NCBI GenBank assembly: GCA_016176605.1
Contig: JACOWW010000003.1
Coordinates: 30,138-94,137 of the forward strand
DNA: 64,000 nt
From: Candidatus Saccharimonadota bacterium
GTDB lineage: Bacteria; Patescibacteriota; Saccharimonadia; Saccharimonadales; UBA10212
Reading direction: 5' to 3'
Translations under genes and position numbers: made by a program
The notes under the pieces: generated by a model
Seen by the model: the letters and a program-made list of their open reading frames with translations, nothing else
Database searches by the model: none
What the model was told of the DNA's origin: nothing
Part shown: positions 1-64,000 of the stretch, piece by piece
Numbering within the stretch: the first letter of the stretch is position 1
How the letters are laid out: every line of letters begins with the position of its first letter

Positions 1-1
1 C

Positions 2-472
2 AAATCTGCGGATGCCTACCACGATACAGCGCCCAGCGAAGATGGCGCCATACGGGCAATTGACCAAGCCCTGGCTAATGCTGGCCTGACTGCTGAAGAA
101 ATCCACGATCTGTTAATTGAAGGACATTGGACCGGCACCGGGGGTGATATCAACGAATTCCGATCAATTATTCAGCGATTTAAAAAGGACCAATTGGCTG
201 GAATGTCAGCAGTAAAAGTTGATACCGGCCATACTTTCGGGGCCGCCGGAGTATTAGCGGCGATTGCTGGCATTCATTCCATGAATACAAATACCGTTCG
301 TGGCTTTAGAACGATGAGCGATCAAAACCGCCACGCTGAAACGTTCGGTTGGCCCATCTTTAACGGTGCCGGCGCGCGGAAGGTCCGTAACGTCGGCATA
401 GTAATGGTTAATGCGTTTGGGTTTGGCGGCAAAAACCGAGTTGTCTTACTTGGCCCGGCGCGAAAGATTTAG
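2..472 (+). CDS. beta-ketoacyl-ACP synthase-like protein, C-terminal part (5' end outside window)
   Basis: Frame 2 is open from the window edge. Translation ADAYHDTAPSEDG..GHWTGTGGD..VDTGHTFGAAG..NAFGFGGKN resembles the KAS I/II C-terminal half, including both His regions and the terminal FGFGG motif. Confidence 0.6.
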   Translation, partial: KSADAYHDTAPSEDGAIRAIDQALANAGLTAEEIHDLLIEGHWTGTGGDINEFRSIIQRFKKDQLAGMSAVKVDTGHTFGAAGVLAAIAGIHSMNTNTVRGFRTMSDQNRHAETFGWPIFNGAGARKVRNVGIVMVNAFGFGGKNRVVLLGPARKI

Positions 473-1590
473 GTCTGTTGGTACTCTTCGCAGAGGCGGG
501 CCAAATATCGGAGATTATGAGTGGTTGCCAAGCTGCCGGCGAGGGGGTCGCCTACTTTGTATAAATGTCTCAGAAAGGCCCGGCTGTAGCCTGTTTTACA
601 GGTATGGCAATCACATTTACTATCTATAGGACCTCGGTCGTTTGCGTATTTTAGATTATTGAGATTTAACCTTTTGTCCCCTGTTATCCAAACCTGGCCG
701 TGGCGGCCGTTACGGGTTGGCAGGACGCAGTCGAATATGTCTATGCCCCGCTCTATGGCGTAGCGCATATCAGCTGGTTCGCCGACGCCCATCAGATAAC
801 GAGCACGGGCTGGGTCGTAAAAAGGCGCTAAGAAGTTGAGCATGTCGTACATCTCTTTACGCGTTTCGCCCACTGCCAGTCCACCGATAGCTATTCCATC
901 AACTTCTTGTGACTGGACAAATTCCAGGCTTTTTTTACGCAAATTTTTGTCCAATCCGCCCTGCACAATCCCAAATAGCAACGGCTTATTTCTAAGGGTC
1001 GTACCCTTAACCCCTTTAAGGGTACGACCCTTAAAGGAGTTTTTGGTCAGTTTTTTAAATTCGGTGATGCAACGGACCAGCCAGCGATGGGTGCGCTCCA
1101 TCGCCTCCTTACTACGGGTACGACCCGTAGGTGAAAGGCCTGTTACATCGTCAAAGGCCATGATAATATCAGAGCCCAGATCAAACTGAATCTGCATTGA
1201 TTCTTCAGGGGTTATTAGCACTTCTCCGCCGCTGGCCAAGTTTTTGAAGTAGACTCCCTCCTCTGTTACCTTACGAGCTTTTGCCAGCGAAAATACCTGG
1301 AAGCCTCCAGAATCTGTCAAAATCGGCCCTTGCCAGCCGCTAAAGGTGTGCAGGCCGCCCAGTTTTTTGATCACTTTTTCGCCTGGCTGCAGGTGTAAAT
1401 GGTAGGCGTTAGCCAGCAGAACCTGAGTTCCACTGTCGATAATTTGCGAGGGTTGGAGCCCTTTTACCGACCCGCGGCTGGCGCAGGGCATAAAAAACGG
1501 CGTTTTGACTGGGCCGCGGCGAGTTTTGAGAATTCCACTGCGATTGCCGTTTTTATATCTTTTTAACTCCTTAAAGTGAGATTTGGACAT
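469..1590 (-). CDS. tgt: tRNA-guanine transglycosylase (queuine tRNA-ribosyltransferase)
   Basis: 373-aa ORF with Tgt hallmarks: LANAYHL, SGGFQVFS, MAFDD, FGIVQGG, GGLAVGE, YLMGVGEP, DCVLPTRNGRHG, zinc site CDCHTC. Confidence 0.9.
   Translation of the reverse strand: MSKSHFKELKRYKNGNRSGILKTRRGPVKTPFFMPCASRGSVKGLQPSQIIDSGTQVLLANAYHLHLQPGEKVIKKLGGLHTFSGWQGPILTDSGGFQVFSLAKARKVTEEGVYFKNLASGGEVLITPEESMQIQFDLGSDIIMAFDDVTGLSPTGRTRSKEAMERTHRWLVRCITEFKKLTKNSFKGRTLKGVKGTTLRNKPLLFGIVQGGLDKNLRKKSLEFVQSQEVDGIAIGGLAVGETRKEMYDMLNFLAPFYDPARARYLMGVGEPADMRYAIERGIDIFDCVLPTRNGRHGQVWITGDKRLNLNNLKYANDRGPIDSKCDCHTCKTGYSRAFLRHLYKVGDPLAGSLATTHNLRYLARLCEEYQQT
993..1040. repeat. Palindromic element embedded in frame in tgt (17-bp arms TAAGGGTCGTACCCTTA / TAAGGGTACGACCCTTA, 7-nt spacer, then AAGGAG)
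   Basis: Read directly from the sequence. The same element occurs at 48627-48667 inside ychF. A related hairpin CTACGGGTACGACCCGTAG lies at 1112-1130. Confidence 0.8.
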
Positions 1591-1717
1591 ATATACCTAT
1601 TTTAACAGAGAAAGAATTGCAAAAAACGGTTTAAAACCATAAGAATTACAGAGGTAGAGGCCATTGACACCAAAATGCTTATGTGTTAGTCTAATCGGGT
1701 TAATCGTGAGGTAGATT

Positions 1718-1843
1718 TTGAGTACCAAGAAACTTGGGCTGTCCGCGCTTGATGATTTCAAGCTCTTTTACGAAGAGATTATTATCATCAAACGGACTGG
1801 CAACCGCTTAAAGCGGGTTCGCCAACCAAGCGCAGTCAGCTAA
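1718..1843 (+). CDS. Candidate 41-aa small ORF (TTG start) or small RNA unit between a promoter-like site and a terminator
   Basis: GAGGT lies 6 nt before the TTG. The ORF encodes STKKLGLSALDDFKLFYEEIIIIKRTGNRLKRVRQPSAVS with no recognisable family. TTGACA at 1664-1669 lies upstream and a terminator lies downstream. Confidence 0.2.
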   Translation: MSTKKLGLSALDDFKLFYEEIIIIKRTGNRLKRVRQPSAVS

Positions 1844-1858
1844 GGAAGAGGGTGCGAG

Positions 1859-1890
1859 AAAACCGGTCGCCACGGCAACCGGTTTTTTTA
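1859..1890 (+). terminator. Rho-independent terminator
   Basis: AACCGGT stem, 10-nt loop, ACCGGTT stem, followed by a T7 run. Confidence 0.7.
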
Positions 1891-1950
1891 TACCCAGAAT
1901 TTTAAATCTATCCACTGGCTTTTTCTTCACCATTATGTCAATATCTAGTC

Positions 1951-2376
1951 ATGGTTTGTGTGTATTGTGGGGGTGAAACAAGCGTTACTAACAGCCGTAA
2001 GCAGAAGCGGAACAACCAGGTGTGGCGCAGGCGGCAATGTAAGGCCTGTCACGCTGTTTTTACCTCCCATGAGGTCCTAAACCTGTCTTCTGCCCTAATG
2101 GTGGTCTCCGGGGGCTCTACGAAGCCCTTTTTAAGCGATATGCTTTTTACTGAGGTATTGCTGGCTCTGCAGGACCGTAAAGACTGCTACATCGCCGCCC
2201 GTGAAGTAACCTCAACTGTTATTGGCAAATTACTAAAACCACCAGCCGAACCAGTGATTGAAGCAAAACAGATCAGCCAAACAGCGGCTAAGGTGTTAAA
2301 GCGCCTCGACCGGCGGGCCTGGTTACGATATTTAGCTGAACACCCCAGCCTTCAGCAAACAGGAATTAGAAAATAG
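1951..2376 (+). CDS. nrdR: Transcriptional repressor NrdR
   Basis: N-terminal zinc ribbon (CVYCGG...RRRQCKAC..FTSHE) followed by an ATP-cone-sized region; 141 aa. Confidence 0.75.
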   Translation: MVCVYCGGETSVTNSRKQKRNNQVWRRRQCKACHAVFTSHEVLNLSSALMVVSGGSTKPFLSDMLFTEVLLALQDRKDCYIAAREVTSTVIGKLLKPPAEPVIEAKQISQTAAKVLKRLDRRAWLRYLAEHPSLQQTGIRK

Positions 2377-2424
2377 AAATTAGCGAACCTCAGTTACTAC
2401 TTCCTAATTGCTAGTTCCTAGTTT

Positions 2425-4008
2425 CTATTTTTTGACTGCCTTCTCTGTTATGATCCAGCCCAAATACCAGCCAAACATCAGCCTAGTTTGCGAGTAAATG
2501 GCGGCAAACGAACTGTAAACAATAGTGGTCAGGGGTAAATAGACCCATTGCAATACCATCCAAACGGTGCGGCGGCGCTTGTAACGCTCTGGTTTGGGCG
2601 GCAGTGAACGCATACTAAGGAATAGCGAAATCAGGATGCCGGCCACCAATATACGCTGGATCCAACTGACAATATGCGGCAACTGATTAGCCAGATAGCT
2701 TTGGGGGTTGAGTATAAAAGGCGGCCAAGCCGCCACGGCCAATATAATTGGCGTGGTTGACCAACTGATATGACTTTCCAGCAGACGAGCAAATTTGGCA
2801 ATCAGGCGCGGTTTTGGAATACGGTTTTTCTTTAGGAAACCGTTATAAAAGACGTAGGCGATGTCGGTACAACCCCAGGCCCAGCGGCGGACTTGGATAA
2901 ACTGCATCTTGAGGGTTTTTTTATAGCTATCTGTTAAAACCGCATCTTGATAGATGGGTAGGTAAATTGGATAGACCTCGTGCTGGCCGTCAAAACGGAA
3001 AAAAGTCCGCCAGTACTGGTGGCCGTCCTCGACAATAGTGCGTACGCTCCAAAAATCGGTCTTAATCAGCGCCGACATGGGCTGGGCGTGAGCCGAGAAG
3101 TTGCGCAGCATATGCGGCCGCAGTGTCAGCATGACGGTCCAAAACGAATTGGCTGTGGCTACTACCCGCATTGGCGCCGGGGCATCCCAAATGTTATTGG
3201 TGTACATAGTTATGGGCTGATAGGAGGCATATAGCGGCTTTTCGGTGGAGCAATAAGTGTAGGTCAAAGCGCCCAGATAGTTTTTATCCGGGCGGTTATC
3301 GCAGTCAAGTGTTGTAACTAAAACTCTACTCGGCCGAATTTTTCTTTCCTCCAAAAACACTTTTAGACGGCGTGCGGCAAACGTTACATTCCCGCCCTTG
3401 CCTATTACTTCTCCGGTCATTGGCCAAGGGTGCATCACGGCTTCAGCGTGATAGAAGTTTTTACCGTACTTATTAACCATTGACTGCACGAAATCTCTGA
3501 CTGCCGCGCCGCCGCGTTCTTCGTAAGCAATTATCAAGATGACTTTTTTGAGGTCATAGTGGTTTTTGGCGACTGCCGCGATGGTTGATTCTAAAACATC
3601 AAGCTCATTCCAAATAGCGACAATTACGGCGTGGTAAACTTCGCTGGGTGTGATGCGCGTGTGCAGCAGCCGGTTCCTAACCCGCTCAATGTTGCGGTGA
3701 TGCCACTGGGGGGCATGGGGCAGACTAACTTCAAGTGCTTCCAAATCCTCATTCAATTTCTGCCATGGTTGGCTTTTATAGTGACTCATGCGGTTCCACC
3801 CCTGTATGGAGCGAGCGGCGATAGCTAGGGCCCGTACGAACCAAACAAGCAGGAAAGTAATAACAAAGTAAGCGGCCGCCTTGGGATTAATTAGGCTAAG
3901 AATAATAGGTAGTGCCAGAATGGTCCAAGTCAATGCCCCGGGCAGAATTTCCAGTGTCCGGTAGCGCCAGTCGCGCTCGCCGGGCTGAGGAATTTCTATC
4001 GGTTTCAC
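2425..4008 (-). CDS. Membrane-embedded family-2 glycosyltransferase (processive beta-glycan synthase-like)
   Basis: Multi-TM 527-aa ORF with a TLDCDN (DxD) motif and a QVRRW (QxxRW) motif. Confidence 0.75.
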   Translation of the reverse strand: MKPIEIPQPGERDWRYRTLEILPGALTWTILALPIILSLINPKAAAYFVITFLLVWFVRALAIAARSIQGWNRMSHYKSQPWQKLNEDLEALEVSLPHAPQWHHRNIERVRNRLLHTRITPSEVYHAVIVAIWNELDVLESTIAAVAKNHYDLKKVILIIAYEERGGAAVRDFVQSMVNKYGKNFYHAEAVMHPWPMTGEVIGKGGNVTFAARRLKVFLEERKIRPSRVLVTTLDCDNRPDKNYLGALTYTYCSTEKPLYASYQPITMYTNNIWDAPAPMRVVATANSFWTVMLTLRPHMLRNFSAHAQPMSALIKTDFWSVRTIVEDGHQYWRTFFRFDGQHEVYPIYLPIYQDAVLTDSYKKTLKMQFIQVRRWAWGCTDIAYVFYNGFLKKNRIPKPRLIAKFARLLESHISWSTTPIILAVAAWPPFILNPQSYLANQLPHIVSWIQRILVAGILISLFLSMRSLPPKPERYKRRRTVWMVLQWVYLPLTTIVYSSFAAIYSQTRLMFGWYLGWIITEKAVKK

Positions 4009-4108
4009 CTATAAACCCCATGTTCACAGTTTTCGGTTTTCGGTTTTCTATGCGTTTTCAGTGATCTGTTTTCTGTTCTCAATGATAAATTGTAAACAGT
4101 AAACGCAC

Positions 4109-4138
4109 GGTGAATGGTGAATGGTGAACGGTGAATGG
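4109..4138. repeat. 7-nt tandem array (GGTGAAT)x4
   Basis: ggtgaatggtgaatggtgaacggtgaatgg, preceded by tgtaaacagtaaacg. (TTTTCGG)x2.7 lies at 4030-4048 in the same spacer. Confidence 0.9.
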
Positions 4139-4141
4139 ATC

Positions 4142-4498
4142 TCATTGTAATGAGATAAGGGAGTTAGCGACAATAGTCGATAAAATCAGTAAAAAGACGC
4201 TGCTTGCCAGAATAAATATAGACAGATAGCGCTTAAGGTTGTAGACGCGGGCGCTTAAGATCACCGCGCCGACAGCAGTGATAGCCATGAAAATGGCCAT
4301 GGAATAAATATCGATCGGTTTGCCGCTTTGATAGCTGGCCCCGGAAATATTCGGGCGATAAGCCACGATAGTGGTGGGGTTTTTAGAGATATCAAAACGC
4401 AGCAGTACTAACGATACACCGATGACTAATAGAACCGCTAAAAGCGTGATTAGTAGAAGGACTGCGCGATCACGTAAAAATTTCTTGGGAAGATCCAT
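4142..4498 (-). CDS. Small integral membrane protein (3 predicted TM segments), unknown function
   Basis: 118-aa hydrophobic ORF directly upstream of, and co-oriented with, the GT2 gene. Confidence 0.5.
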   Translation of the reverse strand: MDLPKKFLRDRAVLLLITLLAVLLVIGVSLVLLRFDISKNPTTIVAYRPNISGASYQSGKPIDIYSMAIFMAITAVGAVILSARVYNLKRYLSIFILASSVFLLILSTIVANSLISLQ

Positions 4499-4573
4499 CC
4501 CGTTAGAAGTCCAATTCTATGCCATAGAATTGGCAGATTTTATTTTTGATAAAATACTTACTTCTAACAGGAT
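4497..4573 (-). repeat. Start-abutting inverted-repeat cassette (ATCCCGTTAGAAGT ... ACTTCTAACAGGAT)
   Basis: Arms at 4497-4510 and 4560-4573. The proximal arm overlaps the ATG of the 4142-4498 gene. The interior holds the perfect hairpin ccaattctatg-g-catagaattgg. Confidence 0.75.
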
Positions 4574-4690
4574 CCATACAAATTTAGTGCCTAAATTTTT
4601 AGTCGATAGTTATTAGTCATTAGTCGTCAGCATTTATTTTACACTTTTTCTGAAAGCATGGTTCACCATGAGTGAGCGGGGCGAGTTGAA

Positions 4691-4764
4691 TGGTGCGGGA
4701 TACGAGAATCTAACTCGTACCTCTTGCTTGGGAAGCAAGTGTACTGACACTATACTAATCCCGC
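4691..4764 (-). tRNA. tRNA-Gly (anticodon CCC)
   Basis: Manual cloverleaf: acceptor GCGGGAT/ATCCCGC, anticodon stem CTTGC/GCAAG with loop TTCCCAA, T stem ACGAG/CTCGT, encoded CCA. Confidence 0.85.
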
Positions 4765-4893
4765 CTGGTCTAAATCAATTTTGTGAAAACACTCTAGTAG
4801 CAGGTTTTTGCAAAATTGAGAGGAGCGCTCGTAGCGCTAGGCCGAAGCTTTTGCCGCTTAGGCTAAACAAGGCTAGCGCGTAAGTTGCGACGA

Positions 4894-4969
4894 TGGAGCC
4901 GGAGATGGGACTCGAACCCACGACTTGCTCGTTACGAGTGAGCTACTCTACCAGCTGAGTTACTCCGGC
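4894..4969 (-). tRNA. tRNA-Thr (anticodon CGT)
   Basis: Manual cloverleaf: acceptor GCCGGAG/CTCCGGC, D arm ACTC..GAGT, anticodon loop CTCGTAA, T arm GTGGG-TTCGAGT-CCCAT, encoded CCA. Confidence 0.8.
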
Positions 4970-5117
4970 ATTTATCCCACACCTTTTCAAGGCGTTTCGT
5001 AATCTGATTGCAGACTACTCCACCCTAAAAAGGTAAGGGATTCCGCGCGCACTTTAAACTTTTTACAGATGAGCACTTCACAGATTGAGTATAACAAAGT
5101 AAGATGATTGCCAGTGA

Positions 5118-5225
5118 ATCCCGTTAGAACCTCACCCTTGGCTTATGATATTTTTAAAACGCTGGCTGCTCGAAACAGCTCCAACGCAATGCGAACTTTA
5201 GAATTGCAGGCTGAGGTCTAAGGGG
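5118..5225 (+). repeat. Start-abutting inverted-repeat cassette (ATCCCGTTAGAACCTCA ... TGAGGTCTAAGGGG)
   Basis: Arms at 5118-5134 and 5212-5225. The proximal arm ends at the G of the pyrH GTG start. Confidence 0.7.
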
Positions 5226-5914
5226 TGGAATTTAAACGAGTACTTTTGAAGTTGTCGGGGGAGCAGTTTGCCGGTGGGCAAAGTTTTGGTATTAGTTCAG
5301 ACTTCATTAACGAGCTGGCAAAAGACATAAAAGCCATAGCCGATCTAGGTGTACAGGTTGCAGTGGTTGTCGGCGGTGGTAATTTTATGCGCGGCGCGGA
5401 TATATCGAAAAACGGAGTAGAACGGGCCACCGGCGACTATATGGGGATGCTGGCAACAGTTTTAAACGGTATGGCGTTGGTGGATACACTGGAAGCTAGC
5501 GGCCAGCCGGCTCGCCTGCAAACTCGATTGCGCGTGGATAGTGTCGCCGAACCCTACATCCGTCGGCGGGCTATTCGCCATATGGAAAAGGGACGGATTG
5601 TAATTATCGCCGGCGGTACTGGCAATCCTTATGTCACAACCGACACCGCGGCAGTCACCGCGGCGCTGGAGCTGGACTGCGACGTGGTTCTAAAAGCTAC
5701 CAAGGTGGACGGCGTCTATGATAAAGATCCTACCAAGCATAAAGAAGCTAAAAAACATACTTCTTTGTCTCATGCCGAGGCACTGCAAAACCCCCATATA
5801 GCTGTTATGGATAACGCCGCGATATCTCTGGCCATGGATCATAAATTACCAATAATAGTTTTTAAATTATCGAAAGAAAATCTTAAAAAAGTTAGGGGCT
5901 GCGCAGAGATTTGA
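5225..5914 (+). CDS. pyrH: UMP kinase
   Basis: VLLKLSGE, VVVGGGNFMRG, GTGNPYVTTDTAA and ATKVDGVYDKDP motifs. GTG start. Confidence 0.9.
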   Translation: MEFKRVLLKLSGEQFAGGQSFGISSDFINELAKDIKAIADLGVQVAVVVGGGNFMRGADISKNGVERATGDYMGMLATVLNGMALVDTLEASGQPARLQTRLRVDSVAEPYIRRRAIRHMEKGRIVIIAGGTGNPYVTTDTAAVTAALELDCDVVLKATKVDGVYDKDPTKHKEAKKHTSLSHAEALQNPHIAVMDNAAISLAMDHKLPIIVFKLSKENLKKVRGCAEI

Positions 5915-6065
5915 TGACTTCTTTAATACCTAGTACCGACAAAACTCTAAAGAAATCCGTCTCATCCTGCCACAGCGTTTCTGCTGCTTTCCTTAATTTT
6001 TCGTTCATTTTTGTTTCCCTTTCTATTTTTTGATCGTAAGACGGGCGAGGTCAAAAATAGATCGT

Positions 6066-6344
6066 CTATACGGTAAGTTCATTCAGACCGGTAAAGCCTA
6101 AACGTCTTAACCTTTTTTCGGCCTTCTTGGTTAAATCGCGATCTATTGCAAGTTCGCCGTATTTGCCGCGAGGCGTGTTTTCTATACCGCCGTCATCAAC
6201 GCTGTGACCAGTTTTAATTAGGGTCCTGTAGGCAACATCTAACTCTGGTCTATCAAATCCTGGTCTAGTAAGTCCAATATGGGGGCCGTCGCCACGAACG
6301 TGATCATCCCAGACATCCCGAGATAAATCAAAATTTGTGCTCAT
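6066..6344 (-). CDS. Hypothetical protein (92 aa)
   Basis: ORF only. A possible 38-aa ORF follows on the same strand (6008 down to 5892, AAGGGA SD). Confidence 0.35.
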   Translation of the reverse strand: MSTNFDLSRDVWDDHVRGDGPHIGLTRPGFDRPELDVAYRTLIKTGHSVDDGGIENTPRGKYGELAIDRDLTKKAEKRLRRLGFTGLNELTV

Positions 6345-6479
6345 ATAAATTCCTCTTTATTTAATACTTATAAATCGATAATGCTCCCGCTTTCTTGTAT
6401 TGTCAAGTGCCTGAGTATTCCGTTTTCACCCCAGTTTTGCTAAACTACATCTGTTCTAGACACTGCCAAAGCAGGACGC

Positions 6480-6557
6480 GGGGCGGTAGAACAGCCTGGA
6501 GTGTTCGTCTCCCTGTCACGGAGAAGGTCGCGGGTTCAAATCCCGTCCGCCCCGCCA
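6480..6557 (+). tRNA. tRNA-Asp (anticodon GTC)
   Basis: Acceptor GGGGCGG/CCGCCCC, anticodon stem TCTCC/GGAGA with loop CTGTCAC, T arm GCGGG-TTCAAAT-CCCGT, discriminator G, encoded CCA. Confidence 0.9.
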
Positions 6558-6561
6558 CATA

Positions 6562-6590
6562 TTGACTTTTTATGTAGTCTGTGCTAATAT
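6562..6590 (+). promoter_or_regulatory. Sigma70-like promoter driving a probably leaderless mRNA
   Basis: TTGACT (6562-6567), 17-nt spacer, TAATAT (6585-6590). The ATG at 6598 is only 7 nt downstream and there is no SD. Confidence 0.6.
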
Positions 6591-6597
6591 AAACAAC

Positions 6598-7110
6598 ATG
6601 AGCAGTCCTCAAGAACTTACCTCGCCTTCTTCATCTGAATACGATAGACTACTTTCAGGTAGTCAAGAACGTCTTGCTAGTTCTATGGCTTCCATACAAA
6701 GAATACTAGAGGAGTATGGATTAAAAGAAGTAAATGAACGTCAAAGACTAGGACACGGCGTAGAGATTGAACCTCTTAAAACTGATGAAATGAACGGTAT
6801 TAGGGTAACTGCTGAGCATTATGAGGGTATAGTTGGCACGGATGAAACCTCATGGGTGCGTATAACTTTACCCGAGGATGGAGAACCTTTATTTGAGAAA
6901 GCTTATGAAATCTCAGCACTCGATAAACCCCAGTGGAAAACTGTAGGAGTAATGGACCCAAGGCTTAGAAAAGACTATGACGCCTACAATCAAGGACTAA
7001 TTGCTGATGACATCTTAATAAGCCTAAAACGTATCTATGAGCCTGAACCTGCCAAACCAATACCATCTAGAATTAGAAAGGTAGCTGCTAGGCTAATTGA
7101 TAGAGGCTAA
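6598..7110 (+). CDS. Hypothetical protein (170 aa from the ATG)
   Basis: ORF track 6562-7110. The TTG at 6562 lies within the promoter, 5 nt after the tRNA end, so the ATG at 6598 is preferred. Confidence 0.5.
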   Translation: MSSPQELTSPSSSEYDRLLSGSQERLASSMASIQRILEEYGLKEVNERQRLGHGVEIEPLKTDEMNGIRVTAEHYEGIVGTDETSWVRITLPEDGEPLFEKAYEISALDKPQWKTVGVMDPRLRKDYDAYNQGLIADDILISLKRIYEPEPAKPIPSRIRKVAARLIDRG

Positions 7111-7216
7111 GCCTCTTATCGCAAAATAGTTCTAGACCCGTATGTCCCACCACGTTTTTTGCCTATTGTTTTTTGCTTATTACTCTTTTGTTTATTGTTC
7201 TTTGTTCTCCGCTTTT

Positions 7217-7250
7217 TGTTCTTTGTTCAGAATTTGACGTAGGTTTTGAC
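7217..7250. repeat. 34-bp direct repeat, copy A (duplicate of the PPIase gene 3' end)
   Basis: 32/34 identical to 8028-8061. The reverse strand still reads VKTYVKF-stop and both differences are synonymous. Confidence 0.85.
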
Positions 7251-7327
7251 CAGCTAAGAGAAGTTAACCCGTCCAAAAATTAAGTTAAACATTTGACAAG
7301 AAGTGTCCATTAAGTTAAACTTAAGCT

Positions 7328-7612
7328 ATGGATATAATCACTACCAGAGAATTAAGAGAAAACATGGCGGCCGTTATCCGCGACTTAAAAAGAGGTAAAG
7401 CAGTCCAGCTAAGTTACCGCCATAGAGTCATTGGCACGCTACAACCTTCGCCGCCGGCCCCGATGCCCCTCCGACAAGGTTCGCCTGAAGCAGTACGAAA
7501 TTTCCTGGAGACGGCTGATTTTGGCCCGATTCCTTCAAAATTACGGACTGACCACCGAAGCTTTAAGCAGCAAGTTGCTGAGTTGCGTAAACAAGATCTT
7601 CAATCGAAGTGA
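7328..7612 (+). CDS. Phd/YefM-type antitoxin
   Basis: N-terminus MDIITTRELRENMAAVIRDLKRGKAVQLSYRHRVIG. 4-nt overlap with the downstream PIN gene. TTAAGTTAAAC direct repeats (7280-7290, 7310-7320) flank TTGACA at 7293. Confidence 0.65.
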   Translation: MDIITTRELRENMAAVIRDLKRGKAVQLSYRHRVIGTLQPSPPAPMPLRQGSPEAVRNFLETADFGPIPSKLRTDHRSFKQQVAELRKQDLQSK

Positions 7613-7983
7613 TTTGTCTGGACGCCAACGTACTAATAGAAATTGTCCTTGGGCGTAAAAATGCCGAAGTTTGTCAGGCGTATTTAGACTCGGCGCGAGA
7701 AGATTTAGCCATAACCCTGCTGAGTTTGGATCTGGCAATGTATTACGCTGAAGCTCACAAGCTGGCCTTTCAACCCATTGAACAGTTTATGCGGCTGTTT
7801 ATCTGGTTACCAATGATTGACGCCGACGCTCAGTGGGCCTTTGAACACTTTGCCGGTAAAGATTACGAAGACGCATTGCAGGTTGCAGCTGCATCCCGCG
7901 AAGGCTGCAGTCGGTTTGTGACTTTAGATCGTAATTTAGCCAAGAAATATCCAAAGAATATTGCGATAGACCTGCTGGCGTAA
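7609..7983 (+). CDS. vapC: PIN-domain toxin (VapC-like)
   Basis: MICLDANVLIEI... N-terminus and TLDRNL near the C-terminus; 124 aa; coupled to the upstream antitoxin. Confidence 0.75.
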   Translation: MICLDANVLIEIVLGRKNAEVCQAYLDSAREDLAITLLSLDLAMYYAEAHKLAFQPIEQFMRLFIWLPMIDADAQWAFEHFAGKDYEDALQVAAASREGCSRFVTLDRNLAKKYPKNIAIDLLA

Positions 7984-8027
7984 TCTGGCATTATACGGGT
8001 CTATTCTTGAAATACTTTTTTTCCTAG

Positions 8028-8061
8028 TGTTCTTTGTTCAGAACTTGACATAGGTTTTGAC
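8028..8061. repeat. 34-bp direct repeat, copy B (the functional 3' end of the PPIase gene)
   Basis: See 7217-7250. The two copies bracket the vapBC module. Confidence 0.85.
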
Positions 8062-9156
8062 GGGCTGCGTCTTTTTTAATTCATCAATGTAGGTGCTAAT
8101 GTCTTTTAAGTTAAAGGAGATGTGTTGGGCATTGACGGTGGTACCGTCGCTTTGATTAACCTTTACAATCTCAAAGGTGTTCGGACGGCTGACGTCCGTA
8201 CGGCTAGCTAAGATGATGTCCGACACTTCGCCTGGCTTGAGCCTAAACAACTGGTCGATAACTTCCGGCGGCACATTGGGATTGGTTTTGGTAATGCCAA
8301 AACCGTAGTCGCCGCCATTTTCTTTATCTGACGCGTCGGAAGCCTCTTTGGCTAGTTGACCAAAGTCGGTGCCGCTTTTAGCGTGTTTTAAAAAGCCCTC
8401 GGCTTTGGCCGCAGTAGCAGCGTCCAACTTGGCGGCCACTTTGGTAGCTAGCATCTGCTCTTTTAAGCTGCGCTTAAAATCGGTGATGGACCAGCCCCAG
8501 TAATCGCGCAGGACATCGGCAAACACTTTGTCGTTACTGCCCAACCGGTTTTGGTTGCGCACAGCTGTAATTTGGGCGTCGATTTCCCTGTCGGTAACTT
8601 TCACCTTGTTCTTATCAGCCAAAATTTTGACGTAAGCATTATTGATAACATCTTCCATTGCCTGCTTGCGGAACGACAGGATTTGTTGTTCGCCGCCGAA
8701 CTTATTTTGCTGCTTATTTTCGTAATAGTGGATGTAGTGCCGAAGCTCGAATAGATAATTTTCGTAGTTAACATAGGTGCCGCCGGTACGGGCTATGGGG
8801 AATGGGACTACTTGAGTAATTCTGTAAAGAAAAGTGTTGTAGTGGTACAAACGGTAAAGGGCGGTTGCACTGTACGCCAAAAAAGCTAGCAATGTAAAAA
8901 TAATAATGATAGTTGTGATAACCACGATGCGGTGCTTGGAATGCTGTAAGGGGTAGATGTATCTACGGGCGCCAGAGAGGACTTCCTCGCGGTGTTCGCC
9001 GATAGTCTCGGTGGTTATTTTTGGTATGTCTTTAAGCTGGGGCGGCTCTTGCTCGACAGGAGCCAAAGGATTGAGTGTCGCCGCCTTTTCGCTCACCAGC
9101 TCCGGCAAGCGTTCACTAACCTTTTTGGCTTTGCGAAGACGTTTCCGAAACTTCAT
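8038..9156 (-). CDS. Membrane-anchored parvulin-type peptidyl-prolyl isomerase (PrsA/PpiD-like)
   Basis: N-terminal TM segment, SurA-like region and a PpiC-type domain (FGQLAKEASD..GGDYGF..PEVIDQLFRLKPGEVSDII). Confidence 0.7.
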   Translation of the reverse strand: MKFRKRLRKAKKVSERLPELVSEKAATLNPLAPVEQEPPQLKDIPKITTETIGEHREEVLSGARRYIYPLQHSKHRIVVITTIIIIFTLLAFLAYSATALYRLYHYNTFLYRITQVVPFPIARTGGTYVNYENYLFELRHYIHYYENKQQNKFGGEQQILSFRKQAMEDVINNAYVKILADKNKVKVTDREIDAQITAVRNQNRLGSNDKVFADVLRDYWGWSITDFKRSLKEQMLATKVAAKLDAATAAKAEGFLKHAKSGTDFGQLAKEASDASDKENGGDYGFGITKTNPNVPPEVIDQLFRLKPGEVSDIILASRTDVSRPNTFEIVKVNQSDGTTVNAQHISFNLKDISTYIDELKKTQPVKTYVKF

Positions 9157-9208
9157 TTATTCTCCGTAAGATAGGGTTCAGTGAACAGTAAACAGGTCTT
9201 AGCAACTA

Positions 9209-9240
9209 CTGTAACCTGTCCACTGTAACCTGTAACCTGT
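9209..9240. repeat. 7-nt tandem array (CTGTAAC-type)
   Basis: ctgtaacctgtccactgtaacctgtaacctgt in the spacer between two minus-strand genes. Confidence 0.85.
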
Positions 9241-9247
9241 TTTATGT

Positions 9248-9823
9248 TCATGATTCAATAACGCGCTGGTCTTCGTTCACCGGCCTTTGTGTGTGGTGTA
9301 TGCCCAAATCCCGCAGTATATGCACCATTTTGGCTTGGACTTTTTCGGGGTGGTGCACATTATGGATAACCAAATCCCCCACATACGTTTGCACCACTAT
9401 TGTACCAAACTGTAAAACTGTTTCTTCGAGCCCGGTGATTTGATAATTGATCATTTGGATCTGATCCAAGCCAATGTCCACCACGTTAATTTGCAGCAAA
9501 CTGCGCGTCTGTTGTATGAAACGACGGTCGGTCATAATGTAAACGCTGAAGTACCAGCGCACCCACCAAGGGAAAATCAAAATCATCGCCAGCCCAAAGC
9601 CGGCGGCCAGACCCCCAAAAAAATAGTTGTATTCCGGCTTGATAAGTGCCGGTATCATGCCGGCCAGCAGGCCAGCAGAAGCTAGCAGCAGGCCTTTGCG
9701 CATCACAATCGGGTGTTTGCGAAAGACCAGCCGCACTTCCTCGTCGTCAAATTGTTCTTTGAAATATTTAGGTTTTATTGGAGCCTTGGTTTTCAGTTCC
9801 TGCTCTGGCTCTTTTTTGCTCAT
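9248..9823 (-). CDS. Membrane protein with bacterial PH (YdbS/YdbT-like) domain
   Basis: Two TM segments followed by the YIMTDRRFIQQ...LDQIQMINY pattern. Confidence 0.5.
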   Translation of the reverse strand: MSKKEPEQELKTKAPIKPKYFKEQFDDEEVRLVFRKHPIVMRKGLLLASAGLLAGMIPALIKPEYNYFFGGLAAGFGLAMILIFPWWVRWYFSVYIMTDRRFIQQTRSLLQINVVDIGLDQIQMINYQITGLEETVLQFGTIVVQTYVGDLVIHNVHHPEKVQAKMVHILRDLGIHHTQRPVNEDQRVIES

Positions 9824-9862
9824 GATTATAGCCTATAGCCTTTAGCTCTTAGCGTCTAGCCT

Positions 9863-9938
9863 TGGTGACCCGGGAGGGAATCGAACCCCCAACATTCGCC
9901 TTAGGACGGCGACGTTCTATCCGTTGAACTACCGGGCC
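9863..9938 (-). tRNA. tRNA-Arg (anticodon CCT)
   Basis: Acceptor GGCCCGG/CCGGGTC, D arm GTTC..GAAC, anticodon stem TCGCC/GGCGA with loop GTCCTAA, T arm GGGGG-TTCGATT-CCCTC, encoded CCA. Confidence 0.8.
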
Positions 9939-9975
9939 ATTAAGCTGCAAGGGCATCTAAGTTATTGTACCTGTT

Positions 9976-10527
9976 TTAATATGTGTGAAGTTCCTCTTCG
10001 GAAAACCACAGGCCGATTTCTAGTTCGGCTTCTTCCTTACTGCCTGAGGCATGGACCAGGTTTTTGATAGAACGCTTTTCGACGTTAGCCAAAATGGCCG
10101 AATCTTCGGAATAATCACCCCTAATGGTGCCTTTTTCGGCTTTAATGGGAATGGTGTGGCCGGCGATGTCCCTCACTTTCTTAATGGCGCCGGTTCCTTG
10201 CAAAACAAGGGCGATAACCGGACCAGAGACCAGAAAATCGACCAGCCACTTTTGCAGCTGCAGACCAATAGCGTGGACATCCTGCGTACCAAAATTGGTC
10301 AACGGATCATGCCCGATCTCGTGATAACTTTCCAAGGTTTTGCGGCCCATGCCTTTTATGAACTCGCGCCTGTTCTTGGGATAATGTTGATGGGCCAGCT
10401 CCTCGCTGGGCCAAACCATTTTGGTGGCCACGAGCTTTAAGCCGGCTTTTTCAAAGCGGCTTATTATCTCCCCAACTAGCCCACGCTGCAGGGCATCAGG
10501 CTTTAGTAAAACCAGGGTTTGTTCCAT
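9976..10527 (-). CDS. ndk: Nucleoside diphosphate kinase (long form with an internal insertion)
   Basis: MEQTLVLLKPDA, RFEKAGLKLVA and NLVHASGSKEEAELEIGLWF. The ATG at 10527 is preferred over the TTG at 10539. Confidence 0.75.
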   Translation of the reverse strand: MEQTLVLLKPDALQRGLVGEIISRFEKAGLKLVATKMVWPSEELAHQHYPKNRREFIKGMGRKTLESYHEIGHDPLTNFGTQDVHAIGLQLQKWLVDFLVSGPVIALVLQGTGAIKKVRDIAGHTIPIKAEKGTIRGDYSEDSAILANVEKRSIKNLVHASGSKEEAELEIGLWFSEEELHTY

Positions 10528-10633
10528 TGTCGAAGACAACTGTAACAGATGAAGATGGAATTTACAAGATGAATATTTTTTGTGTTCAGCAGTATCATCC
10601 GTGTCGTAAAATATTATTTGCTACAATAAGCAT

Positions 10634-11575
10634 ATGGGTTATGAAAATGCAGTTAGTCAGTTTCTGGAATATTTAGAGCTGGAGCAAAACCGCTCGCAAA
10701 AAACGATTGAGAATTATAGTCACTACCTGACCCGACTCAGTGATTTTGCCGGCGACATCAAGCTTAAAGACATTAACGAGCAACTAATCCGTAAATGGCG
10801 CCTTTGGCTAAACCGTTTAGGTACAAATACATCCGATGAACTGTCCAAAACAACCCAAAATTATCATTTAATCGCTCTGCGCAGTTTTTTACGTTTTTGT
10901 GCCAAGCGTGAACTGCCTGCCCTGGCGCCGGACAAGATTGAACTGGCGCGCACCAAACGGCCGCAGGTGACTTTTTTAAACCTTGAGGAAATCGAAAGAT
11001 TATTTGCCCAACCAGACACTACAAAATTAACGGGTATAAGAGACCGGGCAATTTTGGAGCTATTGTTTTCCAGCGGCCTGCGAGTTTCCGAACTGGTCGG
11101 GCTGGACCGTGATCATATTAATTTAAGGCGGCGCGAGTTTATGGTGCGCGGCAAAGGCCAAAAAGACCGGCCGATTTTTATCAGCCCGGAAGCGGCCGAG
11201 TGGATACAGCGCTACCTGGACAAGCGCCAAGATAATACCAAACCGCTATTTATCAGATACAGTGGCAGTAAAAAAGTCGATTTAAGCGGCAATTATCATC
11301 GTTTGACTGCCCGCAGCATGCAAAGGATGGTCGCCCGCTATGCCTTAGCTGCCGGAATCACTAAACACGTCAGCCCGCACACGATGCGCCACAGCATGGC
11401 AACCGACTTATTGATGAACGGGGCAGATCTTCGCTCAGTCCAAGCCATGCTTGGCCACTCCAACATCGCCACCACCCAAATCTACACCCATGTCACCGAC
11501 CCCCATCTTAAAGCAGTGCATGAGAAATTCCACCGGCGGGTACCGGCTGGTACCCGCCACCGCGCCAAGAAATAG
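10634..11575 (+). CDS. Tyrosine site-specific recombinase (XerC/XerD family)
   Basis: SAM-like N-domain. Catalytic region RVSELVGL...HTMRHSMATDLL...LGHSNIATTQIYTHV. TACAAT lies 6 nt upstream of the ATG. Confidence 0.85.
   Translation: MGYENAVSQFLEYLELEQNRSQKTIENYSHYLTRLSDFAGDIKLKDINEQLIRKWRLWLNRLGTNTSDELSKTTQNYHLIALRSFLRFCAKRELPALAPDKIELARTKRPQVTFLNLEEIERLFAQPDTTKLTGIRDRAILELLFSSGLRVSELVGLDRDHINLRRREFMVRGKGQKDRPIFISPEAAEWIQRYLDKRQDNTKPLFIRYSGSKKVDLSGNYHRLTARSMQRMVARYALAAGITKHVSPHTMRHSMATDLLMNGADLRSVQAMLGHSNIATTQIYTHVTDPHLKAVHEKFHRRVPAGTRHRAKK
11530..11563. repeat. 34-bp hairpin-forming repeat, copy 1 (inside the recombinase 3' end)
   Basis: CCACCGGCGGGTACCGGCTGGTACCCGCCACCGC. The 10-bp stem is GGCGGGTACC/GGTACCCGCC. 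33/34 identical to 11777-11810. Confidence 0.85.
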
Positions 11576-11593
11576 CAATCCAGCCGATGTATA

Positions 11594-11711
11594 ACAAAAA
11601 TACGCGATCGCATATTTTTGTGTCATATCGTAACTGAATGCATATCACGACAGTAAAATAAAAACAGATCAAATCGCAGTGTAACAAAAATCAGCGATCG
11701 CTGATTTTTGT
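11594..11711. repeat. Two 28-bp palindromes centred on GCGATCGC
   Basis: acaaaaatacGCGATCGCatatttttgt (11594-11621) and the perfect palindrome acaaaaatcaGCGATCGCtgatttttgt (11684-11711). Confidence 0.85.
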
Positions 11712-11776
11712 TATGCATGTTGTATATTGTATATGCATGTAGGGGTTAATTTTGTCAGGGCGGACATGAAAAAAAT

Positions 11777-11810
11777 CCACCGGCGGGTACCAGCTGGTAC
11801 CCGCCACCGC
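11777..11810. repeat. 34-bp hairpin-forming repeat, copy 2
   Basis: Still reads HRRVPAGTRHR in frame, as in the recombinase tail; the single difference is synonymous. Confidence 0.85.
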
Positions 11811-11818
11811 ATCAAAGA

Positions 11819-12250
11819 CTAATTACCGACGGCTTTGCCGCGCCGATGCAGAAACTCGGCTGGTTTAACAATTTTGATTCCTTGATAACTCTTTAGTCCC
11901 AGGAGGTGGCGATCGCCGCTGATGATGTAGTCGCAATGACCAATTAGCGCGGTTTCGATGAATTTATTATCGTCCGCGTCGGGGCTGACTTTGACCGTGT
12001 GAGCGCCTAGTTTAACCAGTTCAGCATCCTGACGCAGAGATTCTTCAAGCAGGCCAAGTTGAGGGGTATAGAGCGGGAATTTTTGGATAATTTTACGTCG
12101 TAGCTCACTTAGCCCCTCTGTACTGATAACAGCTTCTATTCCTCTGTCAACGAATAAATCGAGTATCTTGCCCGGATTGCCGCCAAATACTAAGGCAGAT
12201 ATCCAGACATTTGTATCAATTACCACCCTCAGTTTTGGGGCAGTTGTCAT
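11819..12250 (-). CDS. PIN-domain toxin (PIN_3/TIGR00305-like)
   Basis: VVIDTNVWISALVFGG N-terminus; 143 aa; 3 nt downstream of the RHH gene. Confidence 0.7.
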   Translation of the reverse strand: MTTAPKLRVVIDTNVWISALVFGGNPGKILDLFVDRGIEAVISTEGLSELRRKIIQKFPLYTPQLGLLEESLRQDAELVKLGAHTVKVSPDADDNKFIETALIGHCDYIISGDRHLLGLKSYQGIKIVKPAEFLHRRGKAVGN

Positions 12251-12253
12251 TAA

Positions 12254-12481
12254 TTATTCTTCTAAGATTTTGTAGACTTGTTGTTCGCTGGTAATACCCA
12301 TTCGTTTACCGACCTTACGCCCAGTGTATATCAGCTGCTGCCAGCGGAGGCGGCGCTCCAAATCGTTGAGTGCCAGACGACGGAAGTATTCGCTACGGCT
12401 TCCCATGTCTTTTTTAACAGCTTTATCTATTTCTTTAAGCAACTTGTCAGGCAAGGCAATGTTGATGGTTTTAGTGGCCAT
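12254..12481 (-). CDS. Ribbon-helix-helix (CopG-family) antitoxin
   Basis: TINIALPDKLLKEIDKAV...SRSEYFRRLALNDL. Confidence 0.65.
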   Translation of the reverse strand: MATKTINIALPDKLLKEIDKAVKKDMGSRSEYFRRLALNDLERRLRWQQLIYTGRKVGKRMGITSEQQVYKILEE

Positions 12482-12641
12482 ACCATTCCCCTTTCTATAT
12501 TCTACTTACTACACATATTGTATAGGTTTTGTATAGAATGTGTCAATGCACGAAAAATTCCGTTGGGCAAAAAATGATGAAAGCTCCGAACAAGTCCAAG
12601 CCAAAATTTGCTCTTTTTGGCTCATTAAAATTGTTATTTGA

Positions 12642-13364
12642 TTACCTCTTCTGTGCAACAAAAGAATATCCTATAGGAAATCTTTTAATATGTTCTGCTC
12701 TTAATTTCTCGTAAGTTGTTGTCTTAATAAATTGTTTCCAGATTAAGTGGGTGAGTTTATAGGCAACCCTACTCTCAGAAAACATCTTTTGTGTAGCATC
12801 AATAAGAATGTCGGGGCCTCCGCCATACTGATGTAATTCAACAACATCGAGGTTATTATCTTTTGCCAGCGCAGCAAGCGAATATTCTGTGTATCTATAA
12901 TAATCGTTTGGTTGTTCGTGGATCCAGTACATAAATGGTACAAAAATGATAATCTTCCCCGACCTTCTTAAAACCCTTGAACATTCACTAATTAACAAGC
13001 CTGGATCCTTGATGTGCTCGAGAACGTCAGCCAGTAAAACTGTATCAAATTTGTTCTCCTCAAAAGGTAGTCCAAGATTTACATCAGCTATCACATCAAT
13101 ATGCCTTAGGTCATGGAGTGATTTGGCCCAGTCAACACATACCACTGAGTCAGTCTTATCCTTGTACACTCCATAATAAGGTACAGTGCCTGCACCAATG
13201 TCTAATAAATCACCGCTGGCATGCCTCTCAAGTACATCAACATAGTCTTTGCACTCAAGTTTTCCAACATGCTCAGAACGTAAGCCGACAAAACTTTCAT
13301 TGGAATACCATTTTCCATCTCTGAGCAAGATCTTGGATGGTTGCCAACCCTCTTCGTTTTTCAT
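12642..13364 (-). CDS. Class I SAM-dependent methyltransferase
   Basis: LLDIGAGT motif I and VLLADVLEHIKDP. Confidence 0.7.
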   Translation of the reverse strand: MKNEEGWQPSKILLRDGKWYSNESFVGLRSEHVGKLECKDYVDVLERHASGDLLDIGAGTVPYYGVYKDKTDSVVCVDWAKSLHDLRHIDVIADVNLGLPFEENKFDTVLLADVLEHIKDPGLLISECSRVLRRSGKIIIFVPFMYWIHEQPNDYYRYTEYSLAALAKDNNLDVVELHQYGGGPDILIDATQKMFSESRVAYKLTHLIWKQFIKTTTYEKLRAEHIKRFPIGYSFVAQKR

Positions 13365-13488
13365 AAACCTTACTATTACATAATTTCTCTTTCTTTACTA
13401 AAAGTTACCGCTATAAAATTTTATACTCTTTAGCTTTTTATAAAATATTGTTAAGAGTAGTCTTTGTTATAAGTATCAGAACTAGAAC

Positions 13489-15201
13489 TTAATGAATAAC
13501 ACTATATTTACCCTCGGGCATTTTAAGTACACTATTGATGCCAAGCTCCTGTAAAAATTCGGGGTCGTGTGAAACTACCATTAAAGTGCCTTTATAAGTC
13601 TTAAGTGAGTATGCAAGTTTTTCTCGATATACAGGAGTTAGATAGCTTGTTGGCTCATCTAAAATAATTAAGTTTGGCTTTTTTGCCATTATTACAGCCA
13701 GTTGAGCGCGTGCTTGTTCGTCCTTATATCTAATTTCGTCGACTTTAGTAGAGTAATATTCATTTCCACCGAAACCCCAGTAATCCATAATTTTACCCAC
13801 GCCAACAGATGCGGCTTGAGAACGAATATGGTCACGTAGAGTCATGTCTTCATTTGCTAGCTCTGTATAGGGAGAGTAGTAGCCGAATTTGATGCTTGGC
13901 CCAAATTTCACCTCCCCCTCAACTACCATATCTTTTCGCAGCCCCGCGACTACTTTTAATAGGGTGCTTTTACCGCTCCCGTTTCTGCCGACAATGGCTA
14001 ATCGATCCCCTTTTTGGATTAGCAGATTTTGCAAATCTACCACATTAGTACCTTGATCATCTCCGCTTTCATAAGCAATATCTAATTTCGGTATTTCCAA
14101 GACTTTAAGGCTTCCGCCTGTAGCACTTTCGAAGCTCAGTTTTAATTGACGTTTTCGCGAATTAATAATTTCTAAGCCCGGGAAACTGGAAAGTTCTTGC
14201 TGCATTCTTTCAAGCCGAGTTTGGGCAGCTCTGTAAACTTGAGCCATATCCGCACTTTTCCGTGCCATTGGTTGGAGCTGTTTTACATGAAGAGCCCAAT
14301 TTTCGACTTCCTCACGTTTTTGTTCGGCTTCCTCAACCCAGTGATTTATAATTTTAGCTCTTTCTTCTAAGAAGGTGTTCAAGCCTGTAGAACACTGAAC
14401 CACAAGTCCAGTTTCTGTAATTTCAATGACTTTATTAGCAACGCTTTCGGTGAAAGACATATCGGAAGTAGCAATAACTACTGCCTGTCTAGATCCCTGT
14501 AAATATGTGGCAAGCCATTGCCGTGACTTTACATCTAAATGAACAGAGGGTTCATTCATAATAATTATCCCTGCTTTTGAAAAAAGCGCTCTGCCAACGA
14601 TAATCTTTGAAGTTTGTCCGCTGCTTAATTCGCTAATTAACGTATCTTTAGTAACTTCATCGTGTGGATTTGCTGCCACATTTAATCCAGATATTATTTC
14701 ATTAACTTCATTCTCAGCGCTCCATCCACCCAAGAATTCGTATTGCTCCTGTAACTTACCGACCTTATCTATTATGCTTGGACTAACGGCCATTAGTTCA
14801 TATAATCTGTGAAGTTCTTCAGCAATATCAAGCAAGCCTCTTCCCTCATAAAAATAATCTCTTATGGTCATTGTAGGGTCGACAGCTTCAGGTAGCGAAG
14901 GTTCTACATATTCTATTTTTGAATTTGAAGACCTTTGAATTACGCCAGATCGAGGGCTTATACGACCAGCTAGTATATCAGTAACTTCTTCGCGAGCACG
15001 AACATTGTCACCAATGATTGCAACAACTGAACTTTTATCAATATTAATAGTCACAGGTCGAAAATAATCTCCCTCAATCTCTGTTGCAACGAGTTGCGTA
15101 CCTTCTGCTCGATCTTGCTCACGACGTACCCTGGGAGGACTATCATCTGCATCAGGAACAAAAAGATTGAAATTAAAAGCGGATTTAGGTTTTTTCTCCA
15201 T
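13489..15201 (-). CDS. ABC-F family ATPase (two NBDs, no TM domain), first ATP site degenerate
   Basis: NBD2 is canonical: GRNGSGKSTLLK, ILDEPTSYL. NBD1 has IIGDNVRAREEV in place of Walker A, LSSGQ, and NEPSVHLD. A ~80-aa charged linker joins them. The ATG at 15201 (MEKKPKS) is preferred over 15279. Confidence 0.75.
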   Translation of the reverse strand: MEKKPKSAFNFNLFVPDADDSPPRVRREQDRAEGTQLVATEIEGDYFRPVTINIDKSSVVAIIGDNVRAREEVTDILAGRISPRSGVIQRSSNSKIEYVEPSLPEAVDPTMTIRDYFYEGRGLLDIAEELHRLYELMAVSPSIIDKVGKLQEQYEFLGGWSAENEVNEIISGLNVAANPHDEVTKDTLISELSSGQTSKIIVGRALFSKAGIIIMNEPSVHLDVKSRQWLATYLQGSRQAVVIATSDMSFTESVANKVIEITETGLVVQCSTGLNTFLEERAKIINHWVEEAEQKREEVENWALHVKQLQPMARKSADMAQVYRAAQTRLERMQQELSSFPGLEIINSRKRQLKLSFESATGGSLKVLEIPKLDIAYESGDDQGTNVVDLQNLLIQKGDRLAIVGRNGSGKSTLLKVVAGLRKDMVVEGEVKFGPSIKFGYYSPYTELANEDMTLRDHIRSQAASVGVGKIMDYWGFGGNEYYSTKVDEIRYKDEQARAQLAVIMAKKPNLIILDEPTSYLTPVYREKLAYSLKTYKGTLMVVSHDPEFLQELGINSVLKMPEGKYSVIH

Positions 15202-15344
15202 AAAAGTATATACTACCATTAAATGAGCTATAATACAATTTACTGTTCTGCAGCAGTGGCTGCTGTTGCTAAAGTCCATTTTTGGTGTTATAGTTTAGCT
15301 AATACTGAAGTAATAGATATTCATTACATTACATATTCTCAATC

Positions 15345-15746
15345 ATGAAAACTGTATTTCTTTCTGGACCAATAAAAGGAATCTCTAGAGATGAATCTTT
15401 AGCATGGCGCGATGAGGCAAGAAAGTTATTGAAAGAAAAGTTTAATGTAGTACACGCATTACGTGGCCGAGAAGTGAAAGAAACCTTACCAGATAGCCGT
15501 ATCGCTATTCAACGGGACAAAGCCGACATACTCCGGTCGGATGTGATCTTAATAAACGACACCAGTCCTTCGACTTCGATGATTGGTACCTCAATGGAGG
15601 TTCTTTTTGCATTCGAAAATAATAAATTAGTTGTAGTTTTTGGATCAGCCCATGCTCAAGATTACTGGCTACTATATCATTCACATGTGAGATTCAACAA
15701 TCTTAAAGAAGCTTGTAAATTCTTAAATAAATCCTACCATGATTAA
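15345..15746 (+). CDS. Nucleoside 2-deoxyribosyltransferase-like protein
   Basis: VFLSGPIKG N-terminus and SDVILIND...IGTSMEVLFAFENNKLVVVF fit the NDT-family pattern. Motif-level call only. Confidence 0.45.
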   Translation: MKTVFLSGPIKGISRDESLAWRDEARKLLKEKFNVVHALRGREVKETLPDSRIAIQRDKADILRSDVILINDTSPSTSMIGTSMEVLFAFENNKLVVVFGSAHAQDYWLLYHSHVRFNNLKEACKFLNKSYHD

Positions 15747-16851
15747 ACTTTTCGAGCCATCCGTGGATTTTCGTGAAAATGAAGAGGTTTTAGATGTATT
15801 ACAAAGTGGCACGTTAGCACGAGGCTTAAAAGTTGAAGAGTTCGAACGGGAACTTGCCAGTAGATTAGGCAAAGAACATGCAGTCGCATTATCTAATGGC
15901 TCCTCGGCTTTACATTTAAGCGTACGGTCTATGGGATGGAAAGAGGGGGACAAAATATTTACCTCGCCCTACAGCTTCATTGCAGTCCCTAATAGCTTAC
16001 TATACGAAAAGTGTCAGCCAGTATTTGGTGATGTTGACTATGATCTACAACTAACTCCGGAAAGTACCGTCGATGCACTAGAGAGAGATACGGACATTAA
16101 AGGCGTGATTCTGCCTCACATGTTAGGTAAAGATGCTTGTTTAGAAAAATGGCAGGATGTTTTAGATATCCATCCGGAGGTTAGTGTTATTGAAGACGCA
16201 TCTCAGACATTTGCTCCTAGAGAATACGGCCTAAGCGTAGGTAAGATTGGTTCAGCTGTCATTTATAGTTTTCACCAAAACAAAATAATTACTACTGGGG
16301 GAGAAGGAGGTGGACTTGTGACAAACGATCCTGCTGTTGCTGAAAGAGCACGATCTGAAAGAGAACATGGACTCATGCGCCACCCGGATTGGCAAAATAA
16401 GATTAGCATCGGCTTTAACTACCGCATGACAGAGCTCCAAGCAGCAGTAGGCGTGGCACAGTTAGAAAAGCTAGATGATGTTTTACGTCGCCGAGAGGAT
16501 TTAGCCCAACGCTACACAGAAAGGCTACAAGATAATGCAAATATATACCTTCCAGCAATGGATAGAAAAAGCTGGTTCGGATTCTACATTGAAGCAGAAG
16601 ACGAATCGTTAATTCCAGGTGTTAGTTTTGCGCTTGCAAAAAACAATATTGAATTTAAAGTAAATCCATTTCCTGTCCTCCCGCATTTTAGACACATTAG
16701 AGAATTAGTAGGAGATGACGTGGCAAAGAGATATAACAAACTTGCAAGACGAGCTGCTAGGATAATACTTCTGCCTCTCCATCCAAATCTGAGACAGACC
16801 GACGTTGACTATATTTGTGAGGTTATTGATGATGCAATCACCACTTCTTGA
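15739..16851 (+). CDS. DegT/DnrJ/EryC1/StrS-family sugar aminotransferase (PLP-dependent)
   Basis: SGTLARGLKVEEFE, ALSNGSSALHL and SFHQNKIITTGGEGGGLVTND (PLP lysine context). Confidence 0.85.
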   Translation: MIKLFEPSVDFRENEEVLDVLQSGTLARGLKVEEFERELASRLGKEHAVALSNGSSALHLSVRSMGWKEGDKIFTSPYSFIAVPNSLLYEKCQPVFGDVDYDLQLTPESTVDALERDTDIKGVILPHMLGKDACLEKWQDVLDIHPEVSVIEDASQTFAPREYGLSVGKIGSAVIYSFHQNKIITTGGEGGGLVTNDPAVAERARSEREHGLMRHPDWQNKISIGFNYRMTELQAAVGVAQLEKLDDVLRRREDLAQRYTERLQDNANIYLPAMDRKSWFGFYIEAEDESLIPGVSFALAKNNIEFKVNPFPVLPHFRHIRELVGDDVAKRYNKLARRAARIILLPLHPNLRQTDVDYICEVIDDAITTS

Positions 16852-17578
16852 ATCTGCTATAACGTTCTATGACCAGATAGCGCCCTTCTATTCTCAGGAG
16901 CTAGCGGCTAGGGCAGAATATGTTGGTTCGATCAATAGACTAGTGATTGAAGCACTTTCGAGATCAGGGAGTTCAAAAATAATTGATATTGGATGTGGAA
17001 ATGGCGAACGTGCAAGAACCATAGCAGATAATTTAGATGGTGTTGAAATAACAGGAATAGATACTAGCGCTGAGATGGCAAAACAGGCAAGTTTATACGA
17101 TATTAATGTAATCAACATTGACATAGCCCAAGAGCTCACCCAAGACGATGTAGATTCAGTAGGCGGAAATGATGCCGCTCTTTGCTTATGGAATGTATTA
17201 GGACACATAAAAGAGGCAAAGAGACAAGTGGCGTTAATGAATATGAAGCGTTTACTAGATCCGAACGGACAATTAATGATTGATGTTAATAATCGTCATA
17301 ACCGAGCAGCTTATGGTCTAAGGCCTGCCCTGCGAAACACACTGAAAGACTTTGTATCACGAAACGATAATCGCCACGGTGATTTCCCAATAAGTAGAAA
17401 CGTGGGTGAAAAAACAATTGCTACCGAAACCCACATTTTTTCTTGGCGCGAGCTATTATTGCTATTAGAAAAATCTGGTTTTAATGTGCTGGAAACATAT
17501 AGCGTTAATTACGAAACTGGTGAGATTGAGTGGTTAAAATCAGCCGGACAAATTTTTATAATCGCTGAGAAAGGATAA
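16829..17578 (+). CDS. Class I SAM-dependent methyltransferase
   Basis: IIDIGCGNGERA motif I. ATG at 16829 preferred. Overlaps the aminotransferase 3' end. Confidence 0.7.
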   Translation: MMQSPLLESAITFYDQIAPFYSQELAARAEYVGSINRLVIEALSRSGSSKIIDIGCGNGERARTIADNLDGVEITGIDTSAEMAKQASLYDINVINIDIAQELTQDDVDSVGGNDAALCLWNVLGHIKEAKRQVALMNMKRLLDPNGQLMIDVNNRHNRAAYGLRPALRNTLKDFVSRNDNRHGDFPISRNVGEKTIATETHIFSWRELLLLLEKSGFNVLETYSVNYETGEIEWLKSAGQIFIIAEKG

Positions 17579-17579
17579 T

Positions 17580-18773
17580 ATGCGAGTGTTGGAAGTTTGT
17601 TCATTATATTCGCCCCATGCCGGTGGGGTTGAAACCATGACCCAAGAACTTAATAAACGCATATATGCCGATGGCCATGAGGTTGTAGTGTTAACTAAAA
17701 AATGGCCTGATACCTTACTTGGACATGAAATAATTAATGACGTACCCGTATACCGGCTTCTACCCGCCAATGCTCAAAGCGATTATGAAGCGCTAGCTCG
17801 ATCGACTGCAGATTTAGCGACTGTACTTGCGCCTGACGTTATACATACAATTGGTGTCCGCAGACCTATGCCGATGATTGCTTTGATGCTTGGTCGTCGA
17901 TATCAAGTGCCTGTGCTAGGTACAGTTGTTGGATCTGAGGTACCTGATGTTTATGATACTTCAAATAACTGGATATGGGAGTCAGGTAAAGAAAATATAA
18001 AGCCGTCGCTATTACAATTTGATGTAGTTAATGCGGTCTCAAGAGCAATTGCGACAAACACGATTAGAGTTTTACCTGAGCTGGAGACTGTAGATGTTTT
18101 ACCTGTTGGAATTGATAGTTCCGCATATGATACTATCCCACCTTCCGAAAAATACTTAGCGGGATCATATATTTTTTCCCTTCGTCGTCTAGAATATTCG
18201 AAAGGTGTTGACCTATTGATTGATGCTTATGCATCTTTGATTCAAGAAGGAATTTCATTAGACTTAGTTATCGCCGGGGAGGGGCCCGAAGAGCAAACGC
18301 TACGACATCAAGTAGAGATGTTGGGCATTACAGAGAAGGTCCATTTTTTAGGCAAAGTAGCTCTTGATAATGGTATAGGACTACTTAAATCAGCAGCTAT
18401 GACGGTTGTCCCCTCGCGCTCTGAGGGGGGAGGCCTAATAAACACAGAGGCTAACGCTGTAGGTTGTCCGCTTATCGCAACAGATGTAGGAGGTATCCGT
18501 GAATATACCTCGGGTGATGCCAGTTTCTTGATAGAACCCAATTCTCCAAATGCCATTAAAAAGGCTATAAAGCAAGTATTGGATGATAGAAATTGCACTG
18601 AGAGCAAGGTTCTAGAAGGCAGAAGAATCTCTCGGACGCTTGATTGGGATATAGTCTATGATAGATATAAAGAACTGTATGAAGGGTCTGTCGCTAGTTA
18701 CATACCTCGAGATTTTGTGCCTTGGTCTTCCCAGTCACAACGTCTTAACGAAATTATTGCTGGAACCCCATAA
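17580..18773 (+). CDS. GT-B glycosyltransferase (family 4/1)
   Basis: PSRSEGGGLINTEANAVGCPLIATDVGGIREY, an E-x7-E type C-terminal motif. Confidence 0.8.
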   Translation: MRVLEVCSLYSPHAGGVETMTQELNKRIYADGHEVVVLTKKWPDTLLGHEIINDVPVYRLLPANAQSDYEALARSTADLATVLAPDVIHTIGVRRPMPMIALMLGRRYQVPVLGTVVGSEVPDVYDTSNNWIWESGKENIKPSLLQFDVVNAVSRAIATNTIRVLPELETVDVLPVGIDSSAYDTIPPSEKYLAGSYIFSLRRLEYSKGVDLLIDAYASLIQEGISLDLVIAGEGPEEQTLRHQVEMLGITEKVHFLGKVALDNGIGLLKSAAMTVVPSRSEGGGLINTEANAVGCPLIATDVGGIREYTSGDASFLIEPNSPNAIKKAIKQVLDDRNCTESKVLEGRRISRTLDWDIVYDRYKELYEGSVASYIPRDFVPWSSQSQRLNEIIAGTP

Positions 18774-18781
18774 TAATCAAT

Positions 18782-19720
18782 ATGACAGCTAGTACTCGAA
18801 GTGATTTGGTCAAACTTTTAGATTCACGTCTATCTATTCCAAATACGAATTTGGAAACCGTCCAAGAGAATGACTATAACCTTATATACCGCTACCGGTA
18901 TAAAAATCAAAACTACGTAGTACGCTTAAGTTTGAAGAAAAGCTGTGAAGAGCTTAAGTTTGAAGTTAAGATACTTGAACACTTAAAGAAATATCGCCTC
19001 CCGGTGCCCGCCATATATGAAGTTGACAAACTGGGCAGAAACCCTTTGATGATAATGGAATTCGTGGAAGGATTTCATATTACTAAAGAAAGTGTATCGA
19101 GGACTCTATTTTTAAGATGTTCCAAAAACGCCGGCAGAGTATTGGCAAAAATCCATGTTGCAGGTATAGATTTCAAAAACAATAGTAGTACGGCTACAGT
19201 ACGCCCTCTGAAGGAGATTAATCTAGCGTTGAGCCGAAAAGCCGAAATAAATAGATCATTTTTAGATGGAGATCAGTTTATCAAAGATTTAGTATGGGCT
19301 ACAAATTTCTATAAAGAGACCAAGAACAGTCGAAAAACCATTCTCCATAATGACTATCGACCACAAAATTTACTCTTTAACCAGTCAAATGAAGTGGCGG
19401 CAGTTTTAGATTTTGACTGGGCGTATATAAGTTCAAGTTCTATAAAGGACGTTGCTCACTCTGTTCTTGAATGGTCAATGCCTGATAATCAAATTGTTTG
19501 GGACATGAGAGTAATTAAGGCTTTCTTAACCGGCTATAATAGTTCGTCAATTGAGAAGATAGTTCTAGATAAAACATTATTAGACTGGATGAAATTTTCT
19601 GCATTAAGCGATGCCGCAACATATATCACCAGAACGATGCAACCAGGAAAAACAACAAGGATAAATTCGTATATGTACGAGAAGTTCAAGCTTATAAAGG
19701 TCTTAAGGGGAAAATTATGA
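18782..19720 (+). CDS. APH/choline-kinase-family phosphotransferase
   Basis: ILHNDYRPQNLLF (catalytic loop) and VLDFDWAY (DFD metal-binding motif). Confidence 0.65.
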   Translation: MTASTRSDLVKLLDSRLSIPNTNLETVQENDYNLIYRYRYKNQNYVVRLSLKKSCEELKFEVKILEHLKKYRLPVPAIYEVDKLGRNPLMIMEFVEGFHITKESVSRTLFLRCSKNAGRVLAKIHVAGIDFKNNSSTATVRPLKEINLALSRKAEINRSFLDGDQFIKDLVWATNFYKETKNSRKTILHNDYRPQNLLFNQSNEVAAVLDFDWAYISSSSIKDVAHSVLEWSMPDNQIVWDMRVIKAFLTGYNSSSIEKIVLDKTLLDWMKFSALSDAATYITRTMQPGKTTRINSYMYEKFKLIKVLRGKL

Positions 19721-20688
19721 ATTGCTTTTTATACCTAGAAGGCCTGAAAGAACTCTCGATTAGGTTGCGCGGGGATGAAAAAATACATTTAGGAATAAGA
19801 CCTTACCAGTTCCATGCCGGAAACATATTGAGCATTGGTGCATACCCATATCTTCTATGTGAGGAGGTCAAGAAGTTGGGAAAAACGCCAAGATTTACAT
19901 TTATCATTTCTCTAAACGACTGGGAGCAAGATGAACTAGTGGGTGAAGATATATATCGATACATTTTTGATGTCAGGCCAAAGCATACAACCATACAACA
20001 TCTAAAAGCCGACAATGGCGAGAATATGACTGACCATTGGGAGACCAAAATCAAACATGAATTAAAGCTCATAATTCAAGATTTCCCTGAAGTAAAAATA
20101 GGATATGTTCGTAATTCTGAGCTTAGGTATCACCCGTTAATGCAGGAGGCGTTAATACACACTCTCAATAATAGGCACAAACACAAGGAAATACTACTAA
20201 AGTATTCTAAAAAACCAACAAATGGAACAGATACGCGATTTGCCAATGCTGTCTGTGATAAGTGCTATAACATAGACACAGAGAGCGAGGTGTTACCAAA
20301 AAAACTCATCAGATTAACCTGTACTGAATGCGGTAAAAACGCAATTGGTTCGATACTTAGTTTTAACTACTGGTTTTATCATAAGGAGCTTTTTTCGGCT
20401 CGACTGGCAATTCTTCGTTTTGATGTTTCTATAAGTGGTAGTGACCATTATGCTGAGGGTGATTATGCTACACGTAAAGCCCTTTATGAGTTAATTTATG
20501 AGAAACCCTTCCCGAATTTGAAGATGTTGTTTGCGCCAATATTACTTTCTGATGATGGTCAAAAAATGAGTAAATCAAGAGATAATTATAAATATATACC
20601 CCTTGGAACTATCCTTTCATACGCTAGGACCAACATTAACTCAAGTTTATCTCTGAATAATGCTTCAATAGAAGCTCTATTGAGATGA
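19717..20688 (+). CDS. Truncated class-I lysyl-tRNA-synthetase-like protein (catalytic domain only)
   Basis: HIGH-type motif FHAGN, Cys cluster CDKC...CTEC, SGSDHYAEGDY, and KMSKS (QKMSKSRDN). At 323 aa there is no room for an anticodon-binding domain. Confidence 0.55.
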   Translation: MNCFLYLEGLKELSIRLRGDEKIHLGIRPYQFHAGNILSIGAYPYLLCEEVKKLGKTPRFTFIISLNDWEQDELVGEDIYRYIFDVRPKHTTIQHLKADNGENMTDHWETKIKHELKLIIQDFPEVKIGYVRNSELRYHPLMQEALIHTLNNRHKHKEILLKYSKKPTNGTDTRFANAVCDKCYNIDTESEVLPKKLIRLTCTECGKNAIGSILSFNYWFYHKELFSARLAILRFDVSISGSDHYAEGDYATRKALYELIYEKPFPNLKMLFAPILLSDDGQKMSKSRDNYKYIPLGTILSYARTNINSSLSLNNASIEALLR

Positions 20689-21815
20689 AAAAATATGTTT
20701 TTGTGGCAAATGACTTCGGGTTCGGCCCGATATCACGAGCATTAACTGTCGCTCAAACAATTAAAAAGAAATCTGTTAGTCAAGATGTGAATATTTCGTT
20801 TATTACATCCGGCTTTAGCGACCATTTAATTGATCCTGAGTTTAAAATAATAAAAGTTGCTAATTTAAGGTGTGTTAACAATTTAAGAAAAGTCTTGTCT
20901 GGTCTGGATGATTGTTCAATCATTGTAAGTTCCGCTAATCGTTTTGCATTAACAGTGAGTAAACAGCTAGGACTTAAGACTATTCTTCTAGATGGACTTT
21001 ATTGGTTTTGGCAGAAAAGGCCTAGTGAATATGAAACGGCAGATATTGAGATTTGCTGTGTCCTTCCTTGGCTGGTTGATGAATTTAAATACAAACACAA
21101 AGACAAGATTATCGTTGCGTCACCAATCGAAGTGCCCGCTCACGGACTTGAAAGAAATTCTGTTGCATGGGACAGTACCTTTAATATAGGAGGCTATGTA
21201 AACCCCTTCCATCATCACAGTCATGATGTTTATCTAGATCTCTTAGGAATTGCCTTAAATACAATGCAAAAAAATAATGGCACAATTCTAGTAGCCACTA
21301 GTGAGTATTGCAGGGATTATCTGCAAGAAAATCACCGTTTTGCGAAATCGATCACTTTACAATGCCCTAATAAAGATGAATATCAGGCAATACTTCAAGA
21401 GACTAAGTCTGTATGGCTTAATGGCGGCAGCAACTCTATTTTAGAGGTCCTGGCTTTAGAAATACCTTTTTATTTATTTATGCCCTCAAATTTAAGCCAA
21501 TATAATCTAATTAGCAATATATCTGAATACTTAACTATTCCTGTAGAGAACTTGTGTCCTTTGCTTAGTTATATGAGTAATCACAATCAGTTAAAAGACT
21601 GCGAGAGTGAAGAAGAGGCAATAAAAATAATCGCTGATATGATTAGCAGGCTAATACTTAAAATTATGCCCGAAAATCTGGATCAGCTTATATGGAGTTT
21701 GTACTCTAAGAGTTCAAGTCTTCTAGATAATCAACAAGGGGTAGTAAAACTTCGCAAAGAAGCTCAAAAATCTTTAACCTCATCAGGAATGATCGCTGAT
21801 ATTATTATGAGCTAG
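20685..21815 (+). CDS. Putative GT-B fold glycosyltransferase (GT1/GT28-like C-terminal half)
   Basis: LNGGSNSILEVLALEIPFYLFMP resembles the nucleotide-sugar binding helix of MurG/GT1 enzymes. The N-terminal half is unassigned. Confidence 0.4.
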   Translation: MKKYVFVANDFGFGPISRALTVAQTIKKKSVSQDVNISFITSGFSDHLIDPEFKIIKVANLRCVNNLRKVLSGLDDCSIIVSSANRFALTVSKQLGLKTILLDGLYWFWQKRPSEYETADIEICCVLPWLVDEFKYKHKDKIIVASPIEVPAHGLERNSVAWDSTFNIGGYVNPFHHHSHDVYLDLLGIALNTMQKNNGTILVATSEYCRDYLQENHRFAKSITLQCPNKDEYQAILQETKSVWLNGGSNSILEVLALEIPFYLFMPSNLSQYNLISNISEYLTIPVENLCPLLSYMSNHNQLKDCESEEEAIKIIADMISRLILKIMPENLDQLIWSLYSKSSSLLDNQQGVVKLRKEAQKSLTSSGMIADIIMS

Positions 21816-22097
21816 TGCTAAAGTTTTAGATTAATTTACTGACTAACGTTTAATGTTGTTCTGCAGTTTTGGTCATCAGTATGTGAGGGTAATTTTTTGG
21901 TCTGCTGAATCAACCCTTACCATATTGCCCACTGGCAAGACGATCTGCGGGTCAGTGTGCCCAAAGTCTAGGTTTCGCACCACTGGAATTTGTTCGGGCC
22001 TACTTCATCTGCCTATGGTTGACTACAAAGGCTGAATCGGGCAGAAAATGGGATAGGTTAATAAAGAACTTAAAGATAGTGAAAAAAGCTTGAGCGT

Positions 22098-23651
22098 TTG
22101 CCAAGCTGGTTATTTCGTCCGATAATAAATAATAGTGTGAGTGAGAATCTACAGGAAAATCTAGAGGTCCCTTATGCGACTGCGGGAAAAGCTAGCGAGA
22201 TTTCAAAAGCAAGGCGCTATAATTCCCTGGCCCGCTGGGCTGGTACGTTTGTTTTGGCGGCAACTATTGCTGTAGGTGTTGGCGAAAAAACTAACAGAGC
22301 CGCGGCAGGAATGCGCATAACTGGTGGAGAAGATATAGCCTTTCATAAAGGGCCGGCCGGAGTAGACGATTCGGCTAGTGTCGAATTGGCGAATAGCCAG
22401 GTTCTGGAACGTTCTACGGTTGACAGACCGGACGATATTACCGGCGAGCAAGTCCACTTTATTTATGCTGCACCAAAAGATCGGACAGATTTAACAGGGG
22501 ATACAGACGGTCGCGTGGATAGGATTATAGATGATGCACAGTATTTTCTGGACACTAGAGGCGAGGAAGGATTACGTCTTCGAGTAGACACATACCAGGG
22601 TCAGCCTGATATATCTTACATGCAACTAGACAAGACGCAGGCAGAAATTTCATCTATGCCGTCACTTAGTATATTTAATTACGTTATCGAACAGGCGCAC
22701 CAAAGAAGTTTTAGTGACCCCCGAAAAGATAAAATCTACAATGTACTTCTTGGTGGCGTTTCATCTTACCAAAGTCTGTGCGGAGGCAACTACTGGGATA
22801 GTAAGGACGTAGCTCTTGCATACTTGGATAAACAGGAATGCGATTTTAACTATGGGGGAGTAAGTACTCTAGCCTTAACCACATCAAAAAATATTATTCA
22901 AACCATTGGATACCCAAGAACTTGCGCTCAGAATTTTATAGAGGGTGGAAAAATCAATGATTCCCTTGATCTTCTAGCCAACAGGCAAACCAGTGAGTGG
23001 TGGAAGCTAAGAATAGATTCTGATCACAATGATTATTTACGGGCGCCTAACTGCCCGGGCATTGAAACAAGCGGTTTGATGTCCTGGCCACTTAACTCCG
23101 CGAAGAATGGTAATGGAACAATTATTTATTTTAAGAAAAATGCTGACGGGCAGCGTGTTCCTACCACTTTAGACCCCGGAAACCGTTTGCGAGGAGGATC
23201 TGATATTGAAGCTGAATATATCCCTGTCACAGGAGAGAAATTTATTGGTTGGAGCGGTGATTGCAATGATACAGAGGCTCGGGTCTGTGAGTTCTTAGTT
23301 GACAAAGTAATTGACATCCAGGCCAAGGTCGAAAAAACTACCCTTTCCCCACCCAAGGGAGGTTACAGATTGACAGCTACAAGTGAGGGGCCCGGACAAT
23401 TTGAGTGGCTTAAAAAACTAAGGAAGCAGGTGGACTATATTTTTAAGAAAAGTGGCGCTTTGGTGGTGTTAAAACTGGTGCCGGATAATAAAAACTCGGC
23501 TTTAAAGAGTGTCAGCGGCTGTGATAACCAGCAGCTAGACAAGCCTGGTGCCAAAAAATCCGGTGTTTGCTACGAAAAGATTGACCATAAGCTAGAGAGA
23601 ATAAGAGCTGTTTTCGTCAAAGTACCGGTTGTCAGCAAGTTTACTAGCTAA
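22098..23651 (+). CDS. Hypothetical membrane-anchored/secreted protein (517 aa; start uncertain)
   Basis: N-terminal TM segment (WAGTFVLAATIAVGV). C-terminal FIGWSGDC..CEF pattern as in bacterial repeat (Flg_new-like) domains. Confidence 0.45.
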   Translation: MPSWLFRPIINNSVSENLQENLEVPYATAGKASEISKARRYNSLARWAGTFVLAATIAVGVGEKTNRAAAGMRITGGEDIAFHKGPAGVDDSASVELANSQVLERSTVDRPDDITGEQVHFIYAAPKDRTDLTGDTDGRVDRIIDDAQYFLDTRGEEGLRLRVDTYQGQPDISYMQLDKTQAEISSMPSLSIFNYVIEQAHQRSFSDPRKDKIYNVLLGGVSSYQSLCGGNYWDSKDVALAYLDKQECDFNYGGVSTLALTTSKNIIQTIGYPRTCAQNFIEGGKINDSLDLLANRQTSEWWKLRIDSDHNDYLRAPNCPGIETSGLMSWPLNSAKNGNGTIIYFKKNADGQRVPTTLDPGNRLRGGSDIEAEYIPVTGEKFIGWSGDCNDTEARVCEFLVDKVIDIQAKVEKTTLSPPKGGYRLTATSEGPGQFEWLKKLRKQVDYIFKKSGALVVLKLVPDNKNSALKSVSGCDNQQLDKPGAKKSGVCYEKIDHKLERIRAVFVKVPVVSKFTS

Positions 23652-23652
23652 G

Positions 23653-24498
23653 TTATTGATCTATTTTGAGGCTGTCTATCACCTGTTGCCAAACATCTTG
23701 GTTGCGCTGCCAGTTATAGTCGGCTGTAGCAACCATAAAGTAATAAAACGTCCTCTTGCCGACGGCGAACACGAACTTACCTTTCAGATCGGCGTATTTA
23801 CCGGCTGTTTCGCCGGCCCGAAAGTTAGCCTGCCAAGCGTTTTGCTTAATATTTGTTGTAGTTAACGGCACCAGTGCTTGCATTTCAATTTTTAGTTGTT
23901 TTGGAGTGAAAGCTTGCAAAAACTTTTTAAAGGAATCCGCCATGTTTTGATAATCCTTATTATTGGGGTCTTTTAATATTTGGCCGAGGCTCGTAACGTA
24001 GCTATCACTGGCGGCTAAGGCGCTTTGAAGAGATGACATAGCCATATAGGTTAATCCAAACTCTGAGTCCCCCTTAGACACAGTATGTACAAAATAAGCG
24101 CTGGCTAGCCCCTGGGTTTCTTTTTTATCAAGCAACTTGAGTTCTGCAGGTTTTTTGAAACTGACGGCAGCTCCTTGGAGTTTGCTGGGTAGTTTATAAT
24201 CTTCGAGGGTACTATAAGAATATTTGTGCAGCTGGGCAACAAAATAAACGTTGTAAATTTTAAGGTAAACCAGTGCACCGATTAGAGTCACAACAACTAA
24301 AGCGGCTGCCAGCCTATAAAAAGTTGGTTGTTTGGACTTTATCGCTCGAACAATCAAATAAATTACAGCGACTAACCCCAGCGGCGGAAGCAGCAGCCCG
24401 GCAAGCAAGAGTAGCCGCCGGAATTTTGTTCCAATAATAGACGGGGTTTTTTGCGTACTGTCATTTACGATTGGTTGATTTTGCTGGTCTGGCAGCAT
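23653..24498 (-). CDS. Hypothetical membrane-anchored protein (281 aa)
   Basis: ORF with two N-terminal TM segments. No recognised motif. Confidence 0.45.
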   Translation of the reverse strand: MLPDQQNQPIVNDSTQKTPSIIGTKFRRLLLLAGLLLPPLGLVAVIYLIVRAIKSKQPTFYRLAAALVVVTLIGALVYLKIYNVYFVAQLHKYSYSTLEDYKLPSKLQGAAVSFKKPAELKLLDKKETQGLASAYFVHTVSKGDSEFGLTYMAMSSLQSALAASDSYVTSLGQILKDPNNKDYQNMADSFKKFLQAFTPKQLKIEMQALVPLTTTNIKQNAWQANFRAGETAGKYADLKGKFVFAVGKRTFYYFMVATADYNWQRNQDVWQQVIDSLKIDQ

Positions 24499-24520
24499 TA
24501 TTTAATACCCTCTTCTAGAT

Positions 24521-26668
24521 TTAATCGCATGCCCACCTACCAAAGTAAAGCATTACGCCGAAGTTATTAAGCGAGCGTTGCTGCAACGCGCAACCATTAA
24601 CAAATGTAGGTGGGGGTGGGGGTGGGGATGGAGGGGGTGGAGGTGGAGGCGTTGCTGGCCGCCAGGCATCATCGGGCGCAGGTGGAGGAGGCGGGGGTGT
24701 ATAGGTTGGCTGAGGATTATAATTTGTGATTGGTTGGCAATTACCGGGGGAACCTTGCAGACCTTGGGATTCGCATGACGGTTGGTTAGGCTGATTTGTA
24801 TCCGAAGGGTTTGATGCCACGCATTGGCCGGTATCGAGAGTGAACCAATTAGAGTAGCCGCCGCAGCCGCCGGTTGTGGAAACGCACCGGCCATCACTCC
24901 CCCTAGAAAAACCCTGGGCGCAATTGCTGGATGAGATTGGCGTCGATCCAGTGCAATCCCTGACGGAAGCGGAGGCATAACCCCTGTAACTTATATCACT
25001 CAAGGTAGTAACCTTACAGCCTTCTGAATCGTAGTATGTGTTCCAGACGCCGCCTTGGTTGGAGTTAGTACAATCGCCCCACTGTTTTTCGGCATTATAA
25101 ATTGTACAAACGATATCTCCACCGCCTCCGCCGGCGCTAGTGCTACCACTACCACCGCTGGAGCCGGTGCCGCCGGTGCCGCTACCAGAACTGGTCGGAG
25201 CATTGCAGTTAGGTGGAGTTCCGGTGGTGCCAGAGGGGCAAGCCGGTGGCTGACCCGGGCCAGCCACAGCAACGTCTTTTTGGGCGCTGGCTTGACTGGA
25301 ACCTTTCGTACAGGTGATCTTAAATGCGTACGTTTGCGGACCGCTTAAGGCAATTGATTGTTCACTGCCGCCGGCCGGCGCCTTTGCGCCACTCCAGCCG
25401 CCGCTGGCTGGCGTTGTAGTTGCGGCGCAAGAGTCCGGCGAGCCGGTTGTAGTCCACGTTAATGTAACCTTTTCGTTATTGGAAATAGCGTTTTTATCTA
25501 CATTTAAAGTTACGGTGGTGCCGCTAGCGCCAGCCGGAGCTGCTCCAGCTTTAAGGTCCAACTCACAGATTTCACGACTGCTAATGTCAATGAAGACTGG
25601 CTGGTTTATATCTGTGGGCGCTATTAGCCGTTTACAAATTTGGTTGGAACTACGCAAGGCGAATTCCGGTATAGCATTTTCGTCAGGGCTGATGTTGTAG
25701 TCGCGACCAGTAGAAATGCCGCTGGAATCTATCCGCGCCTGCAACCGCTTGACAGCATTACCGGATTTAGCGGTAGCGTCAATTACTGATTGGACATCGA
25801 TGAATTTAAGTACGTTGTTGCTAGAGTCATTAGCCTTTATCTTGACGTTAGTTTGGTTATAAATCGGCGTCAGGCGGACGTAATAATAGTCCGCCGCCGC
25901 CAGGCCGTTGATGATTACGTTACAGTTATAATCGGCCGAGCCTTTAAAGTTACCGGTACTTGGGTTATTCTTGCCGCATTCAATTTTTTGCAAGCCTTCC
26001 GAGCCGTAAGCGACAGTACTTAGCGTGTCATTGGTTTTGGGATTCGGATAAAAGAAATAAGTTTTAGAACCACTGCGGGCGCTATCCAGCGAACCACCTG
26101 TCCCAATTGGGTATAAGCTGACGCGCAGTACCGGCTCGTATTTGTCCAGGCTCCACTTCTTTTCACTGTAGAAAGTTTGGCCGCCTGGCAGTTGGTCAAA
26201 GGTGCGGTCATAACTTTCCCAAGAAAACATGACACTACCGCCACTTACAGACGCCGAGGTCGTCATTTTGATAACTTGCGAGCTTAGCGGCGGCAGTTTT
26301 TGATATACAAGATCAGACGGTGTAGGGTCAATTAATATACAGGTGTACTTGGTATCTTCCGACAGCTTAGCGGCATCTTTTAGCTGCCCGCTGCCAATTA
26401 AGGTATTACAGTCAGTCACGGCTTCGGCCGGGTTTTGCTTGGCATAAGCAATGGCATCGTTGACGGCCGAGCGGGCCGCATAGTTGGCGGCGGCGCTAAT
26501 CGAGCTGGTAGTTGATTGCTGCAGGGAGCGGTTCATCAGCTTGGAAAAACCAATAGCTACTAAACTCATGACAACCACCAAGACTGACACCACGACTATA
26601 GAGGCAATACCGTACTCTTTGTTTTTCACAAAGCCGGACCTCTTAATCCAGTTAAGCATTAGCTTCAT
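24521..26668 (-). CDS. Large PilX-N-like pilus-associated protein with Ig-like, Gly/Ser-rich, Cys-rich and poly-Pro regions
   Basis: N-terminus KEYGIASIVVVSVLVVVMSLVAIGF resembles the PilX N-terminal segment. C-terminus has PPPPPPAP...PPPPPPPSPPPPPP. The ATG at 26668 overlaps the upstream stop (TAATG). Confidence 0.5.
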   Translation of the reverse strand: MKLMLNWIKRSGFVKNKEYGIASIVVVSVLVVVMSLVAIGFSKLMNRSLQQSTTSSISAAANYAARSAVNDAIAYAKQNPAEAVTDCNTLIGSGQLKDAAKLSEDTKYTCILIDPTPSDLVYQKLPPLSSQVIKMTTSASVSGGSVMFSWESYDRTFDQLPGGQTFYSEKKWSLDKYEPVLRVSLYPIGTGGSLDSARSGSKTYFFYPNPKTNDTLSTVAYGSEGLQKIECGKNNPSTGNFKGSADYNCNVIINGLAAADYYYVRLTPIYNQTNVKIKANDSSNNVLKFIDVQSVIDATAKSGNAVKRLQARIDSSGISTGRDYNISPDENAIPEFALRSSNQICKRLIAPTDINQPVFIDISSREICELDLKAGAAPAGASGTTVTLNVDKNAISNNEKVTLTWTTTGSPDSCAATTTPASGGWSGAKAPAGGSEQSIALSGPQTYAFKITCTKGSSQASAQKDVAVAGPGQPPACPSGTTGTPPNCNAPTSSGSGTGGTGSSGGSGSTSAGGGGGDIVCTIYNAEKQWGDCTNSNQGGVWNTYYDSEGCKVTTLSDISYRGYASASVRDCTGSTPISSSNCAQGFSRGSDGRCVSTTGGCGGYSNWFTLDTGQCVASNPSDTNQPNQPSCESQGLQGSPGNCQPITNYNPQPTYTPPPPPPAPDDAWRPATPPPPPPPSPPPPPPTFVNGCALQQRSLNNFGVMLYFGRWACD

Positions 26669-27366
26669 TATAACCCTTTCGAGGCAGTAATGGTCAACTG
26701 AGTTTTTGCACAATACTGGGAGGTAGATAAATTACTGTTGCAGGTAGCTTCCGGGGTTGAGGGGTCATCATCGCCAGTCGCCAGGTCAATACTAGCCGTG
26801 CAAATGCTTTGACAGCCATCGGGGCCAACACTAAAACTATTAAGCCTCATACCATTTCCAAGCAATTCCGTGGGCTTATTGGGCGGAAACTTATTGGGCC
26901 CGTCATAAGGATCCGCACAGCCGCTGCTGCCCGGCACGCTGTCACGCAGCAAGCCGAACTTGTCTGTATCGTTATGGTCTGATAAATTCACCGGGCTATA
27001 AATCATATAAATGTAACGTGCGCTGCCGACACATATATATTTTTTATCGCCTGAAGTTCCGTTAACCACCGGTGTTGACGACGATTGGATGTCCGAGGAA
27101 ACTAAATCCATGATGTTCCTAGCGACTTGTTGGTTCTGGGTCATGTTCACGCCCTTATAAAACAGCCGGCCAATACCCAAAAAAGCCGCCAGCGCAACAA
27201 CTATAACGGTAGAAAAGATGGCTGTTGCCAGCAAAAGTTCAGTTATGGTGAACCCAGCACTTAGCTCCGAGTCGCGCGCAAAGCGCGCTAATATTCGCCG
27301 AGGACGGATAATCTCGGAAGCTAAGTGCTGGGTGAAGCCGTCAGCTTTTTTTTGTATTCCCCTCAT
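26668..27366 (-). CDS. Pseudopilin (class III signal peptide G|FTITE) with an element-derived insertion in the leader
   Basis: AGFTITELLLATAIFSTVIVV. Start taken as MRGIQKK (27366) because it shares the AGCAATAGCATGA start context with the 28712 pilin. The ORF is open to 27426. Confidence 0.6.
   Translation of the reverse strand: MRGIQKKADGFTQHLASEIIRPRRILARFARDSELSAGFTITELLLATAIFSTVIVVALAAFLGIGRLFYKGVNMTQNQQVARNIMDLVSSDIQSSSTPVVNGTSGDKKYICVGSARYIYMIYSPVNLSDHNDTDKFGLLRDSVPGSSGCADPYDGPNKFPPNKPTELLGNGMRLNSFSVGPDGCQSICTASIDLATGDDDPSTPEATCNSNLSTSQYCAKTQLTITASKGL
27251..27332. repeat. Inverted-repeat element (ACCCAGCACTTAGCTCCGAG ... CTCGGAAGCTAAGTGCTGGGT) inside the prepilin leader
   Basis: Arms at 27251-27270 and 27312-27332. 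The same 15-bp termini occur at 38958-38972 and 38992-39006. Confidence 0.8.
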
Positions 27367-27419
27367 GCTATTGCTCATAATAAAGCACTTTTTAGATGTT
27401 TGCACCTGGTTTTTAAAAA

Positions 27420-28712
27420 CTACCACGACCCGCTGAAGCTATTTTGCCAAGCCTTAAGGGCGGCAAAGTCGGTCGAGAAAGCCCCGCCGTCATAATATAT
27501 AGTATTGGTACCGCCGATGTCTGCAGGATAGTAAAGACTATCCATAGGGTAGTTGGTATTTAAGTTCATGCTGGTCGGCATGTTCTGGCGGGGTACGATA
27601 TTAACCGACTTGCCGCCAGTGCCTGGACCATTAAGCCAGGCCTCAAACCAGCCAGTGTTGTCGGGCGCCATGTGCCAACCCATTAGAAAGTCATACCACT
27701 GGTCGCGCTGGAGCGTTGGCGAAACGCCGCCGACCCACGGTGTTCCTGTTGCTCCGAAAGTGTGCTCAATAGAAGCTGAGGGGTTCTTGGCGCAATCGTT
27801 ACTGCCGCGGATAATCAAGCGCCACTGGTTGCTGGTCAGGCCGACATTGAGCGGGGCCGGCCCGGTACAACCACCCGGATTACTCTGGTGGATTTCGGGG
27901 CCGGCGTAGAAATAATCAGTGGAGGTGCTGGCCGGGACACGCAGCGAAACAGCCCGCCAGAAAGTCGAGCCGTTATTCAAGCTGAAATTAGTGTCCGCTG
28001 GAAACCCCAGCAAGTGAATACGCACGTTCTTGGTTTCGCCATAACACTGGACGGACTGGCTGCCGGTAAACTTGCCAGCGTACCGGCCTTCTCTGATAGG
28101 GCTGGTAACAACAGAGACCCGGTCACCGTGACAGCTTGTGTCTTTATATTCGGAAAGGTTGCCTGATTCAAAACTGCCATATCGGACAATTGATCCCGAG
28201 GCTGGTGGTGATGGAGCTGGTCCCGGAGGCGAAGATGGCGCCGGCGAAGACGACGGTAATACTGGCGTGCCCGATCCAGCATAGAAACCTGGCAGTTTGT
28301 AGTAGAGAGTTAGTTTTTCTGGATTAGCAGAGTTAATGGATGTCCAGTTAGCTGTTACGGTGAATAGATTATTGGCGTAGTGGACTATGAGGGAGTACGG
28401 CTGACCGTTGTAGGTTTTACATTCGTTAGAATCTTTGGCCTTAGGGTTACCGTCAGAAAGAATGCAAAAGTCGCCAGAGAAACTCCTATATTTATCTAAA
28501 GACGAGCCGCCGGCGTTTTGGGCATTTATGATGAACTCTACCTGGCTTTGGGCGGAAGCTAAAGCTTGGTTGCGCTTTTCGGCTGAGATACCGGAGCCCA
28601 GGTTGCGGTTAGCTAGAGCGTAGGCGCCGGCTAAAACCAGGCCCAAGATTGTAATACTAAGAAGTACCTCAATGATGGTGTCACCGGATTGGCGGAGACT
28701 AAGTTTCTTCAT
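27420..28712 (-). CDS. Pseudopilin fused to a ConA-like/polysaccharide-lyase-like jelly-roll domain
   Basis: MKKLSLRQSG|DTIIEVLLSITILG prepilin N-terminus, then a Pro-rich linker. The C-terminal ~270 aa (GSFESGN..GRYAGKF..GPEIHQ..WYDF..WFEAWLNG) is motif-level similar to PF14099-type domains. Confidence 0.55.
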   Translation of the reverse strand: MKKLSLRQSGDTIIEVLLSITILGLVLAGAYALANRNLGSGISAEKRNQALASAQSQVEFIINAQNAGGSSLDKYRSFSGDFCILSDGNPKAKDSNECKTYNGQPYSLIVHYANNLFTVTANWTSINSANPEKLTLYYKLPGFYAGSGTPVLPSSSPAPSSPPGPAPSPPASGSIVRYGSFESGNLSEYKDTSCHGDRVSVVTSPIREGRYAGKFTGSQSVQCYGETKNVRIHLLGFPADTNFSLNNGSTFWRAVSLRVPASTSTDYFYAGPEIHQSNPGGCTGPAPLNVGLTSNQWRLIIRGSNDCAKNPSASIEHTFGATGTPWVGGVSPTLQRDQWYDFLMGWHMAPDNTGWFEAWLNGPGTGGKSVNIVPRQNMPTSMNLNTNYPMDSLYYPADIGGTNTIYYDGGAFSTDFAALKAWQNSFSGSW

Positions 28713-28815
28713 GCTATTGCTTATAGAATAAATTATTTTGATTATGAATACCACCTCTGTTTGCAGCTAGAGCTTAATTATTTAGCAATTATCAAAGAAC
28801 AACTTTAGGCACTGT

Positions 28816-29763
28816 TTAAGGGACCGGAGTAATAGTTATGGTGGTGCCGTGCACACTATTGGCGTTAGCCCTGCACGGTTGGTAGATGGGAATGTCGGGA
28901 TGGATGGAACAATGCTTAACAAGCAGATAGTCCACTTGTCGTGTTACGCTCACCCGAAAAGTGTTGGTGACTTCGGTCTGGTTAAGCGGGATGTCGTCGG
29001 TTGGCGGTGTCCGGAAGATAAGAGAGCCGTCGCCGCTTAAGCCTTCAATGAATACTCGTTCGTTAATCTGCTCCGGACGTTTGATGTTAGGAGAAACGCA
29101 ATCTGGCAGCGGCGGGACACCGCAGTGCGATTCATCAAAAGGCGTCACCGTCAATTCGTAGGTGCTAGAGCTATCAGAGTCGCTAGGGTCACAAAAAGCA
29201 ACCAATGGTTTGGGCAAGTCTATTTGATGGATGGTCAGCCCACCCCACCATAACTCTCCGGTTCCGGTCTTCGGCATGTTAACTGTTTCGGGACTGCAAC
29301 TGGGCCCAGGTCCAGGACCGGTATAGGTGCCGGGCAGTCTATAATATAGCTTCAGCTGGTCTTGGTAGCTGGCGGCGCCCGCAGGCGTCCACTGGGCTGT
29401 GACGGTAAATACATTGTTGGCATAATGAACCATTAGGGCATATTGTTGGCTATCGTAGTTCCTACACTCATCATTATCTTTACTTTTAGGCTCTCCCTCA
29501 GCCAGGATACAAAAGTCGCCCGAAAATGTAGTGAACTTTTCTAGAGCTGTATCTCCGGCCTTTTGGGCGTTAATAATGTGTTCTACCTGGGTTTGGGCGG
29601 ACGCTAAGGCCTGGTCGCGCCGTCCCGCTGAGATACCAGAACTTAAGTTACGGTTAGCTAAAGCGTAGGCGCCGGTTAAAACCAGGCCCAGGATGGTGAT
29701 GCTTAACAGGACTTCAATAATAGTGTCGCCACGAGAGCCGGGAGATATCTTAAGCTTTTTCAT
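28816..29763 (-). CDS. Pseudopilin, paralogue of 27420-28712 with an unrelated Cys-rich C-terminal domain
   Basis: MKKLKISPGSRG|DTIIEVLLSITILG. About 70% identity to its neighbour over the first ~140 aa, then no similarity. Confidence 0.6.
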   Translation of the reverse strand: MKKLKISPGSRGDTIIEVLLSITILGLVLTGAYALANRNLSSGISAGRRDQALASAQTQVEHIINAQKAGDTALEKFTTFSGDFCILAEGEPKSKDNDECRNYDSQQYALMVHYANNVFTVTAQWTPAGAASYQDQLKLYYRLPGTYTGPGPGPSCSPETVNMPKTGTGELWWGGLTIHQIDLPKPLVAFCDPSDSDSSSTYELTVTPFDESHCGVPPLPDCVSPNIKRPEQINERVFIEGLSGDGSLIFRTPPTDDIPLNQTEVTNTFRVSVTRQVDYLLVKHCSIHPDIPIYQPCRANANSVHGTTITITPVP

Positions 29764-29765
29764 AT

Positions 29766-30551
29766 CTAGCAATTATCAAAAGTTAATTTTGTACTGACGC
29801 CGTTTCGGCCGGCAATCACGTTAATAAAAGCAGTTTGCTTGTTATCCGGACTGCTAAAACAAATTTTCCAGTCATTGACGGCGCTGTTTTTGTAGCCGCT
29901 TTGTTCTTCAATGTAGTTTTTGACGTTGTTGACCGGATTGACAGAATCACTATTTAATTCATAAGCTTTGGCCAGCAGGGGCTGAGTGTTTACACGGCTA
30001 ACTCTTAAAGGATTACTCGGGTCATAGTAAAGACCGAGCATATCAGTGCGCTTAGCACTATCGCCGTAGCTGGCGGACGTGACTATAGCGCCCCCAGAAG
30101 CAATATTATACGTCTCTGTAAGATCACCGCCAGTTTCGGCAACAGCCGGTGTGGGTTTACTCTGTTCAAAGGTACCAGCCCGCAGGCCCAAAACAGTATG
30201 GATATAAATCTGGTTTTTAGTTGGCACGACTTGCAAGGCTTTGCCCATAATTAAGCATTCAGAACTAGTGCCTTCTTCGTGCACTGGGTCACCAGCGCCA
30301 ATAGCGGTCAGGGTCGGTCTACCGGCTCCCGAAATACTGCACTGGTAATTGTTAGATACCGTAAAAGTTCCGCCGTTAATACTGCTGAGCATAGTCTGAA
30401 TTTTGGAATCGACGTCACGCATGGCTTGCGTGAATTCCGTTTCTCCTCTTTGGCCGTTGATTAATGTAGCAACGCTGACAAGTAGCAGGCCGCTGATGGC
30501 CAAGGCCAACATAGCCTCAACTACCGTATATCCCCTGCTTCCAGACCGCAT
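29766..30551 (-). CDS. Pseudopilin (G|YTVVEAMLAL)
   Basis: Start taken at MRSGSRG (30551). The longer ORF to 30719 has no leader-like logic. Confidence 0.55.
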   Translation of the reverse strand: MRSGSRGYTVVEAMLALAISGLLLVSVATLINGQRGETEFTQAMRDVDSKIQTMLSSINGGTFTVSNNYQCSISGAGRPTLTAIGAGDPVHEEGTSSECLIMGKALQVVPTKNQIYIHTVLGLRAGTFEQSKPTPAVAETGGDLTETYNIASGGAIVTSASYGDSAKRTDMLGLYYDPSNPLRVSRVNTQPLLAKAYELNSDSVNPVNNVKNYIEEQSGYKNSAVNDWKICFSSPDNKQTAFINVIAGRNGVSTKLTFDNC

Positions 30552-30781
30552 TAGCCTGCCAGCAAGCGAAGCTCGCTGCACTGCTAATGCTTCTGGCGCT
30601 GGAGCACGATTTTTGCCTGCGGTGCTCACGCACCGTAACATTTCTACGGCTCGTTCCGCTCCTCGGCGAGAAATCGCACCCAGCATCCAGCTCTGCAACC
30701 AGGCTTGACCATGCCTCATAAGGGAAGTATAGCATAACCGTTATCTGTTAACGGTTATCCGTGGTTAATGGTTAATGGCGT

Positions 30782-31621
30782 CTACGTAAGTAGACGCTGG
30801 TACCAATCCAGCAACGGCTGGCCAAATAATATAACCAGACCGGTTGAGGCTATCAAAAAGGGACCAAAAGGCAGCTTGGAAGCCATTTTTCGCCTTCCGG
30901 AAGCTAGTGCGGGTAATACAAATAATGTGCCTAGCACCGAGGCCAAAAAAATCATCACAAGGCTTTTAGCCGGTGTTGCCAAAAGCGTACCGGTTACCAG
31001 ACCCAGGCGCACGTCGCCAAAACCTATCCACTTCCCGCTCGAAACCAAGTAAATAGCTAGGAACAGGCCGCTGGCCACCAGCCAGCTCAAAGCTAAAAGC
31101 CAAAAGCTGTGAGCTTTATTGTTAGCAAAAAACAAAATGTAGCCGAGCTGACCGACTAATGCAATAAAGAATGTCGGGTATAAAATACGGTTAGGCAAAA
31201 ACATCCATTTAAGGTCATAGACGGCTAGTGCCAACAGGCCGACACTGGCCGCTAGCCAGGTTATAAATAGCAACCACTGGCCATTACTAAAAGACGCGGG
31301 CCAAAAAACATAACTAAATATAAACACCGTGGCGGCCAAAAGCTCAACTAATGGGTATTGTATTGATATCGGGTTGTTACAGTAGCGACATTTACCGCGT
31401 AATAATATCCAGCTTAGTATAGGAACTAGATCGCGGGGTGTTAGTTTGTGCCTGCAGTTTGGGCAGATCGAACGACCATTGAGAATTGAGAAATTATTTT
31501 TTTGTTCTTTGTTTATTGTTCTTTGTTTACTGAGCTCTTGTTGGCGTAAACGCCACACAAGGGCGTTAACAAAGCTCCCAAGGGAAAGCCCTAAAAGGAA
31601 TAAACCAATGAGTATCAGCAT
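30782..31621 (-). CDS. pilD: Prepilin peptidase (A24 family)
   Basis: CPNCRHKL..CRYCNNPISIQYPLVELL zinc-finger region and multiple TM segments. Confidence 0.85.
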   Translation of the reverse strand: MLILIGLFLLGLSLGSFVNALVWRLRQQELSKQRTINKEQKNNFSILNGRSICPNCRHKLTPRDLVPILSWILLRGKCRYCNNPISIQYPLVELLAATVFIFSYVFWPASFSNGQWLLFITWLAASVGLLALAVYDLKWMFLPNRILYPTFFIALVGQLGYILFFANNKAHSFWLLALSWLVASGLFLAIYLVSSGKWIGFGDVRLGLVTGTLLATPAKSLVMIFLASVLGTLFVLPALASGRRKMASKLPFGPFLIASTGLVILFGQPLLDWYQRLLT

Positions 31622-31773
31622 TTCCTTTCAGTATACAGATAGTGAGTAACCAAAAAATACTTAACAAGTCAAGCATTTTCTATTTTTAATGAAAAACGAG
31701 CGGATTTTACCCGCCCGTCTTTGCTTATTACTTTCTTGTCCTGAGCGAAGTCGAAAGATTGCTGTTTGCCAAT

Positions 31774-32340
31774 CTAGCCGTTGTCAACACAAAACCAAGT
31801 ATAGCTTCTCTCCAGACCAATCACGATAGCAAAATCTTTGGCATTCGTCGTCCCGCCGCTACCAGTCTGGAACCCTTCACCACTACACTTTAAGCCTGAA
31901 CCTATATATACCCGGCCAACAGCCCAGGTTAGAGCGCTAGTACTTGTAGTATTATATACATCTACTGGGGATCCAGTGCTGGGGTCGTCGGTATCAATTT
32001 TTGGTGTCCCGTTAACATAACGGTCATACCAACCACGGCAATTGTCTGTGGCGCTAGTACCAGTTCTACAGTTAAAGCCAGGGACAGAACCTGTGGCAGC
32101 TGCAAATGGAAACTTGCCTTGATTGTTAGAAGCAAAGTTTTGCAGTTCAGTACTCAAACGCGTAGCGATGCTTTGGCGTTTAGAATCGCGGGTGTTGCGC
32201 TGCAGCTGCGGCACGGCTATAAATACAATAGTCAAAATCAACCCGGCGATAGCCAAGACGATCAATACTTCAATAATAGTAAAACCGCGAGCCTGTCGAG
32301 TGATAAAGCCTTTGGCTCGGCCCTTTAGTTTATTTATCAT
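31774..32340 (-). CDS. Type IV pilin (probable major pilin)
   Basis: ARG|FTIIEVLIVLAIAGLILTIVF. Strong SD (AGGGGGAAAG) upstream. Confidence 0.7.
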   Translation of the reverse strand: MINKLKGRAKGFITRQARGFTIIEVLIVLAIAGLILTIVFIAVPQLQRNTRDSKRQSIATRLSTELQNFASNNQGKFPFAAATGSVPGFNCRTGTSATDNCRGWYDRYVNGTPKIDTDDPSTGSPVDVYNTTSTSALTWAVGRVYIGSGLKCSGEGFQTGSGGTTNAKDFAIVIGLERSYTWFCVDNG

Positions 32341-32425
32341 TAGTTCTTTCCCCCTTTATGGTGTGCTCGTCGTAGCGTTAATGCTTACATAGTAGTAGTT
32401 CGCGGAAGCTTATGCAATATAATTC

Positions 32426-33646
32426 TTAATACTTTGGTATTAGGTTCTTACCAGCTAGTGAATATATCGGCAGCAACACAGCGGCAACCATTATCAAAGC
32501 GATAATACCGACAATAATCATCATGGCCGGTTCTACGACGGTTGATATAGAACGAATTTGGTTATCTACCTCTTTTTCATAATAGTCAGCCAGTTTGGCT
32601 AACATCTTATCCAGCGACCCTGATTGCTCGCCGATGTTGATCATGTTAGGCACCAGCTCTAAGAAACTGTTATCGCCGCTCAGGCTTTGCGATAAGCTTT
32701 TTCCGCCTTTCACCTGGTCTGACACCCGTTTGATCGAGGCCTCGATGTGGACATTATCCACGGCCTCGGCGGTAGTAGCCAGCATTTTTATCATCGGCAC
32801 GCCGCTGGCTACAAGCGTCGAAGAAATGCGCGAAAAACGCGCCATATATAGCTTCATGTATAGCGGCCCGATGCCCCAGGCCGTCATTTTGAAATGGTCA
32901 AGCCATTGCTTACCCTCTGGACTACGCGCCCAGCGCCAGCCAAAAAAACCTACACTCAGCAGGACTAGTAGTATCGCCCACCAAAAATTTAAAATAAAGT
33001 CCGATAATCCCAAAAGCCCGCGGGTCAGGACCGGCAGCTTGGCCCCCGGCAAACCGCTGTAGAGATTTTGCACCTGTGGCAAAACGGAGGTTAGCATAAA
33101 TACCACGACCCCGACTAGCACTATCATAACTACCGTGGGGTAAATCAAGGCACCGCGGATTTTCGACATTATTTCCGAGTCTTTTTCTTGCTGGTCGGCC
33201 AGGCGGGCCAAAGATATATCGAGCGTTCCCGAAGCTTCACCAGCAGCGATCAAGTTTGTATAGACATTATCAAAAGCTTTAGGATGCGCACTCAACGCGT
33301 CTGCCAGACTGGAACCAGTTTCTACCTCGCTTATAATCTTAGCTATAATTTCTTTTAAAGCTTTATTGCTCGTTTGGCCTTTGACCGTATTTAGGCTTTG
33401 CACCAAAGGCAGGCCAGCGTTCATTAAAGTTGATAGTTGGCGCGAGAATACCACCCGGTCTTTGCTAGGAATACGCTTAAAAATGCCCCGCCCGCCCTGT
33501 TCGTCCTTGGGCTTTATTTCCAGCGGCGCCAGGCCGCGCTCGTTAAGCAGGCGGGCAGCTGTCTTGTCGTTGTCGGCCTCTACCTCAGCTGTAATCTTTT
33601 TGCCGGTTTTTAGGTCACGGGCAGTATATATAAAAGTCTGCATCAC
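32426..33646 (-). CDS. pilC: Type IV pilus platform protein (GspF/PilC family)
   Basis: Two T2SS-F repeats (FSRQLSTLMNAGLPL.., FSRISSTLVASGVPM..) and 3 TM segments. Confidence 0.85.
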   Translation of the reverse strand: MMQTFIYTARDLKTGKKITAEVEADNDKTAARLLNERGLAPLEIKPKDEQGGRGIFKRIPSKDRVVFSRQLSTLMNAGLPLVQSLNTVKGQTSNKALKEIIAKIISEVETGSSLADALSAHPKAFDNVYTNLIAAGEASGTLDISLARLADQQEKDSEIMSKIRGALIYPTVVMIVLVGVVVFMLTSVLPQVQNLYSGLPGAKLPVLTRGLLGLSDFILNFWWAILLVLLSVGFFGWRWARSPEGKQWLDHFKMTAWGIGPLYMKLYMARFSRISSTLVASGVPMIKMLATTAEAVDNVHIEASIKRVSDQVKGGKSLSQSLSGDNSFLELVPNMINIGEQSGSLDKMLAKLADYYEKEVDNQIRSISTVVEPAMMIIVGIIALIMVAAVLLPIYSLAGKNLIPKY

Positions 33647-33743
33647 ACAACCTCTCTTCGAGAGCCTGAGGGCTCCTCAGAGCCTCGAACGGCCGGTTGC
33701 AGAGTTAAGAGATATGAGTTATGAGATATGATGCTCGAGCTGT

Positions 33744-33772
33744 CTTGACTCTTGACTCTTGACTCTTGACTC
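33744..33772. repeat. 7-nt tandem array (CTTGACT)x4
   Basis: cttgactcttgactcttgactcttgactc. The adjacent 33706-33735 carries ATATGAG/TTATGAG heptads. Confidence 0.9.
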
Positions 33773-33791
33773 ATAAAAATGCTTCGCATTT

Positions 33792-34859
33792 TTAGCTCCG
33801 CATCAATCTGTCTAACTCTTCGACATCGACGGCATAGTTACGGGCTTCGTCATAACTGATAACGCCGGAATGTATAAGGTTGACCAGTGTGCGGTCCATG
33901 CTTTGCATACCGTGTTGCGCGCCGGTTTGAATGACGGCTTCCAGTTGATAATTCTTGTCTTCACGGATAATATTGCGCACCGCAGGCGTAGCAATCAATA
34001 TTTCAGTAGCAGCTACCCGTCCGCCGCCAAGGGCTGGAATTAGACGCTGCGAGCATATAGCCATTAAGATATTACCCAGCTGCGACCTGACTTGCGGCTG
34101 TTGGTGCGGCGGAAAGACATCGACCATACGGTCTATACTTTGGGCGGCGCTGTTGGTGTGCAGCGTCGCCAGCACCAAATGCCCAGTTTCGGCAATAGTA
34201 ATCGCCGCGGCAATTGTTTCCAGATCACGCATCTCGCCGATTAGCACGACGTCAGGGTCTTCGCGCAGGGCTGAACGCAGGGCCGCCGAGAAACTATAAG
34301 TGTCATAGTGCACCTCGCGCTGGACAACTAACGACCGCTTCGATTGATGGGTGTATTCAATCGGGTCCTCAACGGTAATAATGTGCGAGGCTTTTTCGCT
34401 GTTAATCTTATCGATCAGGGCAGCCAGTGTGGTAGATTTTCCCGAACCGGTCGGGCCGGTTATTAGCACCAAGCCGCGCGGATACTGGGCAAATTTATTA
34501 ATGATTTTCGGTAAGCCCAACTGCTCTATGGTCTTGATTTCGTTAGCAATCAAGCGCAGGGCCGCGGCTAAGTTTCCCCGTTCGTGGAAAGCATTGACCC
34601 TAAAGCGGCCCAAATCCCCAAAGGCAAAACTGAAATCAAACTCCTTATCGCGCAAAAGTATCTGTTTTTGGTCTTCGTCCAAAAGGGCGAAAACCAGAGT
34701 CTCGACCACTTGTTCGGTAAGGCGCGTCTGGGTTTGGCTTGGCATTAAATTACCATCGACGCGCAACATCGGTGGTTGGCCGACCTGCAAATGCAAATCA
34801 GAGGCTTTGCGCTTGACGACTTCGTCAAGCAGGACTTCAATTTTTGGCTGCGTTGGCAC
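33792..34859 (-). CDS. pilT: Twitching-motility retraction ATPase
   Basis: GPTGSGKSTTLAALI, VEDPIEY, ALREDPDVVLIGEMRD, GHLVLATLHT. GTG start with a GGAGG SD. Confidence 0.9.
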   Translation of the reverse strand: MPTQPKIEVLLDEVVKRKASDLHLQVGQPPMLRVDGNLMPSQTQTRLTEQVVETLVFALLDEDQKQILLRDKEFDFSFAFGDLGRFRVNAFHERGNLAAALRLIANEIKTIEQLGLPKIINKFAQYPRGLVLITGPTGSGKSTTLAALIDKINSEKASHIITVEDPIEYTHQSKRSLVVQREVHYDTYSFSAALRSALREDPDVVLIGEMRDLETIAAAITIAETGHLVLATLHTNSAAQSIDRMVDVFPPHQQPQVRSQLGNILMAICSQRLIPALGGGRVAATEILIATPAVRNIIREDKNYQLEAVIQTGAQHGMQSMDRTLVNLIHSGVISYDEARNYAVDVEELDRLMRS

Positions 34860-34895
34860 TTACACGCCTCCTGCCGTCGGCTCAATTAGCGATTT

Positions 34896-35000
34896 ACAAT
34901 TTTCAATTTTCAATGATTTATTATTGATCGTCGACCATTTGATAAATGAGAAATGAGAAATTAGTGGTAAATGGTAAATGGTAAATGGTAAATGGAATAA
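34896..35000. repeat. Heptad arrays flanking a central AT-rich core (CAATTTT x2.5 ... AAATGAG x2.5, TGGTAAA x4)
   Basis: Read directly in the pilB-pilT spacer. Confidence 0.85.
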
Positions 35001-35018
35001 TGTGATCATTATTTCTCC

Positions 35019-36824
35019 TTAGGCGTCCATCGAGGCGACACGGTTAATTTCCAGGAGTGTGGTCATGGCCGCCAAAGCTTTCAAATAGCCGTCCTGGCGC
35101 ATGGTTACCATGCCTTGGCTAATGGCTACCTGCTGGATCTGCGAGCTTGTAGCGCGTTTTAGAATTGTGTTCTGTATCCCCTCAGTAACTTCAAAGACCT
35201 CATAAAGTCCCATGCGGCCTTTGAAACCAGACTTGTTATCGGGCGTCGGTTTACCCTTGACCAAAGTATAAGCGTTTTGACCAGCCAGAGGCAAGTTTCT
35301 ATATCCTAGGTCCCGGCCCACTGCCTCGACTTCTTGCGGATTCTTGGGCAGTAAGTGTCCAATATTTTCCTGTATGGCTTTAGTTTCACTTGGCGTGGAG
35401 CTATAGGTCTCGCCACCTGGGACAACTCGCCTTGCCAGGCGCTGACCAATAACCGTGTGTACTGTGCTGGCGATTAGAAACGGCTCGACGGCCATGTCCA
35501 AAAGGCGCGGTAAAATACCGGCCGCGGTGTTAGTGTGCAGAGTCGAAAACACCAGATGGCCAGTCAGTGCGGCCTGGACCGCCAGGTTAGCCGTTTCCTT
35601 ATCGCGGATTTCACCAACCATAACCACATCGGGGTCTTGGCGCAGTATCGAACGCAGGCCAGTGGCAAAGGTTAGGCCAACGTCAGGGTTGACCTGGATT
35701 TGGTTAACCCCCTCAATCTTATACTCAACCGGGTCTTCCAGTGTCACTATATTAATACTGTCAGTCTTAATAGCCTGGATCATGGCGTACATTGATGTGG
35801 TCTTACCCGATCCGGTCGGGCCGGATGTCAATATCATGCCATAAGGCATTTGCAGCGCTTTTTTAACCAGTCTTAGCGCCCGGCCGTTATAGCCCATCTC
35901 TTCAAGTTGTAAACTGGTATCTGACTTATCAAGCAGCCTAATAACTACCTGTTCACCCCAGATAACAGGGCTAATAGTAATACGCAGGTCAATGTTACGG
36001 CCATCAGCTTTTACCGTAAACTGGCCATCTTGCGGTATGCGATGTTCGTCGATTTTCAAATTGGATAAAATTTTTATACGGCTTATTAGCGGCGCCTCGG
36101 CGCTTTTCGGCAGTTTCAACACTTCTTTTAATACACCGTCTACGCGGCAACGGATTTTGAGCTCATGCTCCAAAGCCTCAATGTGGACGTCACTGGCATT
36201 ATTCTTGGCCGCGTACTCTAAAATGGCGGACAATGCCTGGCTAATCGGCGAATCTTGGACGATCGTCTGGACTTTGCCTTCTTTATCAACTGCTGCCGGC
36301 GCCCCTTTAACGGCCCCCAAATTTTTATTTTCCTCTAGAGCGTTGGCGTTTAGCATTGAAGTCAGTCCACCGACAAGACCGCTGTTACCGTATTGCTCGA
36401 TCACTTTCCTAATACCAGCCTCGCTGGCGGCGTAGACCTTAAGCGGCCGGCCAATACGTTTACTCAAAAAATCTACCGCTTGGACATTGTCGGCGTCGAG
36501 CATAGCTACGACCAGCTTATTTTGCATCTCGCCTATTGGTACGGCCATATAATGTTCGGCCAGGTCCTGGGGCAGTAGGCCCAGTATTTTGGGGTCTATC
36601 CTGGTGTTAGTTAAGCTGACATAAGGCACGTTAGAAACGCCGGCCAGTATCTTTGTTAAGCGTTCGTCATCTAGTAAGCCTTGCTCCAGTAGCAGGGTTA
36701 TCAACGGTTTTTTAGTGGCCAGTGCTTTCTTTTTGAAATCCTCAATCTGGACCTCGGTCAAAATACCCTCGTTAATTAACGAATCTTCTACTTTCTCCTG
36801 GCTTGTCGCTGATAAAACATTCAT
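35019..36824 (-). CDS. pilB: Type IV pilus assembly ATPase (GspE/PilB family)
   Basis: T2SS-E N-domain. GPTGSGKTTSMYAMI, LEDPVEY, ILRQDPDVVMVGEIRD, GHLVFSTLHT. Confidence 0.9.
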   Translation of the reverse strand: MNVLSATSQEKVEDSLINEGILTEVQIEDFKKKALATKKPLITLLLEQGLLDDERLTKILAGVSNVPYVSLTNTRIDPKILGLLPQDLAEHYMAVPIGEMQNKLVVAMLDADNVQAVDFLSKRIGRPLKVYAASEAGIRKVIEQYGNSGLVGGLTSMLNANALEENKNLGAVKGAPAAVDKEGKVQTIVQDSPISQALSAILEYAAKNNASDVHIEALEHELKIRCRVDGVLKEVLKLPKSAEAPLISRIKILSNLKIDEHRIPQDGQFTVKADGRNIDLRITISPVIWGEQVVIRLLDKSDTSLQLEEMGYNGRALRLVKKALQMPYGMILTSGPTGSGKTTSMYAMIQAIKTDSINIVTLEDPVEYKIEGVNQIQVNPDVGLTFATGLRSILRQDPDVVMVGEIRDKETANLAVQAALTGHLVFSTLHTNTAAGILPRLLDMAVEPFLIASTVHTVIGQRLARRVVPGGETYSSTPSETKAIQENIGHLLPKNPQEVEAVGRDLGYRNLPLAGQNAYTLVKGKPTPDNKSGFKGRMGLYEVFEVTEGIQNTILKRATSSQIQQVAISQGMVTMRQDGYLKALAAMTTLLEINRVASMDA

Positions 36825-36924
36825 CCCGTTAGAGCCTCTGAGTACTTACTGCTAGATTGAGCTACGATAAATACGCAAATTATATTTATCACGAAATTAG
36901 CACCTGTAAAGGCTCTAACGGGAT
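36823..36924 (-). repeat. Start-abutting inverted-repeat cassette (ATCCCGTTAGAGCC ... GGCTCTAACGGGAT)
   Basis: Arms at 36823-36836 and 36911-36924. The proximal arm overlaps the pilB ATG. The interior contains TTTACA..TATAAT-like hexamers. Confidence 0.8.
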
Positions 36925-36949
36925 TCACCGCAGGCCTCCCGGGAGACCG

Positions 36950-37080
36950 TTAGCCATTATCCATTTACCATTTTCTGTGCATTTACCATTAGCCATTAAC
37001 CATTTGTTAACAGTAAACGGGTAACGCATGGTGAAGGGTGAATGGTGAAGGGTGAACGTTTTTTGAGCATTGAGCATTTG
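36950..37080. repeat. Composite spacer element: CCATTNN heptads, then GTTAACAGTAAACGGGTAACGCATGG, then (GGTGAAG/GGTGAAT)x4, then (GAGCATT)x2
   Basis: Read directly. The core GTAAACGGRTAACGCRTGGTGAAGGGTGAA recurs at 39004-39035, with a shorter form at 4097-4125. Confidence 0.85.
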
Positions 37081-37088
37081 TTCACCAC

Positions 37089-37379
37089 CTATTGGAACGG
37101 GTTGGTATTTTTAGTGTCACCTATCTGGATGGGCTGGGTGGCGTCAAGGGCGCCAGGGTTTAGAAACGACTGGTAAGATGATTCATTCTTTATATCAGGC
37201 AAGCTTATGTTTATTTTATCGACTGTTGGTACTTTCGTGGCGCGTTTTTCGGGTGAATTAAACAAGGCACCGGCAACTAAGTATGAAATTATCGCCGCGA
37301 CGCTGGCAATGAAGCCTAATTTTAATATCTCGCCTTTTTTCATCACACTTCGCCTTTTAGCCTTCGTAGCCAAGGCCAC
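37089..37379 (-). CDS. Small membrane-anchored protein in the pilus locus (function unknown; start possibly at 37343)
   Basis: One TM segment (LKLGFIASVAAIISYLVAGALF). Lies between pilO-like and pilB. Confidence 0.4.
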   Translation of the reverse strand: MALATKAKRRSVMKKGEILKLGFIASVAAIISYLVAGALFNSPEKRATKVPTVDKINISLPDIKNESSYQSFLNPGALDATQPIQIGDTKNTNPFQ

Positions 37380-37456
37380 CTCGGCGAAGTAAGCCCAGCT
37401 ACGAGTGATTTTGGCAATCCTATAATCTCCCAGTGCTCTAGTGCGTAGTGCCTCAT

Positions 37457-38137
37457 CTACTTGACCTCCTTATCGAACAGGCTTAGTTTTTTGGCCGGCT
37501 GAAAGTAAGTATTCATCTCTAGTGATAGCGACATATTGTCATTGTTACCGTGCAGCTGCAGGCTGGTTATATCAAATGGCCTAATCGAACGTTCTAAATC
37601 CCTTACAAGTTTTTGGGTCGACGAATAATTGGTCGTCCCACTAATAGTCAGCGGTATGGCTATGGGCGAAGTATTGGCCTCTGGGTTGTTATCAATTTGG
37701 GCCGATTGGTCATTACCGCCTACCGATGGCGTGCCGATCTGGTCATCGGCGAGTATTTTGGCCATCGATGAAATAAGCGCCGGAAAGTCGTAATTACTCG
37801 GCAAAGCATTAAGTATAATACGCGCGTTATCGCCGTCCGGCGGCACCACATTCGGGTCGCTACTATTTTTGCCACCTATAGCATTAGTTGTCCCGCTGTT
37901 AAAAATCGCGTACTGTTCCGCCAGCGATTTGGCGTCTTGCAGGTTAGACCGCAGCTGTTTGACTGTCGCCTGGCGGGCGTTGATAACGCGGCGCTGGTAG
38001 CTGGCCTGGTCTAGCAAGGCTTTTGTGCTGGCCAAACTGAAAATGGTTACTATGACGGATATAATTACCACTAAATACAAGTTGGAGTCGGATTTATCAA
38101 ACTTAATGTTTGGTGTCGATATTGGCAGCTTCATCAT
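37457..38137 (-). CDS. pilO: PilO-like pilus assembly protein
   Basis: N-terminal TM segment, coiled-coil region and C-terminal domain. 4-nt overlap with the pilN-like gene. Confidence 0.5.
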   Translation of the reverse strand: MMKLPISTPNIKFDKSDSNLYLVVIISVIVTIFSLASTKALLDQASYQRRVINARQATVKQLRSNLQDAKSLAEQYAIFNSGTTNAIGGKNSSDPNVVPPDGDNARIILNALPSNYDFPALISSMAKILADDQIGTPSVGGNDQSAQIDNNPEANTSPIAIPLTISGTTNYSSTQKLVRDLERSIRPFDITSLQLHGNNDNMSLSLEMNTYFQPAKKLSLFDKEVK

Positions 38138-38859
38138 TGGCCTCCTGGCGGTTTATCTTGGGTGGTCTGACCGTTAAACAGCACATTAGCCGGATCCGCC
38201 AAAACCGAGCGCGTGGTTGTCAGCCTGGGGACTTTTAGAGACGGTGTTATCTGTTTACCGTTGGCGTCTAATATATTATTGCTAAACAGTAGCGGGTCAA
38301 ATGTCAGACTAAGCGTATAGCTAACATTACCGCTACCGACCGAAAAATTGGATTGGACAACCGTCAAGAAGGCCTGTTCGTCGTTGGCCTGCTCGCCAGC
38401 GCTAAAAGTCGTGAACTTTAAAGTATCAACAAAGACATTAACGGTTTTTTGCGAGTCGGCAGTGCCGTCTATTGTTATCGAGTTAGTTTTAAGGTCCAGT
38501 CCAACACGGCCAATGCTGACGTTAATTGGTGTCAAGTCCGGTAAATATGTGAATAAGCGCGAGCTGACGTGCTTGTTACGGTGCAGGTCGACCAGCGATC
38601 CCAGCTGGTTTTGAACAGTCAGCATTTTGTTCAAGTTTTCAACGTTTTGCAGTTCGGAATAAAGGTTCTTAATGTCTTTATCGCTGTCGCTAAGCTGCTT
38701 TTTCTGCAGTACGTTGGTAGCTAAGAAAAAGAATACAAATATAATCGTGGCGCCGATACTGATAAATATGAAAAGTCCTTTAAGCGTGCGCTGTGATTTT
38801 TCAGTTTTTAGCCGCTCATACTTTGAATCGGGTAGTAAGTTAAACTGTGCCCTAGCCAT
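38134..38859 (-). CDS. pilN: PilN-like pilus assembly protein
   Basis: QFNLLPD N-terminal motif followed by a TM segment. GGAGG SD. Confidence 0.6.
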   Translation of the reverse strand: MARAQFNLLPDSKYERLKTEKSQRTLKGLFIFISIGATIIFVFFFLATNVLQKKQLSDSDKDIKNLYSELQNVENLNKMLTVQNQLGSLVDLHRNKHVSSRLFTYLPDLTPINVSIGRVGLDLKTNSITIDGTADSQKTVNVFVDTLKFTTFSAGEQANDEQAFLTVVQSNFSVGSGNVSYTLSLTFDPLLFSNNILDANGKQITPSLKVPRLTTTRSVLADPANVLFNGQTTQDKPPGGQ

Positions 38860-38880
38860 ACACGCCTCCTTCGGAGGTAT

Positions 38881-39052
38881 TAACCATTTTCCATTTACTA
38901 TTTACCATACATTTACCATACATTTACCATTAGCCATTAGCCATATGTTAACGGTAAACCCAGCACTTAGCTTAAGTATCTTAGAGACTCGAGCTAAGTG
39001 CTGGGTAAACGGATAACGCGTGGTGAAGGGTGAAGGGTGAAGGGTGAAGAGT
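38881..39052. repeat. Composite spacer element: CCATTTN/TTTACCA heptads, central 15-bp inverted repeat, (GGTGAAG)x4
   Basis: Central arms ACCCAGCACTTAGCT (38958-38972) and AGCTAAGTGCTGGGT (38992-39006). GGTGAAG array at 39021-39050. Confidence 0.85.
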
Positions 39053-39069
39053 AATGATGCAGTCATGAC

Positions 39070-40107
39070 CTAGTCTCTTTCCGCCATTCCTACGGCCACG
39101 GCAAAGTGGTTAGATTGCGCTAGCAGCTCGTTTTGTTTATCAACCGGCACGCTTACGTTGCGCCAGGAATTACCGATTTCTACGTTCAGGCCAAACTTAT
39201 TAGCAATGTAAAGCGGCAGTTCAGGCAGCACCGAGGCGGCACCAGTAACAATAATGCGGTCAATTTTGGCCGCTCCGTAGCGGCCGTGGAAGAACTGGAT
39301 GGACTTTTCAATTTCATTCATCAAGCCGTCGATAGTCGGCAAGATTGCTTGGTAGATTTGGCCTTCCAGCTTATCGCGGCCCAGGCCAAACTTCATGACG
39401 TACTGCGTTGCTTGCGCGGCGTCAATACCCGGCTGCTGCATGGCGGCGCGGATGATAGCCTGCAGACCTGTAGAGATAGAGCGTGTTAGACGTGGTACAC
39501 CGCTAATCACAATAACAAGGTCAGTTGTGGTATTACCAATGTCCAGTACCATCTGCGGCAGGGCTACTTCCGGGGATGTCAATGAGCGCGCCAGCGCCAT
39601 GCTGTCGGATTCCATAGCAATTGCGTTAAGCCCGGCAGCTTCTAGAATTTCCAGCCGGTCCTCGATAAAATTGTTTGGCACGCTGGAAAGCAAGACTTCA
39701 ATCTTCTTAGGGTCTATCGGCGAATCGCCAATCACCAAAAAATCCACCTTAGACTGGGCTATAGGCGTCGGTATTATCGAGTCGGCTTGGTAGCGGATAG
39801 TTTTTGCTAAGTCGGCTTCCATTATTCTGTCTAGATCTACCGTGGTAGTAAAGACTTTTTGCGAAGGCAAGTTAACGGCCACGTTTTTTGTGTCTATGCC
39901 GGATTGTTTAATCAATTCCCTGATTGCCTGGGATACTTTTTGGCGGTCCAGTGCCGAATCACTCAGGGCAGCTGTACCCTCTATCGGCATGTAACTATAA
40001 TGCGCCAGGGCTTTTACCTGCCCCCCGCCTTTTAGTTCTACGGCCCTTAGGGCGCTGGTTCCAATATCAAGGCCAAAAAAATCTGATTGCCCACTCAATA
40101 TGCCCAT
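39070..40107 (-). CDS. pilM: Type IV pilus assembly ATPase-fold protein PilM
   Basis: FGLDIGTSALRAVELK actin-like phosphate-1 motif; 345 aa; precedes pilN/pilO. Confidence 0.8.
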   Translation of the reverse strand: MGILSGQSDFFGLDIGTSALRAVELKGGGQVKALAHYSYMPIEGTAALSDSALDRQKVSQAIRELIKQSGIDTKNVAVNLPSQKVFTTTVDLDRIMEADLAKTIRYQADSIIPTPIAQSKVDFLVIGDSPIDPKKIEVLLSSVPNNFIEDRLEILEAAGLNAIAMESDSMALARSLTSPEVALPQMVLDIGNTTTDLVIVISGVPRLTRSISTGLQAIIRAAMQQPGIDAAQATQYVMKFGLGRDKLEGQIYQAILPTIDGLMNEIEKSIQFFHGRYGAAKIDRIIVTGAASVLPELPLYIANKFGLNVEIGNSWRNVSVPVDKQNELLAQSNHFAVAVGMAERD

Positions 40108-40211
40108 CCCGTTAGATCTCGCTCAACTTTCTATTTTTGGTTATCGTTTGAAGAGCTAACACGTGTTCAATCGTATAACAGTTCTCGGCCGCTTTTTGAG
40201 ATCTAACGGGA
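40106..40211 (-). repeat. Start-abutting inverted-repeat cassette (ATCCCGTTAGATCTC ... GAGATCTAACGGGA)
   Basis: Arms at 40106-40120 and 40198-40211. The proximal arm overlaps the pilM ATG. Confidence 0.8.
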
Positions 40212-40282
40212 CCCATACTTGCTCAAAGTATAGCATAAGGGTTATAACAAGAAACAGAGCCAAAACATTAAATTTTGAGTAT

Positions 40283-41383
40283 TTAAAACACAGGTGGAAG
40301 GCTGACTAAACTATCAATATGGGGCTCGCCGCTATCGGTACCGTAAAAGTTTGAACCGCCAACCAAAACTTCCGGTGTGTAATTAAAGCTCTCGGCCACC
40401 GTGCTGTTACTCACATCGCCGGCCAGGCGCAGCAAATTTACCTGCTTGGCAATCAGAGCTCCGTTAACAACCAGGCTGTCGTTGCGGCAGTTCTGGCTGA
40501 TATAGCGGTCATCTGGGCCATTTGAGGTTGCGGTCGAGCAGGTCCAAATTATTCCAGTGTCATCGCTGGCTGGGGCTGACTTACTCATATTCGGCTGGGC
40601 TATATAAAGGCCATCCAGGCGCTTGACCGCCTTATCCACATATAAGCTGCCGCGCACCACCAGGGTAAATTTGCTAACCGTATCGGCGCTGTAACCGCCT
40701 TCATATGCTATGTCTCCGCCGATGTAGGCGTCGCCGTCAACGAACAAAGTAATTGTTTTGCCGGTTGGGCCGGCGCTTTTGGTAATCGTAACAGCACTGG
40801 AATTAACCGTAAAGACCGGACCAGCGCTAGCTTTATATTTGCCCGCGGCGGCTGTAGCCAAGTTGCTGCTGCCCCAATCCGTAGCATCACCACTTTTCAG
40901 GTTGTAATAATCTGGTATGCAGTGCGTCAGCTGCCTGGCACCGGCATCAAAGAAACCGCCCCAGTAGGCGGCGCCCTGACCGTTAGCATTCCCGGAGTCG
41001 TTGGCAAAACTCAACTTACTCTTATCGTTGCCTCTGTTACTGGCAAAGCCGTAGCCGTTTTCACCCTGTATCTGACCCAGCGCCAAGGCACCAAAGTCAC
41101 TCAATGCACCCTGTGCGCCGCCATTATTAAAAGCTAAAATCCCGCCTTTATATTGCTTATCAAGCGGGTCGAAACTGGGCGCCTGGTAATTTGTCGTCAG
41201 GTCGCAGTTGTAGCCATTAGCGGCATTCTTAGCAAACCACCAGCCGCCAGCAAACACGTCGGCGCCGTGTATTTGAAAATAAGGTTTGGTGTCAGCGTAC
41301 GCTAGGCCGATATTTAAAAGACCCAGGCTAAAGATATAACTAACACTAAGAATTAGAGCCTGAAGTTTTTGGGCTCGTCTCAT
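40283..41383 (-). CDS. Secreted hypothetical protein (signal peptide; Gly/Asn/Ala-rich, possibly beta-helical)
   Basis: N-terminal signal-like LILSVSYIFSLGLLNIGLAYA. First gene upstream of pilM on the same strand. Confidence 0.45.
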   Translation of the reverse strand: MRRAQKLQALILSVSYIFSLGLLNIGLAYADTKPYFQIHGADVFAGGWWFAKNAANGYNCDLTTNYQAPSFDPLDKQYKGGILAFNNGGAQGALSDFGALALGQIQGENGYGFASNRGNDKSKLSFANDSGNANGQGAAYWGGFFDAGARQLTHCIPDYYNLKSGDATDWGSSNLATAAAGKYKASAGPVFTVNSSAVTITKSAGPTGKTITLFVDGDAYIGGDIAYEGGYSADTVSKFTLVVRGSLYVDKAVKRLDGLYIAQPNMSKSAPASDDTGIIWTCSTATSNGPDDRYISQNCRNDSLVVNGALIAKQVNLLRLAGDVSNSTVAESFNYTPEVLVGGSNFYGTDSGEPHIDSLVSLPPVF

Positions 41384-41440
41384 ACATAAGCATTATATGT
41401 AGCTAACTGTTTAGACGCAAGTCAACATATAGTCGTAGCC

Positions 41441-42106
41441 TCAATTTTGGCTAAGGCCTGCAACTTGCCATGTCCCGGTCGCACCTTCCAGTCCTCCCCA
41501 TTCTAATGCAACCAGCACTTCCGTCGAGCCAGACAAAAAGTTAACTGTCCTAAAGGCAGTGGCATTCAGTCCAACACCGGCATCAGCCAACAAAAGTTCA
41601 CGTAACTTCTCTGGCTTATCGTACGTGGCTAAACTAAGCATCATTAAAGAAGCATCGAAAAAATCCGGATAGCGTATTGGCATTAGCATGCCTCGCCAGC
41701 AATAGTCCATTGTCCAAATATCTTCAGGTATTGGGCCAGCCGGTGGTTTAGGCCAAATAGCAGGGTACGCTGCTTTGGGGAGGTTTACTTCAGGGATTTT
41801 TTTGTCACCAGCAAGTGCCAGTTTATGTAACAGCCCAAACATCATAAGACTGCCCATCTCAAAGAAGTGGCTAGCAATGCTCCGTTTGTTGCGACCCGTT
41901 GACAACATAATTTGACCAATGCAAAAGTCTAGATACTCTTGTAAATCCCTAAAGGCTTTAAGACTAGTCCCGTAGCCATCAAGCGCTTCTACTGAGTTCT
42001 GTATTTTAGCGGCCGTCCTCAGCAACTTTTGGCGGTCTACATTCAGCAGATCGCAATAGAACTCGGGCTGAGTCGTATCTTCAACTGCAGGGGTGGTTTC
42101 GGGCAC
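41441..42106 (-). CDS. Hypothetical protein (221 aa, GTG start)
   Basis: ORF only. Contains STGRNKRSIA, loosely reminiscent of the Doc/Fic GNKR segment but without the His. Confidence 0.4.
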   Translation of the reverse strand: MPETTPAVEDTTQPEFYCDLLNVDRQKLLRTAAKIQNSVEALDGYGTSLKAFRDLQEYLDFCIGQIMLSTGRNKRSIASHFFEMGSLMMFGLLHKLALAGDKKIPEVNLPKAAYPAIWPKPPAGPIPEDIWTMDYCWRGMLMPIRYPDFFDASLMMLSLATYDKPEKLRELLLADAGVGLNATAFRTVNFLSGSTEVLVALEWGGLEGATGTWQVAGLSQN

Positions 42107-42156
42107 TACTCAAATATAATACCTGCTCAGCTCCGTGCGCAAGCATAAGTAAAATT

Positions 42157-42333
42157 CTATTCAAACTTGCCTAGTACGGGTCCGATTTTAAAGACCGGCT
42201 TAGAGCGCTTGATTACAATAAATGTTTTACCACGGGCTATTTCGCTAATATAACGCGGCATTTCTAGCCGCAGTTCCCGTACACTTATTAAATTAGTCTT
42301 GTTTATCTCCCATTTCTGCAACTTCCTAACCAT
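42157..42333 (-). CDS. Unlisted 58-aa ORF, Phd/YefM-like antitoxin fold
   Basis: Manually translated as MVRKLQKWEINKTNLISVRELRLEMPRYISEIARGKTFIVIKRSKPVFKIGPVLGKFE. The SVRELR...GKTFIVIKRSKPVFKI pattern is typical of Phd/YefM N-domains. Below the 60-aa ORF-track cutoff. Confidence 0.45.
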   Translation of the reverse strand: MVRKLQKWEINKTNLISVRELRLEMPRYISEIARGKTFIVIKRSKPVFKIGPVLGKFE

Positions 42334-42433
42334 ACTTTTTTTCTCCCAACTCTTTTCTACTTATTATTTTATTACCCGTTATTTATTACTTGTTACTTCA
42401 ACTTTCTCCCACCTACTCCTTACTCTACACTAC

Positions 42434-42466
42434 ATGTTTACTTTTACGTAACGTAAAAGTAAACAT
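42434..42466. repeat. 33-bp near-perfect palindrome
   Basis: atgtttacttttacgt-a-acgtaaaagtaaacat, centred in a region that is pyrimidine-rich to the left and purine-rich to the right. Confidence 0.85.
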
Positions 42467-42904
42467 CATGAGAGAAAAAGAAAGAGAGAAAAATATAAAC
42501 GTGGATTAGGTAACGTTATAAATGTAATACAATAAGCGCTATGGTTCGGCTGCAAACAAAAAATCGCAACCCATTGCCCTGGATCCGCCGCCACAAATTT
42601 TTATCTTTACTCTGCGCAGTTATTTTGCTTGTTATTGGAGTTTTTGTTTACGAAAAGGTCGCTCTTGAACTAAACAAACGGGCCTTCCTCGTCGGAACCG
42701 ACGTGGCGGCTTCCGTAAGCTAGTATACTAACTTACTTACAGCCTCAGGTCATTTCCTCCTCTCAATTTTGCAAAGCTCTGCCTTGCACGACTTTGCAAA
42801 ATTGGTTAACAAGATAGGCATTCTCCCTTTCCTCTCTCTCCGCCCTTCCTTTTTGTCGGCGACTATCTCACGATAACAAGTATGCTGCGTTATATACTTA
42901 CATC

Positions 42905-43294
42905 ATGATTGCTGACGCTTTAGCTCTCTATGAGTTTTTACAGAAGAACAAGGATAAATACGATATCTTGAGTGCCCTATTTAATGTAGATGGTAAACGC
43001 TTGGAAGGCAGTAATATGGTAAGCGTTGAAGTAAAAAAAACGGCCCACAGCGACGTGTGGTTCTACAAAGTTAAACCAATTGAAGATTATGTTTTTGTTC
43101 CAATGCCAGTAGTACCTTGTTTTACTGATTATGGACAACCGGTCCTTCACTCTAATTCTGACGCTAATCTATTTAGATTCATTCCCCATCCAGTCGTTCG
43201 TTTTGAGTCTAATTACGCACCGAACTTATCTGTTGATTTTTCTGTTTTAGGCTATAAGCCCAGGCAATTACTTTCCAAACTAGAGCTTAAGTGA
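42905..43294 (+). CDS. Hypothetical protein (129 aa)
   Basis: ORF only. Confidence 0.4.
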   Translation: MIADALALYEFLQKNKDKYDILSALFNVDGKRLEGSNMVSVEVKKTAHSDVWFYKVKPIEDYVFVPMPVVPCFTDYGQPVLHSNSDANLFRFIPHPVVRFESNYAPNLSVDFSVLGYKPRQLLSKLELK

Positions 43295-43366
43295 AACAAC
43301 CCAAACTATAGGCGACTTTCCCATGACAGCAAGTAGGTTATGGGAGGATTTTGAGGGTGCGTTTTG

Positions 43367-44077
43367 ATGGCTACCCTCTATAATGGCTTTAGTATGACTG
43401 TAATTCTGGCTGGGTTATATGGAAATGGAGATGGAGCAATTGTTGTTTCAGATAAAATGCGGACAGTTAAACACCCGCTTACCAATGACGAATTTGAGAC
43501 TGAAAATGAAGCAATAAATAAGACTAAAAAATTAAATGATTCTGTATATATAGCCTGCAGTGGTAGCGATGATTTCTGGGGTGAAATTTTGGATAAGGTT
43601 GAGGAGCAAATTCACCCCACTGATAAGCCAAGAAAAGTACGTGCAATTATTGAAAAAGAATATAGGAAACAACATATGCGTTGGCTTGAAGCGACTGTGC
43701 TGGTGCCGCTAGGCTTTGAGAACCTAAAAGATTACAATGCCCGAGCTAATATAGAACTGCCTCCTGCGCGAATAGAGCAGATAGATAGACAGCTTAGAGA
43801 AACTTTGGGTACGGGCGAACTTGTATTAATTGCGCAAGAAAATGATAGATATATGCTATACGGCCTGCAGGACCCCGGACTCTTTAAACAATTGATGAGT
43901 GGCTTTGCCGTTTGTGGTAGTGGTGCGAAATCAGCCTTACAAACGGTAGTAACAAATTATGAAATGGGCATGCACAAAAAACAGCTAGAGGAGCTCTTAT
44001 TGAAAGCAAAAAAACTTTCCGAACAGGATAAGGGGGTCGGTAAACTAACAAACATTCTCTATATACCAGAGGTATAA
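43367..44077 (+). CDS. Proteasome-type Ntn-hydrolase homologue (HslV/Anbu/BPH-like)
   Basis: FSM|TVILAGLYGNGDGAIVVSDKMRT aligns by eye with the beta-subunit N-terminus TTIVG.K..DGVVLAADKRAT. Also has KLNDSVYIACSGSDD and CGSGAKSAL. Confidence 0.4.
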   Translation: MATLYNGFSMTVILAGLYGNGDGAIVVSDKMRTVKHPLTNDEFETENEAINKTKKLNDSVYIACSGSDDFWGEILDKVEEQIHPTDKPRKVRAIIEKEYRKQHMRWLEATVLVPLGFENLKDYNARANIELPPARIEQIDRQLRETLGTGELVLIAQENDRYMLYGLQDPGLFKQLMSGFAVCGSGAKSALQTVVTNYEMGMHKKQLEELLLKAKKLSEQDKGVGKLTNILYIPEV

Positions 44078-44360
44078 TCTAGACATGAGCAAAAAAATAT
44101 TCAAACGACTGATTAAACGTGCTTCCCAGCCCGTTCCAAAAGAACAGGACAAACAGCGATATCCCGGTAGTTATAGCGAAAGCTAAAATGATCAGCTACT
44201 TAATCGCAGCTTGTTGTCTAATTCTTTCTGTTATTAGTTTTAGTGACTATAAAAATAAAATTAAATTGCTATTCGGATTTATGTGGCTTGCAATATTTGT
44301 TTTGATAATAATTACTTTCTTCCGTGATTAACGAAAATACTCGACAAGTCAAGTATTTCC

Positions 44361-44663
44361 CTAAGGTTCGGCAATTATATCTCTTGTTTGGAGGTTATCA
44401 AGAGCATCTACCATCTCGTCGTATTCAAGCCCCGAGTAGCTCTTAGCTGTTTCTATATCCGAATTCAACTCTTCTATCGTAGAATTTGCCTCGGATAATG
44501 CAGATTGATAATCCTCGACCTGTGCTTCTAAGCTACTGATTTCTTCTTGAGCCGATGTTTGCTTATCGTCCTTACTTGAAAAAGTTCCCAAGACACCAAG
44601 TAGAATAACAACAAGAACGACAGCAACAATCCAACCAATCGCTTTACTATTATCTTCTTCGAT
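44361..44663 (-). CDS. Small TM + coiled-coil protein; probable non-ATG start
   Basis: The listed ORF (TTG at 44591) starts just after a TM helix (AIGWIVAVVLVVILLGVL) that is in frame upstream. The frame opens after a TAG at 44676-44678. Only ATA (44666) or ATC (44663) follow the AGGAG SD. Confidence 0.3.
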   Translation of the reverse strand: MEEDNSKAIGWIVAVVLVVILLGVLGTFSSKDDKQTSAQEEISSLEAQVEDYQSALSEANSTIEELNSDIETAKSYSGLEYDEMVDALDNLQTRDIIAEP

Positions 44664-44685
44664 TATGTTTCTCCTCTATTATCAC

Positions 44686-45468
44686 CTAATTTGACTCGCA
44701 ACCTATGCCATCGCCATCGCGGTCAAATCTATGTCTGTCCGTACCGATTATACGCACACTAAAGTTGATATCACCGCAATCTAGGTCATAACTTACGTTA
44801 GGTATGCAGGGAGTATAATTCGGGTCACAATTGTCAGGGGTAGGAGTGGGCTCAGGCGTTTCTTCTAGTGCAGGAGTAGGTACGGGAGTTAGCACAGGTT
44901 CAGTTCGTTCGCCATTACAAGTATCAGCAGACCATAGCCCCTTTTCTTGAGCGTCGGCCTCCTGCTGTGCTTTTTTATAGTCAGATTGATATTTATAGGG
45001 CTTATCATAGGTATATTCGTAGGCATATCCATCAGCTAACATTCTTATGTTGATATCCGTTCCGTCCTCAAGCTTAATGTAGCGTAGAAGTCGATTATAT
45101 TTGTCTTTATCGTCTTGGGTAATATCCGATTCAAGTCGGATTTTTTTATCCTTAAGAAGGTCTTTTAGATGCTGGGAAGCCTCAGCGCCAAAACATTGCA
45201 CCATTGTCCTGGGGTCTTTGATCTCAGGGGTATCAATTCCTATTAATCTGATGGTTTGCTCTGGGTCATTATTAGCTTTGACTTTTAGAGTATCCCCGTC
45301 TATGATTTGTGTCGCTTTATAATAGTTAACCTCCTCAATTTGTGGGTTCTGTACTTTCTGGTTGTCTGATTTTTGTAAGGTAAGTATTGCTACAACTACA
45401 GCAAAAAGGGGGAGCAAAAGAATAGCAATCAGTCGTTTCCATCGACCCTTAAACCAGCTCTTATTCAT
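44686..45468 (-). CDS. Membrane-anchored/secreted thermonuclease (SNase-like) with C-terminal Excalibur Ca-binding domain
   Basis: IIDGDTLKV...IRLIGIDTPE...RYIKLEDGTDINIRMLADGYAYEY, and a terminal DRDGDGIGCE. Confidence 0.8.
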   Translation of the reverse strand: MNKSWFKGRWKRLIAILLLPLFAVVVAILTLQKSDNQKVQNPQIEEVNYYKATQIIDGDTLKVKANNDPEQTIRLIGIDTPEIKDPRTMVQCFGAEASQHLKDLLKDKKIRLESDITQDDKDKYNRLLRYIKLEDGTDINIRMLADGYAYEYTYDKPYKYQSDYKKAQQEADAQEKGLWSADTCNGERTEPVLTPVPTPALEETPEPTPTPDNCDPNYTPCIPNVSYDLDCGDINFSVRIIGTDRHRFDRDGDGIGCESN

Positions 45469-45477
45469 ACTTAGTGA

Positions 45478-46032
45478 TTACTCACTTAAAATTTCATCAA
45501 GTGATTTGTTTAAAAAATGATTGCCACCACTCAGACAGCGTTCTTCGAGCTTAGTTGGCCCATACATAAGATATTTATCAAGATCGAAATTAATAGAACG
45601 ACACATTTGTTGCTCAGCGGTTATTCTACCTACAACAACTTCACGTCCTTCCCTATATTTTTTCCCATAAACTAAAAATCCTCCGATGCTAAGCGTGAAT
45701 ATTAGTACACTAATCGAAAGGAGCAAAACTACAGCATCTCTATTGAATCCATCTTTACCTACAGTTAGCAGTGCAACCGTGATGATAAAGAGAAGAACGG
45801 CCACTGCAGTAACAACGATTGCTGTTGGGTTAAAAGGTTTAAAATCTGTAACTCGCACCCGCTCCTCAACAGTCCGATTAGGGTCGGTATCTGAATTGAG
45901 GAAAGAAAATACCTCAGTAGTACGGGTAAAAGTATGAGAGAGAAGGCTTGTTTTATATAAAACAGCTAATGACGTTACAACTAAACTTAGCCCAATTACT
46001 GTAGCCAAGATGTACCGGGTACTAACTTTCAC
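45478..46032 (-). CDS. Hypothetical membrane protein (184 aa)
   Basis: Three or four TM segments. Directly upstream of the nuclease gene. Confidence 0.45.
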   Translation of the reverse strand: MKVSTRYILATVIGLSLVVTSLAVLYKTSLLSHTFTRTTEVFSFLNSDTDPNRTVEERVRVTDFKPFNPTAIVVTAVAVLLFIITVALLTVGKDGFNRDAVVLLLSISVLIFTLSIGGFLVYGKKYREGREVVVGRITAEQQMCRSINFDLDKYLMYGPTKLEERCLSGGNHFLNKSLDEILSE

Positions 46033-46231
46033 TAGAGCGGTCTCACTTTTCTTAATATAAACTATACACCTTTACTCCAGCAGCGGCTGGCGCGACTATT
46101 AAGTGATAGCATTTACTAAAAGCCTTGACAGTTGTGGGCAGTCTTAGCTTAGGCGTAGGCCGGAAGTATTTTTAGAAAACGTAGAAATTTAACGCTTAGT
46201 TATTTTGATAATTTAAGTGTACTATTCCTGC

Positions 46232-46900
46232 ATGAGCGCGGGCGGAAATACCCTTCCTGATGACCTGCATTTACGCGACGAGTTAGGTGAGGTAAAGATC
46301 ATTGTTGATGGGGAAACTACAATATTTTATCCAGAAGAAGCTCTGGAAACACTCGTAGCTACCCGCGAAGCTTATATTTCCGCGTTGCTGGAAGCGCAAA
46401 GGCAGCCTTCAGTCCAAACTTTAGCCGTTGTCAAAGAAGCTAGAAGACTAGCGATCAACGGCATAGATCCTATCCACCGTGCCCAACTATTCCGTACATC
46501 GGGAGATTCTGCAATCACTACTTCAGCTTTTACGGGCGTTTTTTCAGGCGCGCAACAACTGGCTGGAGTAGCTGAAAAAATAAATCCAAATTGGGAAGCC
46601 AGTTTCGCTACAAAAGAAGATCCTGAACAAATTCTAGAAGCACTTCTAGAAGATCCTGAGCGAGCTGGTTCGATAGCTAATCAGTTATGCCTAACTTACA
46701 GACAGATGACCAACAGCGCTGAAAACGCACTTTATAATTCCCCGCCAGTTGAAGGGTTTTTTGTAGATAGTTTAAAAACAGATCAACATGTTGAACACCA
46801 AGGTAGGGGTGAGGATCCAAAAAATAGAAAATTAACTTGGGCATTTCTCGGTGCTGCCGCCTGGACCCTTATAAAGTCGGTGCATCGGCGCAAAAAATAA
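46232..46900 (+). CDS. Hypothetical protein with C-terminal TM anchor
   Basis: ORF (ATG at 46232 preferred). Twin hairpins at 46910-46952 follow the stop. Confidence 0.45.
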   Translation: MSAGGNTLPDDLHLRDELGEVKIIVDGETTIFYPEEALETLVATREAYISALLEAQRQPSVQTLAVVKEARRLAINGIDPIHRAQLFRTSGDSAITTSAFTGVFSGAQQLAGVAEKINPNWEASFATKEDPEQILEALLEDPERAGSIANQLCLTYRQMTNSAENALYNSPPVEGFFVDSLKTDQHVEHQGRGEDPKNRKLTWAFLGAAAWTLIKSVHRRKK

Positions 46901-46971
46901 GTGTACCTTCCCGACGTATGTGGTCGGGACCCCGATCCAAAAGCATCGGGGTTGTTAGAATAGCTGTACTT

Positions 46972-47079
46972 ATCCCGTTAGACTTCAAAAGAGTTACAAT
47001 ATTAAGCTGTGTGTAGAAGCAAGCAAACGCGTCCAATCGTCATAATTGGCACGGAAATTAGGTGAGGTCTAATCGGGAT
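46972..47079 (+). repeat. Orphan copy of the inverted-repeat cassette (ATCCCGTTAGACTTC ... GAGGTCTAATCGGGAT)
   Basis: Arms at 46972-46986 and 47064-47079. The right arm again ends in ATG, but only a 10-codon ORF follows. Lies between convergent genes. Confidence 0.65.
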
Positions 47080-47270
47080 GGCCTTGTCTATTGGCATAGT
47101 AAGTTTATAGCCATACCTTTTGAATTAAAAATTAAGACGCCACATACTGATAGGGGCAAACGTAGATATTCCGATAAATATGCCAAGCGAATGGCAGAGT
47201 TTGTGCGTTAAATATCAAAATCATCCACTCGCTTTAAATTTTCTTATTAGCTAGTATGCTGAGATTCGCT

Positions 47271-47828
47271 TTAAGTCTGTTTCATATAAAAGGCCAAATG
47301 CCCCAGATCTTCACCAAGACCTCGGGCCATTGTGCCTTTGAGCCCTTCATTTGAAGTAGTGATGTATCTATCTAGTCCACCTACCGTCCTTTGCCAGTGG
47401 TAAAGGTCAAAGATTTTTTGTGGCACCTGGATAGCCGGTACTTCGCCACTCTCGGTTTTTCGCAAAATCTTTTTAATCTCCGGGTCATCGCCTCCATTAA
47501 TACACCAGCCCGGTACGTTAGTACCCTCCTGATCAACGAATGATATTAAAACGCCTTTACTAACGCCTTCATCTACTAAAGCCATAAATCTCTTCCATTC
47601 TGGATCCTCATAGTGTGGCTCAAGCTTCGCTCCAACAACGGATACTACACGATGCAATTGTTCTCTATCGTCATCGCTAAGTTCTAAGCCCCTACCAAAA
47701 AGTACACCAGGTTGCATAGAAGTTTTTATGATTTCATTTAATCTAACCCTATCTAATTCAGTATCATTGTCCTGGTTGCCCTGAGTAAGACTTGGGTCTG
47801 TTGATGAAGTTTCGGGTGTATCTGCCAT
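47271..47828 (-). CDS. Hypothetical protein (185 aa)
   Basis: ORF only. Confidence 0.45.
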   Translation of the reverse strand: MADTPETSSTDPSLTQGNQDNDTELDRVRLNEIIKTSMQPGVLFGRGLELSDDDREQLHRVVSVVGAKLEPHYEDPEWKRFMALVDEGVSKGVLISFVDQEGTNVPGWCINGGDDPEIKKILRKTESGEVPAIQVPQKIFDLYHWQRTVGGLDRYITTSNEGLKGTMARGLGEDLGHLAFYMKQT

Positions 47829-47935
47829 ATTTATTTTTTATCTGACTTTTATAAAATAGCATATCTTCTCGATTTTGGCAAGGGTTTTCCTTGTTCGTGC
47901 TATGATTAACAGATGAGAATTAGCGAAGAACGTCA

Positions 47936-49090
47936 ATGTCGCTTCAAATAGGAATCATCGGCCTTCCTAACGTAGGTAAATCCACGCTTTTTAACGCGTT
48001 GACGGATGCGGACGCGTTGATTGCTAATTACCCTTTTGCCACTATTGAGCCAAACACTGGAATTGTTCCCATCCCGGATCCGCGCTTGCCGAAGCTGGCA
48101 GAAATTTATAAAACCCAAAAAATTATTCCTGCGACTGTCACTTTTGTCGACATTGCCGGCTTAGTGGCCGGCGCCAGTAAAGGCGAAGGCTTGGGCAACC
48201 AATTTTTAGCGCACATCCGAAGCACTAATGCCATTTGCCACGTGGTACGGGCCTTTGATGATCCTAATGTTGCCAGTGCAAAAAACCCCGACGCTGCGGT
48301 CGGGGCTCCGACCACCGATCTAGTAGTCGGTGCATCGGAGGATATAGAAATTGTCAACACGGAACTAGTCTTAGCCGATCTGCAAACAGTCGAAAAACGT
48401 CTGCCACGCCTGGAAAAAGAAGTTAAAGCCGATCCCAAACTCAAGCCCTTACTCGACGCCCTAAATGCCATCAACTCCCATCTTCAAACCAACTCACCCC
48501 TGCATAGTTCTCAAGTTCTGCAGAACATTAGAACAAGTGAGGTCCAATCGGCGCTGCTTGACAGTTTGCAGTTGCTGACGGCCAAGCCAGTCATTTATGT
48601 TTTTAATGTCGACGAAACGTTGCTGGAGGGTCGTACCCTTAGACCTAAGGGTACGACCCTAAAGGAGTTAACTGAGCTGGTTGCGCCATCCAGGGCCATA
48701 TTTATTTGCGCGAAACTAGAAAACGAACTGCGTGGAATGGGTGAAGCCGACCGCCAGGAACTGCTAGAAAGCTACGGCCAAAACGAGAGCGGCCTGATGC
48801 AGTTAATCCATGCGGCGTATGACATATTGAACTTGCAAAGTTTTTTGACGGCTGGTGAAAAGGAAGTGCGGGCCTGGACTATACCCAAAGGCACTACTGC
48901 CCCGCAAGCCGCCGGTGTTATACACAGCGATTTTGAACACGGCTTTATTGCCGCCCAAGTCGTCAACTACCAAGATTTAATAAAAGCCGGCTCATTAGCC
49001 GGCGCGCGGGCCGCCGGCAAAGTACGTGCCGAAGGCAAAACCTACGTTATGCAACCTGATGACGTGGTCGAGTTCCGTTTCAACGTCTAA
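47936..49090 (+). CDS. ychF: Ribosome-binding ATPase YchF (Obg-like)
   Basis: IGIIGLPNVGKSTLFNALT, FVDIAGLV.GAS.GEGLGNQFL, C-terminal TGS-like AAGVIHSDFEHGFIAAQV. Confidence 0.9.
   Translation: MSLQIGIIGLPNVGKSTLFNALTDADALIANYPFATIEPNTGIVPIPDPRLPKLAEIYKTQKIIPATVTFVDIAGLVAGASKGEGLGNQFLAHIRSTNAICHVVRAFDDPNVASAKNPDAAVGAPTTDLVVGASEDIEIVNTELVLADLQTVEKRLPRLEKEVKADPKLKPLLDALNAINSHLQTNSPLHSSQVLQNIRTSEVQSALLDSLQLLTAKPVIYVFNVDETLLEGRTLRPKGTTLKELTELVAPSRAIFICAKLENELRGMGEADRQELLESYGQNESGLMQLIHAAYDILNLQSFLTAGEKEVRAWTIPKGTTAPQAAGVIHSDFEHGFIAAQVVNYQDLIKAGSLAGARAAGKVRAEGKTYVMQPDDVVEFRFNV
48627..48667. repeat. Palindromic element embedded in frame in ychF (15-bp arms AGGGTCGTACCCTTA / TAAGGGTACGACCCT, 4-nt spacer, then AAAGGAG)
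   Basis: Same element as 993-1040. Translates to EGRTLRPKGTTLKE here. Confidence 0.8.
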
Positions 49091-49196
49091 CCATTGTTCA
49101 TTGCTTTTTGTTCTTTGTTCATTGAATTACGACGGTCGCCAGACCCCTGGGTGGGCACGCGGTTTCCCGGCGTGCCCACCCATCAAGCCTTGGTCT

Positions 49197-49814
49197 TTAG
49201 ATCAACCCGCAGTACCTGGCCGTATTCGGCCACGGGTAGTAGCCTCGTCCGTTCCTGCGGGCGTACTCCGCCACAATGATCTGCTCGCGCGGAGTCCAAC
49301 GATCAGCGGTCCCCTTAGCTGCGTGTAGTGCCGACCACGACTTAAAGCCGAGTGCGGGCGGCCCATAGGTGCTTTGGAACTCCAGATCCATCTGGAGCCC
49401 ACCGTCATACGTGCCGTTGTGTCCAGGAGCGTCTTTGTCATAGTGCCAGGTCGCTTCATATCTGTGGATACACGACCAAGCTGGTATGTCGCCCATCAGA
49501 TTAGTGCGAATGAGCTTGTTCGTCTCACCGATTTCTCGACGGAGCCAGCGCTCCTGCTTAATATGCCACCAGAGCGCATAGGCGGCTGTGCCAAGTGGCG
49601 GCCTACGCAACTGAAGTAGCCGGAAACTGCGCCTAGCAAACCAAAACTGCGTCTGGCTGGTATGCTTGAGCACGTGCTTCTGGAGCTCCAGCCGCTTAAG
49701 CAGTGGTGTCTCAGCGGTGATTCTTACACGATGCGCCGTTGCCGGCGTCGAGAAAATCAGCCCCACCGTAACTACTGCAAAGCCAACAACTAACAGACGT
49801 TTGAGGTTGGGCAT
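49197..49814 (-). CDS. Secreted transglycosylase-like (Rpf-type) protein
   Basis: Signal peptide MPNLKRLLVVGFAVVTVGLIFSTPATA after a GGAGGG SD (start 49814). WSCIHRYE..GTYDGGLQMDLEFQ resembles the Rpf/transglycosylase-like motif. Confidence 0.5.
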   Translation of the reverse strand: MPNLKRLLVVGFAVVTVGLIFSTPATAHRVRITAETPLLKRLELQKHVLKHTSQTQFWFARRSFRLLQLRRPPLGTAAYALWWHIKQERWLRREIGETNKLIRTNLMGDIPAWSCIHRYEATWHYDKDAPGHNGTYDGGLQMDLEFQSTYGPPALGFKSWSALHAAKGTADRWTPREQIIVAEYARRNGRGYYPWPNTARYCGLI

Positions 49815-50045
49815 CTTCGGCTGCCCTCCTTCGATTTCGATGTACGATAAGCCCACTGCGGGCTCATCTATTAAAATCGCCAGTTTGTAAGCCATCCTCG
49901 CCGCGATAGTTACCCATCGCTGACTAGGCTTAAAGTCTGAGCCTATCAAATTGGCGTACATCCCGCTAAAGGCGGAACGTACTCTTTGATAGACATATGT
50001 TCAGACCGGTCTGGCGACCGTCTTTCCTATTATACCACAAGTGCT

Positions 50046-50759
50046 TTACAGAGGTTTTAACAGATAAAAACGCTCCTGGTTGCCCTTGGCGCCGGTTATG
50101 CTGCTATCGACTTTAGCTTTAATAATGAACAATTTTTTTACCCAATTTTCAAAGTTTCTTATAACCTGTCGGCGAATTTTATCGTTCTTTATTACACCCC
50201 TGTTAATTTGACCTTTCCCAGCCTCGAATTGAGGTTTCAAAAGAACCAAAAACTCAGTTTTTGAGGCACAAATTTGCTTTAAGTAAGGCAGTATTTCTCG
50301 CAAAGAAATAAAGGAAACGTCGACCAAAATAATATTCGGCTTAACTTTTGGCTTAAAATTACGAACGTCGGTCTTTTCGTGTAACTCTACCCTTGGATCC
50401 CCGACTAGTTTCGGATGCATTTGATTGGTACCGACTTCAACCGCAATCACTTTCTTGGCACCTTTTTGCAAAGCATAATCCGTAAAACCGCCAGTGCTGC
50501 TGCCTACGTCCAGTACCACTTTATCTTTGAAGTCTGTCTTAAATAGCTTATTTGCTTCAGATAATTTGATGCCTGCCCGGCTGACGTAATTTTCGGTAGT
50601 TCTTAGTCGGATTTTATTATTCCCAGAGGTAAAATAGCCGGTTTTCACGACTACAACGCCATCAACCTCTACTTTTCCCAACCTAATTAAATTTTCGGCC
50701 TGGCTGCGTGTGCTCACTAGCCCCCGTGCCACCAATGCTTGATCTAGTCTATTTTTCAT
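50046..50759 (-). CDS. tlyA: TlyA-family rRNA 2'-O-methyltransferase
   Basis: S4 domain RLDQALVARGLVSTRSQAENLI..GKVEVDG plus FtsJ motif VLDVGSSTGGFTD. Confidence 0.8.
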   Translation of the reverse strand: MKNRLDQALVARGLVSTRSQAENLIRLGKVEVDGVVVVKTGYFTSGNNKIRLRTTENYVSRAGIKLSEANKLFKTDFKDKVVLDVGSSTGGFTDYALQKGAKKVIAVEVGTNQMHPKLVGDPRVELHEKTDVRNFKPKVKPNIILVDVSFISLREILPYLKQICASKTEFLVLLKPQFEAGKGQINRGVIKNDKIRRQVIRNFENWVKKLFIIKAKVDSSITGAKGNQERFYLLKPL

Positions 50760-51258
50760 TAAGTTGAGCTTTAGCGGCCACATAACGGATGTGGTCTTCC
50801 CGGCGTTTTGCCTTGACCAGAACTATATGAGAAATGTGCATAGTATCGCCCTCTGTTAAAACGAACCCCCGGCGTTGAGCAATGTGCGGAACATAATCAT
50901 TACCGACGTAAGGGTCACGCTCGGCCCAGCGGGCACCAATTGCACCAAACCAGCTTAGGGCTAGTTTGTGAAGCCCCATAAATTTGGCCTTCGGCTCAAC
51001 GATGTTAACCGGTACATCGTGCTTGGGGCCATACATTTTGGGTTCGCCGACCGTGGCCTTAAAAGCATTAAAACTGTCAAAATGTTTGTAAAACCAATCC
51101 GTGAAGGCTTTTTCATCTGTTTCAAGGGCAAACCAGGGCAAAATTGTGATATGGAGATCTGATGGGCTGAAGGCTGCTCCAACCGGCAATTCCTTAAGAA
51201 GATAAATAATGAAATAGCGGTAAGTTTTAGTTTCTAATTCTTTCTCTGTAAGTTCCAT
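50749..51258 (-). CDS. Possible 2H-phosphoesterase (LigT-like) family protein
   Basis: Two H-x-T/A-type motifs: LHITILPWF and VPHIAQRR. Confidence 0.35.
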   Translation of the reverse strand: MELTEKELETKTYRYFIIYLLKELPVGAAFSPSDLHITILPWFALETDEKAFTDWFYKHFDSFNAFKATVGEPKMYGPKHDVPVNIVEPKAKFMGLHKLALSWFGAIGARWAERDPYVGNDYVPHIAQRRGFVLTEGDTMHISHIVLVKAKRREDHIRYVAAKAQLNEK

Positions 51259-51796
51259 TGCTTGTGTCTATAGAGATTATATCCCCTTGTTTGATAAACG
51301 CCGGTACTTTAACTGTGATGCCTGTTTCCAGCGTAGCGTCTTTGATGATAGCCGTTGACGTATCACCCCTGACGGCAGATTCGGTATAAGTCACTTTTAA
51401 GTGGACGTTTTTGGGCAGTTCAATATTGATAATCCGGCCGCTAAAAAACTGGGCATTTAGCATGTCGCCTTCTTTTATATAGTTCGCTCTTTCTTCCATT
51501 ATGGCAACAGCTACAGCAAATTGCTCATAGTTTTCAGTGTCCATAAAATGGTAGCCGACGGCGTTTTTATATAGATATTGTACGGGCCGATTGGTAATAT
51601 CGGCGCTTTCCAGTTGTTCCCCGCCCTTGAATGTCTTATCTAAGACTTTGCCGTCTGCTAGGCTTTTGATTTTGACATTGACGATAGAGCCGCCGCGACC
51701 CATCACTTTTTGGGCGTATTCAACAACCCTGTACGGCGTACCATCCAGCTGAAAAATAGTACCTTTTTTGAGCTCAGTAATTGATAGACTAGCCAT
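51227..51796 (-). CDS. efp: Elongation factor P (Arg at the modified-loop position)
   Basis: ELKKGTIFQLDGTPYRVVEYAQKVMGRGGSIVNVKIK. The loop GRGG aligns with E. coli PGKGQ. Confidence 0.9.
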   Translation of the reverse strand: MASLSITELKKGTIFQLDGTPYRVVEYAQKVMGRGGSIVNVKIKSLADGKVLDKTFKGGEQLESADITNRPVQYLYKNAVGYHFMDTENYEQFAVAVAIMEERANYIKEGDMLNAQFFSGRIINIELPKNVHLKVTYTESAVRGDTSTAIIKDATLETGITVKVPAFIKQGDIISIDTSNGTYRERIRN

Positions 51797-51992
51797 TGGC
51801 AACAAATGGAAGCAGTGCTATATGTCTAGCTCTTTTAATGGCACGGGCCAGCTGGCGCTGTTTGGATTCGGTCAAGCCGGTTTTTTTGCGCTGTTCTATC
51901 TGACCGTATTGGTTAATGTAGCGCTGCAGCGTTTTGAAATCTTTGTAGTCAAAGTAAGCTACGTCGGTTCGGTGCTTAAAAATCTTCGCCAT
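51789..51992 (-). CDS. rpsR: 30S ribosomal protein S18
   Basis: YFDYKDFKTLQRYI...KQRQLARAIKRARHIALLPF. Confidence 0.9.
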   Translation of the reverse strand: MAKIFKHRTDVAYFDYKDFKTLQRYINQYGQIEQRKKTGLTESKQRQLARAIKRARHIALLPFVANG

Positions 51993-52254
51993 TATCTTGG
52001 ATATCCTTTCTCGTTGCTCTTTCTAACAATGCGTATTCGGCTAGTGCAAGTCGAGCCTCTGGTTCGCTCATACCAGTTGCTTGCATAGCGTCGTGGATCA
52101 TATCATCTACAATTGCTTTGACATCCTCATCGGCAGCTAATTCAAAAACTATCGGTTCCGCTCCTTCGAGAACATCATCGGCAGCACCCATCACACCCCT
52201 AGCGTGAATTTCTGCTTGCTCTTGCTTATCTAGTCCAAGCTTTTCGTAACTCAT
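51976..52254 (-). CDS. Acidic hypothetical protein (92 aa) between ssb and rpsR
   Basis: ORF overlapping the rpsR start by 17 nt. No known motif. Confidence 0.4.
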   Translation of the reverse strand: MSYEKLGLDKQEQAEIHARGVMGAADDVLEGAEPIVFELAADEDVKAIVDDMIHDAMQATGMSEPEARLALAEYALLERATRKDIQDNGEDF

Positions 52255-52256
52255 GT

Positions 52257-52763
52257 TTAAAACGGGATGTCGTCTAGGTTAATTGGTTCGTCACCGATGT
52301 CTTCAATAACAACGTCTTCTTCGTCTTTCTTGCCCTCCGTAGCTTTAGCGGAGGAGGGTTTCTTAGTGCTCTTTTTGGCAGCTGCTTCGTCAGATGGTTC
52401 AGTTACAGCGGCTGGTGCCGGAGTGCCCCCGCCTGGACTACCCAGGAACGTTACATCGTTAGCTACAACTTCGACCTTGCTGCGTTTTTGGCCGTCTTGT
52501 TCCCAGCTGCGGCTTTGCAGTCGACCGCTGACTAGCGCCGGGCGACCTTTGGTTAAGTATTGGGCTACCCGTTCGCCTAGCGGACCCCAAGCCACAATAT
52601 CAATGAAGTCGGTCATTTCTTTCCATTCGCCATCGCTGCCTTTGTAGCTGCGATTTAGCGCCAGGCTAAAACCACAAACGCTCTGGCCGTTTGGCGTAGT
52701 GCGTAGTTCCGGGTCGCGTGTTAAGTTGCCCATCAGGGTTACTTGGTTAAAACTTCGTGCCAT
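52257..52763 (-). CDS. ssb: Single-stranded DNA-binding protein
   Basis: NQVTLMGNLTRDPELRTTPNG OB-fold N-terminus, disordered tail, terminal DDIPF. Confidence 0.9.
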   Translation of the reverse strand: MARSFNQVTLMGNLTRDPELRTTPNGQSVCGFSLALNRSYKGSDGEWKEMTDFIDIVAWGPLGERVAQYLTKGRPALVSGRLQSRSWEQDGQKRSKVEVVANDVTFLGSPGGGTPAPAAVTEPSDEAAAKKSTKKPSSAKATEGKKDEEDVVIEDIGDEPINLDDIPF

Positions 52764-52872
52764 TATTCGCTCCTTCCTTCGCCCGCAAAAGTTTTGGCAA
52801 AAAATTTCGGCGGGTCAGTCGCTCAAGCTGTAAGCTAAAAGTCCTTAGCTTTAAGCTTTGAGCTTTCAGCTC

Positions 52873-53523
52873 TTAGCTGTTATCTTTTATTCTACTACGT
52901 CGAGGCTTTTTAGGTTCCTCATCCTCGTCTCTATCACTGCGTCCCCGACGATACAGTCGGGGCCCCGACTCTCTATCTTCTTCATCTTCATCTGAGACGT
53001 CGGGGTTAGCCGCCACCCTAGCAGCTTTCTCCTTGGCCAGGGCTTCGGCTTTAGATTTAGCTTTCAGGTCCGGCTTGGTGATAAGAAAACGGATGATTTC
53101 ATCAGTGATATTGAAAGTCTGTTCGACCTTCTGCACACCTTCCGGTGGCATCTCCGCCGTATAAAAAACATAGACGGCGAAGTCGTTTTTGGCAATTGGA
53201 TACGCTAGCTTGCGCTTGCCCCAATTGTCGGTATTGGTAATCTTACCACCGTTATCGGTGATGATTTTTTCGACCTTGCTGGTGGCTTTTTCCAGATCAA
53301 TTTCCAGATCCGGATGGTATAACACCGCTATTTCATAGATTTGGCCCGAACTGCGCACCGCACTGGCCTGCTGGACGGCAGAGCCGCCGACTCCGCCCGT
53401 GCTTACAGGCACATTACCGCGTTGCCGGCTGCGGGGCTCATTCGTTGTACCATTTCGTACATCTTCATTACGCTCCTCACCGGCGCCTTGTACTGCACCA
53501 GTCTGCGTAGCTCGTGTATTCAT
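52873..53523 (-). CDS. rpsF: 30S ribosomal protein S6 with N- and C-terminal extensions
   Basis: Core YEIAVLYHPD...WGKRKLAYPI...AVYVFY. Start taken at the ATG at 53523, preceded by AAGGAGG. The ORF is open to 53592 but that part overlaps the promoter TTGACC-17-TATGTT. Confidence 0.8.
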   Translation of the reverse strand: MNTRATQTGAVQGAGEERNEDVRNGTTNEPRSRQRGNVPVSTGGVGGSAVQQASAVRSSGQIYEIAVLYHPDLEIDLEKATSKVEKIITDNGGKITNTDNWGKRKLAYPIAKNDFAVYVFYTAEMPPEGVQKVEQTFNITDEIIRFLITKPDLKAKSKAEALAKEKAARVAANPDVSDEDEEDRESGPRLYRRGRSDRDEDEEPKKPRRSRIKDNS

Positions 53524-53751
53524 AGAGAGCCTCCTTTGGCTTAAACCCGTACGCCTTAAAGCCACGAGTTGAGTTAATCCTTCATACAACATACACTAAA
53601 AGTTAACAGAGGTCAACCTAGTAGTAGACTTTCGCGTGGCTTTGCATAGTATCCCGACAATGTCAGGATAGTCACGAAAGTTCACTACTGGGTCAACAAA
53701 TTGCAGCATTAGCATTTTTGTGGTATTATTTACGATAGTCCTAGAGCAGAG

Positions 53752-54354
53752 ATGTTCGGACAAACTCGGTCTTTCAAAACTCAAGAGTGTGCAAAGGAGG
53801 TAAATACCTTGCGCACACGCCAGCTAAAGCAGCAAGCGGTGGCGGCCCCGAAAAGGCTATGGAGCGACAAGAAGTTGCGCCGCCACGCCCTGTTCGGCCT
53901 GGGCATCAATGCCGTAGCCTACGCCACGGTTTACCTGCTAGTTTCATCAGGAACAATGGAGTCGTGGTGGGCTAATACCACGGTTTCTAAGGGCGCAGCG
54001 CCAGTCTGGCTGACTATCAACACGCTCGCCTTGACTGGCCGCGTGATCCCGACCCGAGCAGAAACCGCCAAATGGGTGGCCTGCTGGCTGCCGTCGGCGA
54101 TGGCAGGAGCTGTTTTCCTAGCTCTTGTGATCACCCACTTCGGGCTCGGCAGCCTTGAAGCGCGAGCAGCTGTCGGGGTAGCCCTTTTTCCCTTCGACCA
54201 TCTGGTGAAGAGATTCATTATCTTCACCAGGCATGCCCGGCTGGCAAGATTCATCTTCAGGGAGTGGACCGTACTCGTCTTTGCGGGTTGCATTCTCTGG
54301 GGTCGACTACGGCCGAACAAGTGGCTAAAGCCAAGAAGGACCATAAGGGCGTGA
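53752..54354 (+). CDS. Hypothetical membrane protein (possibly GtrA-like), GC-rich
   Basis: Four hydrophobic segments. Weak family assignment. Confidence 0.35.
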   Translation: MFGQTRSFKTQECAKEVNTLRTRQLKQQAVAAPKRLWSDKKLRRHALFGLGINAVAYATVYLLVSSGTMESWWANTTVSKGAAPVWLTINTLALTGRVIPTRAETAKWVACWLPSAMAGAVFLALVITHFGLGSLEARAAVGVALFPFDHLVKRFIIFTRHARLARFIFREWTVLVFAGCILWGRLRPNKWLKPRRTIRA

Positions 54355-54398
54355 GTTCTGGTCGAGCGCAAGCTCCCGGACTCACGCCTCGCGCAATT

Positions 54399-55208
54399 TT
54401 ATTTATTTTCTTTTAGATTATCTATCATTTGAAGGGCAGCCTTAATAGCCTGCGGCGCGTCAAAAATAATATGGTCATGCCCTGCCCATCTATTGGCAAT
54501 TGACGCATAGGCATCAACATTAAGCTCCAGGTCTTCACCGTTTTCATGTACCAATTGTCCATATATTTTTTTATGGCTAAAACCTCTGTCAGCACGTGAT
54601 TGTATAACACCAACACGGACGCCGGCTTGCCGTAATTTAACCAATGTGTCGTTAATCTGAGTATTTGCAATGCCCCTCACCTCCGACAAAATTTTAGGCA
54701 TGTCTTTTGCTATATATCGACTTGAACCGCTTAAGAAATTAGAGGCAAGGACGGGATGACGTATTAAATCCCAGGTCATAACAATACCTGTTTTTAGAGC
54801 AAAACGGCCAATTAGCCTGCCGGTAGAATCTTTGCCGCTCAAACCAGCTGGAGCCTCAAAGATTAGAGTGTTGAATCTTTCTGGCGCTTGTAGGGCCGCC
54901 ATGGCGGTGGTAATTGTTCCCTCCGACTGAGTAATGGCATTGACCTTAGGTATCTTTAGTTCATCTAAAACATTAATAATATTGCCGGCTTTATGCCTAA
55001 GTTCTGAAGGATCATGCTCAACCAATACCGCTGGAGTGCCCCCGTTATAAAGCTCCCTGGCGGCACTACATATCGCTGGGTTGCCCCCGTTATAAAGCTC
55101 CCTGGCGGCACTACGTAAGTTTCCAAGCCCTACTGTGAGGATTATTAAACTGGTCTTCAAAGGTTTTTGTTTTAACTTCTTGTTCGTACATATATCGACA
55201 TTATACAC
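54399..55208 (-). CDS. Alpha/beta-hydrolase-fold protein
   Basis: PAVLVEHDP near the N-terminus, a nucleophile-elbow-like ITQSEGT, and a C-terminal GHDHI. Confidence 0.55.
   Translation of the reverse strand: MYNVDICTNKKLKQKPLKTSLIILTVGLGNLRSAARELYNGGNPAICSAARELYNGGTPAVLVEHDPSELRHKAGNIINVLDELKIPKVNAITQSEGTITTAMAALQAPERFNTLIFEAPAGLSGKDSTGRLIGRFALKTGIVMTWDLIRHPVLASNFLSGSSRYIAKDMPKILSEVRGIANTQINDTLVKLRQAGVRVGVIQSRADRGFSHKKIYGQLVHENGEDLELNVDAYASIANRWAGHDHIIFDAPQAIKAALQMIDNLKENK
55038..55114. repeat. 45-bp in-frame tandem duplication inside the hydrolase gene
   Basis: gcccccgttataaagctccctggcggcactac occurs at 55038-55069 and 55083-55114, encoding AARELYNGG twice. Confidence 0.85.
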
Positions 55209-55491
55209 TATCTTGTGCAGTATGTCAATTTCAATCTGTTGTTACCCGCCTGATATTAAGCGAGCTTCTATCTTTTTGAGGACATGTGAAGCCAAGGTTA
55301 ATGAGCGAGTCCTATGTTTCTTTGGAGCATGCGCAAACTACCCGATAGCGGATGATGTAAAACAGTCTGTCCATGGGTGCTACCGGATGTTTGACGAAGC
55401 CCCGACGATACCGTCGGGGCGAGGAGTTCCGGTGACAAAGACTGGTTTTATCATCAGACGCGTCGAGTAGTTGGAGCCGATCCAAAAAACA

Positions 55492-57666
55492 TTAGGGCGA
55501 GCGCTCTTCAGGGAAGTTTTCGTTGTAGACATCATCGCTGCTGTCACTGCCGGCTTCGCTACTTGAACCAAAGACTTGGTCTACGCTGCTAACCAAAACC
55601 TGGCGCGGGCGTGAACCTTCGGCCGGGCCGACAATGCCTTGTTCTTCCATCATATCTATGAGGCGTGAGGCCCGGCCGTAGCCAAGCCTAAGTTTACGCT
55701 GCAGCAGGCTGGTGCTGGCTTTGCCGCTATTGATCACTACCTCCACTGCTTCTTTCCAGGCCGCGTCGCTATCGCCGCTCTCGGCCGCCGATATCACCGC
55801 GCCCTTACCGGTTAACTGAACCGGCTGGCTGACAACTTCATCGTCATAAGTCGGTGGCCGCTGGGCCCGCAAAAAGTCACAAATTTTATTGGTTTCGGCA
55901 TCGGTTATGAGGGCGCCCTGCATACGCTTGGGCTTGGGATATTCCGGAATACTATAGAGCATATCACCGCGCCCCAGCAGTTTTTCGGCGCCGGCTTGAT
56001 CTATTATGGTGCGTGAATCTACTTGGCTGATAGTGGTAAAGGCGATGCGGCCGGGCACGTTGGCTTTAATTAAACCGGTAATAACATCTACGCTCGGCCG
56101 CTGGGTGGCAATTACCAAATGGATGCCGGCGGCGCGAGCTTTTTGGGCGATACGCACAACCAGCGCTTCCACGTCGCGGGCGGCCATCATCATCAGGTCT
56201 GCCAGCTCATCAATAACAATTACGACGTAGGGCATACCCTCTTCTTTTTTGACCTGGTTATATTCGGCTATGTTACGTCGGCCAATTTCGGCGAAGGCTT
56301 TAAGCCGGCGTTCCATTTCGGCGACTGCCCACTTAAGGGCGCTAATGCATTTTTCCGGCTCGTGGATAACCGGCGCCAGCAGGTGCGGAATATCTTTGTA
56401 AAGGTTCATTTCCACTTGCTTGGGATCAACCAGGATTAACTTAAGGTCTGACGGACTGTTTCTATAAAGCAAGCTGGTTAGCAGCGTGTTGATCATCACG
56501 CTTTTACCCGAGCCGGTCTGGCCGGCAATAAGTAAGTGCGGCAGGCGCTCCAAGTCGCCGACAATCGGTGTGCCGGAAATGTCTTTACCAATGGCAATGC
56601 CCAGCGGACTTTTTACAGCCTGCCATTCGCCGCTGCTTAAAATCCCATAAGCCGAAACGGTAGCCGCTTTGACATTCGGCACTTCTATGCCAACGGCCCG
56701 CTTACCGGGAATTGGCGCTTCCATGCGGATAGTGTCGGCCGCCAGATCCAGCGCCAGGTTGTTTTCCAGCGTTGTCAGGCGCGACAGCTTTACACCGTTG
56801 GGCGGCTTCAGCGTATATTGCGTTACGCGCGGGCCGACGTTGGCGCCTTCGACCGAAACATCAATATTAAAATTAGCGAACGTCTCTTTAATGACCTCAG
56901 CGTTGCCCTGCACATCTCCGGCGTCGGCCTTGTCCTGCTTGTCATCCAGCAGGCTAAGCGGCGGGAACTGCCAATCGGGATCGCTGGCGGTAGTCAGGGC
57001 GGCGTGGTCTTGCTCCGGCGCCAGTTTTTGGGCAGTGTTGCGCCAAGACGCCATGCGGGCTGAAGAATGATGTTCCACAGGTACGCCTTCGTGTAATTGG
57101 AAGGTGGGATTCATTTTGCCCTTAAGAGCGGCCAGATCTTCTACACCTTTGCCTTCGCCTTCTGGTTTTTCGCGCTTAAATAGTTCCAGCAACTTAAGCA
57201 GTGAGCGCGGGTCAATGGCAAAGGTAAATAGCAGTGCAAAAAGTGTTAGTACAAAAAAGACCAAGGACGACAAAAAATCGCCCATGGCGCCGCTAAGCGC
57301 ATCGCCCACAGCCTGCCCGACGTGGCCGCCGTGAGTAAAAGCCGTGTGCATCCAGCCGGCAAAAAAGGTCAAAAGCCCCAACACGCCAAGCATTTTGGGC
57401 AACGGGATTTGCTGATCTTCGGTCAAAAACTTCAACGAACCAAGATAAATCAAGGCAAAAGGTGCTACGATAGCGGCTATCCCAAAAGCCCACCAGCCAC
57501 CATCCCACATATCGCGCGGAATGGGGGCGTTTATAAAGGCACCAAAACCAAGTACGATACCGCCAACAATTAAAAGAACGGCGCCGACGCCGCGCCAAAA
57601 GTTAGACGAAGATTCAATTTTTTTGGAGTTTTTGGCCGGACGCCCCGGCTTTTTACGTCTTGCCAT
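55492..57666 (-). CDS. ftsK: DNA translocase FtsK/SpoIIIE
   Basis: N-terminal TM segments. AGQTGSGKSVMINTLL Walker A, VIVIDELADLMM Walker B, C-terminal winged-helix gamma domain (LLQRKLRLGYGRASRLID). Confidence 0.9.
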   Translation of the reverse strand: MARRKKPGRPAKNSKKIESSSNFWRGVGAVLLIVGGIVLGFGAFINAPIPRDMWDGGWWAFGIAAIVAPFALIYLGSLKFLTEDQQIPLPKMLGVLGLLTFFAGWMHTAFTHGGHVGQAVGDALSGAMGDFLSSLVFFVLTLFALLFTFAIDPRSLLKLLELFKREKPEGEGKGVEDLAALKGKMNPTFQLHEGVPVEHHSSARMASWRNTAQKLAPEQDHAALTTASDPDWQFPPLSLLDDKQDKADAGDVQGNAEVIKETFANFNIDVSVEGANVGPRVTQYTLKPPNGVKLSRLTTLENNLALDLAADTIRMEAPIPGKRAVGIEVPNVKAATVSAYGILSSGEWQAVKSPLGIAIGKDISGTPIVGDLERLPHLLIAGQTGSGKSVMINTLLTSLLYRNSPSDLKLILVDPKQVEMNLYKDIPHLLAPVIHEPEKCISALKWAVAEMERRLKAFAEIGRRNIAEYNQVKKEEGMPYVVIVIDELADLMMMAARDVEALVVRIAQKARAAGIHLVIATQRPSVDVITGLIKANVPGRIAFTTISQVDSRTIIDQAGAEKLLGRGDMLYSIPEYPKPKRMQGALITDAETNKICDFLRAQRPPTYDDEVVSQPVQLTGKGAVISAAESGDSDAAWKEAVEVVINSGKASTSLLQRKLRLGYGRASRLIDMMEEQGIVGPAEGSRPRQVLVSSVDQVFGSSSEAGSDSSDDVYNENFPEERSP

Positions 57667-57768
57667 AACAGATATATCCTATCAGCTTAACCGCTATAGT
57701 ACTAGGCTCAGCTAATGTTGTAATTATAACACTCCGCGCCGCTACTGTCAAGTGCGATAGGGGGGAAA

Positions 57769-58068
57769 CTAAGCTGCTCGTGAAGATAATCCGATTATGT
57801 CTTCAAACGGATAACCGGCTTGCTGTGTATATATACTCGGGTGTTCTTCAACCCCTACAGCCTTTTCAGGAGGAATCTTGAATAAGGTCGGTTCATCACC
57901 GACATGTAAATAAACCACATCAACTCCGCCTTCTTTTCTCCAAAGAAGAGTGGCGACACCCTTTTCAGTCGGCAGTTTCGCTATCTCTTTTAGTCCAGCG
58001 GCATGTTCCACCAACTCCAAAGAGGGCGGAACGTTAATTTTTGACCGCGTTTTTTGGACTTCGCTCAT
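57769..58068 (-). CDS. Hypothetical protein (99 aa)
   Basis: ORF downstream of a consensus promoter. Confidence 0.45.
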   Translation of the reverse strand: MSEVQKTRSKINVPPSLELVEHAAGLKEIAKLPTEKGVATLLWRKEGGVDVVYLHVGDEPTLFKIPPEKAVGVEEHPSIYTQQAGYPFEDIIGLSSRAA

Positions 58069-58118
58069 TTTGCGTTGACCTTTGTTTTCAGTCTTTATTT
58101 TAATAACTGAATATTCTT

Positions 58119-58146
58119 ATTATACTCTCTTTATCCCCAATGTCAA
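58119..58146 (-). promoter_or_regulatory. Consensus sigma70-type promoter
   Basis: The minus strand reads TTGACA (58146-58141), 16-nt spacer, TATAAT (58124-58119). Confidence 0.7.
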
Positions 58147-58169
58147 GCGCAAGAAACCCAAAATTTTCT

Positions 58170-58740
58170 TCGAAAATTAAATTGCCGGCGGCAAGCCTTG
58201 GGAAGACTTACCAACCGGCTGTGCGCGAATTTGTCTCACTGGACAATTTTATTCGCGCCTTGCCCGCCTACGGCGGGCGACCTAGCTTAAGTGCCAGGAA
58301 TTTTAGGGAGTCTGCACGCTAGCTCGGTCGCTTGCAGATCTCCCTGCCCATACCCTCGTCCGATGAACAGGATGTGGCAATCCTTTAATCATCATCGGAG
58401 TCATCGGAGTCGCCGTTGTGGTTTTACGGTTCTCCCCTCGCAAGCGAGGATCCTTGAAACCAACCTGGCGCCGAGCCGTATTCGCTTCCGTCGGCTGGCG
58501 GAACACGCTTGAGTCCCAGGATCTCCATCTCCGGACCGCAGTCAGAGCTAGGAGGACTCAAGATTATCTGCGACGAGGTGCGGCGCAAAACGCCACCGCT
58601 TCGCCCCTAGCACAGGCCGAAGCCCCCGCCGCAGATTTTTTTGGGCCGAAGCCCGGAAAATGCGGGTTCGGCCCCGCCCAGGAGACATCAACTCGACGCC
58701 CCCAAAGGACGAACCCGCTCTGGTGATCTCACAACTTATG
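58170..58740 (-). ncRNA. Unclassified GC-rich, hairpin-dense non-coding segment (candidate structured RNA; strand inferred)
   Basis: No credible ORF. On the minus strand there are two C(UUCG)G tetraloop hairpins (GGGCUUCGGCCC, GGCUUCGGCC), a CUUG-loop hairpin and GCCCGCC-GUA-GGCGGGC. There are also a 9-bp helix CUUGAGUCC/GGACUCAAG and a 6-bp helix UCUGCG/CGCAGA. It ends in a hairpin followed by a U-rich tract near 58175. Confidence 0.3.
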
Positions 58741-59028
58741 AGATCGTGACGATCCGCCTATGGCAGACCGGGTACTACCCCACAAGATATTTCTGAATAT
58801 ACCCCTCTCTTTACCAAGCTGCAACTTGTCTTTAATTTTTAAGCCATAGAGTAACCAAATTAAAGCTGCTATAGCAAAAAGCGACCAACTTAGTACTGAA
58901 ACACCTTCGCTTTTGTGTCTAATCCAAATTTCGTAGATCTGCGGGAAAGTAGATAACGGCTCCGCAACGGCAACAACCAATACACCCCTCTTGACAGGAA
59001 ATCTTTTAAGTATGTCGACCGGTTTCAT
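58729..59028 (-). CDS. PQ-loop/SemiSWEET-like protein, apparently lacking the third TM helix
   Basis: STFPQIYEIWIRHKSEGVSVLSW..ALIWLLYGLKIKD matches the PQ-loop pattern. The last ~25 aa are hydrophilic read-through into the GC-rich segment. Confidence 0.45.
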   Translation of the reverse strand: MKPVDILKRFPVKRGVLVVAVAEPLSTFPQIYEIWIRHKSEGVSVLSWSLFAIAALIWLLYGLKIKDKLQLGKERGIFRNILWGSTRSAIGGSSRSHKL

Positions 59029-59030
59029 GC

Positions 59031-61238
59031 TTAATCTACTCGCGCATCCTGGTTTAGCAGGCGTTGGCGCATTTGGGCGAAACGGCGCTGCTGTTCCAGC
59101 GCGATTTCTTCCGGCGTTTTTGGCCGCTCGCCATTGATTCCCGGCTTGTGGAGGTCGTTATTTACTTTTTCCGTACGGCCGCCAATGACATTAACAACCG
59201 GAATAACAATCGGGCTGCGCTGGGTTTGTTCGTACAAAAAGTGTGTAACATAGTCTTTCAGCTCGGCTTTAAAGCGGTCTAGATCGACGCGCTTGAAGCG
59301 CTGGGCAACGGCTCGGCGCAATTCGGAACGAAAGGCATTCATTAGTTCCTCGTTTTCTTTCATGTAAATGAAGCCGCGGCTAATAATATCCGGGCTGGTC
59401 AGCAGATTACCGGTCTTTTTATCAATGGTCAGAACAACCGCTACCACGCCCTCTTCGGCCAGCAGAACCCGGTCTTTAACGACTACTGTGCTAACTACCG
59501 CACCAGTTTGATCGACCAAAATGGTGCCGTGCGGCACTTCGCCAGACAGTTCCATCTTGTCACGAGTGAAGGCTATGACCTGGCCGTTTTCAACGTTAGC
59601 CGTGTTGGCACGTGGTATTCCCTCTTCCAGCGCGATATCAATATGATATTTTTTAGCCGTGTAGTCCCCATAAATAGGTATAAAGAACTTGGGCTTTGTC
59701 AGCTTGATGATATCCCTGTATTCTTCAGTGCCGCCATGGCCTGATACGTGCAGCGGCCCGCCGCCATCCAGTTCATAGGTTTCGTGGCGGTGGACATGAA
59801 CACCCTTTTTCAACAACTCATCGACCATAGAACGGATAAGTGCGTCATTACCGGTATACGGAATAGCTCGGCTGGACAATATTACGGTGTCCTGTTCTTT
59901 TAGTGATACGTGTTTATGGTCGCCCATACTCATACGTACTAACGCTGAGTTTGGCTCACCTTGGCCGCCTGTACAAACTATGACTACCTGCTCGTCTTTC
60001 ATATTAGGCACGCTGGCAATCGGCACAAAAGTGCCTTTAGGGATTTTCATGAAGCCATTTCTAACAGCCATTTCTATGGTGCTAATCATACTGCGGCCAT
60101 CCAAAGCGATTTTTTTGCCATGATGAACTGCGGCATTGACGATCATCTGCACGCGGTTAACATTGGTAGAAAATATGGCCACAAAGATACGGCCAGGAGC
60201 TTGATCCATAATGTCGACGAAGCTTTTTTCGATCTGGCTTTCAGACAATGTCCGACCGATAGTTTCGGTCGTAGTCGATTCGCTCAAAAGAACATGCACG
60301 CCTTCTTTGGCCAGCTCTTCCAGTCGCGCCAGGTCTGTGCGTTCATGATCCAGCGGGTTTGGGTCAAGGCGGAAGTCACCAGTATTGATTAGCCGGCCAA
60401 CGGGTGTATCAACTACAACCATGGTACTGCCGGGGATAGAGTGCGTGACCCGCACTAGTTCTATATAAAATTCACCCAGCTTCAGCCGCTCGTGAGTGGT
60501 TTCGTTCATAATCACAGTCTGCAAGTGGAAACCATCGGGCATCGGCAAACCAAAATTTTCAAAAATTTCTTCTACCCGGCCGATGGTAAAACGGCCGCCG
60601 TAAACCGGCACATTGTATTTAGGCAGTATGTGCGGCAGGCCGCCCATATGGTCTAAATGCCCGTGGGTTATGACGAAGCCGCGCAGTTTATTTTTGATCT
60701 GGTCAAGATACGTGGTGTCGGCAATACCGTAGTTAATACCCGGCAGGTCGACTCCTAAGTCATTGCCGCAGTCGATAACGATTGCATCATTTTGGTACTC
60801 AACAACCATCATGTTTTTAGAACCGCCGCCATCCATGCCGCCCAGACCAATAATTTTCAGGCGTGGACTGTCATCAATTAAGTTGGCACGGCGCCCTGTA
60901 CCAGACGGTTCAGGGCGACGCCCTGTACCAGACGGTTCAGGGCGACGCCCTGTACCAGCCCCGACGCCCTGGCCGGGGCCCTGACTATCCGTCGGGGACG
61001 GCACGGGGCGGGGCGGCCGATCTCCGGCAGCTGCCGGATGTTTAGCAGCAGCGTCTAAGTACTGGTTGGCAACGCGGTTAGCGTCGCTAACTGCCTGTCT
61101 TTGGGCCCGTATTGCAGCGCCGCGTGATACGGACCGGCCAGTCGACGTTGTCATTGCCCTACCGGAAGCCGTCCTGTTGTTCGGAAGAGGCTGCCTACTG
61201 GCAGCCGGGCGTTTACTATTGTTTGGTTTTTTATCCAT
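59031..61238 (-). CDS. rnj: Ribonuclease J with a long low-complexity N-terminal extension
   Basis: Metallo-beta-lactamase motif ITHGHLDHMGG, beta-CASP region and C-terminal domain. About 120 aa of Arg/Pro/Gly-rich leader. Confidence 0.9.
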   Translation of the reverse strand: MDKKPNNSKRPAASRQPLPNNRTASGRAMTTSTGRSVSRGAAIRAQRQAVSDANRVANQYLDAAAKHPAAAGDRPPRPVPSPTDSQGPGQGVGAGTGRRPEPSGTGRRPEPSGTGRRANLIDDSPRLKIIGLGGMDGGGSKNMMVVEYQNDAIVIDCGNDLGVDLPGINYGIADTTYLDQIKNKLRGFVITHGHLDHMGGLPHILPKYNVPVYGGRFTIGRVEEIFENFGLPMPDGFHLQTVIMNETTHERLKLGEFYIELVRVTHSIPGSTMVVVDTPVGRLINTGDFRLDPNPLDHERTDLARLEELAKEGVHVLLSESTTTETIGRTLSESQIEKSFVDIMDQAPGRIFVAIFSTNVNRVQMIVNAAVHHGKKIALDGRSMISTIEMAVRNGFMKIPKGTFVPIASVPNMKDEQVVIVCTGGQGEPNSALVRMSMGDHKHVSLKEQDTVILSSRAIPYTGNDALIRSMVDELLKKGVHVHRHETYELDGGGPLHVSGHGGTEEYRDIIKLTKPKFFIPIYGDYTAKKYHIDIALEEGIPRANTANVENGQVIAFTRDKMELSGEVPHGTILVDQTGAVVSTVVVKDRVLLAEEGVVAVVLTIDKKTGNLLTSPDIISRGFIYMKENEELMNAFRSELRRAVAQRFKRVDLDRFKAELKDYVTHFLYEQTQRSPIVIPVVNVIGGRTEKVNNDLHKPGINGERPKTPEEIALEQQRRFAQMRQRLLNQDARVD
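60888..60958. repeat. 27-bp in-frame tandem repeat (x2.6) in the RNase J N-terminal extension
   Basis: Encodes GTGRRPEPS GTGRRPEPS GTGRR. Confidence 0.85.
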
Positions 61239-61256
61239 AATATAGTTTTTCCTTTC

Positions 61257-61859
61257 CTAGCTTAGTGTTTTTATAATTTTGGCTTCTTGATTAATTTTCT
61301 TTAAAATAGCTGGGATTTTCATAAAATCGTCAATTAATGTCTGGCGCATGCTTCCGTTGTATAAGGCAGCTGCGGGGTGGAAGAGCGGAAGGTAGACTTG
61401 CCCTTGGTATCTTTTTGGCTGACCGTGGCATTTACTTATTTGCAGGCCCGGCAAGAAGCATTCCATACTATGACGGCCAAGAGTCACCACGATTTTTGGC
61501 TTGATGGCTTCCAGCTGGGCGCGCAAAAATGGTAAAAAGGTAGCTTTCTCGTCCGGGTACGGGTCGCGATTATCTGGAGGGCGGTATTTAACAATATTGG
61601 TGATATAAACATCCTTCCTTTTCAGCCCGATCATAGCCAGCATTTCATTCAAAAACTGGCCGGCGGCGCCGACGAATGGCAGTCCTTGCTCATCTTCACT
61701 CTTACCCGGCGCCTCACCTATAAAAACCAGCTCCGCTTTGGCGCTGCCATCGCCAAACACTAATTGTATTGCGCTAGCAGCTAGTTCCGGACAAATGTTT
61801 TGCTTCAAAATCTCAGCCTTGATTTTCTTTAGTTGTGCTTCTTTTTTACTCATTCTCAC
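61257..61859 (-). CDS. Family-4 uracil-DNA glycosylase
   Basis: FIGEAPGKSEDEQGLPFVGAAGQFL and HPAAALY. Confidence 0.85.
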   Translation of the reverse strand: MRMSKKEAQLKKIKAEILKQNICPELAASAIQLVFGDGSAKAELVFIGEAPGKSEDEQGLPFVGAAGQFLNEMLAMIGLKRKDVYITNIVKYRPPDNRDPYPDEKATFLPFLRAQLEAIKPKIVVTLGRHSMECFLPGLQISKCHGQPKRYQGQVYLPLFHPAAALYNGSMRQTLIDDFMKIPAILKKINQEAKIIKTLS

Positions 61860-61916
61860 CCCCTAGAGGTCCGACCTTGGAAAAAGCAAAGAGATTTTAT
61901 GCAAAATCACCAGATT

Positions 61917-62153
61917 TTACCTACCTTTTTCCAAGGTCGGACCTCTTTTTAGTACACGGAACGTGCTTTTGATTCCCCACACCAGGAAAATGATTGCCAG
62001 AGCGTATTCCAGCAGGCTGCCTGAGTCAATCGCCAAGCTGGCAAAACCGTAAGCAATACCAAGGAAAATTAAGGCCATAGTGACTCTCACCCACCGCTTA
62101 TTAAGTAACCTCTGTTCGTCTTTCCTAGCCATTTTTACCTTCTTCGCCCGCAA
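61917..62153 (-). CDS. Small membrane protein (78 aa, 2 TM segments)
   Basis: ORF with a GAAGG SD and two hydrophobic helices. Confidence 0.4.
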   Translation of the reverse strand: MRAKKVKMARKDEQRLLNKRWVRVTMALIFLGIAYGFASLAIDSGSLLEYALAIIFLVWGIKSTFRVLKRGPTLEKGR

Positions 62154-62207
62154 AAATTTCTTTGAAATTTCGGCAGGTTGTACCTAATTTATTCTGTTTT
62201 CGCAACA

Positions 62208-64000
62208 TTATTTATTACCCTTTTCCCGTTGAGCCGCTCGCATGGATAACTGCAAACGGCCGCGGTCATCAATAGCTACTAATTTTACAGTTACACGGTC
62301 GCCTTCTTTAACGACATCGCTCGGTTTTTCAACCCTTTCCTCTTTCATCTCGCTAACATGCACCAGACCTTCTTTGCCCGGCAAGATTTCCACAAAGGCG
62401 CCAAAGTCTAAAACGCTTACAACTCGGCAATCTTCGTAAATCTTGCCAACTTCCGGCTCGGCTGTAAGGGTACGGATGAACTGAATAGCCGCATCTATGC
62501 TCTTTTTATCCGGGCTGGCAACCATTACCAGGCCATCGTCTTTAATATCAATTTCGGCGCCGGTTTCGGCAATAATTTTATTGATTGTCTCGCCGCCTTT
62601 ACCTATGACTTCACGAATTTTCTCCGGATTTATCATGATGGTTTCGACACGCGGCGCGTAAGGGCTCATTTCGGCCCTAGGTTCCGGTAAGATGGCGAGC
62701 ATGTGCTGTAAAATCTCGGCGCGGCCGGCTTTGCCCTGCTCCAAAGCTTTTTGCAAAGTTTCTACTGGCAGGCCGTGGACTTTCATATCCATCTGGAGGG
62801 CTGTAATACCCTTGGAAGTGCCAGCTACTTTAAAGTCCATGTCGCCGGCGAAGTCTTCGGCGTCGGCAATATCGGTCAAAATAACTGGCTTCTTACCATC
62901 GGTCATTAATCCCATGGCAATACCGCTGACTGGCGCGCTTAAGGGGACGCCGGCGTCCATTAGGGCTAAACAGCTGGCACAGGTTGCTGCCATAGATGTT
63001 GAACCATTCTGGCTCATAATTTCGGTTACGGCGCGGATGGTGTAAGGAAAATCCGCCTCGGGAGGAATTACCGGTTCCAGCGCCCGTTCAGCCAAATGGC
63101 TATGGCCGATTTCGCGGCGGCCGGGAGCCCCTAAACGACGCACTTCTCCAACTGTATAACCGGGTGCATTGTAGTGGTGCAAATAGCGTTTTTCGGTATT
63201 TTCTTCCATGGTATCAATCATCTGGGCATAAGAAAGCGGCGCCAAAGTGACGACATTCATAGCCTGGGTCACACCTCGCGTAAATAAACTAGAGCCATGG
63301 GCCCGCGGCAAAAAGCCAACTTCACTGGACAGCGGCCGGATTTCGGTAATTTTACGGCCATCGGGACGAATATTTTCAATCAAAATCGACTGGCGCAAAT
63401 CTTCATGTAAGGCCGTCACGAAAGCTTCATCGTAATCCGGTTTGGCTTTGATAAATTCTTCACCTTCTTGGGCCTCAAAATGGGCATACATTGACTCGCG
63501 CAACTTGTTTACTAAATCGCCGCGTTCGGGATGCGGTGCGCGCAAGTTGGCGCCCAGCTTGCCAAATAGCCATTTATCCACTCGTTTTTGGATAGCTTCA
63601 TCTGGTTTCAGCAGTTCATATTGCTGTGGCGTAACGCCAACTTTTTTAATAAGTTCATCTTGCAGCAAAATAGCTGGCTGGATTTGTTTATAGGCAAATT
63701 CCAGCGCTTCAACTATTTGGGCTTCTGATACTTCTTTGGCGCCGGCTTCGGCCATCATGATACCGCTTTTCGTACCGGCAACTACTAGGTCTAACGAACC
63801 TTGGTCTAGCTCTTCGGGGCTGGCAAAAGCTTTGAGCTTACCTTCGACCAGACCTACGCGCAGGCCGGCAATTGGGCCTTCAAACGGCGCGCCGCTTAGC
63901 ATGAAAGCGGCGCTCATGGCAATCATTGCTACCATATCAGGACGGAAGTTCGGGTCCATGCTTAGAACCGTGACGACGCCCTGCACTTCATTCCTATAAC
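62208..64000 (-). CDS. pnp: Polyribonucleotide nucleotidyltransferase (PNPase), N-terminus outside the window
   Basis: Two RNase PH domains, a KH domain (IREVIGKGGETINKI) and an S1 domain (GKIYEDCRVVSVLDFGAFVEILPGKEGLVHVSE). The frame is open to the window edge. Confidence 0.9.
   Translation of the reverse strand, partial: YRNEVQGVVTVLSMDPNFRPDMVAMIAMSAAFMLSGAPFEGPIAGLRVGLVEGKLKAFASPEELDQGSLDLVVAGTKSGIMMAEAGAKEVSEAQIVEALEFAYKQIQPAILLQDELIKKVGVTPQQYELLKPDEAIQKRVDKWLFGKLGANLRAPHPERGDLVNKLRESMYAHFEAQEGEEFIKAKPDYDEAFVTALHEDLRQSILIENIRPDGRKITEIRPLSSEVGFLPRAHGSSLFTRGVTQAMNVVTLAPLSYAQMIDTMEENTEKRYLHHYNAPGYTVGEVRRLGAPGRREIGHSHLAERALEPVIPPEADFPYTIRAVTEIMSQNGSTSMAATCASCLALMDAGVPLSAPVSGIAMGLMTDGKKPVILTDIADAEDFAGDMDFKVAGTSKGITALQMDMKVHGLPVETLQKALEQGKAGRAEILQHMLAILPEPRAEMSPYAPRVETIMINPEKIREVIGKGGETINKIIAETGAEIDIKDDGLVMVASPDKKSIDAAIQFIRTLTAEPEVGKIYEDCRVVSVLDFGAFVEILPGKEGLVHVSEMKEERVEKPSDVVKEGDRVTVKLVAIDDRGRLQLSMRAAQREKGNK

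What the first reader, a model, noticed from the sequence alone, without database searches (positions are those of the whole stretch)
27246..27338. Inverted-repeat element inserted in a prepilin leader, duplicating the G|FT cleavage motif
The pseudopilin at 26668-27366 has an unusually long leader: MRGIQKKADGFTQHLASEIIRPRRILARFARDSELSAG|FTITELL. The extra ~25 aa coincide exactly with an element bounded by ACCCAGCACTTAGCTCCGAG (27251-27270) and CTCGGAAGCTAAGTGCTGGGT (27312-27332). Both arms are flanked by GGTGAA, so the protein contains DGFT before the element and AGFT after it. Removing the element would restore a normal short leader, MRGIQKKADG|FTITE. The same 15-bp termini bound a non-coding copy at 38958-39006. 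The consequence could be two alternative peptidase sites, or a regulated or defective pilin.
Basis: partly seen in the sequence, partly recalled or inferred. Interest (0 to 1): 0.65.

Follow-up and report, generated by a model that had tools for sequence, protein, structure and literature searches.

The report
Mobile hairpin inside pilin leader peptide
A small palindromic mobile DNA element has inserted in frame exactly at the signal-peptide cleavage site of a type IV pilin gene of a Saccharibacterium and rebuilds that site behind itself, so its 28 extra amino acids should be cut off with the leader; related copies sit at the same codon of many other pilin genes, which suggests selfish DNA that hides in, or homes to, a discarded part of a protein.

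Summary
An 80-nt hairpin element (27253-27332, minus strand) with perfect termini and a 4-bp target duplication (TTCA) lies inside the leader of a minor pilin in a complete type IV pilus cluster. An 89%-identical orthologue has the clean empty site. The element belongs to a family found so far only in Saccharibacteria: cores of 47-83 nt, termini CCCAGCACTTAG/CTAAGTGCTGGG, covarying stems and usually TTYA-type duplications. The window holds three copies. Every coding copy found (more than 20, in non-orthologous pilins and in a small "GF-IPM" membrane protein) sits at the same G|F codon junction. All are in frame, in either orientation, and all encode a net-positive peptide ending in ...LSAG, so a full G|F site is regenerated downstream. 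Non-coding copies are mostly not multiples of three and carry stop codons. The pilin stays under strong purifying selection (dN/dS 0.05). Only the second G|FT matches the prepilin motif, and no start codon lies downstream. The best reading is a MITE-like element whose translation product is removed by the prepilin peptidase. Repeated occupation of the same site argues for a target preference. The transposase, the cleavage itself and the targeting mechanism were not shown. I found no description of this in the literature searched.

The parts
27253..27332 (-). Element core, 80 nt: CCCAGCACTTAG...CTAAGTGCTGGG. It has a 12-bp terminal stem, a second stem TCCGAG/CTCGGA, an inner hairpin TATCCG..CGAATA and an extra GCGCGC-TTT-GCGCGC hairpin. 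It is translated as (T)QHLASEIIRPRRILARFARDSELSAG.
   Evidence: 64.7 bits, E 5.5e-17
27333..27336 (-). Upstream copy of the 4-bp target-site duplication TTCA (Phe11 codon plus the first base of Thr12). It is part of the now non-functional first GFT.
27249..27252 (-). Downstream copy of the duplication TTCA (Phe39 codon plus the first base of Thr40). This is the +1 Phe of the predicted mature pilin.
27247..27264 (-). Regenerated cleavage site L-S-A-G|F-T. L, S, A and G(-1) are encoded by the element's last 12 nt, and F-T by the duplicated target. Cleavage is predicted between 27253 and 27252.
   Evidence: (TIGR02532 matches residues 41-63 only)
27337..27366 (-). Original short leader MRGIQKKADG. 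An alternative upstream ATG lies at 27378.
   Evidence: the L008 orthologue starts at the equivalent ATG
26668..27366 (-). Host gene: a minor type IV pilin (232 aa including the insert). Intact and under purifying selection.
30782..31621 (-). Prepilin peptidase (PilD; A24_N_bact plus Peptidase_A24 domains) in the same cluster. It is the enzyme expected to remove the extended leader.
38959..39005 (.). Short (47-nt) family member with the same termini, flanked by TAAA/TAAA (38955-38958, 39006-39009). It lies in the pilM-pilN spacer.
   Evidence: 40 bits
38860..39069 (-). A 210-nt unit that carries the short copy between inverted arrays of TTYACC-type heptamers. pilM and pilN abut in the syntenic cluster of UBA6824, so the whole unit is an insertion.
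53617..53692 (-). Third, diverged family member (76 nt). Its termini CCCAGTAGTGAA.../...TCTACTACTAGG covary, it has the inner hairpin TATCCTGAC/GTCGGGATA, and its duplication is TTGA/TTGA. It lies upstream of rpsF.

Best explanation
The feature is a non-autonomous, hairpin-forming mobile element (MITE-like) of a family found so far only in Candidatus Saccharibacteria. It inserted at the TTCA that spans the Phe(+1) and Thr(+2) codons of a minor pilin gene and duplicated those four bases. Three properties make the insertion harmless. Core plus duplication is 84 nt, so the frame is kept. The frame used has no stop codon. The last nine bases of the element read Ser-Ala-Gly, so element end plus duplicated target rebuild a full ...SAG|FTITE prepilin site downstream. 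The old GFT and 26 further, net-positive residues become part of a 38-aa leader. The cluster's own prepilin peptidase is expected to remove that leader at the second site, leaving the mature pilin unchanged. The insertion is therefore close to neutral, and the gene stays functional. The same codon junction is occupied again and again, in both orientations and by different subfamilies, in unrelated pilins and in a small GF-IPM membrane protein. This indicates that the element prefers this site, in addition to selection removing out-of-frame or misplaced insertions. Shown: the insertion, the target duplication, the empty sites, the family, the in-frame restriction and purifying selection on the host gene. 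Inferred: translation through the element, cleavage at the second site, target preference and the enzyme that moves the element.
For: Empty versus filled sites with a 4-bp duplication are seen in two different genes: window versus L008 and L005 versus L047. In the syntenic cluster L045, the pilM-pilN unit is absent.

Family: 4 genome loci, all Saccharibacteria MAGs, and 31 metagenome loci. 21 distinct copies have a perfect 4/4 flanking repeat and 6 more have 3/4.

Hairpin with covariation: 95% of cells are paired, with 41 double-sided changes against 15.3 in shuffles (0 of 500 shuffles reach it) and at most 8 in slid controls.

All coding copies are at G|F and in frame, in both orientations. 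Only 4 of 14 long non-coding copies are 3n, and most have stops in that frame.

All 21 insert peptides are net positive, +1 to +7.

The upstream pseudo-site decays in some copies (GS in L006, DF in L035, GL in P0039), while the downstream G|F is intact in every copy.

For the mature pilin, dN/dS = 0.05 at dS = 1.1 between two element-bearing alleles.

The TIGR02532 prepilin motif matches only residues 41-63. It rises from 15.4 to 16.8 bits (cut-off 16.3) when the element is deleted in silico.

PilD and the whole pilus machinery are in the same cluster.

Recurrence:
- The orthologous pilin carries elements of 71, 80 and 83 nt, in opposite orientations, on scattered branches with empty relatives between them.
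- In the small-protein family there are four filled/empty close pairs, and at least 28 representatives read are empty.
- The window and L010 elements differ at 10% of positions, against 58% at synonymous sites of the same gene.
- In the two unbiased DNA scans, about 10 coding copies (all at G|F) stand against about 15 non-coding copies.
Against: No transposase or autonomous partner with these termini was found in the window (Pfam on the ORFs of 120 aa or more) or in about 300 kb of fetched loci. The copy number seen is low. Cleavage by PilD at the second site is untested, and a 38-aa leader is longer than usual for type IVa pilins. Non-coding insertion sites do not share the GG that precedes TTYA in coding sites, so a sequence-based target preference is not directly visible. 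Stems covary across the family, which a purely selfish dsDNA terminal repeat does not require. Whether the empty L008 allele reflects no insertion or a precise excision could not be resolved: informative sites split 4: 2: 4.
Confidence: 0.75

Rival explanations
1. Passive survivor only. The element inserts at loosely defined T-rich 4-mers anywhere, and coding copies are seen only at G|F because this is the one place where an in-frame insertion is harmless. No target preference is needed.
For: Non-coding duplications vary (CTTA, TCAG, TAAG, TTGA, TTG, TTTT), and no GG precedes them. The 3n and open-frame restriction on coding copies shows that a strong selective filter exists. In a short leader, the Phe codon is usually the only TTYA available.
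Against: G|F sites make up roughly 1e-5 of the positions in a genome of about 1 Mb, while intergenic DNA is about 10% (my estimate). Yet the unbiased scans give about 10 coding against about 15 non-coding copies. The same site was filled independently several times in each of two gene families. No in-frame copy was seen in any other protein, although the second frame of the termini (NPALS...AKCWV) is also open.
Confidence: 0.2
2. Exapted functional module. The hairpin (as RNA or DNA) or the extended basic leader has been recruited by type IV pilus genes, for example to control pilin translation or mRNA stability, or as a protein-binding site, and selection maintains it.
For: Copies cluster in pilus loci: two in this cluster; three within 4 kb in L017; one 30 nt upstream of the orthologous pilin in L045. 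Stems covary and the terminal 12 bp are nearly invariant. The window and L010 copies are far less diverged than synonymous sites. The hairpin is very stable: -57 kcal/mol for the 151-nt context, z = -4.8.
Against: The distribution is patchy, with empty close relatives. Both orientations occur. The changes between the window and L010 break pairs rather than compensate. Copies also lie upstream of unrelated genes such as rpsF and rsmH. The interior peptide sequence is not conserved. Local hopping could explain the clustering.
Confidence: 0.12
3. Ancient long leader. The GFTQHL...LSAG segment is an ancestral part of this pilin family, inherited vertically and lost many times.
For: Distant orthologues (36-51% identity) carry it at the same position.
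Against: The same element occurs in non-orthologous pilins, in an unrelated small protein and in intergenic DNA with target duplications. Orientation and length differ between orthologues. The 12-nt termini are identical although the host proteins are only 36-42% identical. Most orthologues, including the closest, have short leaders.
Confidence: 0.03
4. Damaged or alternatively processed pilin. The insertion inactivates the gene, or the peptidase uses the first GFT, or both sites.
For: The first site keeps G-F-T. The full-length protein scores just below the TIGR02532 cut-off.
Against: dN/dS is 0.05 over dS 1.1 in alleles that both carry the element. The first GFT is followed by QHLASEIIRPRR..., which has no hydrophobic helix and no Glu at +5, and the motif model does not match there. 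In other copies the upstream site has mutated (GS, DF, GL) while the downstream one never has.
Confidence: 0.04

Closest known systems
Rickettsia palindromic elements (RPE)
   Same: Short palindromic selfish repeats that insert in frame into protein-coding genes and are translated as extra peptide segments (review PMC10969869).
   Different: RPEs are about 100-150 bp and are scattered over dozens of unrelated genes, at positions tolerated in the folded protein. Here the cores are 47-83 nt. Coding copies are confined to one codon junction (G|F of prepilin-type N-termini). The element rebuilds a protease site, so its peptide should be removed rather than kept. No sequence relationship was tested.
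Bacterial MITEs in general (Correia/CREE, ERIC, RUP, BOX, Nezha)
   Same: Small size, terminal inverted repeats, target-site duplication, no transposase gene, presence/absence polymorphism, and frequent location in 5' untranslated regions.
   Different: No cognate insertion sequence is known. The whole element is one covarying hairpin rather than two terminal repeats around a loop region. The copy number seen is low. The coding-site specificity is extreme.
REP/BIME elements mobilised by RAYT (IS200/IS605-type) transposases
   Same: Hairpin-forming repeats whose structure rather than sequence is conserved. A single-strand hairpin mechanism would explain the covariation.
   Different: REPs are 20-40 nt, carry a conserved GTAG, are extragenic and have no target duplication. 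No RAYT-like gene is present in the window.
Integron attC sites
   Same: Imperfect palindromes of 57-141 nt that are conserved in structure, recombined as folded single strands by a tyrosine recombinase, and inserted next to a G|TT motif. This comparison rests on my own knowledge.
   Different: The RYYYAAC/GTTRRRY core sites are absent, there is no cassette ORF, and there is no integron integrase. The only tyrosine recombinase in the window is a syntenic Xer-like gene.
Inteins and self-splicing introns (functional analogy only)
   Same: Selfish insertions in genes that avoid harming the host because they are removed from the product.
   Different: Removal here would depend on a host protease and on the host protein's own leader processing, not on an activity of the element. 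There is no homology.
Long leaders of type IVb pilins
   Same: Prepilin peptidases process leaders of about 15-30 residues in type IVb systems (my own knowledge), so a 38-residue leader is not out of reach.
   Different: Those leaders are native and family-wide. This one was created by an insertion in a type IVa-like cluster.

Membership tests
MITE (miniature inverted-repeat transposable element) | Small, with no transposase ORF | tested here: met
   Cores are 47-83 nt. The only reading frame through them is the host's.
MITE (miniature inverted-repeat transposable element) | Terminal inverted repeats | tested here: met
   The 12-15-nt termini are perfect in 40+ copies, and a second subfamily (CCCAGTAGT...) has compensating changes.
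MITE (miniature inverted-repeat transposable element) | Target-site duplication of fixed length | tested here: met
   21 distinct copies have a perfect 4/4 direct repeat and 6 have 3/4. A few fit 3 or 5 bp better.
MITE (miniature inverted-repeat transposable element) | Empty sites in relatives (mobility) | tested here: met
   L008 versus window; L047 versus L005; L045 versus the window pilM-pilN spacer.
MITE (miniature inverted-repeat transposable element) | Dispersed multiple copies | tested here: met
   Three copies in 64 kb of the window, three in L017 and two in one 340-kb contig (L014, L016). Whole-genome counts were not obtainable.
MITE (miniature inverted-repeat transposable element) | Autonomous insertion sequence with the same termini | tested here: inconclusive
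   None was found in the window (Pfam). There are no unpaired termini in any fetched locus. Public collections could not be scanned for long elements.
Rickettsia palindromic elements | In-frame insertion in ORFs, read through as protein | tested here: met
   All coding copies are 3n and free of stops, while non-coding copies mostly are not. Translation itself is inferred.
Rickettsia palindromic elements | Insertion in many unrelated genes | tested here: not met
   Coding copies occur only at G|F of pilins and of one small membrane-protein family.
Rickettsia palindromic elements | Sequence homology to RPE families | not tested
   No RPE library was available. Rfam shows no match.
REP/BIME (RAYT-mobilised) | 20-40-nt palindrome with a conserved GTAG head, extragenic, no target duplication | tested here: not met
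   The sequences read directly show longer elements, no GTAG, intragenic copies and 4-bp duplications.
Integron attC | RYYYAAC ... GTTRRRY core sites and an adjacent integron integrase | tested here: not met
   The termini are CCCAGCACTTAG/CTAAGTGCTGGG. Only a Xer-like recombinase is present, at 10634-11575, and it is syntenic in L045.
Type IV prepilin (class III signal peptide), host gene | G(-1), F(+1), E(+5), followed by about 20 hydrophobic residues | tested here: met
   Met at the second site (SAG|FTITELLLATAIFSTVIVVALAAF) and not at the first (DG|FTQHLASEIIRPRR).
Type IV prepilin (class III signal peptide), host gene | Match to the curated prepilin N-terminal domain model | tested here: inconclusive
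   TIGR02532 gives 15.4 bits (cut-off 16.3) at residues 41-63 of the native protein, and 16.8 bits after in-silico removal of the element. Pfam N_methyl gives no hit at E < 0.01.
Type IV prepilin (class III signal peptide), host gene | Linked prepilin peptidase and pilus machinery | tested here: met
   pilM, pilN, a probable pilO (no Pfam hit), pilB, pilT, pilC, a major pilin, pilD and five minor pilins lie at 24521-40107.
Type IV prepilin (class III signal peptide), host gene | Cleavage and N-methylation by PilD | not testable with these tools
   Needs proteomics or an enzyme assay.

The most novel reading that the evidence does not exclude
The element is a site-preferring mobile hairpin that homes to the codons of prepilin-type (class III) signal-peptide cleavage sites. 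It carries the -3 to -1 residues (SAG) of that site in its own terminus. Every insertion therefore recreates the protease site, and the host's prepilin peptidase erases the element from the protein. This would be a protein-level counterpart of an intron or intein, with leader peptides as a safe harbour. A corollary is that the widespread 36-41-aa 'NQxG-FIPMIIM' proteins of Saccharibacteria, the element's second recurrent host, would be unrecognised prepilin-peptidase substrates.
Probability: 0.4. Interest if true: 0.85.

Novelty: new variant of a known kind. Interest (0 to 1): 0.7.

Why it matters
In-frame palindromic insertions are known from Rickettsia and a few other bacteria, but those stay in the mature protein. 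Here the insertion lands where the cell throws the peptide away, and it rebuilds the cut site. That is a new way for selfish DNA to be harmless in very compact genomes.

It also has practical consequences:
- Pilin finders and signal-peptide predictors will miss or mis-start such genes. One gene call in a related contig starts inside the element.
- Leader length in Saccharibacteria pilins is not a reliable class marker.
- The element marks G|F sites that are probably processed, which points to a new small-protein substrate family.
- Type IV pili are central to the episymbiotic lifestyle and to the natural transformation of Saccharibacteria, so a repeat family concentrated in pilus loci may affect their expression or recombination.

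Tried and rejected
- **Rfam.** Gathering thresholds on the whole window and permissive E-values on both element regions gave only tRNAs and chance-level hits.
- **Peptide-profile search of the 5.8-billion-protein set.** It returned only five small proteins and missed known element-bearing pilins, so it could not serve as a census.
- **Viral contigs.** No copy found.
- **Autonomous element.** No transposase in the window and no unpaired termini in any locus.
- **'SAG' leaders as excision footprints.** Rejected. P0013's MKRDSNLSAG is a full element with an internal ATG chosen by the gene caller. P0007 uses TCAGCTGGG, not the element's AGTGCTGGG.
- **Short copy tied to pilM-pilN.** Rejected. The same unit lies between other gene pairs elsewhere.
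- **Rooting window/L010/L008 to tell gain from precise excision.** Unresolved.
- **Host-versus-element phylogeny in the small-protein locus.** Only suggestive incongruence.
- **Literature.** No paper links Saccharibacteria or the candidate phyla radiation to MITEs, or prepilin leaders to transposable elements.

Full report
**1. The observation**

The 15-mer ACCCAGCACTTAGCT occurs exactly four times in the window, as two perfect inverted pairs: 27252-27266/27319-27333 and 38958-38972/38992-39006. On the minus strand the first pair lies in an ORF that reads MRGIQKKADG FT QHLASEIIRPRRILARFARDSELSAG FTITELLLATAIF.... Between Met1 (27366) and Gly38 there is no in-frame ATG, GTG or TTG, so the segment must be translated for the pilin to be made.

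**2. Genomic setting**

The minus strand from 40107 to 24521 carries a complete type IV pilus cluster:
- pilM, pilN and a probable pilO (the latter has no Pfam hit);
- pilB, pilT and pilC;
- a major pilin;
- the prepilin peptidase pilD (30782-31621);
- five minor pilins, of which the host gene (26668-27366) is the fourth.

Named protein hits and all four genome hits are Candidatus Saccharibacteria. The cluster is syntenic with that of MAG UBA6824 (L045).

**3. It is an insertion**

The 89%-identical orthologue P0003 (locus L008) reads ...GCC GGC GGC TTCA CT ATA ACT GAG (MSGIQKEAGG|FTITE). The window reads ...GAC GGC TTCA [80 nt] TTCA CC ATA ACT GAA. The difference is exactly the core CCCAGCACTTAG...CTAAGTGCTGGG plus one copy of TTCA, which is a classic filled/empty pair with a 4-bp target duplication. 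The 90%-identical P0002 (L010) and the 98%-identical P0001 carry the same element.

**4. It belongs to a family**

An exact scan for the two termini found 4 loci among 185,579 species-representative genomes, all Saccharibacteria. It found 31 loci in metagenomes and none in viral contigs. Cores are 47, 67-74, 80 or 83 nt.

When oriented by their interior, 24 long copies align as one hairpin:
- a 12-bp, nearly invariant terminal stem;
- a 7-bp second stem;
- an inner hairpin (TATCCGCC/GGCGGATA);
- a one-sided spacer.

Pairing holds in 95% of cells, with 41 double-sided changes against 15.3 in shuffles (0 of 500 shuffles reach it) and at most 8 in slid controls.

A covariance model finds a third, diverged copy in the window at 53617-53692. 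Its termini CCCAGTAGTGAA.../...CTACTACTAGG covary, its duplication is TTGA, and it lies upstream of rpsF. A sister copy lies in L034. Flanking 4-bp direct repeats are perfect in 21 distinct copies and 3/4 in six more. They are mostly TTTA/TTCA, but also CTTA, TCAG, TAAG, TTGA and TTTT. No Rfam family matches.

**5. Where coding copies sit**

Every coding copy lies at one codon junction, between a Gly codon and Phe-(Thr/Ile):
- nine or more orthologues of this pilin: L001, L002, L003, L009, L010, L044, P0026, P0027, P0029;
- four other pilins: L016, two in L017 (one a PilA-like major pilin carrying the 47-nt form), and L037;
- a small membrane protein next to dnaJ and a GGDEF gene: L004-L007, L019, L035, P0036-P0040.

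All are in frame. They occur in both orientations relative to the gene. Because the termini are palindromic, both orientations read (T)QHL...LSAG. All 21 peptides examined are net positive, +1 to +7, as expected for a cytoplasmic prepilin leader.

By contrast, only 4 of 14 long non-coding copies have core plus duplication divisible by three. The commonest non-coding length is 70 nt, and most have stops in that frame. So being 3n and open is a filter on coding copies, not a family trait. This argues that the element is translated rather than spliced out.

**6. Which G|F is used**

The curated prepilin N-terminal model TIGR02532 matches only residues 41-63, the second site. It scores 15.4 bits in the native protein and 16.8 bits (cut-off 16.3) after in-silico deletion of the element. 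The first GFT is followed by a basic, non-hydrophobic stretch without Glu at +5. In other hosts the upstream pseudo-site has drifted (GS in L006, DF in L035, GL in P0039), whereas the downstream G|F is intact in every copy.

Several empty orthologues end their native leader in SAG (P0007, P0012, P0015, P0031, P0033). The element's terminal AGT GCT GGG therefore supplies a native-like -3 to -1. Cleavage by PilD at Gly38|Phe39 is thus the expected outcome, but this is inferred.

**7. The gene is alive**

Between the window and L010, both with the element, the mature part has dS = 1.11, dN = 0.056 and dN/dS = 0.05. The pseudogene reading is rejected.

**8. Recurrence and the case for a site preference**

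- On a tree of the mature pilin domains, element-bearing sequences fall on scattered branches with empty relatives between them. They carry different lengths and orientations.
- In the small-protein family, an exhaustive profile search found only about five representatives with an element-type insert, while 28 of the 29 further sequences read are empty, 36-89-aa proteins. Four filled ones have close empty relatives. One pair was checked at DNA level: L047 CAG GTT GGG TTTA TACCC against L005 ...GGT TTTA [83 nt] TTTA TTCCC.
- The window and L010 elements differ at 8 of 80 positions (0 of 24 in the termini), against 58% at synonymous sites of the same gene. Those eight changes break pairs rather than compensate. 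That fits copies younger than the host split, or turnover at the site, better than selection on the structure.
- In the two unbiased DNA scans, about 10 distinct coding copies (all at G|F) stand against about 15 non-coding ones. G|F sites are about 1e-5 of genome positions and intergenic DNA about 10% (my estimate), so a selective filter alone seems insufficient.

I therefore favour a real preference for this site. However, non-coding sites show no GG before the duplication, and I could not identify the enzyme.

**9. What moves it is unknown**

The ORFs of 120 aa or more in the window were scanned against Pfam, and none is a transposase. The only recombinase is a Xer-like tyrosine recombinase (10634-11575) that is syntenic in L045. 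No locus holds an unpaired terminus. A CC-starting terminal repeat with a 4-bp duplication recalls IS1380-type elements, but that is memory, not a test. Palindromes flanked by short direct repeats are known to excise precisely by slippage (established for Tn5/Tn10). The empty L008 allele could therefore be a loss, and the three-way comparison with outgroups is unresolved at 4: 2: 4 informative sites.

**10. The non-coding copy**

The 47-nt copy at 38959-39005 (duplication TAAA) sits in a 210-nt spacer between pilM and pilN. In UBA6824 these two genes abut, separated only by the stop codon and one base, so the whole spacer is an insertion. It consists of four TTCACC(C) heptamers, the short hairpin, and an inverted array of GGTAAAT/GGCTAAT-type repeats that ends in a Shine-Dalgarno hairpin. 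The same composite unit, always with the short hairpin at ...CCGTT(T/A)A|, lies between unrelated co-directional genes in at least four other contig families.

**11. Comparison with known systems**

The closest analogues are the Rickettsia palindromic elements and other MITEs that create in-frame fusions (PMC10969869). This family meets the MITE criteria that could be tested, except that no autonomous partner is known. It differs from RPEs in being confined to one processing site and in rebuilding that site. REP/RAYT and integron attC criteria are not met. Searches of the held literature found nothing that links MITEs to Saccharibacteria or to prepilin leaders.

**12. Verdict**

The feature is real and is an insertion. 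It is a new variant of a known kind: an in-frame palindromic mobile element. Its unusual property is repeated occupation and regeneration of the prepilin cleavage site, which makes it probably invisible in the mature protein. Interest is 0.7. The main open points are the targeting mechanism, the mobilising enzyme and direct proof of cleavage.

Noticed in passing
window 30531-30703 (minus strand): A second, unrelated repeat of about 173 nt (CCTGGTTGCAGAGCTGGATGCTGGG ... GGCAGGCTAATGCGGTCTGGAAGCAGGGGA) lies directly 5' of the G|YTVVE site of another minor pilin (29766-30719). It is open in frame from an upstream ATG. About 80%-identical DNA sits directly 5' of G|FTIIE in a non-orthologous pilin (L042, P0010), and a more diverged version lies in L043 (P0014). 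The UBA6824 orthologue has a 10-aa leader (MKWARGFGSG|YT). Pilin leaders seem to collect more than one kind of insertion.
   Followed up: partly
window 38860-39069: A 210-nt composite unit lies between pilM and pilN: four TTCACC(C) heptamers, a 47-nt hairpin, an inverted array of GGTAAAT/GGCTAAT repeats and a Shine-Dalgarno hairpin. It is absent from the syntenic UBA6824 cluster and recurs between unrelated gene pairs (L018, L023, L025, L030). The heptamers resemble the TTYACC target of the coding insertions.
   Followed up: partly
window 53617-53692: A diverged family member with covarying termini (CCCAGTAGTGAA.../...CTACTACTAGG) and TTGA duplication lies in the divergent spacer upstream of rpsF. 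The exact-terminus scans therefore undercount the family.
   Followed up: partly
L004-L007, L019, L035, L047; proteins P0043-P0071: A widespread 36-41-aa Saccharibacteria protein, M..NQxG-FIPMIIML...W.VY.RV, is encoded next to dnaJ and a GGDEF gene. Its N-terminus looks like a prepilin signal without Glu5. It is the element's second recurrent host and may be a prepilin-peptidase substrate. It matches no curated prepilin model.
   Followed up: partly
L017 3040-3086, 3241-3310, 6942-7012: Three family members lie within 4 kb of one pilus cluster: the 47-nt form in the major-pilin leader, a 70-nt intergenic copy whose flanks extend the palindrome (TCAA/TTGA) instead of repeating, and a 71-nt copy in another pilin leader.
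   Followed up: partly
L045 9901-9970: In UBA6824 the orthologous pilin has an empty leader (MIQKRSAG|FT). A full 70-nt element with compensated termini (CCCAGCACCTAG/CTAGGTGCTGGG) and TAAG duplication lies 30 nt upstream of its start codon.
   Followed up: partly
L044 300-440: An element-bearing pilin in which the gene caller started at an ATG inside the element (MKRDSNLSAG|FT). A tandem AAGAGCC/AAGAGCT heptamer array lies just upstream.
   Followed up: no
L009 262-300: After a diverged element there is a further 24-nt duplication (TTTACC ATTCGACACGCTTATGGT TTTACC), which gives a third GFT. It may be the remnant of another small palindrome (ACCAT...ATGGT).
   Followed up: no
L015, L022, L024, L031, L036, L041: Repeats of 54-63 nt share the same 12-nt terminal stem but have an unrelated interior. 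All except L024 share the interior start AGAG(G/A)A.. and a conserved flank (CTCCGCATCC), and some are followed by a T-run. They are probably a different repeat, possibly from other organisms.
   Followed up: no
window 30745-30775 (minus strand): ATTAACC ATTAACC heptamers and a perfect 10-bp inverted repeat ATAACCGTTA/TAACGGTTAT lie between pilD and the next pilin. They resemble the flanks (GGATAACGGTAAA) of the short hairpin.
   Followed up: no
L026 8189-8259, L038 1091-1164, L020 661-730: Non-coding copies often lie a few codons upstream of a start codon, for example in front of an rsmH-like gene in L026. This suggests possible effects on expression.
   Followed up: no
window 27420-28754: The neighbouring minor pilin carries a C-terminal polysaccharide-lyase domain (PF14099, E 5e-17). 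This is a modular pilin with a possible enzymatic tip function.
   Followed up: no

Follow-up and report, generated by a model that had tools for sequence, protein, structure and literature searches.

Copies of the repeat in the window

The window (the whole 64-kb stretch of DNA analysed here) contains five loci bounded by the same terminal inverted repeat, (T)CCCGTTAGA...TCTAACGGG(A). An earlier note had listed these loci, and all five are present at its coordinates; a repeat search recovered three of the arm pairs, including that of pilB (36823-36837/36910-36924), which is 15 nt long and 100% complementary. The exact 9-mer CCCGTTAGA occurs seven times on the two strands of the window, for which about 0.5 occurrences would be expected by chance (our estimate, not a computed value). 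In four of the five loci the gene-proximal arm abuts a start codon, as had been noticed before and as matches the ORF starts: those of pilB (35019-36824, minus strand, whose start is confirmed by an independent gene call in a public collection), pilM (39070-40107, minus strand), pyrH (5225-5914, plus strand, GTG start) and an ORF of 118 aa (4142-4498, minus strand). The fifth, an orphan or decayed copy, lacks a flanking direct repeat and is followed only by a 10-codon ORF; its arms (46972-47079) and those of the pyrH copy (5118-5228) carry an indel of 1-2 nt.

The key feature of these units, absent from the earlier note, is a direct repeat of the start codon. The overall arrangement is ATGnn-T-CCCGTTAGA...TCTAACGGG-ATGnn-gene, where the direct repeat consists of the start codon plus two bases and lies outside the arms. 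The full layout can be written as [native promoter/SD]-ATGnn-[T CCCGTTAGA - 55-90 nt - TCTAACGGG A]-TGnn-gene, in which the ATG of the gene is rebuilt by the terminal A of the element. Of the AT that had been assigned to the palindrome, the A is constant, and the T pairs only if an A precedes the T of the distal arm. A small upstream ORF begins at the distal start and runs into the element (in the pilB copy its translation is VNPVRAFTG...EALTG*). The statement that these genes leave no room for a Shine-Dalgarno sequence (SD) is superseded, because the duplicated distal start has an SD or a promoter upstream of it; the GGAGG that precedes the distal GTG of the pilB copy (Table 1) is the putative native pilB ribosome-binding site, now parted from its ORF by the element.

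Table 1. Coordinates of the repeat copies in the window and of their component features.
Feature	Position	Strand	Remarks
pilB copy, whole unit	36821..36928	-	distal start GTGAAT 36928-36923; pilB ATG 36824-36822
pilB copy, upstream ORF	36928-36821	-	35 codons + TGA overlapping the main start as ATGA
pilB copy, gene-proximal arm	36823..36837	-	AGGCTCTAACGGGAT; holds A and T of the pilB ATG
pilB copy, distal arm	36910..36924	-	ATCCCGTTAGAGCCT
Shine-Dalgarno GGAGG	36935..36939	-	6 nt upstream of the distal GTG
pilM copy, whole unit	40105..40216	-	distal ATGGGT 40216-40211; pilM ATG 40107-40105
pilM copy, arms	40198-40211 and 40107-40120	-	14 nt, 100% complementary
pilM copy, upstream ORF	40216-40112	-	34 codons, stop TAA 40114-40112, 4 nt before the start
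118-aa ORF copy (heads a glycosyltransferase operon)	4496..4577	-	distal ATGGAT 4577-4572; main ATG 4498-4496
118-aa ORF copy, arms	4560-4573 and 4497-4510	-	14 nt, 93%, one U-G pair
118-aa ORF copy, upstream ORF	4577-4503	-	24 codons, stop TAA 4505-4503
pyrH copy, whole unit	5114..5227	+	distal GTGAAT 5114-5119; pyrH GTG 5225-5227
pyrH copy, arms	left 5120-5136, right about 5209-5224	+	two 1-nt deletions on the right; SD-like GAGG inside the right arm
pyrH copy, upstream ORF	5114-5221	+	35 codons, stop TAA 5219-5221, 3 nt before the start
Orphan or decayed copy	46972..47079		between two convergent ORFs; 1-nt insertion in the arms

Architecture and distribution of the element

The element is about 85-115 bp long, with arm cores 73-110 nt apart; it has no coding capacity for a transposase and holds an ORF of 3-39 codons whose peptide is not conserved. 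The same architecture was found at more than 120 loci of metagenome-assembled genomes (MAGs) from many uncultured bacterial phyla (Patescibacteria/CPR, Planctomycetota, Omnitrophota and others), before unrelated housekeeping genes. The five loci do belong to a true repeat family, and the arm sequence is present in at least five phylum-level groups. Copy density is 5 per 64 kb in the window and reaches 7 per 8 kb elsewhere, and one ribosomal-protein operon carries seven elements, each at a start codon. The 87 downstream proteins match 138 Pfam families (aminoacyl-tRNA synthetases, ATP synthase, SSB and glycosyltransferases included), which makes the paired operators once suggested for these repeats unlikely.

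The interiors of the five window copies have nothing in common, and most copies from different genomes share their ends only. Internal sequence is shared within subfamilies (at loci L079, 80-98%; L089, 79%; L103; and L030/L032/L087/L038), and multi-copy families are present in L089 and L103. The subfamily closest to the window element and a few best protein matches come from Saccharibacteria/Patescibacteria MAGs, an indirect taxonomic placement of the window. Phage carriage was rejected, as IMG/VR gave four matches only. The window encodes no transposase, its sole candidate recombinase being a Xer-like tyrosine recombinase (10634-11575). No autonomous version was found in the ~0.9 Mb of loci scanned for matching end pairs 0.15-5 kb apart, where the scan gave only cross-pairs between neighbouring small elements. 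Rfam 15 recognized only four tRNAs in the window at the gathering threshold and gave no match at E<=10 for positions 36700-37050, and no description of the element appeared in the literature searched by sequence and by concept, in line with the earlier impression that it is undescribed.

Insertion at start codons

In 91 distal flanks the base counts are A75 T69 G65 R R T88, and the two bases that follow the distal and the proximal ATG are identical in 62 of 69 copies, compared with 26 in shuffles (0/10000), which indicates insertions with target-site duplication. The same is seen in a sister family in L079, whose four copies carry ATGAG or ATGAA repeats that are matched within each copy; copies 2 and 3 are near-identical, yet their repeats differ from each other, and the flanking repeat is therefore a target-site duplication. 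These copies also led to the rejection of an HUH/IS200-type model, in which the element would bring its own copy of the target. The length of the duplication is not strictly fixed (2-4 nt when read as TGnn, 3-5 nt when read as ATGnn), and the tandem elements in L010 and L090 have one repeat in common. Copies with the flank class GTAAAC/ATAAAT, considered at one point as a different element, represent the same target in reverse orientation; a few of them, in Omnitrophota, lie within the coding sequence of the prepilin leader.

Empty sites are also available for comparison. The filled site of L095 reads ..AGGAGaaataataATGAAT[el]ATGAACAAAGAAGAA, where el stands for the element, and an 86%-identical orthologue, L012, is empty and reads AAGGAGagtttATGAATAAAGAAGAA. 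Among 80 pilB orthologues only four are filled (those of the window, L126, L132 and L137), and these belong to at least two separate clades of the pilB tree; the same SD context precedes the start in empty and filled orthologues, all four filled loci retain their SD, and their interiors are unrelated. Likewise, the SSB gene has the element in L060 and L090 and lacks it in the window. By these signatures, this is a MITE-like family with A|TGRR as its apparent target, most often a start codon and the two bases after it (the opening of codon 2), and with TGnn as the duplicated sequence.

The upstream ORF and the hairpin

The distal (original) start retains the gene's own Shine-Dalgarno, leaderless promoter or stop-start junction: it is preceded by a -10 box 6-8 nt upstream or by an SD 4-8 nt upstream, and in some cases it forms part of a junction such as ctggTAAcATGAGT. 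Arm spacing peaks at 76, 100 and 103 nt, and each of these values gives a distance between distal and proximal starts of 1 mod 3; the spacing thus follows codon phase and not the ~10 helical turns proposed before. Over the family, the distances fall into classes 1, 2 and 0 (mod 3) in the proportion 36:24:12. The upstream ORF stays open through the element in 21 of the 36 class 1 copies, where 5.5 would be expected and the other frames are open in 2-4 of 36, and in only one of the 12 in-frame (class 0) copies. All four gene-associated copies of the window have it open (per-copy chance 0.11-0.23, product about 6e-4), and in the pilB copies of the window and L126 both ORFs are open in different frames and encode unrelated peptides. 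An open ORF terminates within the proximal arm, at a TAA, or overlaps the main start as ATGA. A stop near or overlapping the downstream start was found in all four window copies and in 30 of 75 family members, for which about 10 would be expected by chance. Of the 75 upstream ORFs, 43 stop early. It was considered that an SD in the proximal arm might compensate for the early stop, an idea that was rejected because such an SD is not enriched in these copies (5/43 vs 12/30). Hand-over by termination and reinitiation is therefore not the whole story.

Among 92 members, the three base pairs that extend the core are complementary in about 89-97% of copies, with all four Watson-Crick types represented, and their covariation score is 0.247 compared with 0.087 in shuffles (0/500), which confirms the compensatory stem extensions described from the window and defines a regular helix of 13 bp (the core plus three further pairs). 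The differences between the stems of the pilB copies of the window and L126 are also compensatory. Folding predicts a stable hairpin, with -43.9 kcal/mol and a z-score of -5.9 for the pilB copy and z-scores from -3.8 to -5.9 for three copies, in agreement with the proposal that the start codon and the proximal arm are occluded. About a quarter of the copies contain a third CGGG(AT) sequence 10-20 nt after the distal arm, which might fold as a smaller hairpin in place of the main one. Counted over the first half of the interior, CGGG is present in 23 copies and CCCG in two. The promoter-like hexamers attributed to the interiors do not stand out, since a consensus scan was at chance level, the lone match was antisense and no positional signal appeared in 91 aligned interiors, and an internal promoter was consequently rejected. 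An invertible promoter was discarded as well (the segment keeps its orientation in a second assembly, its flanks are repeated directly and there is no promoter signal), and so was a cyanobacterial HIP1 context, given that GCGATCGC occurs only three times, all at one spot.

Proposed explanation and alternatives

The reading that we consider likely is that these repeats are small non-autonomous MITE-like hairpin elements inserted at start codons, in which translation of an upstream ORF is coupled to the regenerated start. The gene would probably stay working because ribosomes from the old start read through the insert and are handed to the new one. In the mRNA, the arms would pair over 13 bp; this stem would bury the A of the real start codon and the 12 nt in front of it, and ribosomes initiating at the distal start would melt it. 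In about 40% of the copies, including all four in the window, these ribosomes would translate the whole insert, terminate at the TAA that the proximal arm carries (TC-TAA-CGGG-ATG) or at the ATGA overlap, and initiate anew at the real start. In the remaining copies the upstream ORF ends sooner, and its translation would do no more than unmask the start. Stem melting and ribosome hand-over would together amount to translational coupling, as we infer from this model, in which expression remains tied to the native signals and the element is for that reason tolerated before essential genes. Several observations count against it, among them the scans for a transposase or an autonomous parent, which found none, the early stops in 43 of the 75 upstream ORFs and the lack of a shared interior among the five window copies. 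The identical 10-nt termini across phyla, together with the covarying free positions 11-13, suggest a conservation beyond what transposase binding alone would impose; gene starts appear, on a rough estimate, over-represented beyond a 5-nt target preference plus purifying selection; and in about 10% of the copies the direct repeat departs from the usual length (2 to 4 or 5 nt).

A host-selected translational regulator, with leader ORF and hairpin acting as an attenuator-like switch (in the style of erm/cat, or as an RNA thermometer) that tunes expression to translation capacity, either exapted or never selfish, seems doubtful, although a mobile origin would be compatible with it. Arms and pairing are kept while interiors are near-random (window vs L126; L045 vs L055), the stem covaries and the third CGGG(AT) copy offers a possible alternative hairpin, all of which a regulator would explain; against this, the downstream genes have no common function, the peptides are unconserved and vary in register, the element is often missing from orthologues and the near-identical multi-copy families are transposon-like. 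A wider version of the insertion model is unlikely: a pan-phylum system, and not a set of passively filtered MITEs, with integration actively directed to translation or transcription starts, in which the conserved 13-bp stem and the duplicated start would be a dedicated ribosome hand-over device. Working by shunt, bypass or obligatory reinitiation, this device would render insertions in the first codons of essential genes phenotypically silent, making the system a bacterial counterpart of IESs or 'byp' possibly exploited by the host for coupling. The idea of the earlier note that the stem is an RNase III-type processing stalk, cut to free a leaderless or near-leaderless mRNA starting at the proximal ATG, is decidedly unlikely, even though leaderless starts are common in the organism and its relatives (with a -10 box 6-8 nt before the ATG), the stems are stable and of a fixed length of 13 bp, and RNase III cleaves the Correia elements of Neisseria. 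RNase III usually prefers roughly two helical turns, longer than this stem, and the model would not explain why the distal site keeps its SD and its start, nor would it account for the matched direct repeat, the open upstream ORF and the codon-phase bias in length.

Site-specific recombination, with the arms as recombinase half-sites, ATGnn as the crossover and the insert excised (attL x attR) or inverted, is very improbable. The inverted arms do flank directly repeated 5-6 nt 'spacers', the joined ends are lox/dif-like (TCTAACGGG-ATGAAT-CCCGTTAGA) and L010 and L090 have this exact junction in their tandem copies; a Xer-like recombinase is encoded in the window, and L129 may reflect a precise loss. 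However, the host-side half-sites are unconserved, a loop of ~100 bp leaves very little length for synapsis, the one other assembly of the locus shows the same orientation, excision and not inversion is expected from spacers in direct orientation, and the covariation at non-contact positions and the constraint on the ORF would be left unexplained. Less probable again is a programmed hand-over without termination, in which an initiator or dipeptidyl-tRNA would leave the distal AUGnn and land, across the hairpin, on the matched proximal AUGnn, as in T4 gene 60 and mitochondrial 'byp'. The matched take-off and landing sequences around a stable hairpin, the many upstream ORFs that end within a few codons of the distal arm and the copies that precede essential genes without a full-length ORF or SD would suit this mechanism, but ribosomes would have to cross 80-110 nt, double the gap in gene 60, the amino acid of codon 2 often changes with its third base (AAT/AAA/AAG) and selection for full-length open ORFs would be needless. 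Paired operators for a DNA-looping transcription factor are hardly credible: a conserved 10-bp sequence does occur close to gene starts as inverted pairs with a spacing of 75-105 bp, but there is no regulon, the same sequence recurs in at least five phylum-level groups, non-conserved positions covary, and flanking duplication and empty sites would have no explanation.

If the coupled-insertion model is true, a mobile element has adapted to the start codon of genes, among the most dangerous places that a gene has, in hosts with tiny, streamlined genomes (CPR/Patescibacteria) and before ribosomal-protein, aminoacyl-tRNA synthetase, ATP synthase, SSB and pilus genes. These loci would constitute a natural experiment in translation initiation without an SD beside the start (by reinitiation, 70S scanning or leaderless initiation), and the identical termini across phyla point to a horizontally spreading transposition system. 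Annotation that ignores the element would misread 5' UTRs, start codons and 'intergenic' hairpins in thousands of MAGs, and the element itself is a candidate 'coupling cassette', compact and portable.

Comparison with known systems

The elements resemble bacterial MITEs (Correia/NEMIS of Neisseria, ERIC/IRU, RUP, Nezha and MITEAba12) in their size of ~100 bp, the lack of a transposase, the terminal inverted repeats, the short direct repeats, the many copies and the presence or absence at orthologous sites; those MITEs are also co-transcribed with their neighbours as hairpins, as is predicted here. Unlike them, the target is the start codon (A|TGRR), with the ATG rebuilt by the terminal A, the termini are identical across several phyla with mostly unrelated interiors, and a stop codon lies in the element end with the upstream ORF kept open. 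To our knowledge, the element has no known parent IS and no sequence similarity to the named MITE families. IS1380 has 'CC' ends and generates repeats of 4-5 bp.

Rickettsia palindromic elements (RPEs) are also selfish palindromic DNA tolerated in expressed genes through harmless translation, and RPE-like cases are found in Omnitrophota L022 and L103, where the element is apparently in frame in the prepilin leader. RPEs interrupt coding sequence in frame and end up in the protein product, whereas here the insertion usually precedes codon 2 and is read as a separate small ORF. Integron attC sites share a length of 57-141 bp, imperfect inverted repeats, conserved ends, variable interiors and a position just upstream of ORFs, and the arm hexamers GTTAGA/TCTAAC fit the attC core-site consensus GTTRRRY/RYYYAAC. 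The order in attC is AAC...GTT, whereas here it is GTT...AAC, and an attC identity was rejected since the order GTTAGA...TCTAAC on both strands reverses the core-site polarity; in addition, the element has no extrahelical bases and no integrase or array context, and is flanked by a target duplication.

Translational coupling and leader-ORF systems (the IF3-L35-L20 operon, RNA-phage coat-replicase, erm/cat) also contain an upstream ORF with initiation signals of its own. This ORF runs over one side of a hairpin, the opposite side of which masks the following start, and its stop lies 3-4 nt from that start or overlaps it as ATGA. Unlike in these systems, the arrangement described here would be delivered ready-made by a mobile element to dozens of unrelated genes and has no conserved stalling peptide. 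Paramecium IESs and mitochondrial 'byp' elements are likewise short single-copy inserts with decayed interiors, conserved terminal signals and a flanking repeat, their terminal conservation being due to the dependence of the host gene on neutralising the insert. IESs are removed from the DNA and byp elements are skipped by the ribosome, whereas in the bacterial elements the evidence points to read-through and reinitiation.

Structure and distribution of the element

The five inverted-repeat loci that an earlier note had described from the sequence are all present in the window, and the proximal arm adjoins a gene start, as claimed there, in four ORFs (see table). The 9-mer CCCGTTAGA occurs 7 times on the two window strands, with about 0.5 expected by our estimate. 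Small indels are present in the arms of the pyrH copy and of the orphan (46972-47079). For three window copies RNA folding predicts the long-range stem as the structure of minimum energy (-31.7, -43.9 and -35.6 kcal/mol; z -5.9, -5.9 and -3.8); folding is weaker for pyrH and for the orphan.

Gene-adjoining copies of the element in the window, with arm pairs as recovered by an independent repeat search
Copy	Strand	Arm pair	Adjoining ORF	Distal / proximal start
118-aa ORF	minus	4497-4510/4560-4573	4142-4498, first of glycosyltransferase operon	ATGGAT / ATGGAT
pyrH			GTG at 5225	GTGAAT / GTGGAA
pilB	minus	36823-36837/36910-36924	35019-36824	GTGAAT / ATGAAT
pilM	minus	40107-40120/40198-40211	39070-40107	ATGGGT / ATGGGC

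The family is real and widespread, and apparently undescribed. A scan for CCCGTTAGA-N55-85-TCTAACGGGAT in a collection of 185,579 species-representative genomes returned at least 120 loci, the chance expectation over the whole collection being about 34 matches (our estimate). Among the matches listed, Patescibacteria/CPR contribute about 70% of the loci, as counted from record titles (Saccharibacteria, Paceibacterota, Nomura-, Kerfeld-, Levyi-, Doudna-, Kaiser-, Zambryski-, Sungii-, Campbell- and Brennerbacteria, and Kazan), and others come from Planctomycetota, Omnitrophota and a few Desulfobacterota, Nitrospirota and 'Gammaproteobacteria' MAGs; IMG/VR gave only 4 matches. Genes downstream of the element are unrelated to one another, their 87 proteins matching 138 Pfam families, and further arm variants, TCCCGCACCTTCT, TCCCTCACATAAC and TCCCGTTAAAT, share the same architecture. 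No Rfam family matches the element, and no description of it was found in the literature searched.

The helix is made of a T-A pair, nine invariant pairs (an invariance demanded by the search pattern itself) and three outer pairs with complementary bases in about 89-97% of copies, pairing decaying beyond. Each outer pair occurs in all four Watson-Crick forms, with 23-42 double substitutions, and compensatory arm changes also separate the window from the pilB orthologue locus L126 (GTTAGAGCC/GGCTCTAAC vs GTTACATCC/GGATGTAAC). The sense strand has 13 isolated G-U pairs and 6 A-C mismatches, a weak hint that pairing matters in the mRNA. Among 89 copies, 23 have CGGG and 2 have CCCG in the first half of the interior. 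In about a quarter of copies (e.g., loci L002, L015, L040, L046 and L100) a third, directly oriented partial proximal arm, (T)AGCGGGAT / AACGGGAT, lies 10-20 nt past the distal arm, with which it could pair as an alternative short hairpin.

Target duplication and empty sites

In the gene-oriented copies listed, the six bases before the distal arm read A-T-G-R-R-T (A in 75, T in 69, G in 65 and the final T in 88 of 91), and the two bases after the distal ATG are those that follow the proximal ATG in 62 of 69 (shuffle mean 26; none of 10,000 shuffles reaches 62). The earlier note had recognized the inverted repeats of the five loci and missed this direct repeat of the start codon. In the simplest reading the element would be T CCCGTTAGA ... 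TCTAACGGG A, lying between 4-bp TGnn duplications, and its last A would rebuild the ATG. The nn is purine-purine in about 92% of copies, the left TGnn is preceded by A or G, and the register is 1-2 nt shorter in about 10%.

Empty sites are found at orthologous starts. The gene of locus L095 is filled (...AGGAGaaataataATGAAT, element, ATGAACAAAGAAGAA) and its 86% identical orthologue in locus L012 is empty (...AAGGAGagtttATGAATAAAGAAGAA), the remaining element-free orthologues having plain leaderless starts (TATAAT-N6-7-ATG) or SD starts. Among 80 JGI metagenome orthologues of pilB (64-92% amino acid identity), the element lies at pilB only in the window, L126, L132 and L137; the others have the stop of the upstream gene, 10-30 nt with an SD, and then ATG. 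The filled loci fall into at least two separate clades of a neighbour-joining tree without support values, and L137 is sister to the empty L129, which points to repeated insertion at the same ATGAAT or to precise loss. The window and L126 copies probably derive from one insertion, because they share the rare distal GTGAAT and similar upstream flanks (46 matches vs 38 in shuffles).

Multi-copy families were found in loci L089 and L103, and a sister family with the ends TCCCGCACCTTTAGAGGAC has four copies, 80-98% identical, in an 8-kb stretch of the ribosomal-protein operon L079. These have ATGAG or ATGAA flanks matched within each copy, and two near-identical copies differ in the repeat, so the repeat is made at insertion. 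Seven elements lie in the operon: four mark the starts of L2, S19, L24 and S8 (Pfam), and three those of further ORFs, taken as L29, S17 and L6 from operon order only. This locus (L079:1-8000) belongs to the MAG 'bacterium isolate clean1859' (DAIDBF010000005.1; Pfam: L4, L23, L2, S19, L22, S3, L16, L14, L24, S8); its elements show three arm variants, each exactly at the start codon, with the distal duplicated ATG at the native stop-start junction. Tandem or nested elements were seen at L010:7674-7895, L090:6504-6720, L013:4621-4788 and L033:1446-1636. In L010 and L090 one repeat (ATGAAT) is common to two elements, and among these four loci the alternative to a tandem is one element inside another; such arrangements show that the duplicated target has been hit repeatedly.

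In two Omnitrophota MAGs (L022:139-219 and L103:142-1557) the element has the opposite gene orientation and lies at GTAAA/TTTAC within the prepilin leader coding sequence. The insert appears to be read in frame, regenerating ...LTG|FTLIE, so that prepilin peptidase could remove it together with the leader. The three L103 copies, about 80% identical by eye, precede neighbouring pilin-like genes. No transposase was found in the window or in the loci fetched and scanned.

The distal start and its ORF

The distal ATG or GTG is located where the gene's own signals place a start: 6-8 nt after a -10 hexamer (e.g., L006, L011, L027, L030, L048, L074, L087, L093 and L108), 4-8 nt after an SD (L095, L051, L004, L045, L055; GGAGG-6 nt-GTG in the window pilB) or, for operon-internal elements, at the stop-start junction of the preceding gene (ctggTAAcATGAGT). 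At all four filled pilB loci the SD before the distal start is kept, their interiors being unrelated. The earlier note's puzzle over the lack of space for an SD is resolved by these native signals.

The distance between the two starts, modulo 3, is 1 in 36, 2 in 24 and 0 in 12 of the copies listed (p ~0.003 by our chi-square estimate), with length peaks at 76, 100 and 103 nt. In the first class the ORF stays open across the insert in 21 of 36 copies (5.5 predicted by shuffles; 2/36 and 4/36 in the other frames), and these open ORFs stop at a TAA within the proximal arm (TC-TAA-CGGG-ATG). Eight of 24 interiors in the second class are open, ending in an ATGA overlap, and only one of 12 in the in-frame class. 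The window copies are open in 4/4 (24, 35, 35 and 34 codons; chance per copy 0.11-0.23, product ~6e-4). An early stop is present in 43 of 75 upstream ORFs, copies in which an SD in the proximal arm is not enriched. The window and L126 pilB copies are open in different frames and their peptides are unrelated; what is conserved, apparently by selection, is the openness of the upstream ORF, not the peptide.

Other signals and repeats in the window

A -10-like hexamer precedes the ATG by 6-8 nt in many first genes across the window (e.g., starts at 10634, 11575 side; 30719; 41383; and 42905, 43294 side) and in empty orthologues in L021, L032, L095, L097 and L102, apparently marking leaderless mRNAs; operon-internal genes have AGGAGG instead, a combination that fits a Patescibacteria-like organism. 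Runs of (A/T)AATGG / ATGGTAAATGG lie at 36940-37010, upstream of pilB, and at 38923-39041, between pilM and pilN; since (A/T)AATGG-type repeats also precede pilB in distant orthologues, including L135 and L142, such runs may represent a regulatory feature conserved in the pilus operon.

The start of ORF 49197-49961 reads TTTAGCGGG-ATG (49959-49972), like a lone proximal arm with a small local hairpin (CCGC-CTTTA-GCGG) and without a distal partner; it may be an element remnant. A perfect 22-nt inverted repeat (AGAGGTCCGACCTTGGAAAAAG) with an A/T-rich 38-nt loop at 61865-61946 lies 5 nt upstream of a family-4 uracil-DNA glycosylase ORF (61257-61859); its arms differ from those of the element and no flanking direct repeat was seen, so this could be either a regulator or a separate hairpin element. 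Another family of small palindromes, CTAAGGGTCGTACCCTTAG, occupies three places (993-1041, 1113-1130 and 48627-48660), two of them inside the span of the TGT gene ORF (469-1590). At 10634-11720 a Xer-like tyrosine recombinase (313 aa) is followed at once by nested inverted repeats containing the window's three GCGATCGC sites (11604, 11694 and 11909), which could be a dif-like or mobile-element junction.

Model and comparison with known elements

The element forms a MITE-like insertion family that targets start codons and duplicates its target. Native signals are retained at its distal start, its upstream ORFs are open more often than expected by chance, and its stem shows covariation. Ribosomes would initiate at the distal start, unwind the stem, terminate 3-4 nt before the rebuilt start or overlapping it, and then reinitiate there; alternatively, ribosomes from the distal start might merely unmask the rebuilt one. 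By either route expression would still depend on the original signals. Three observations weaken this model: upstream ORFs that end early in copies not enriched for an arm SD, no transposase among the sequences scanned, and termini that are identical across phyla. Rival readings were also weighed, namely a switch serving host regulation, processing by RNase III, attL/attR sites of a recombinase, bypassing by ribosomes and paired operators; no single one of them accounts jointly for the duplication, for the empty sites and for the constraint on the ORF.

On its sequence features, the element is best filed among small palindromic mobile elements, distinguished by start-codon targeting and by a built-in layout resembling translational coupling. 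It also has identical termini across phyla, which is unusual for MITEs.
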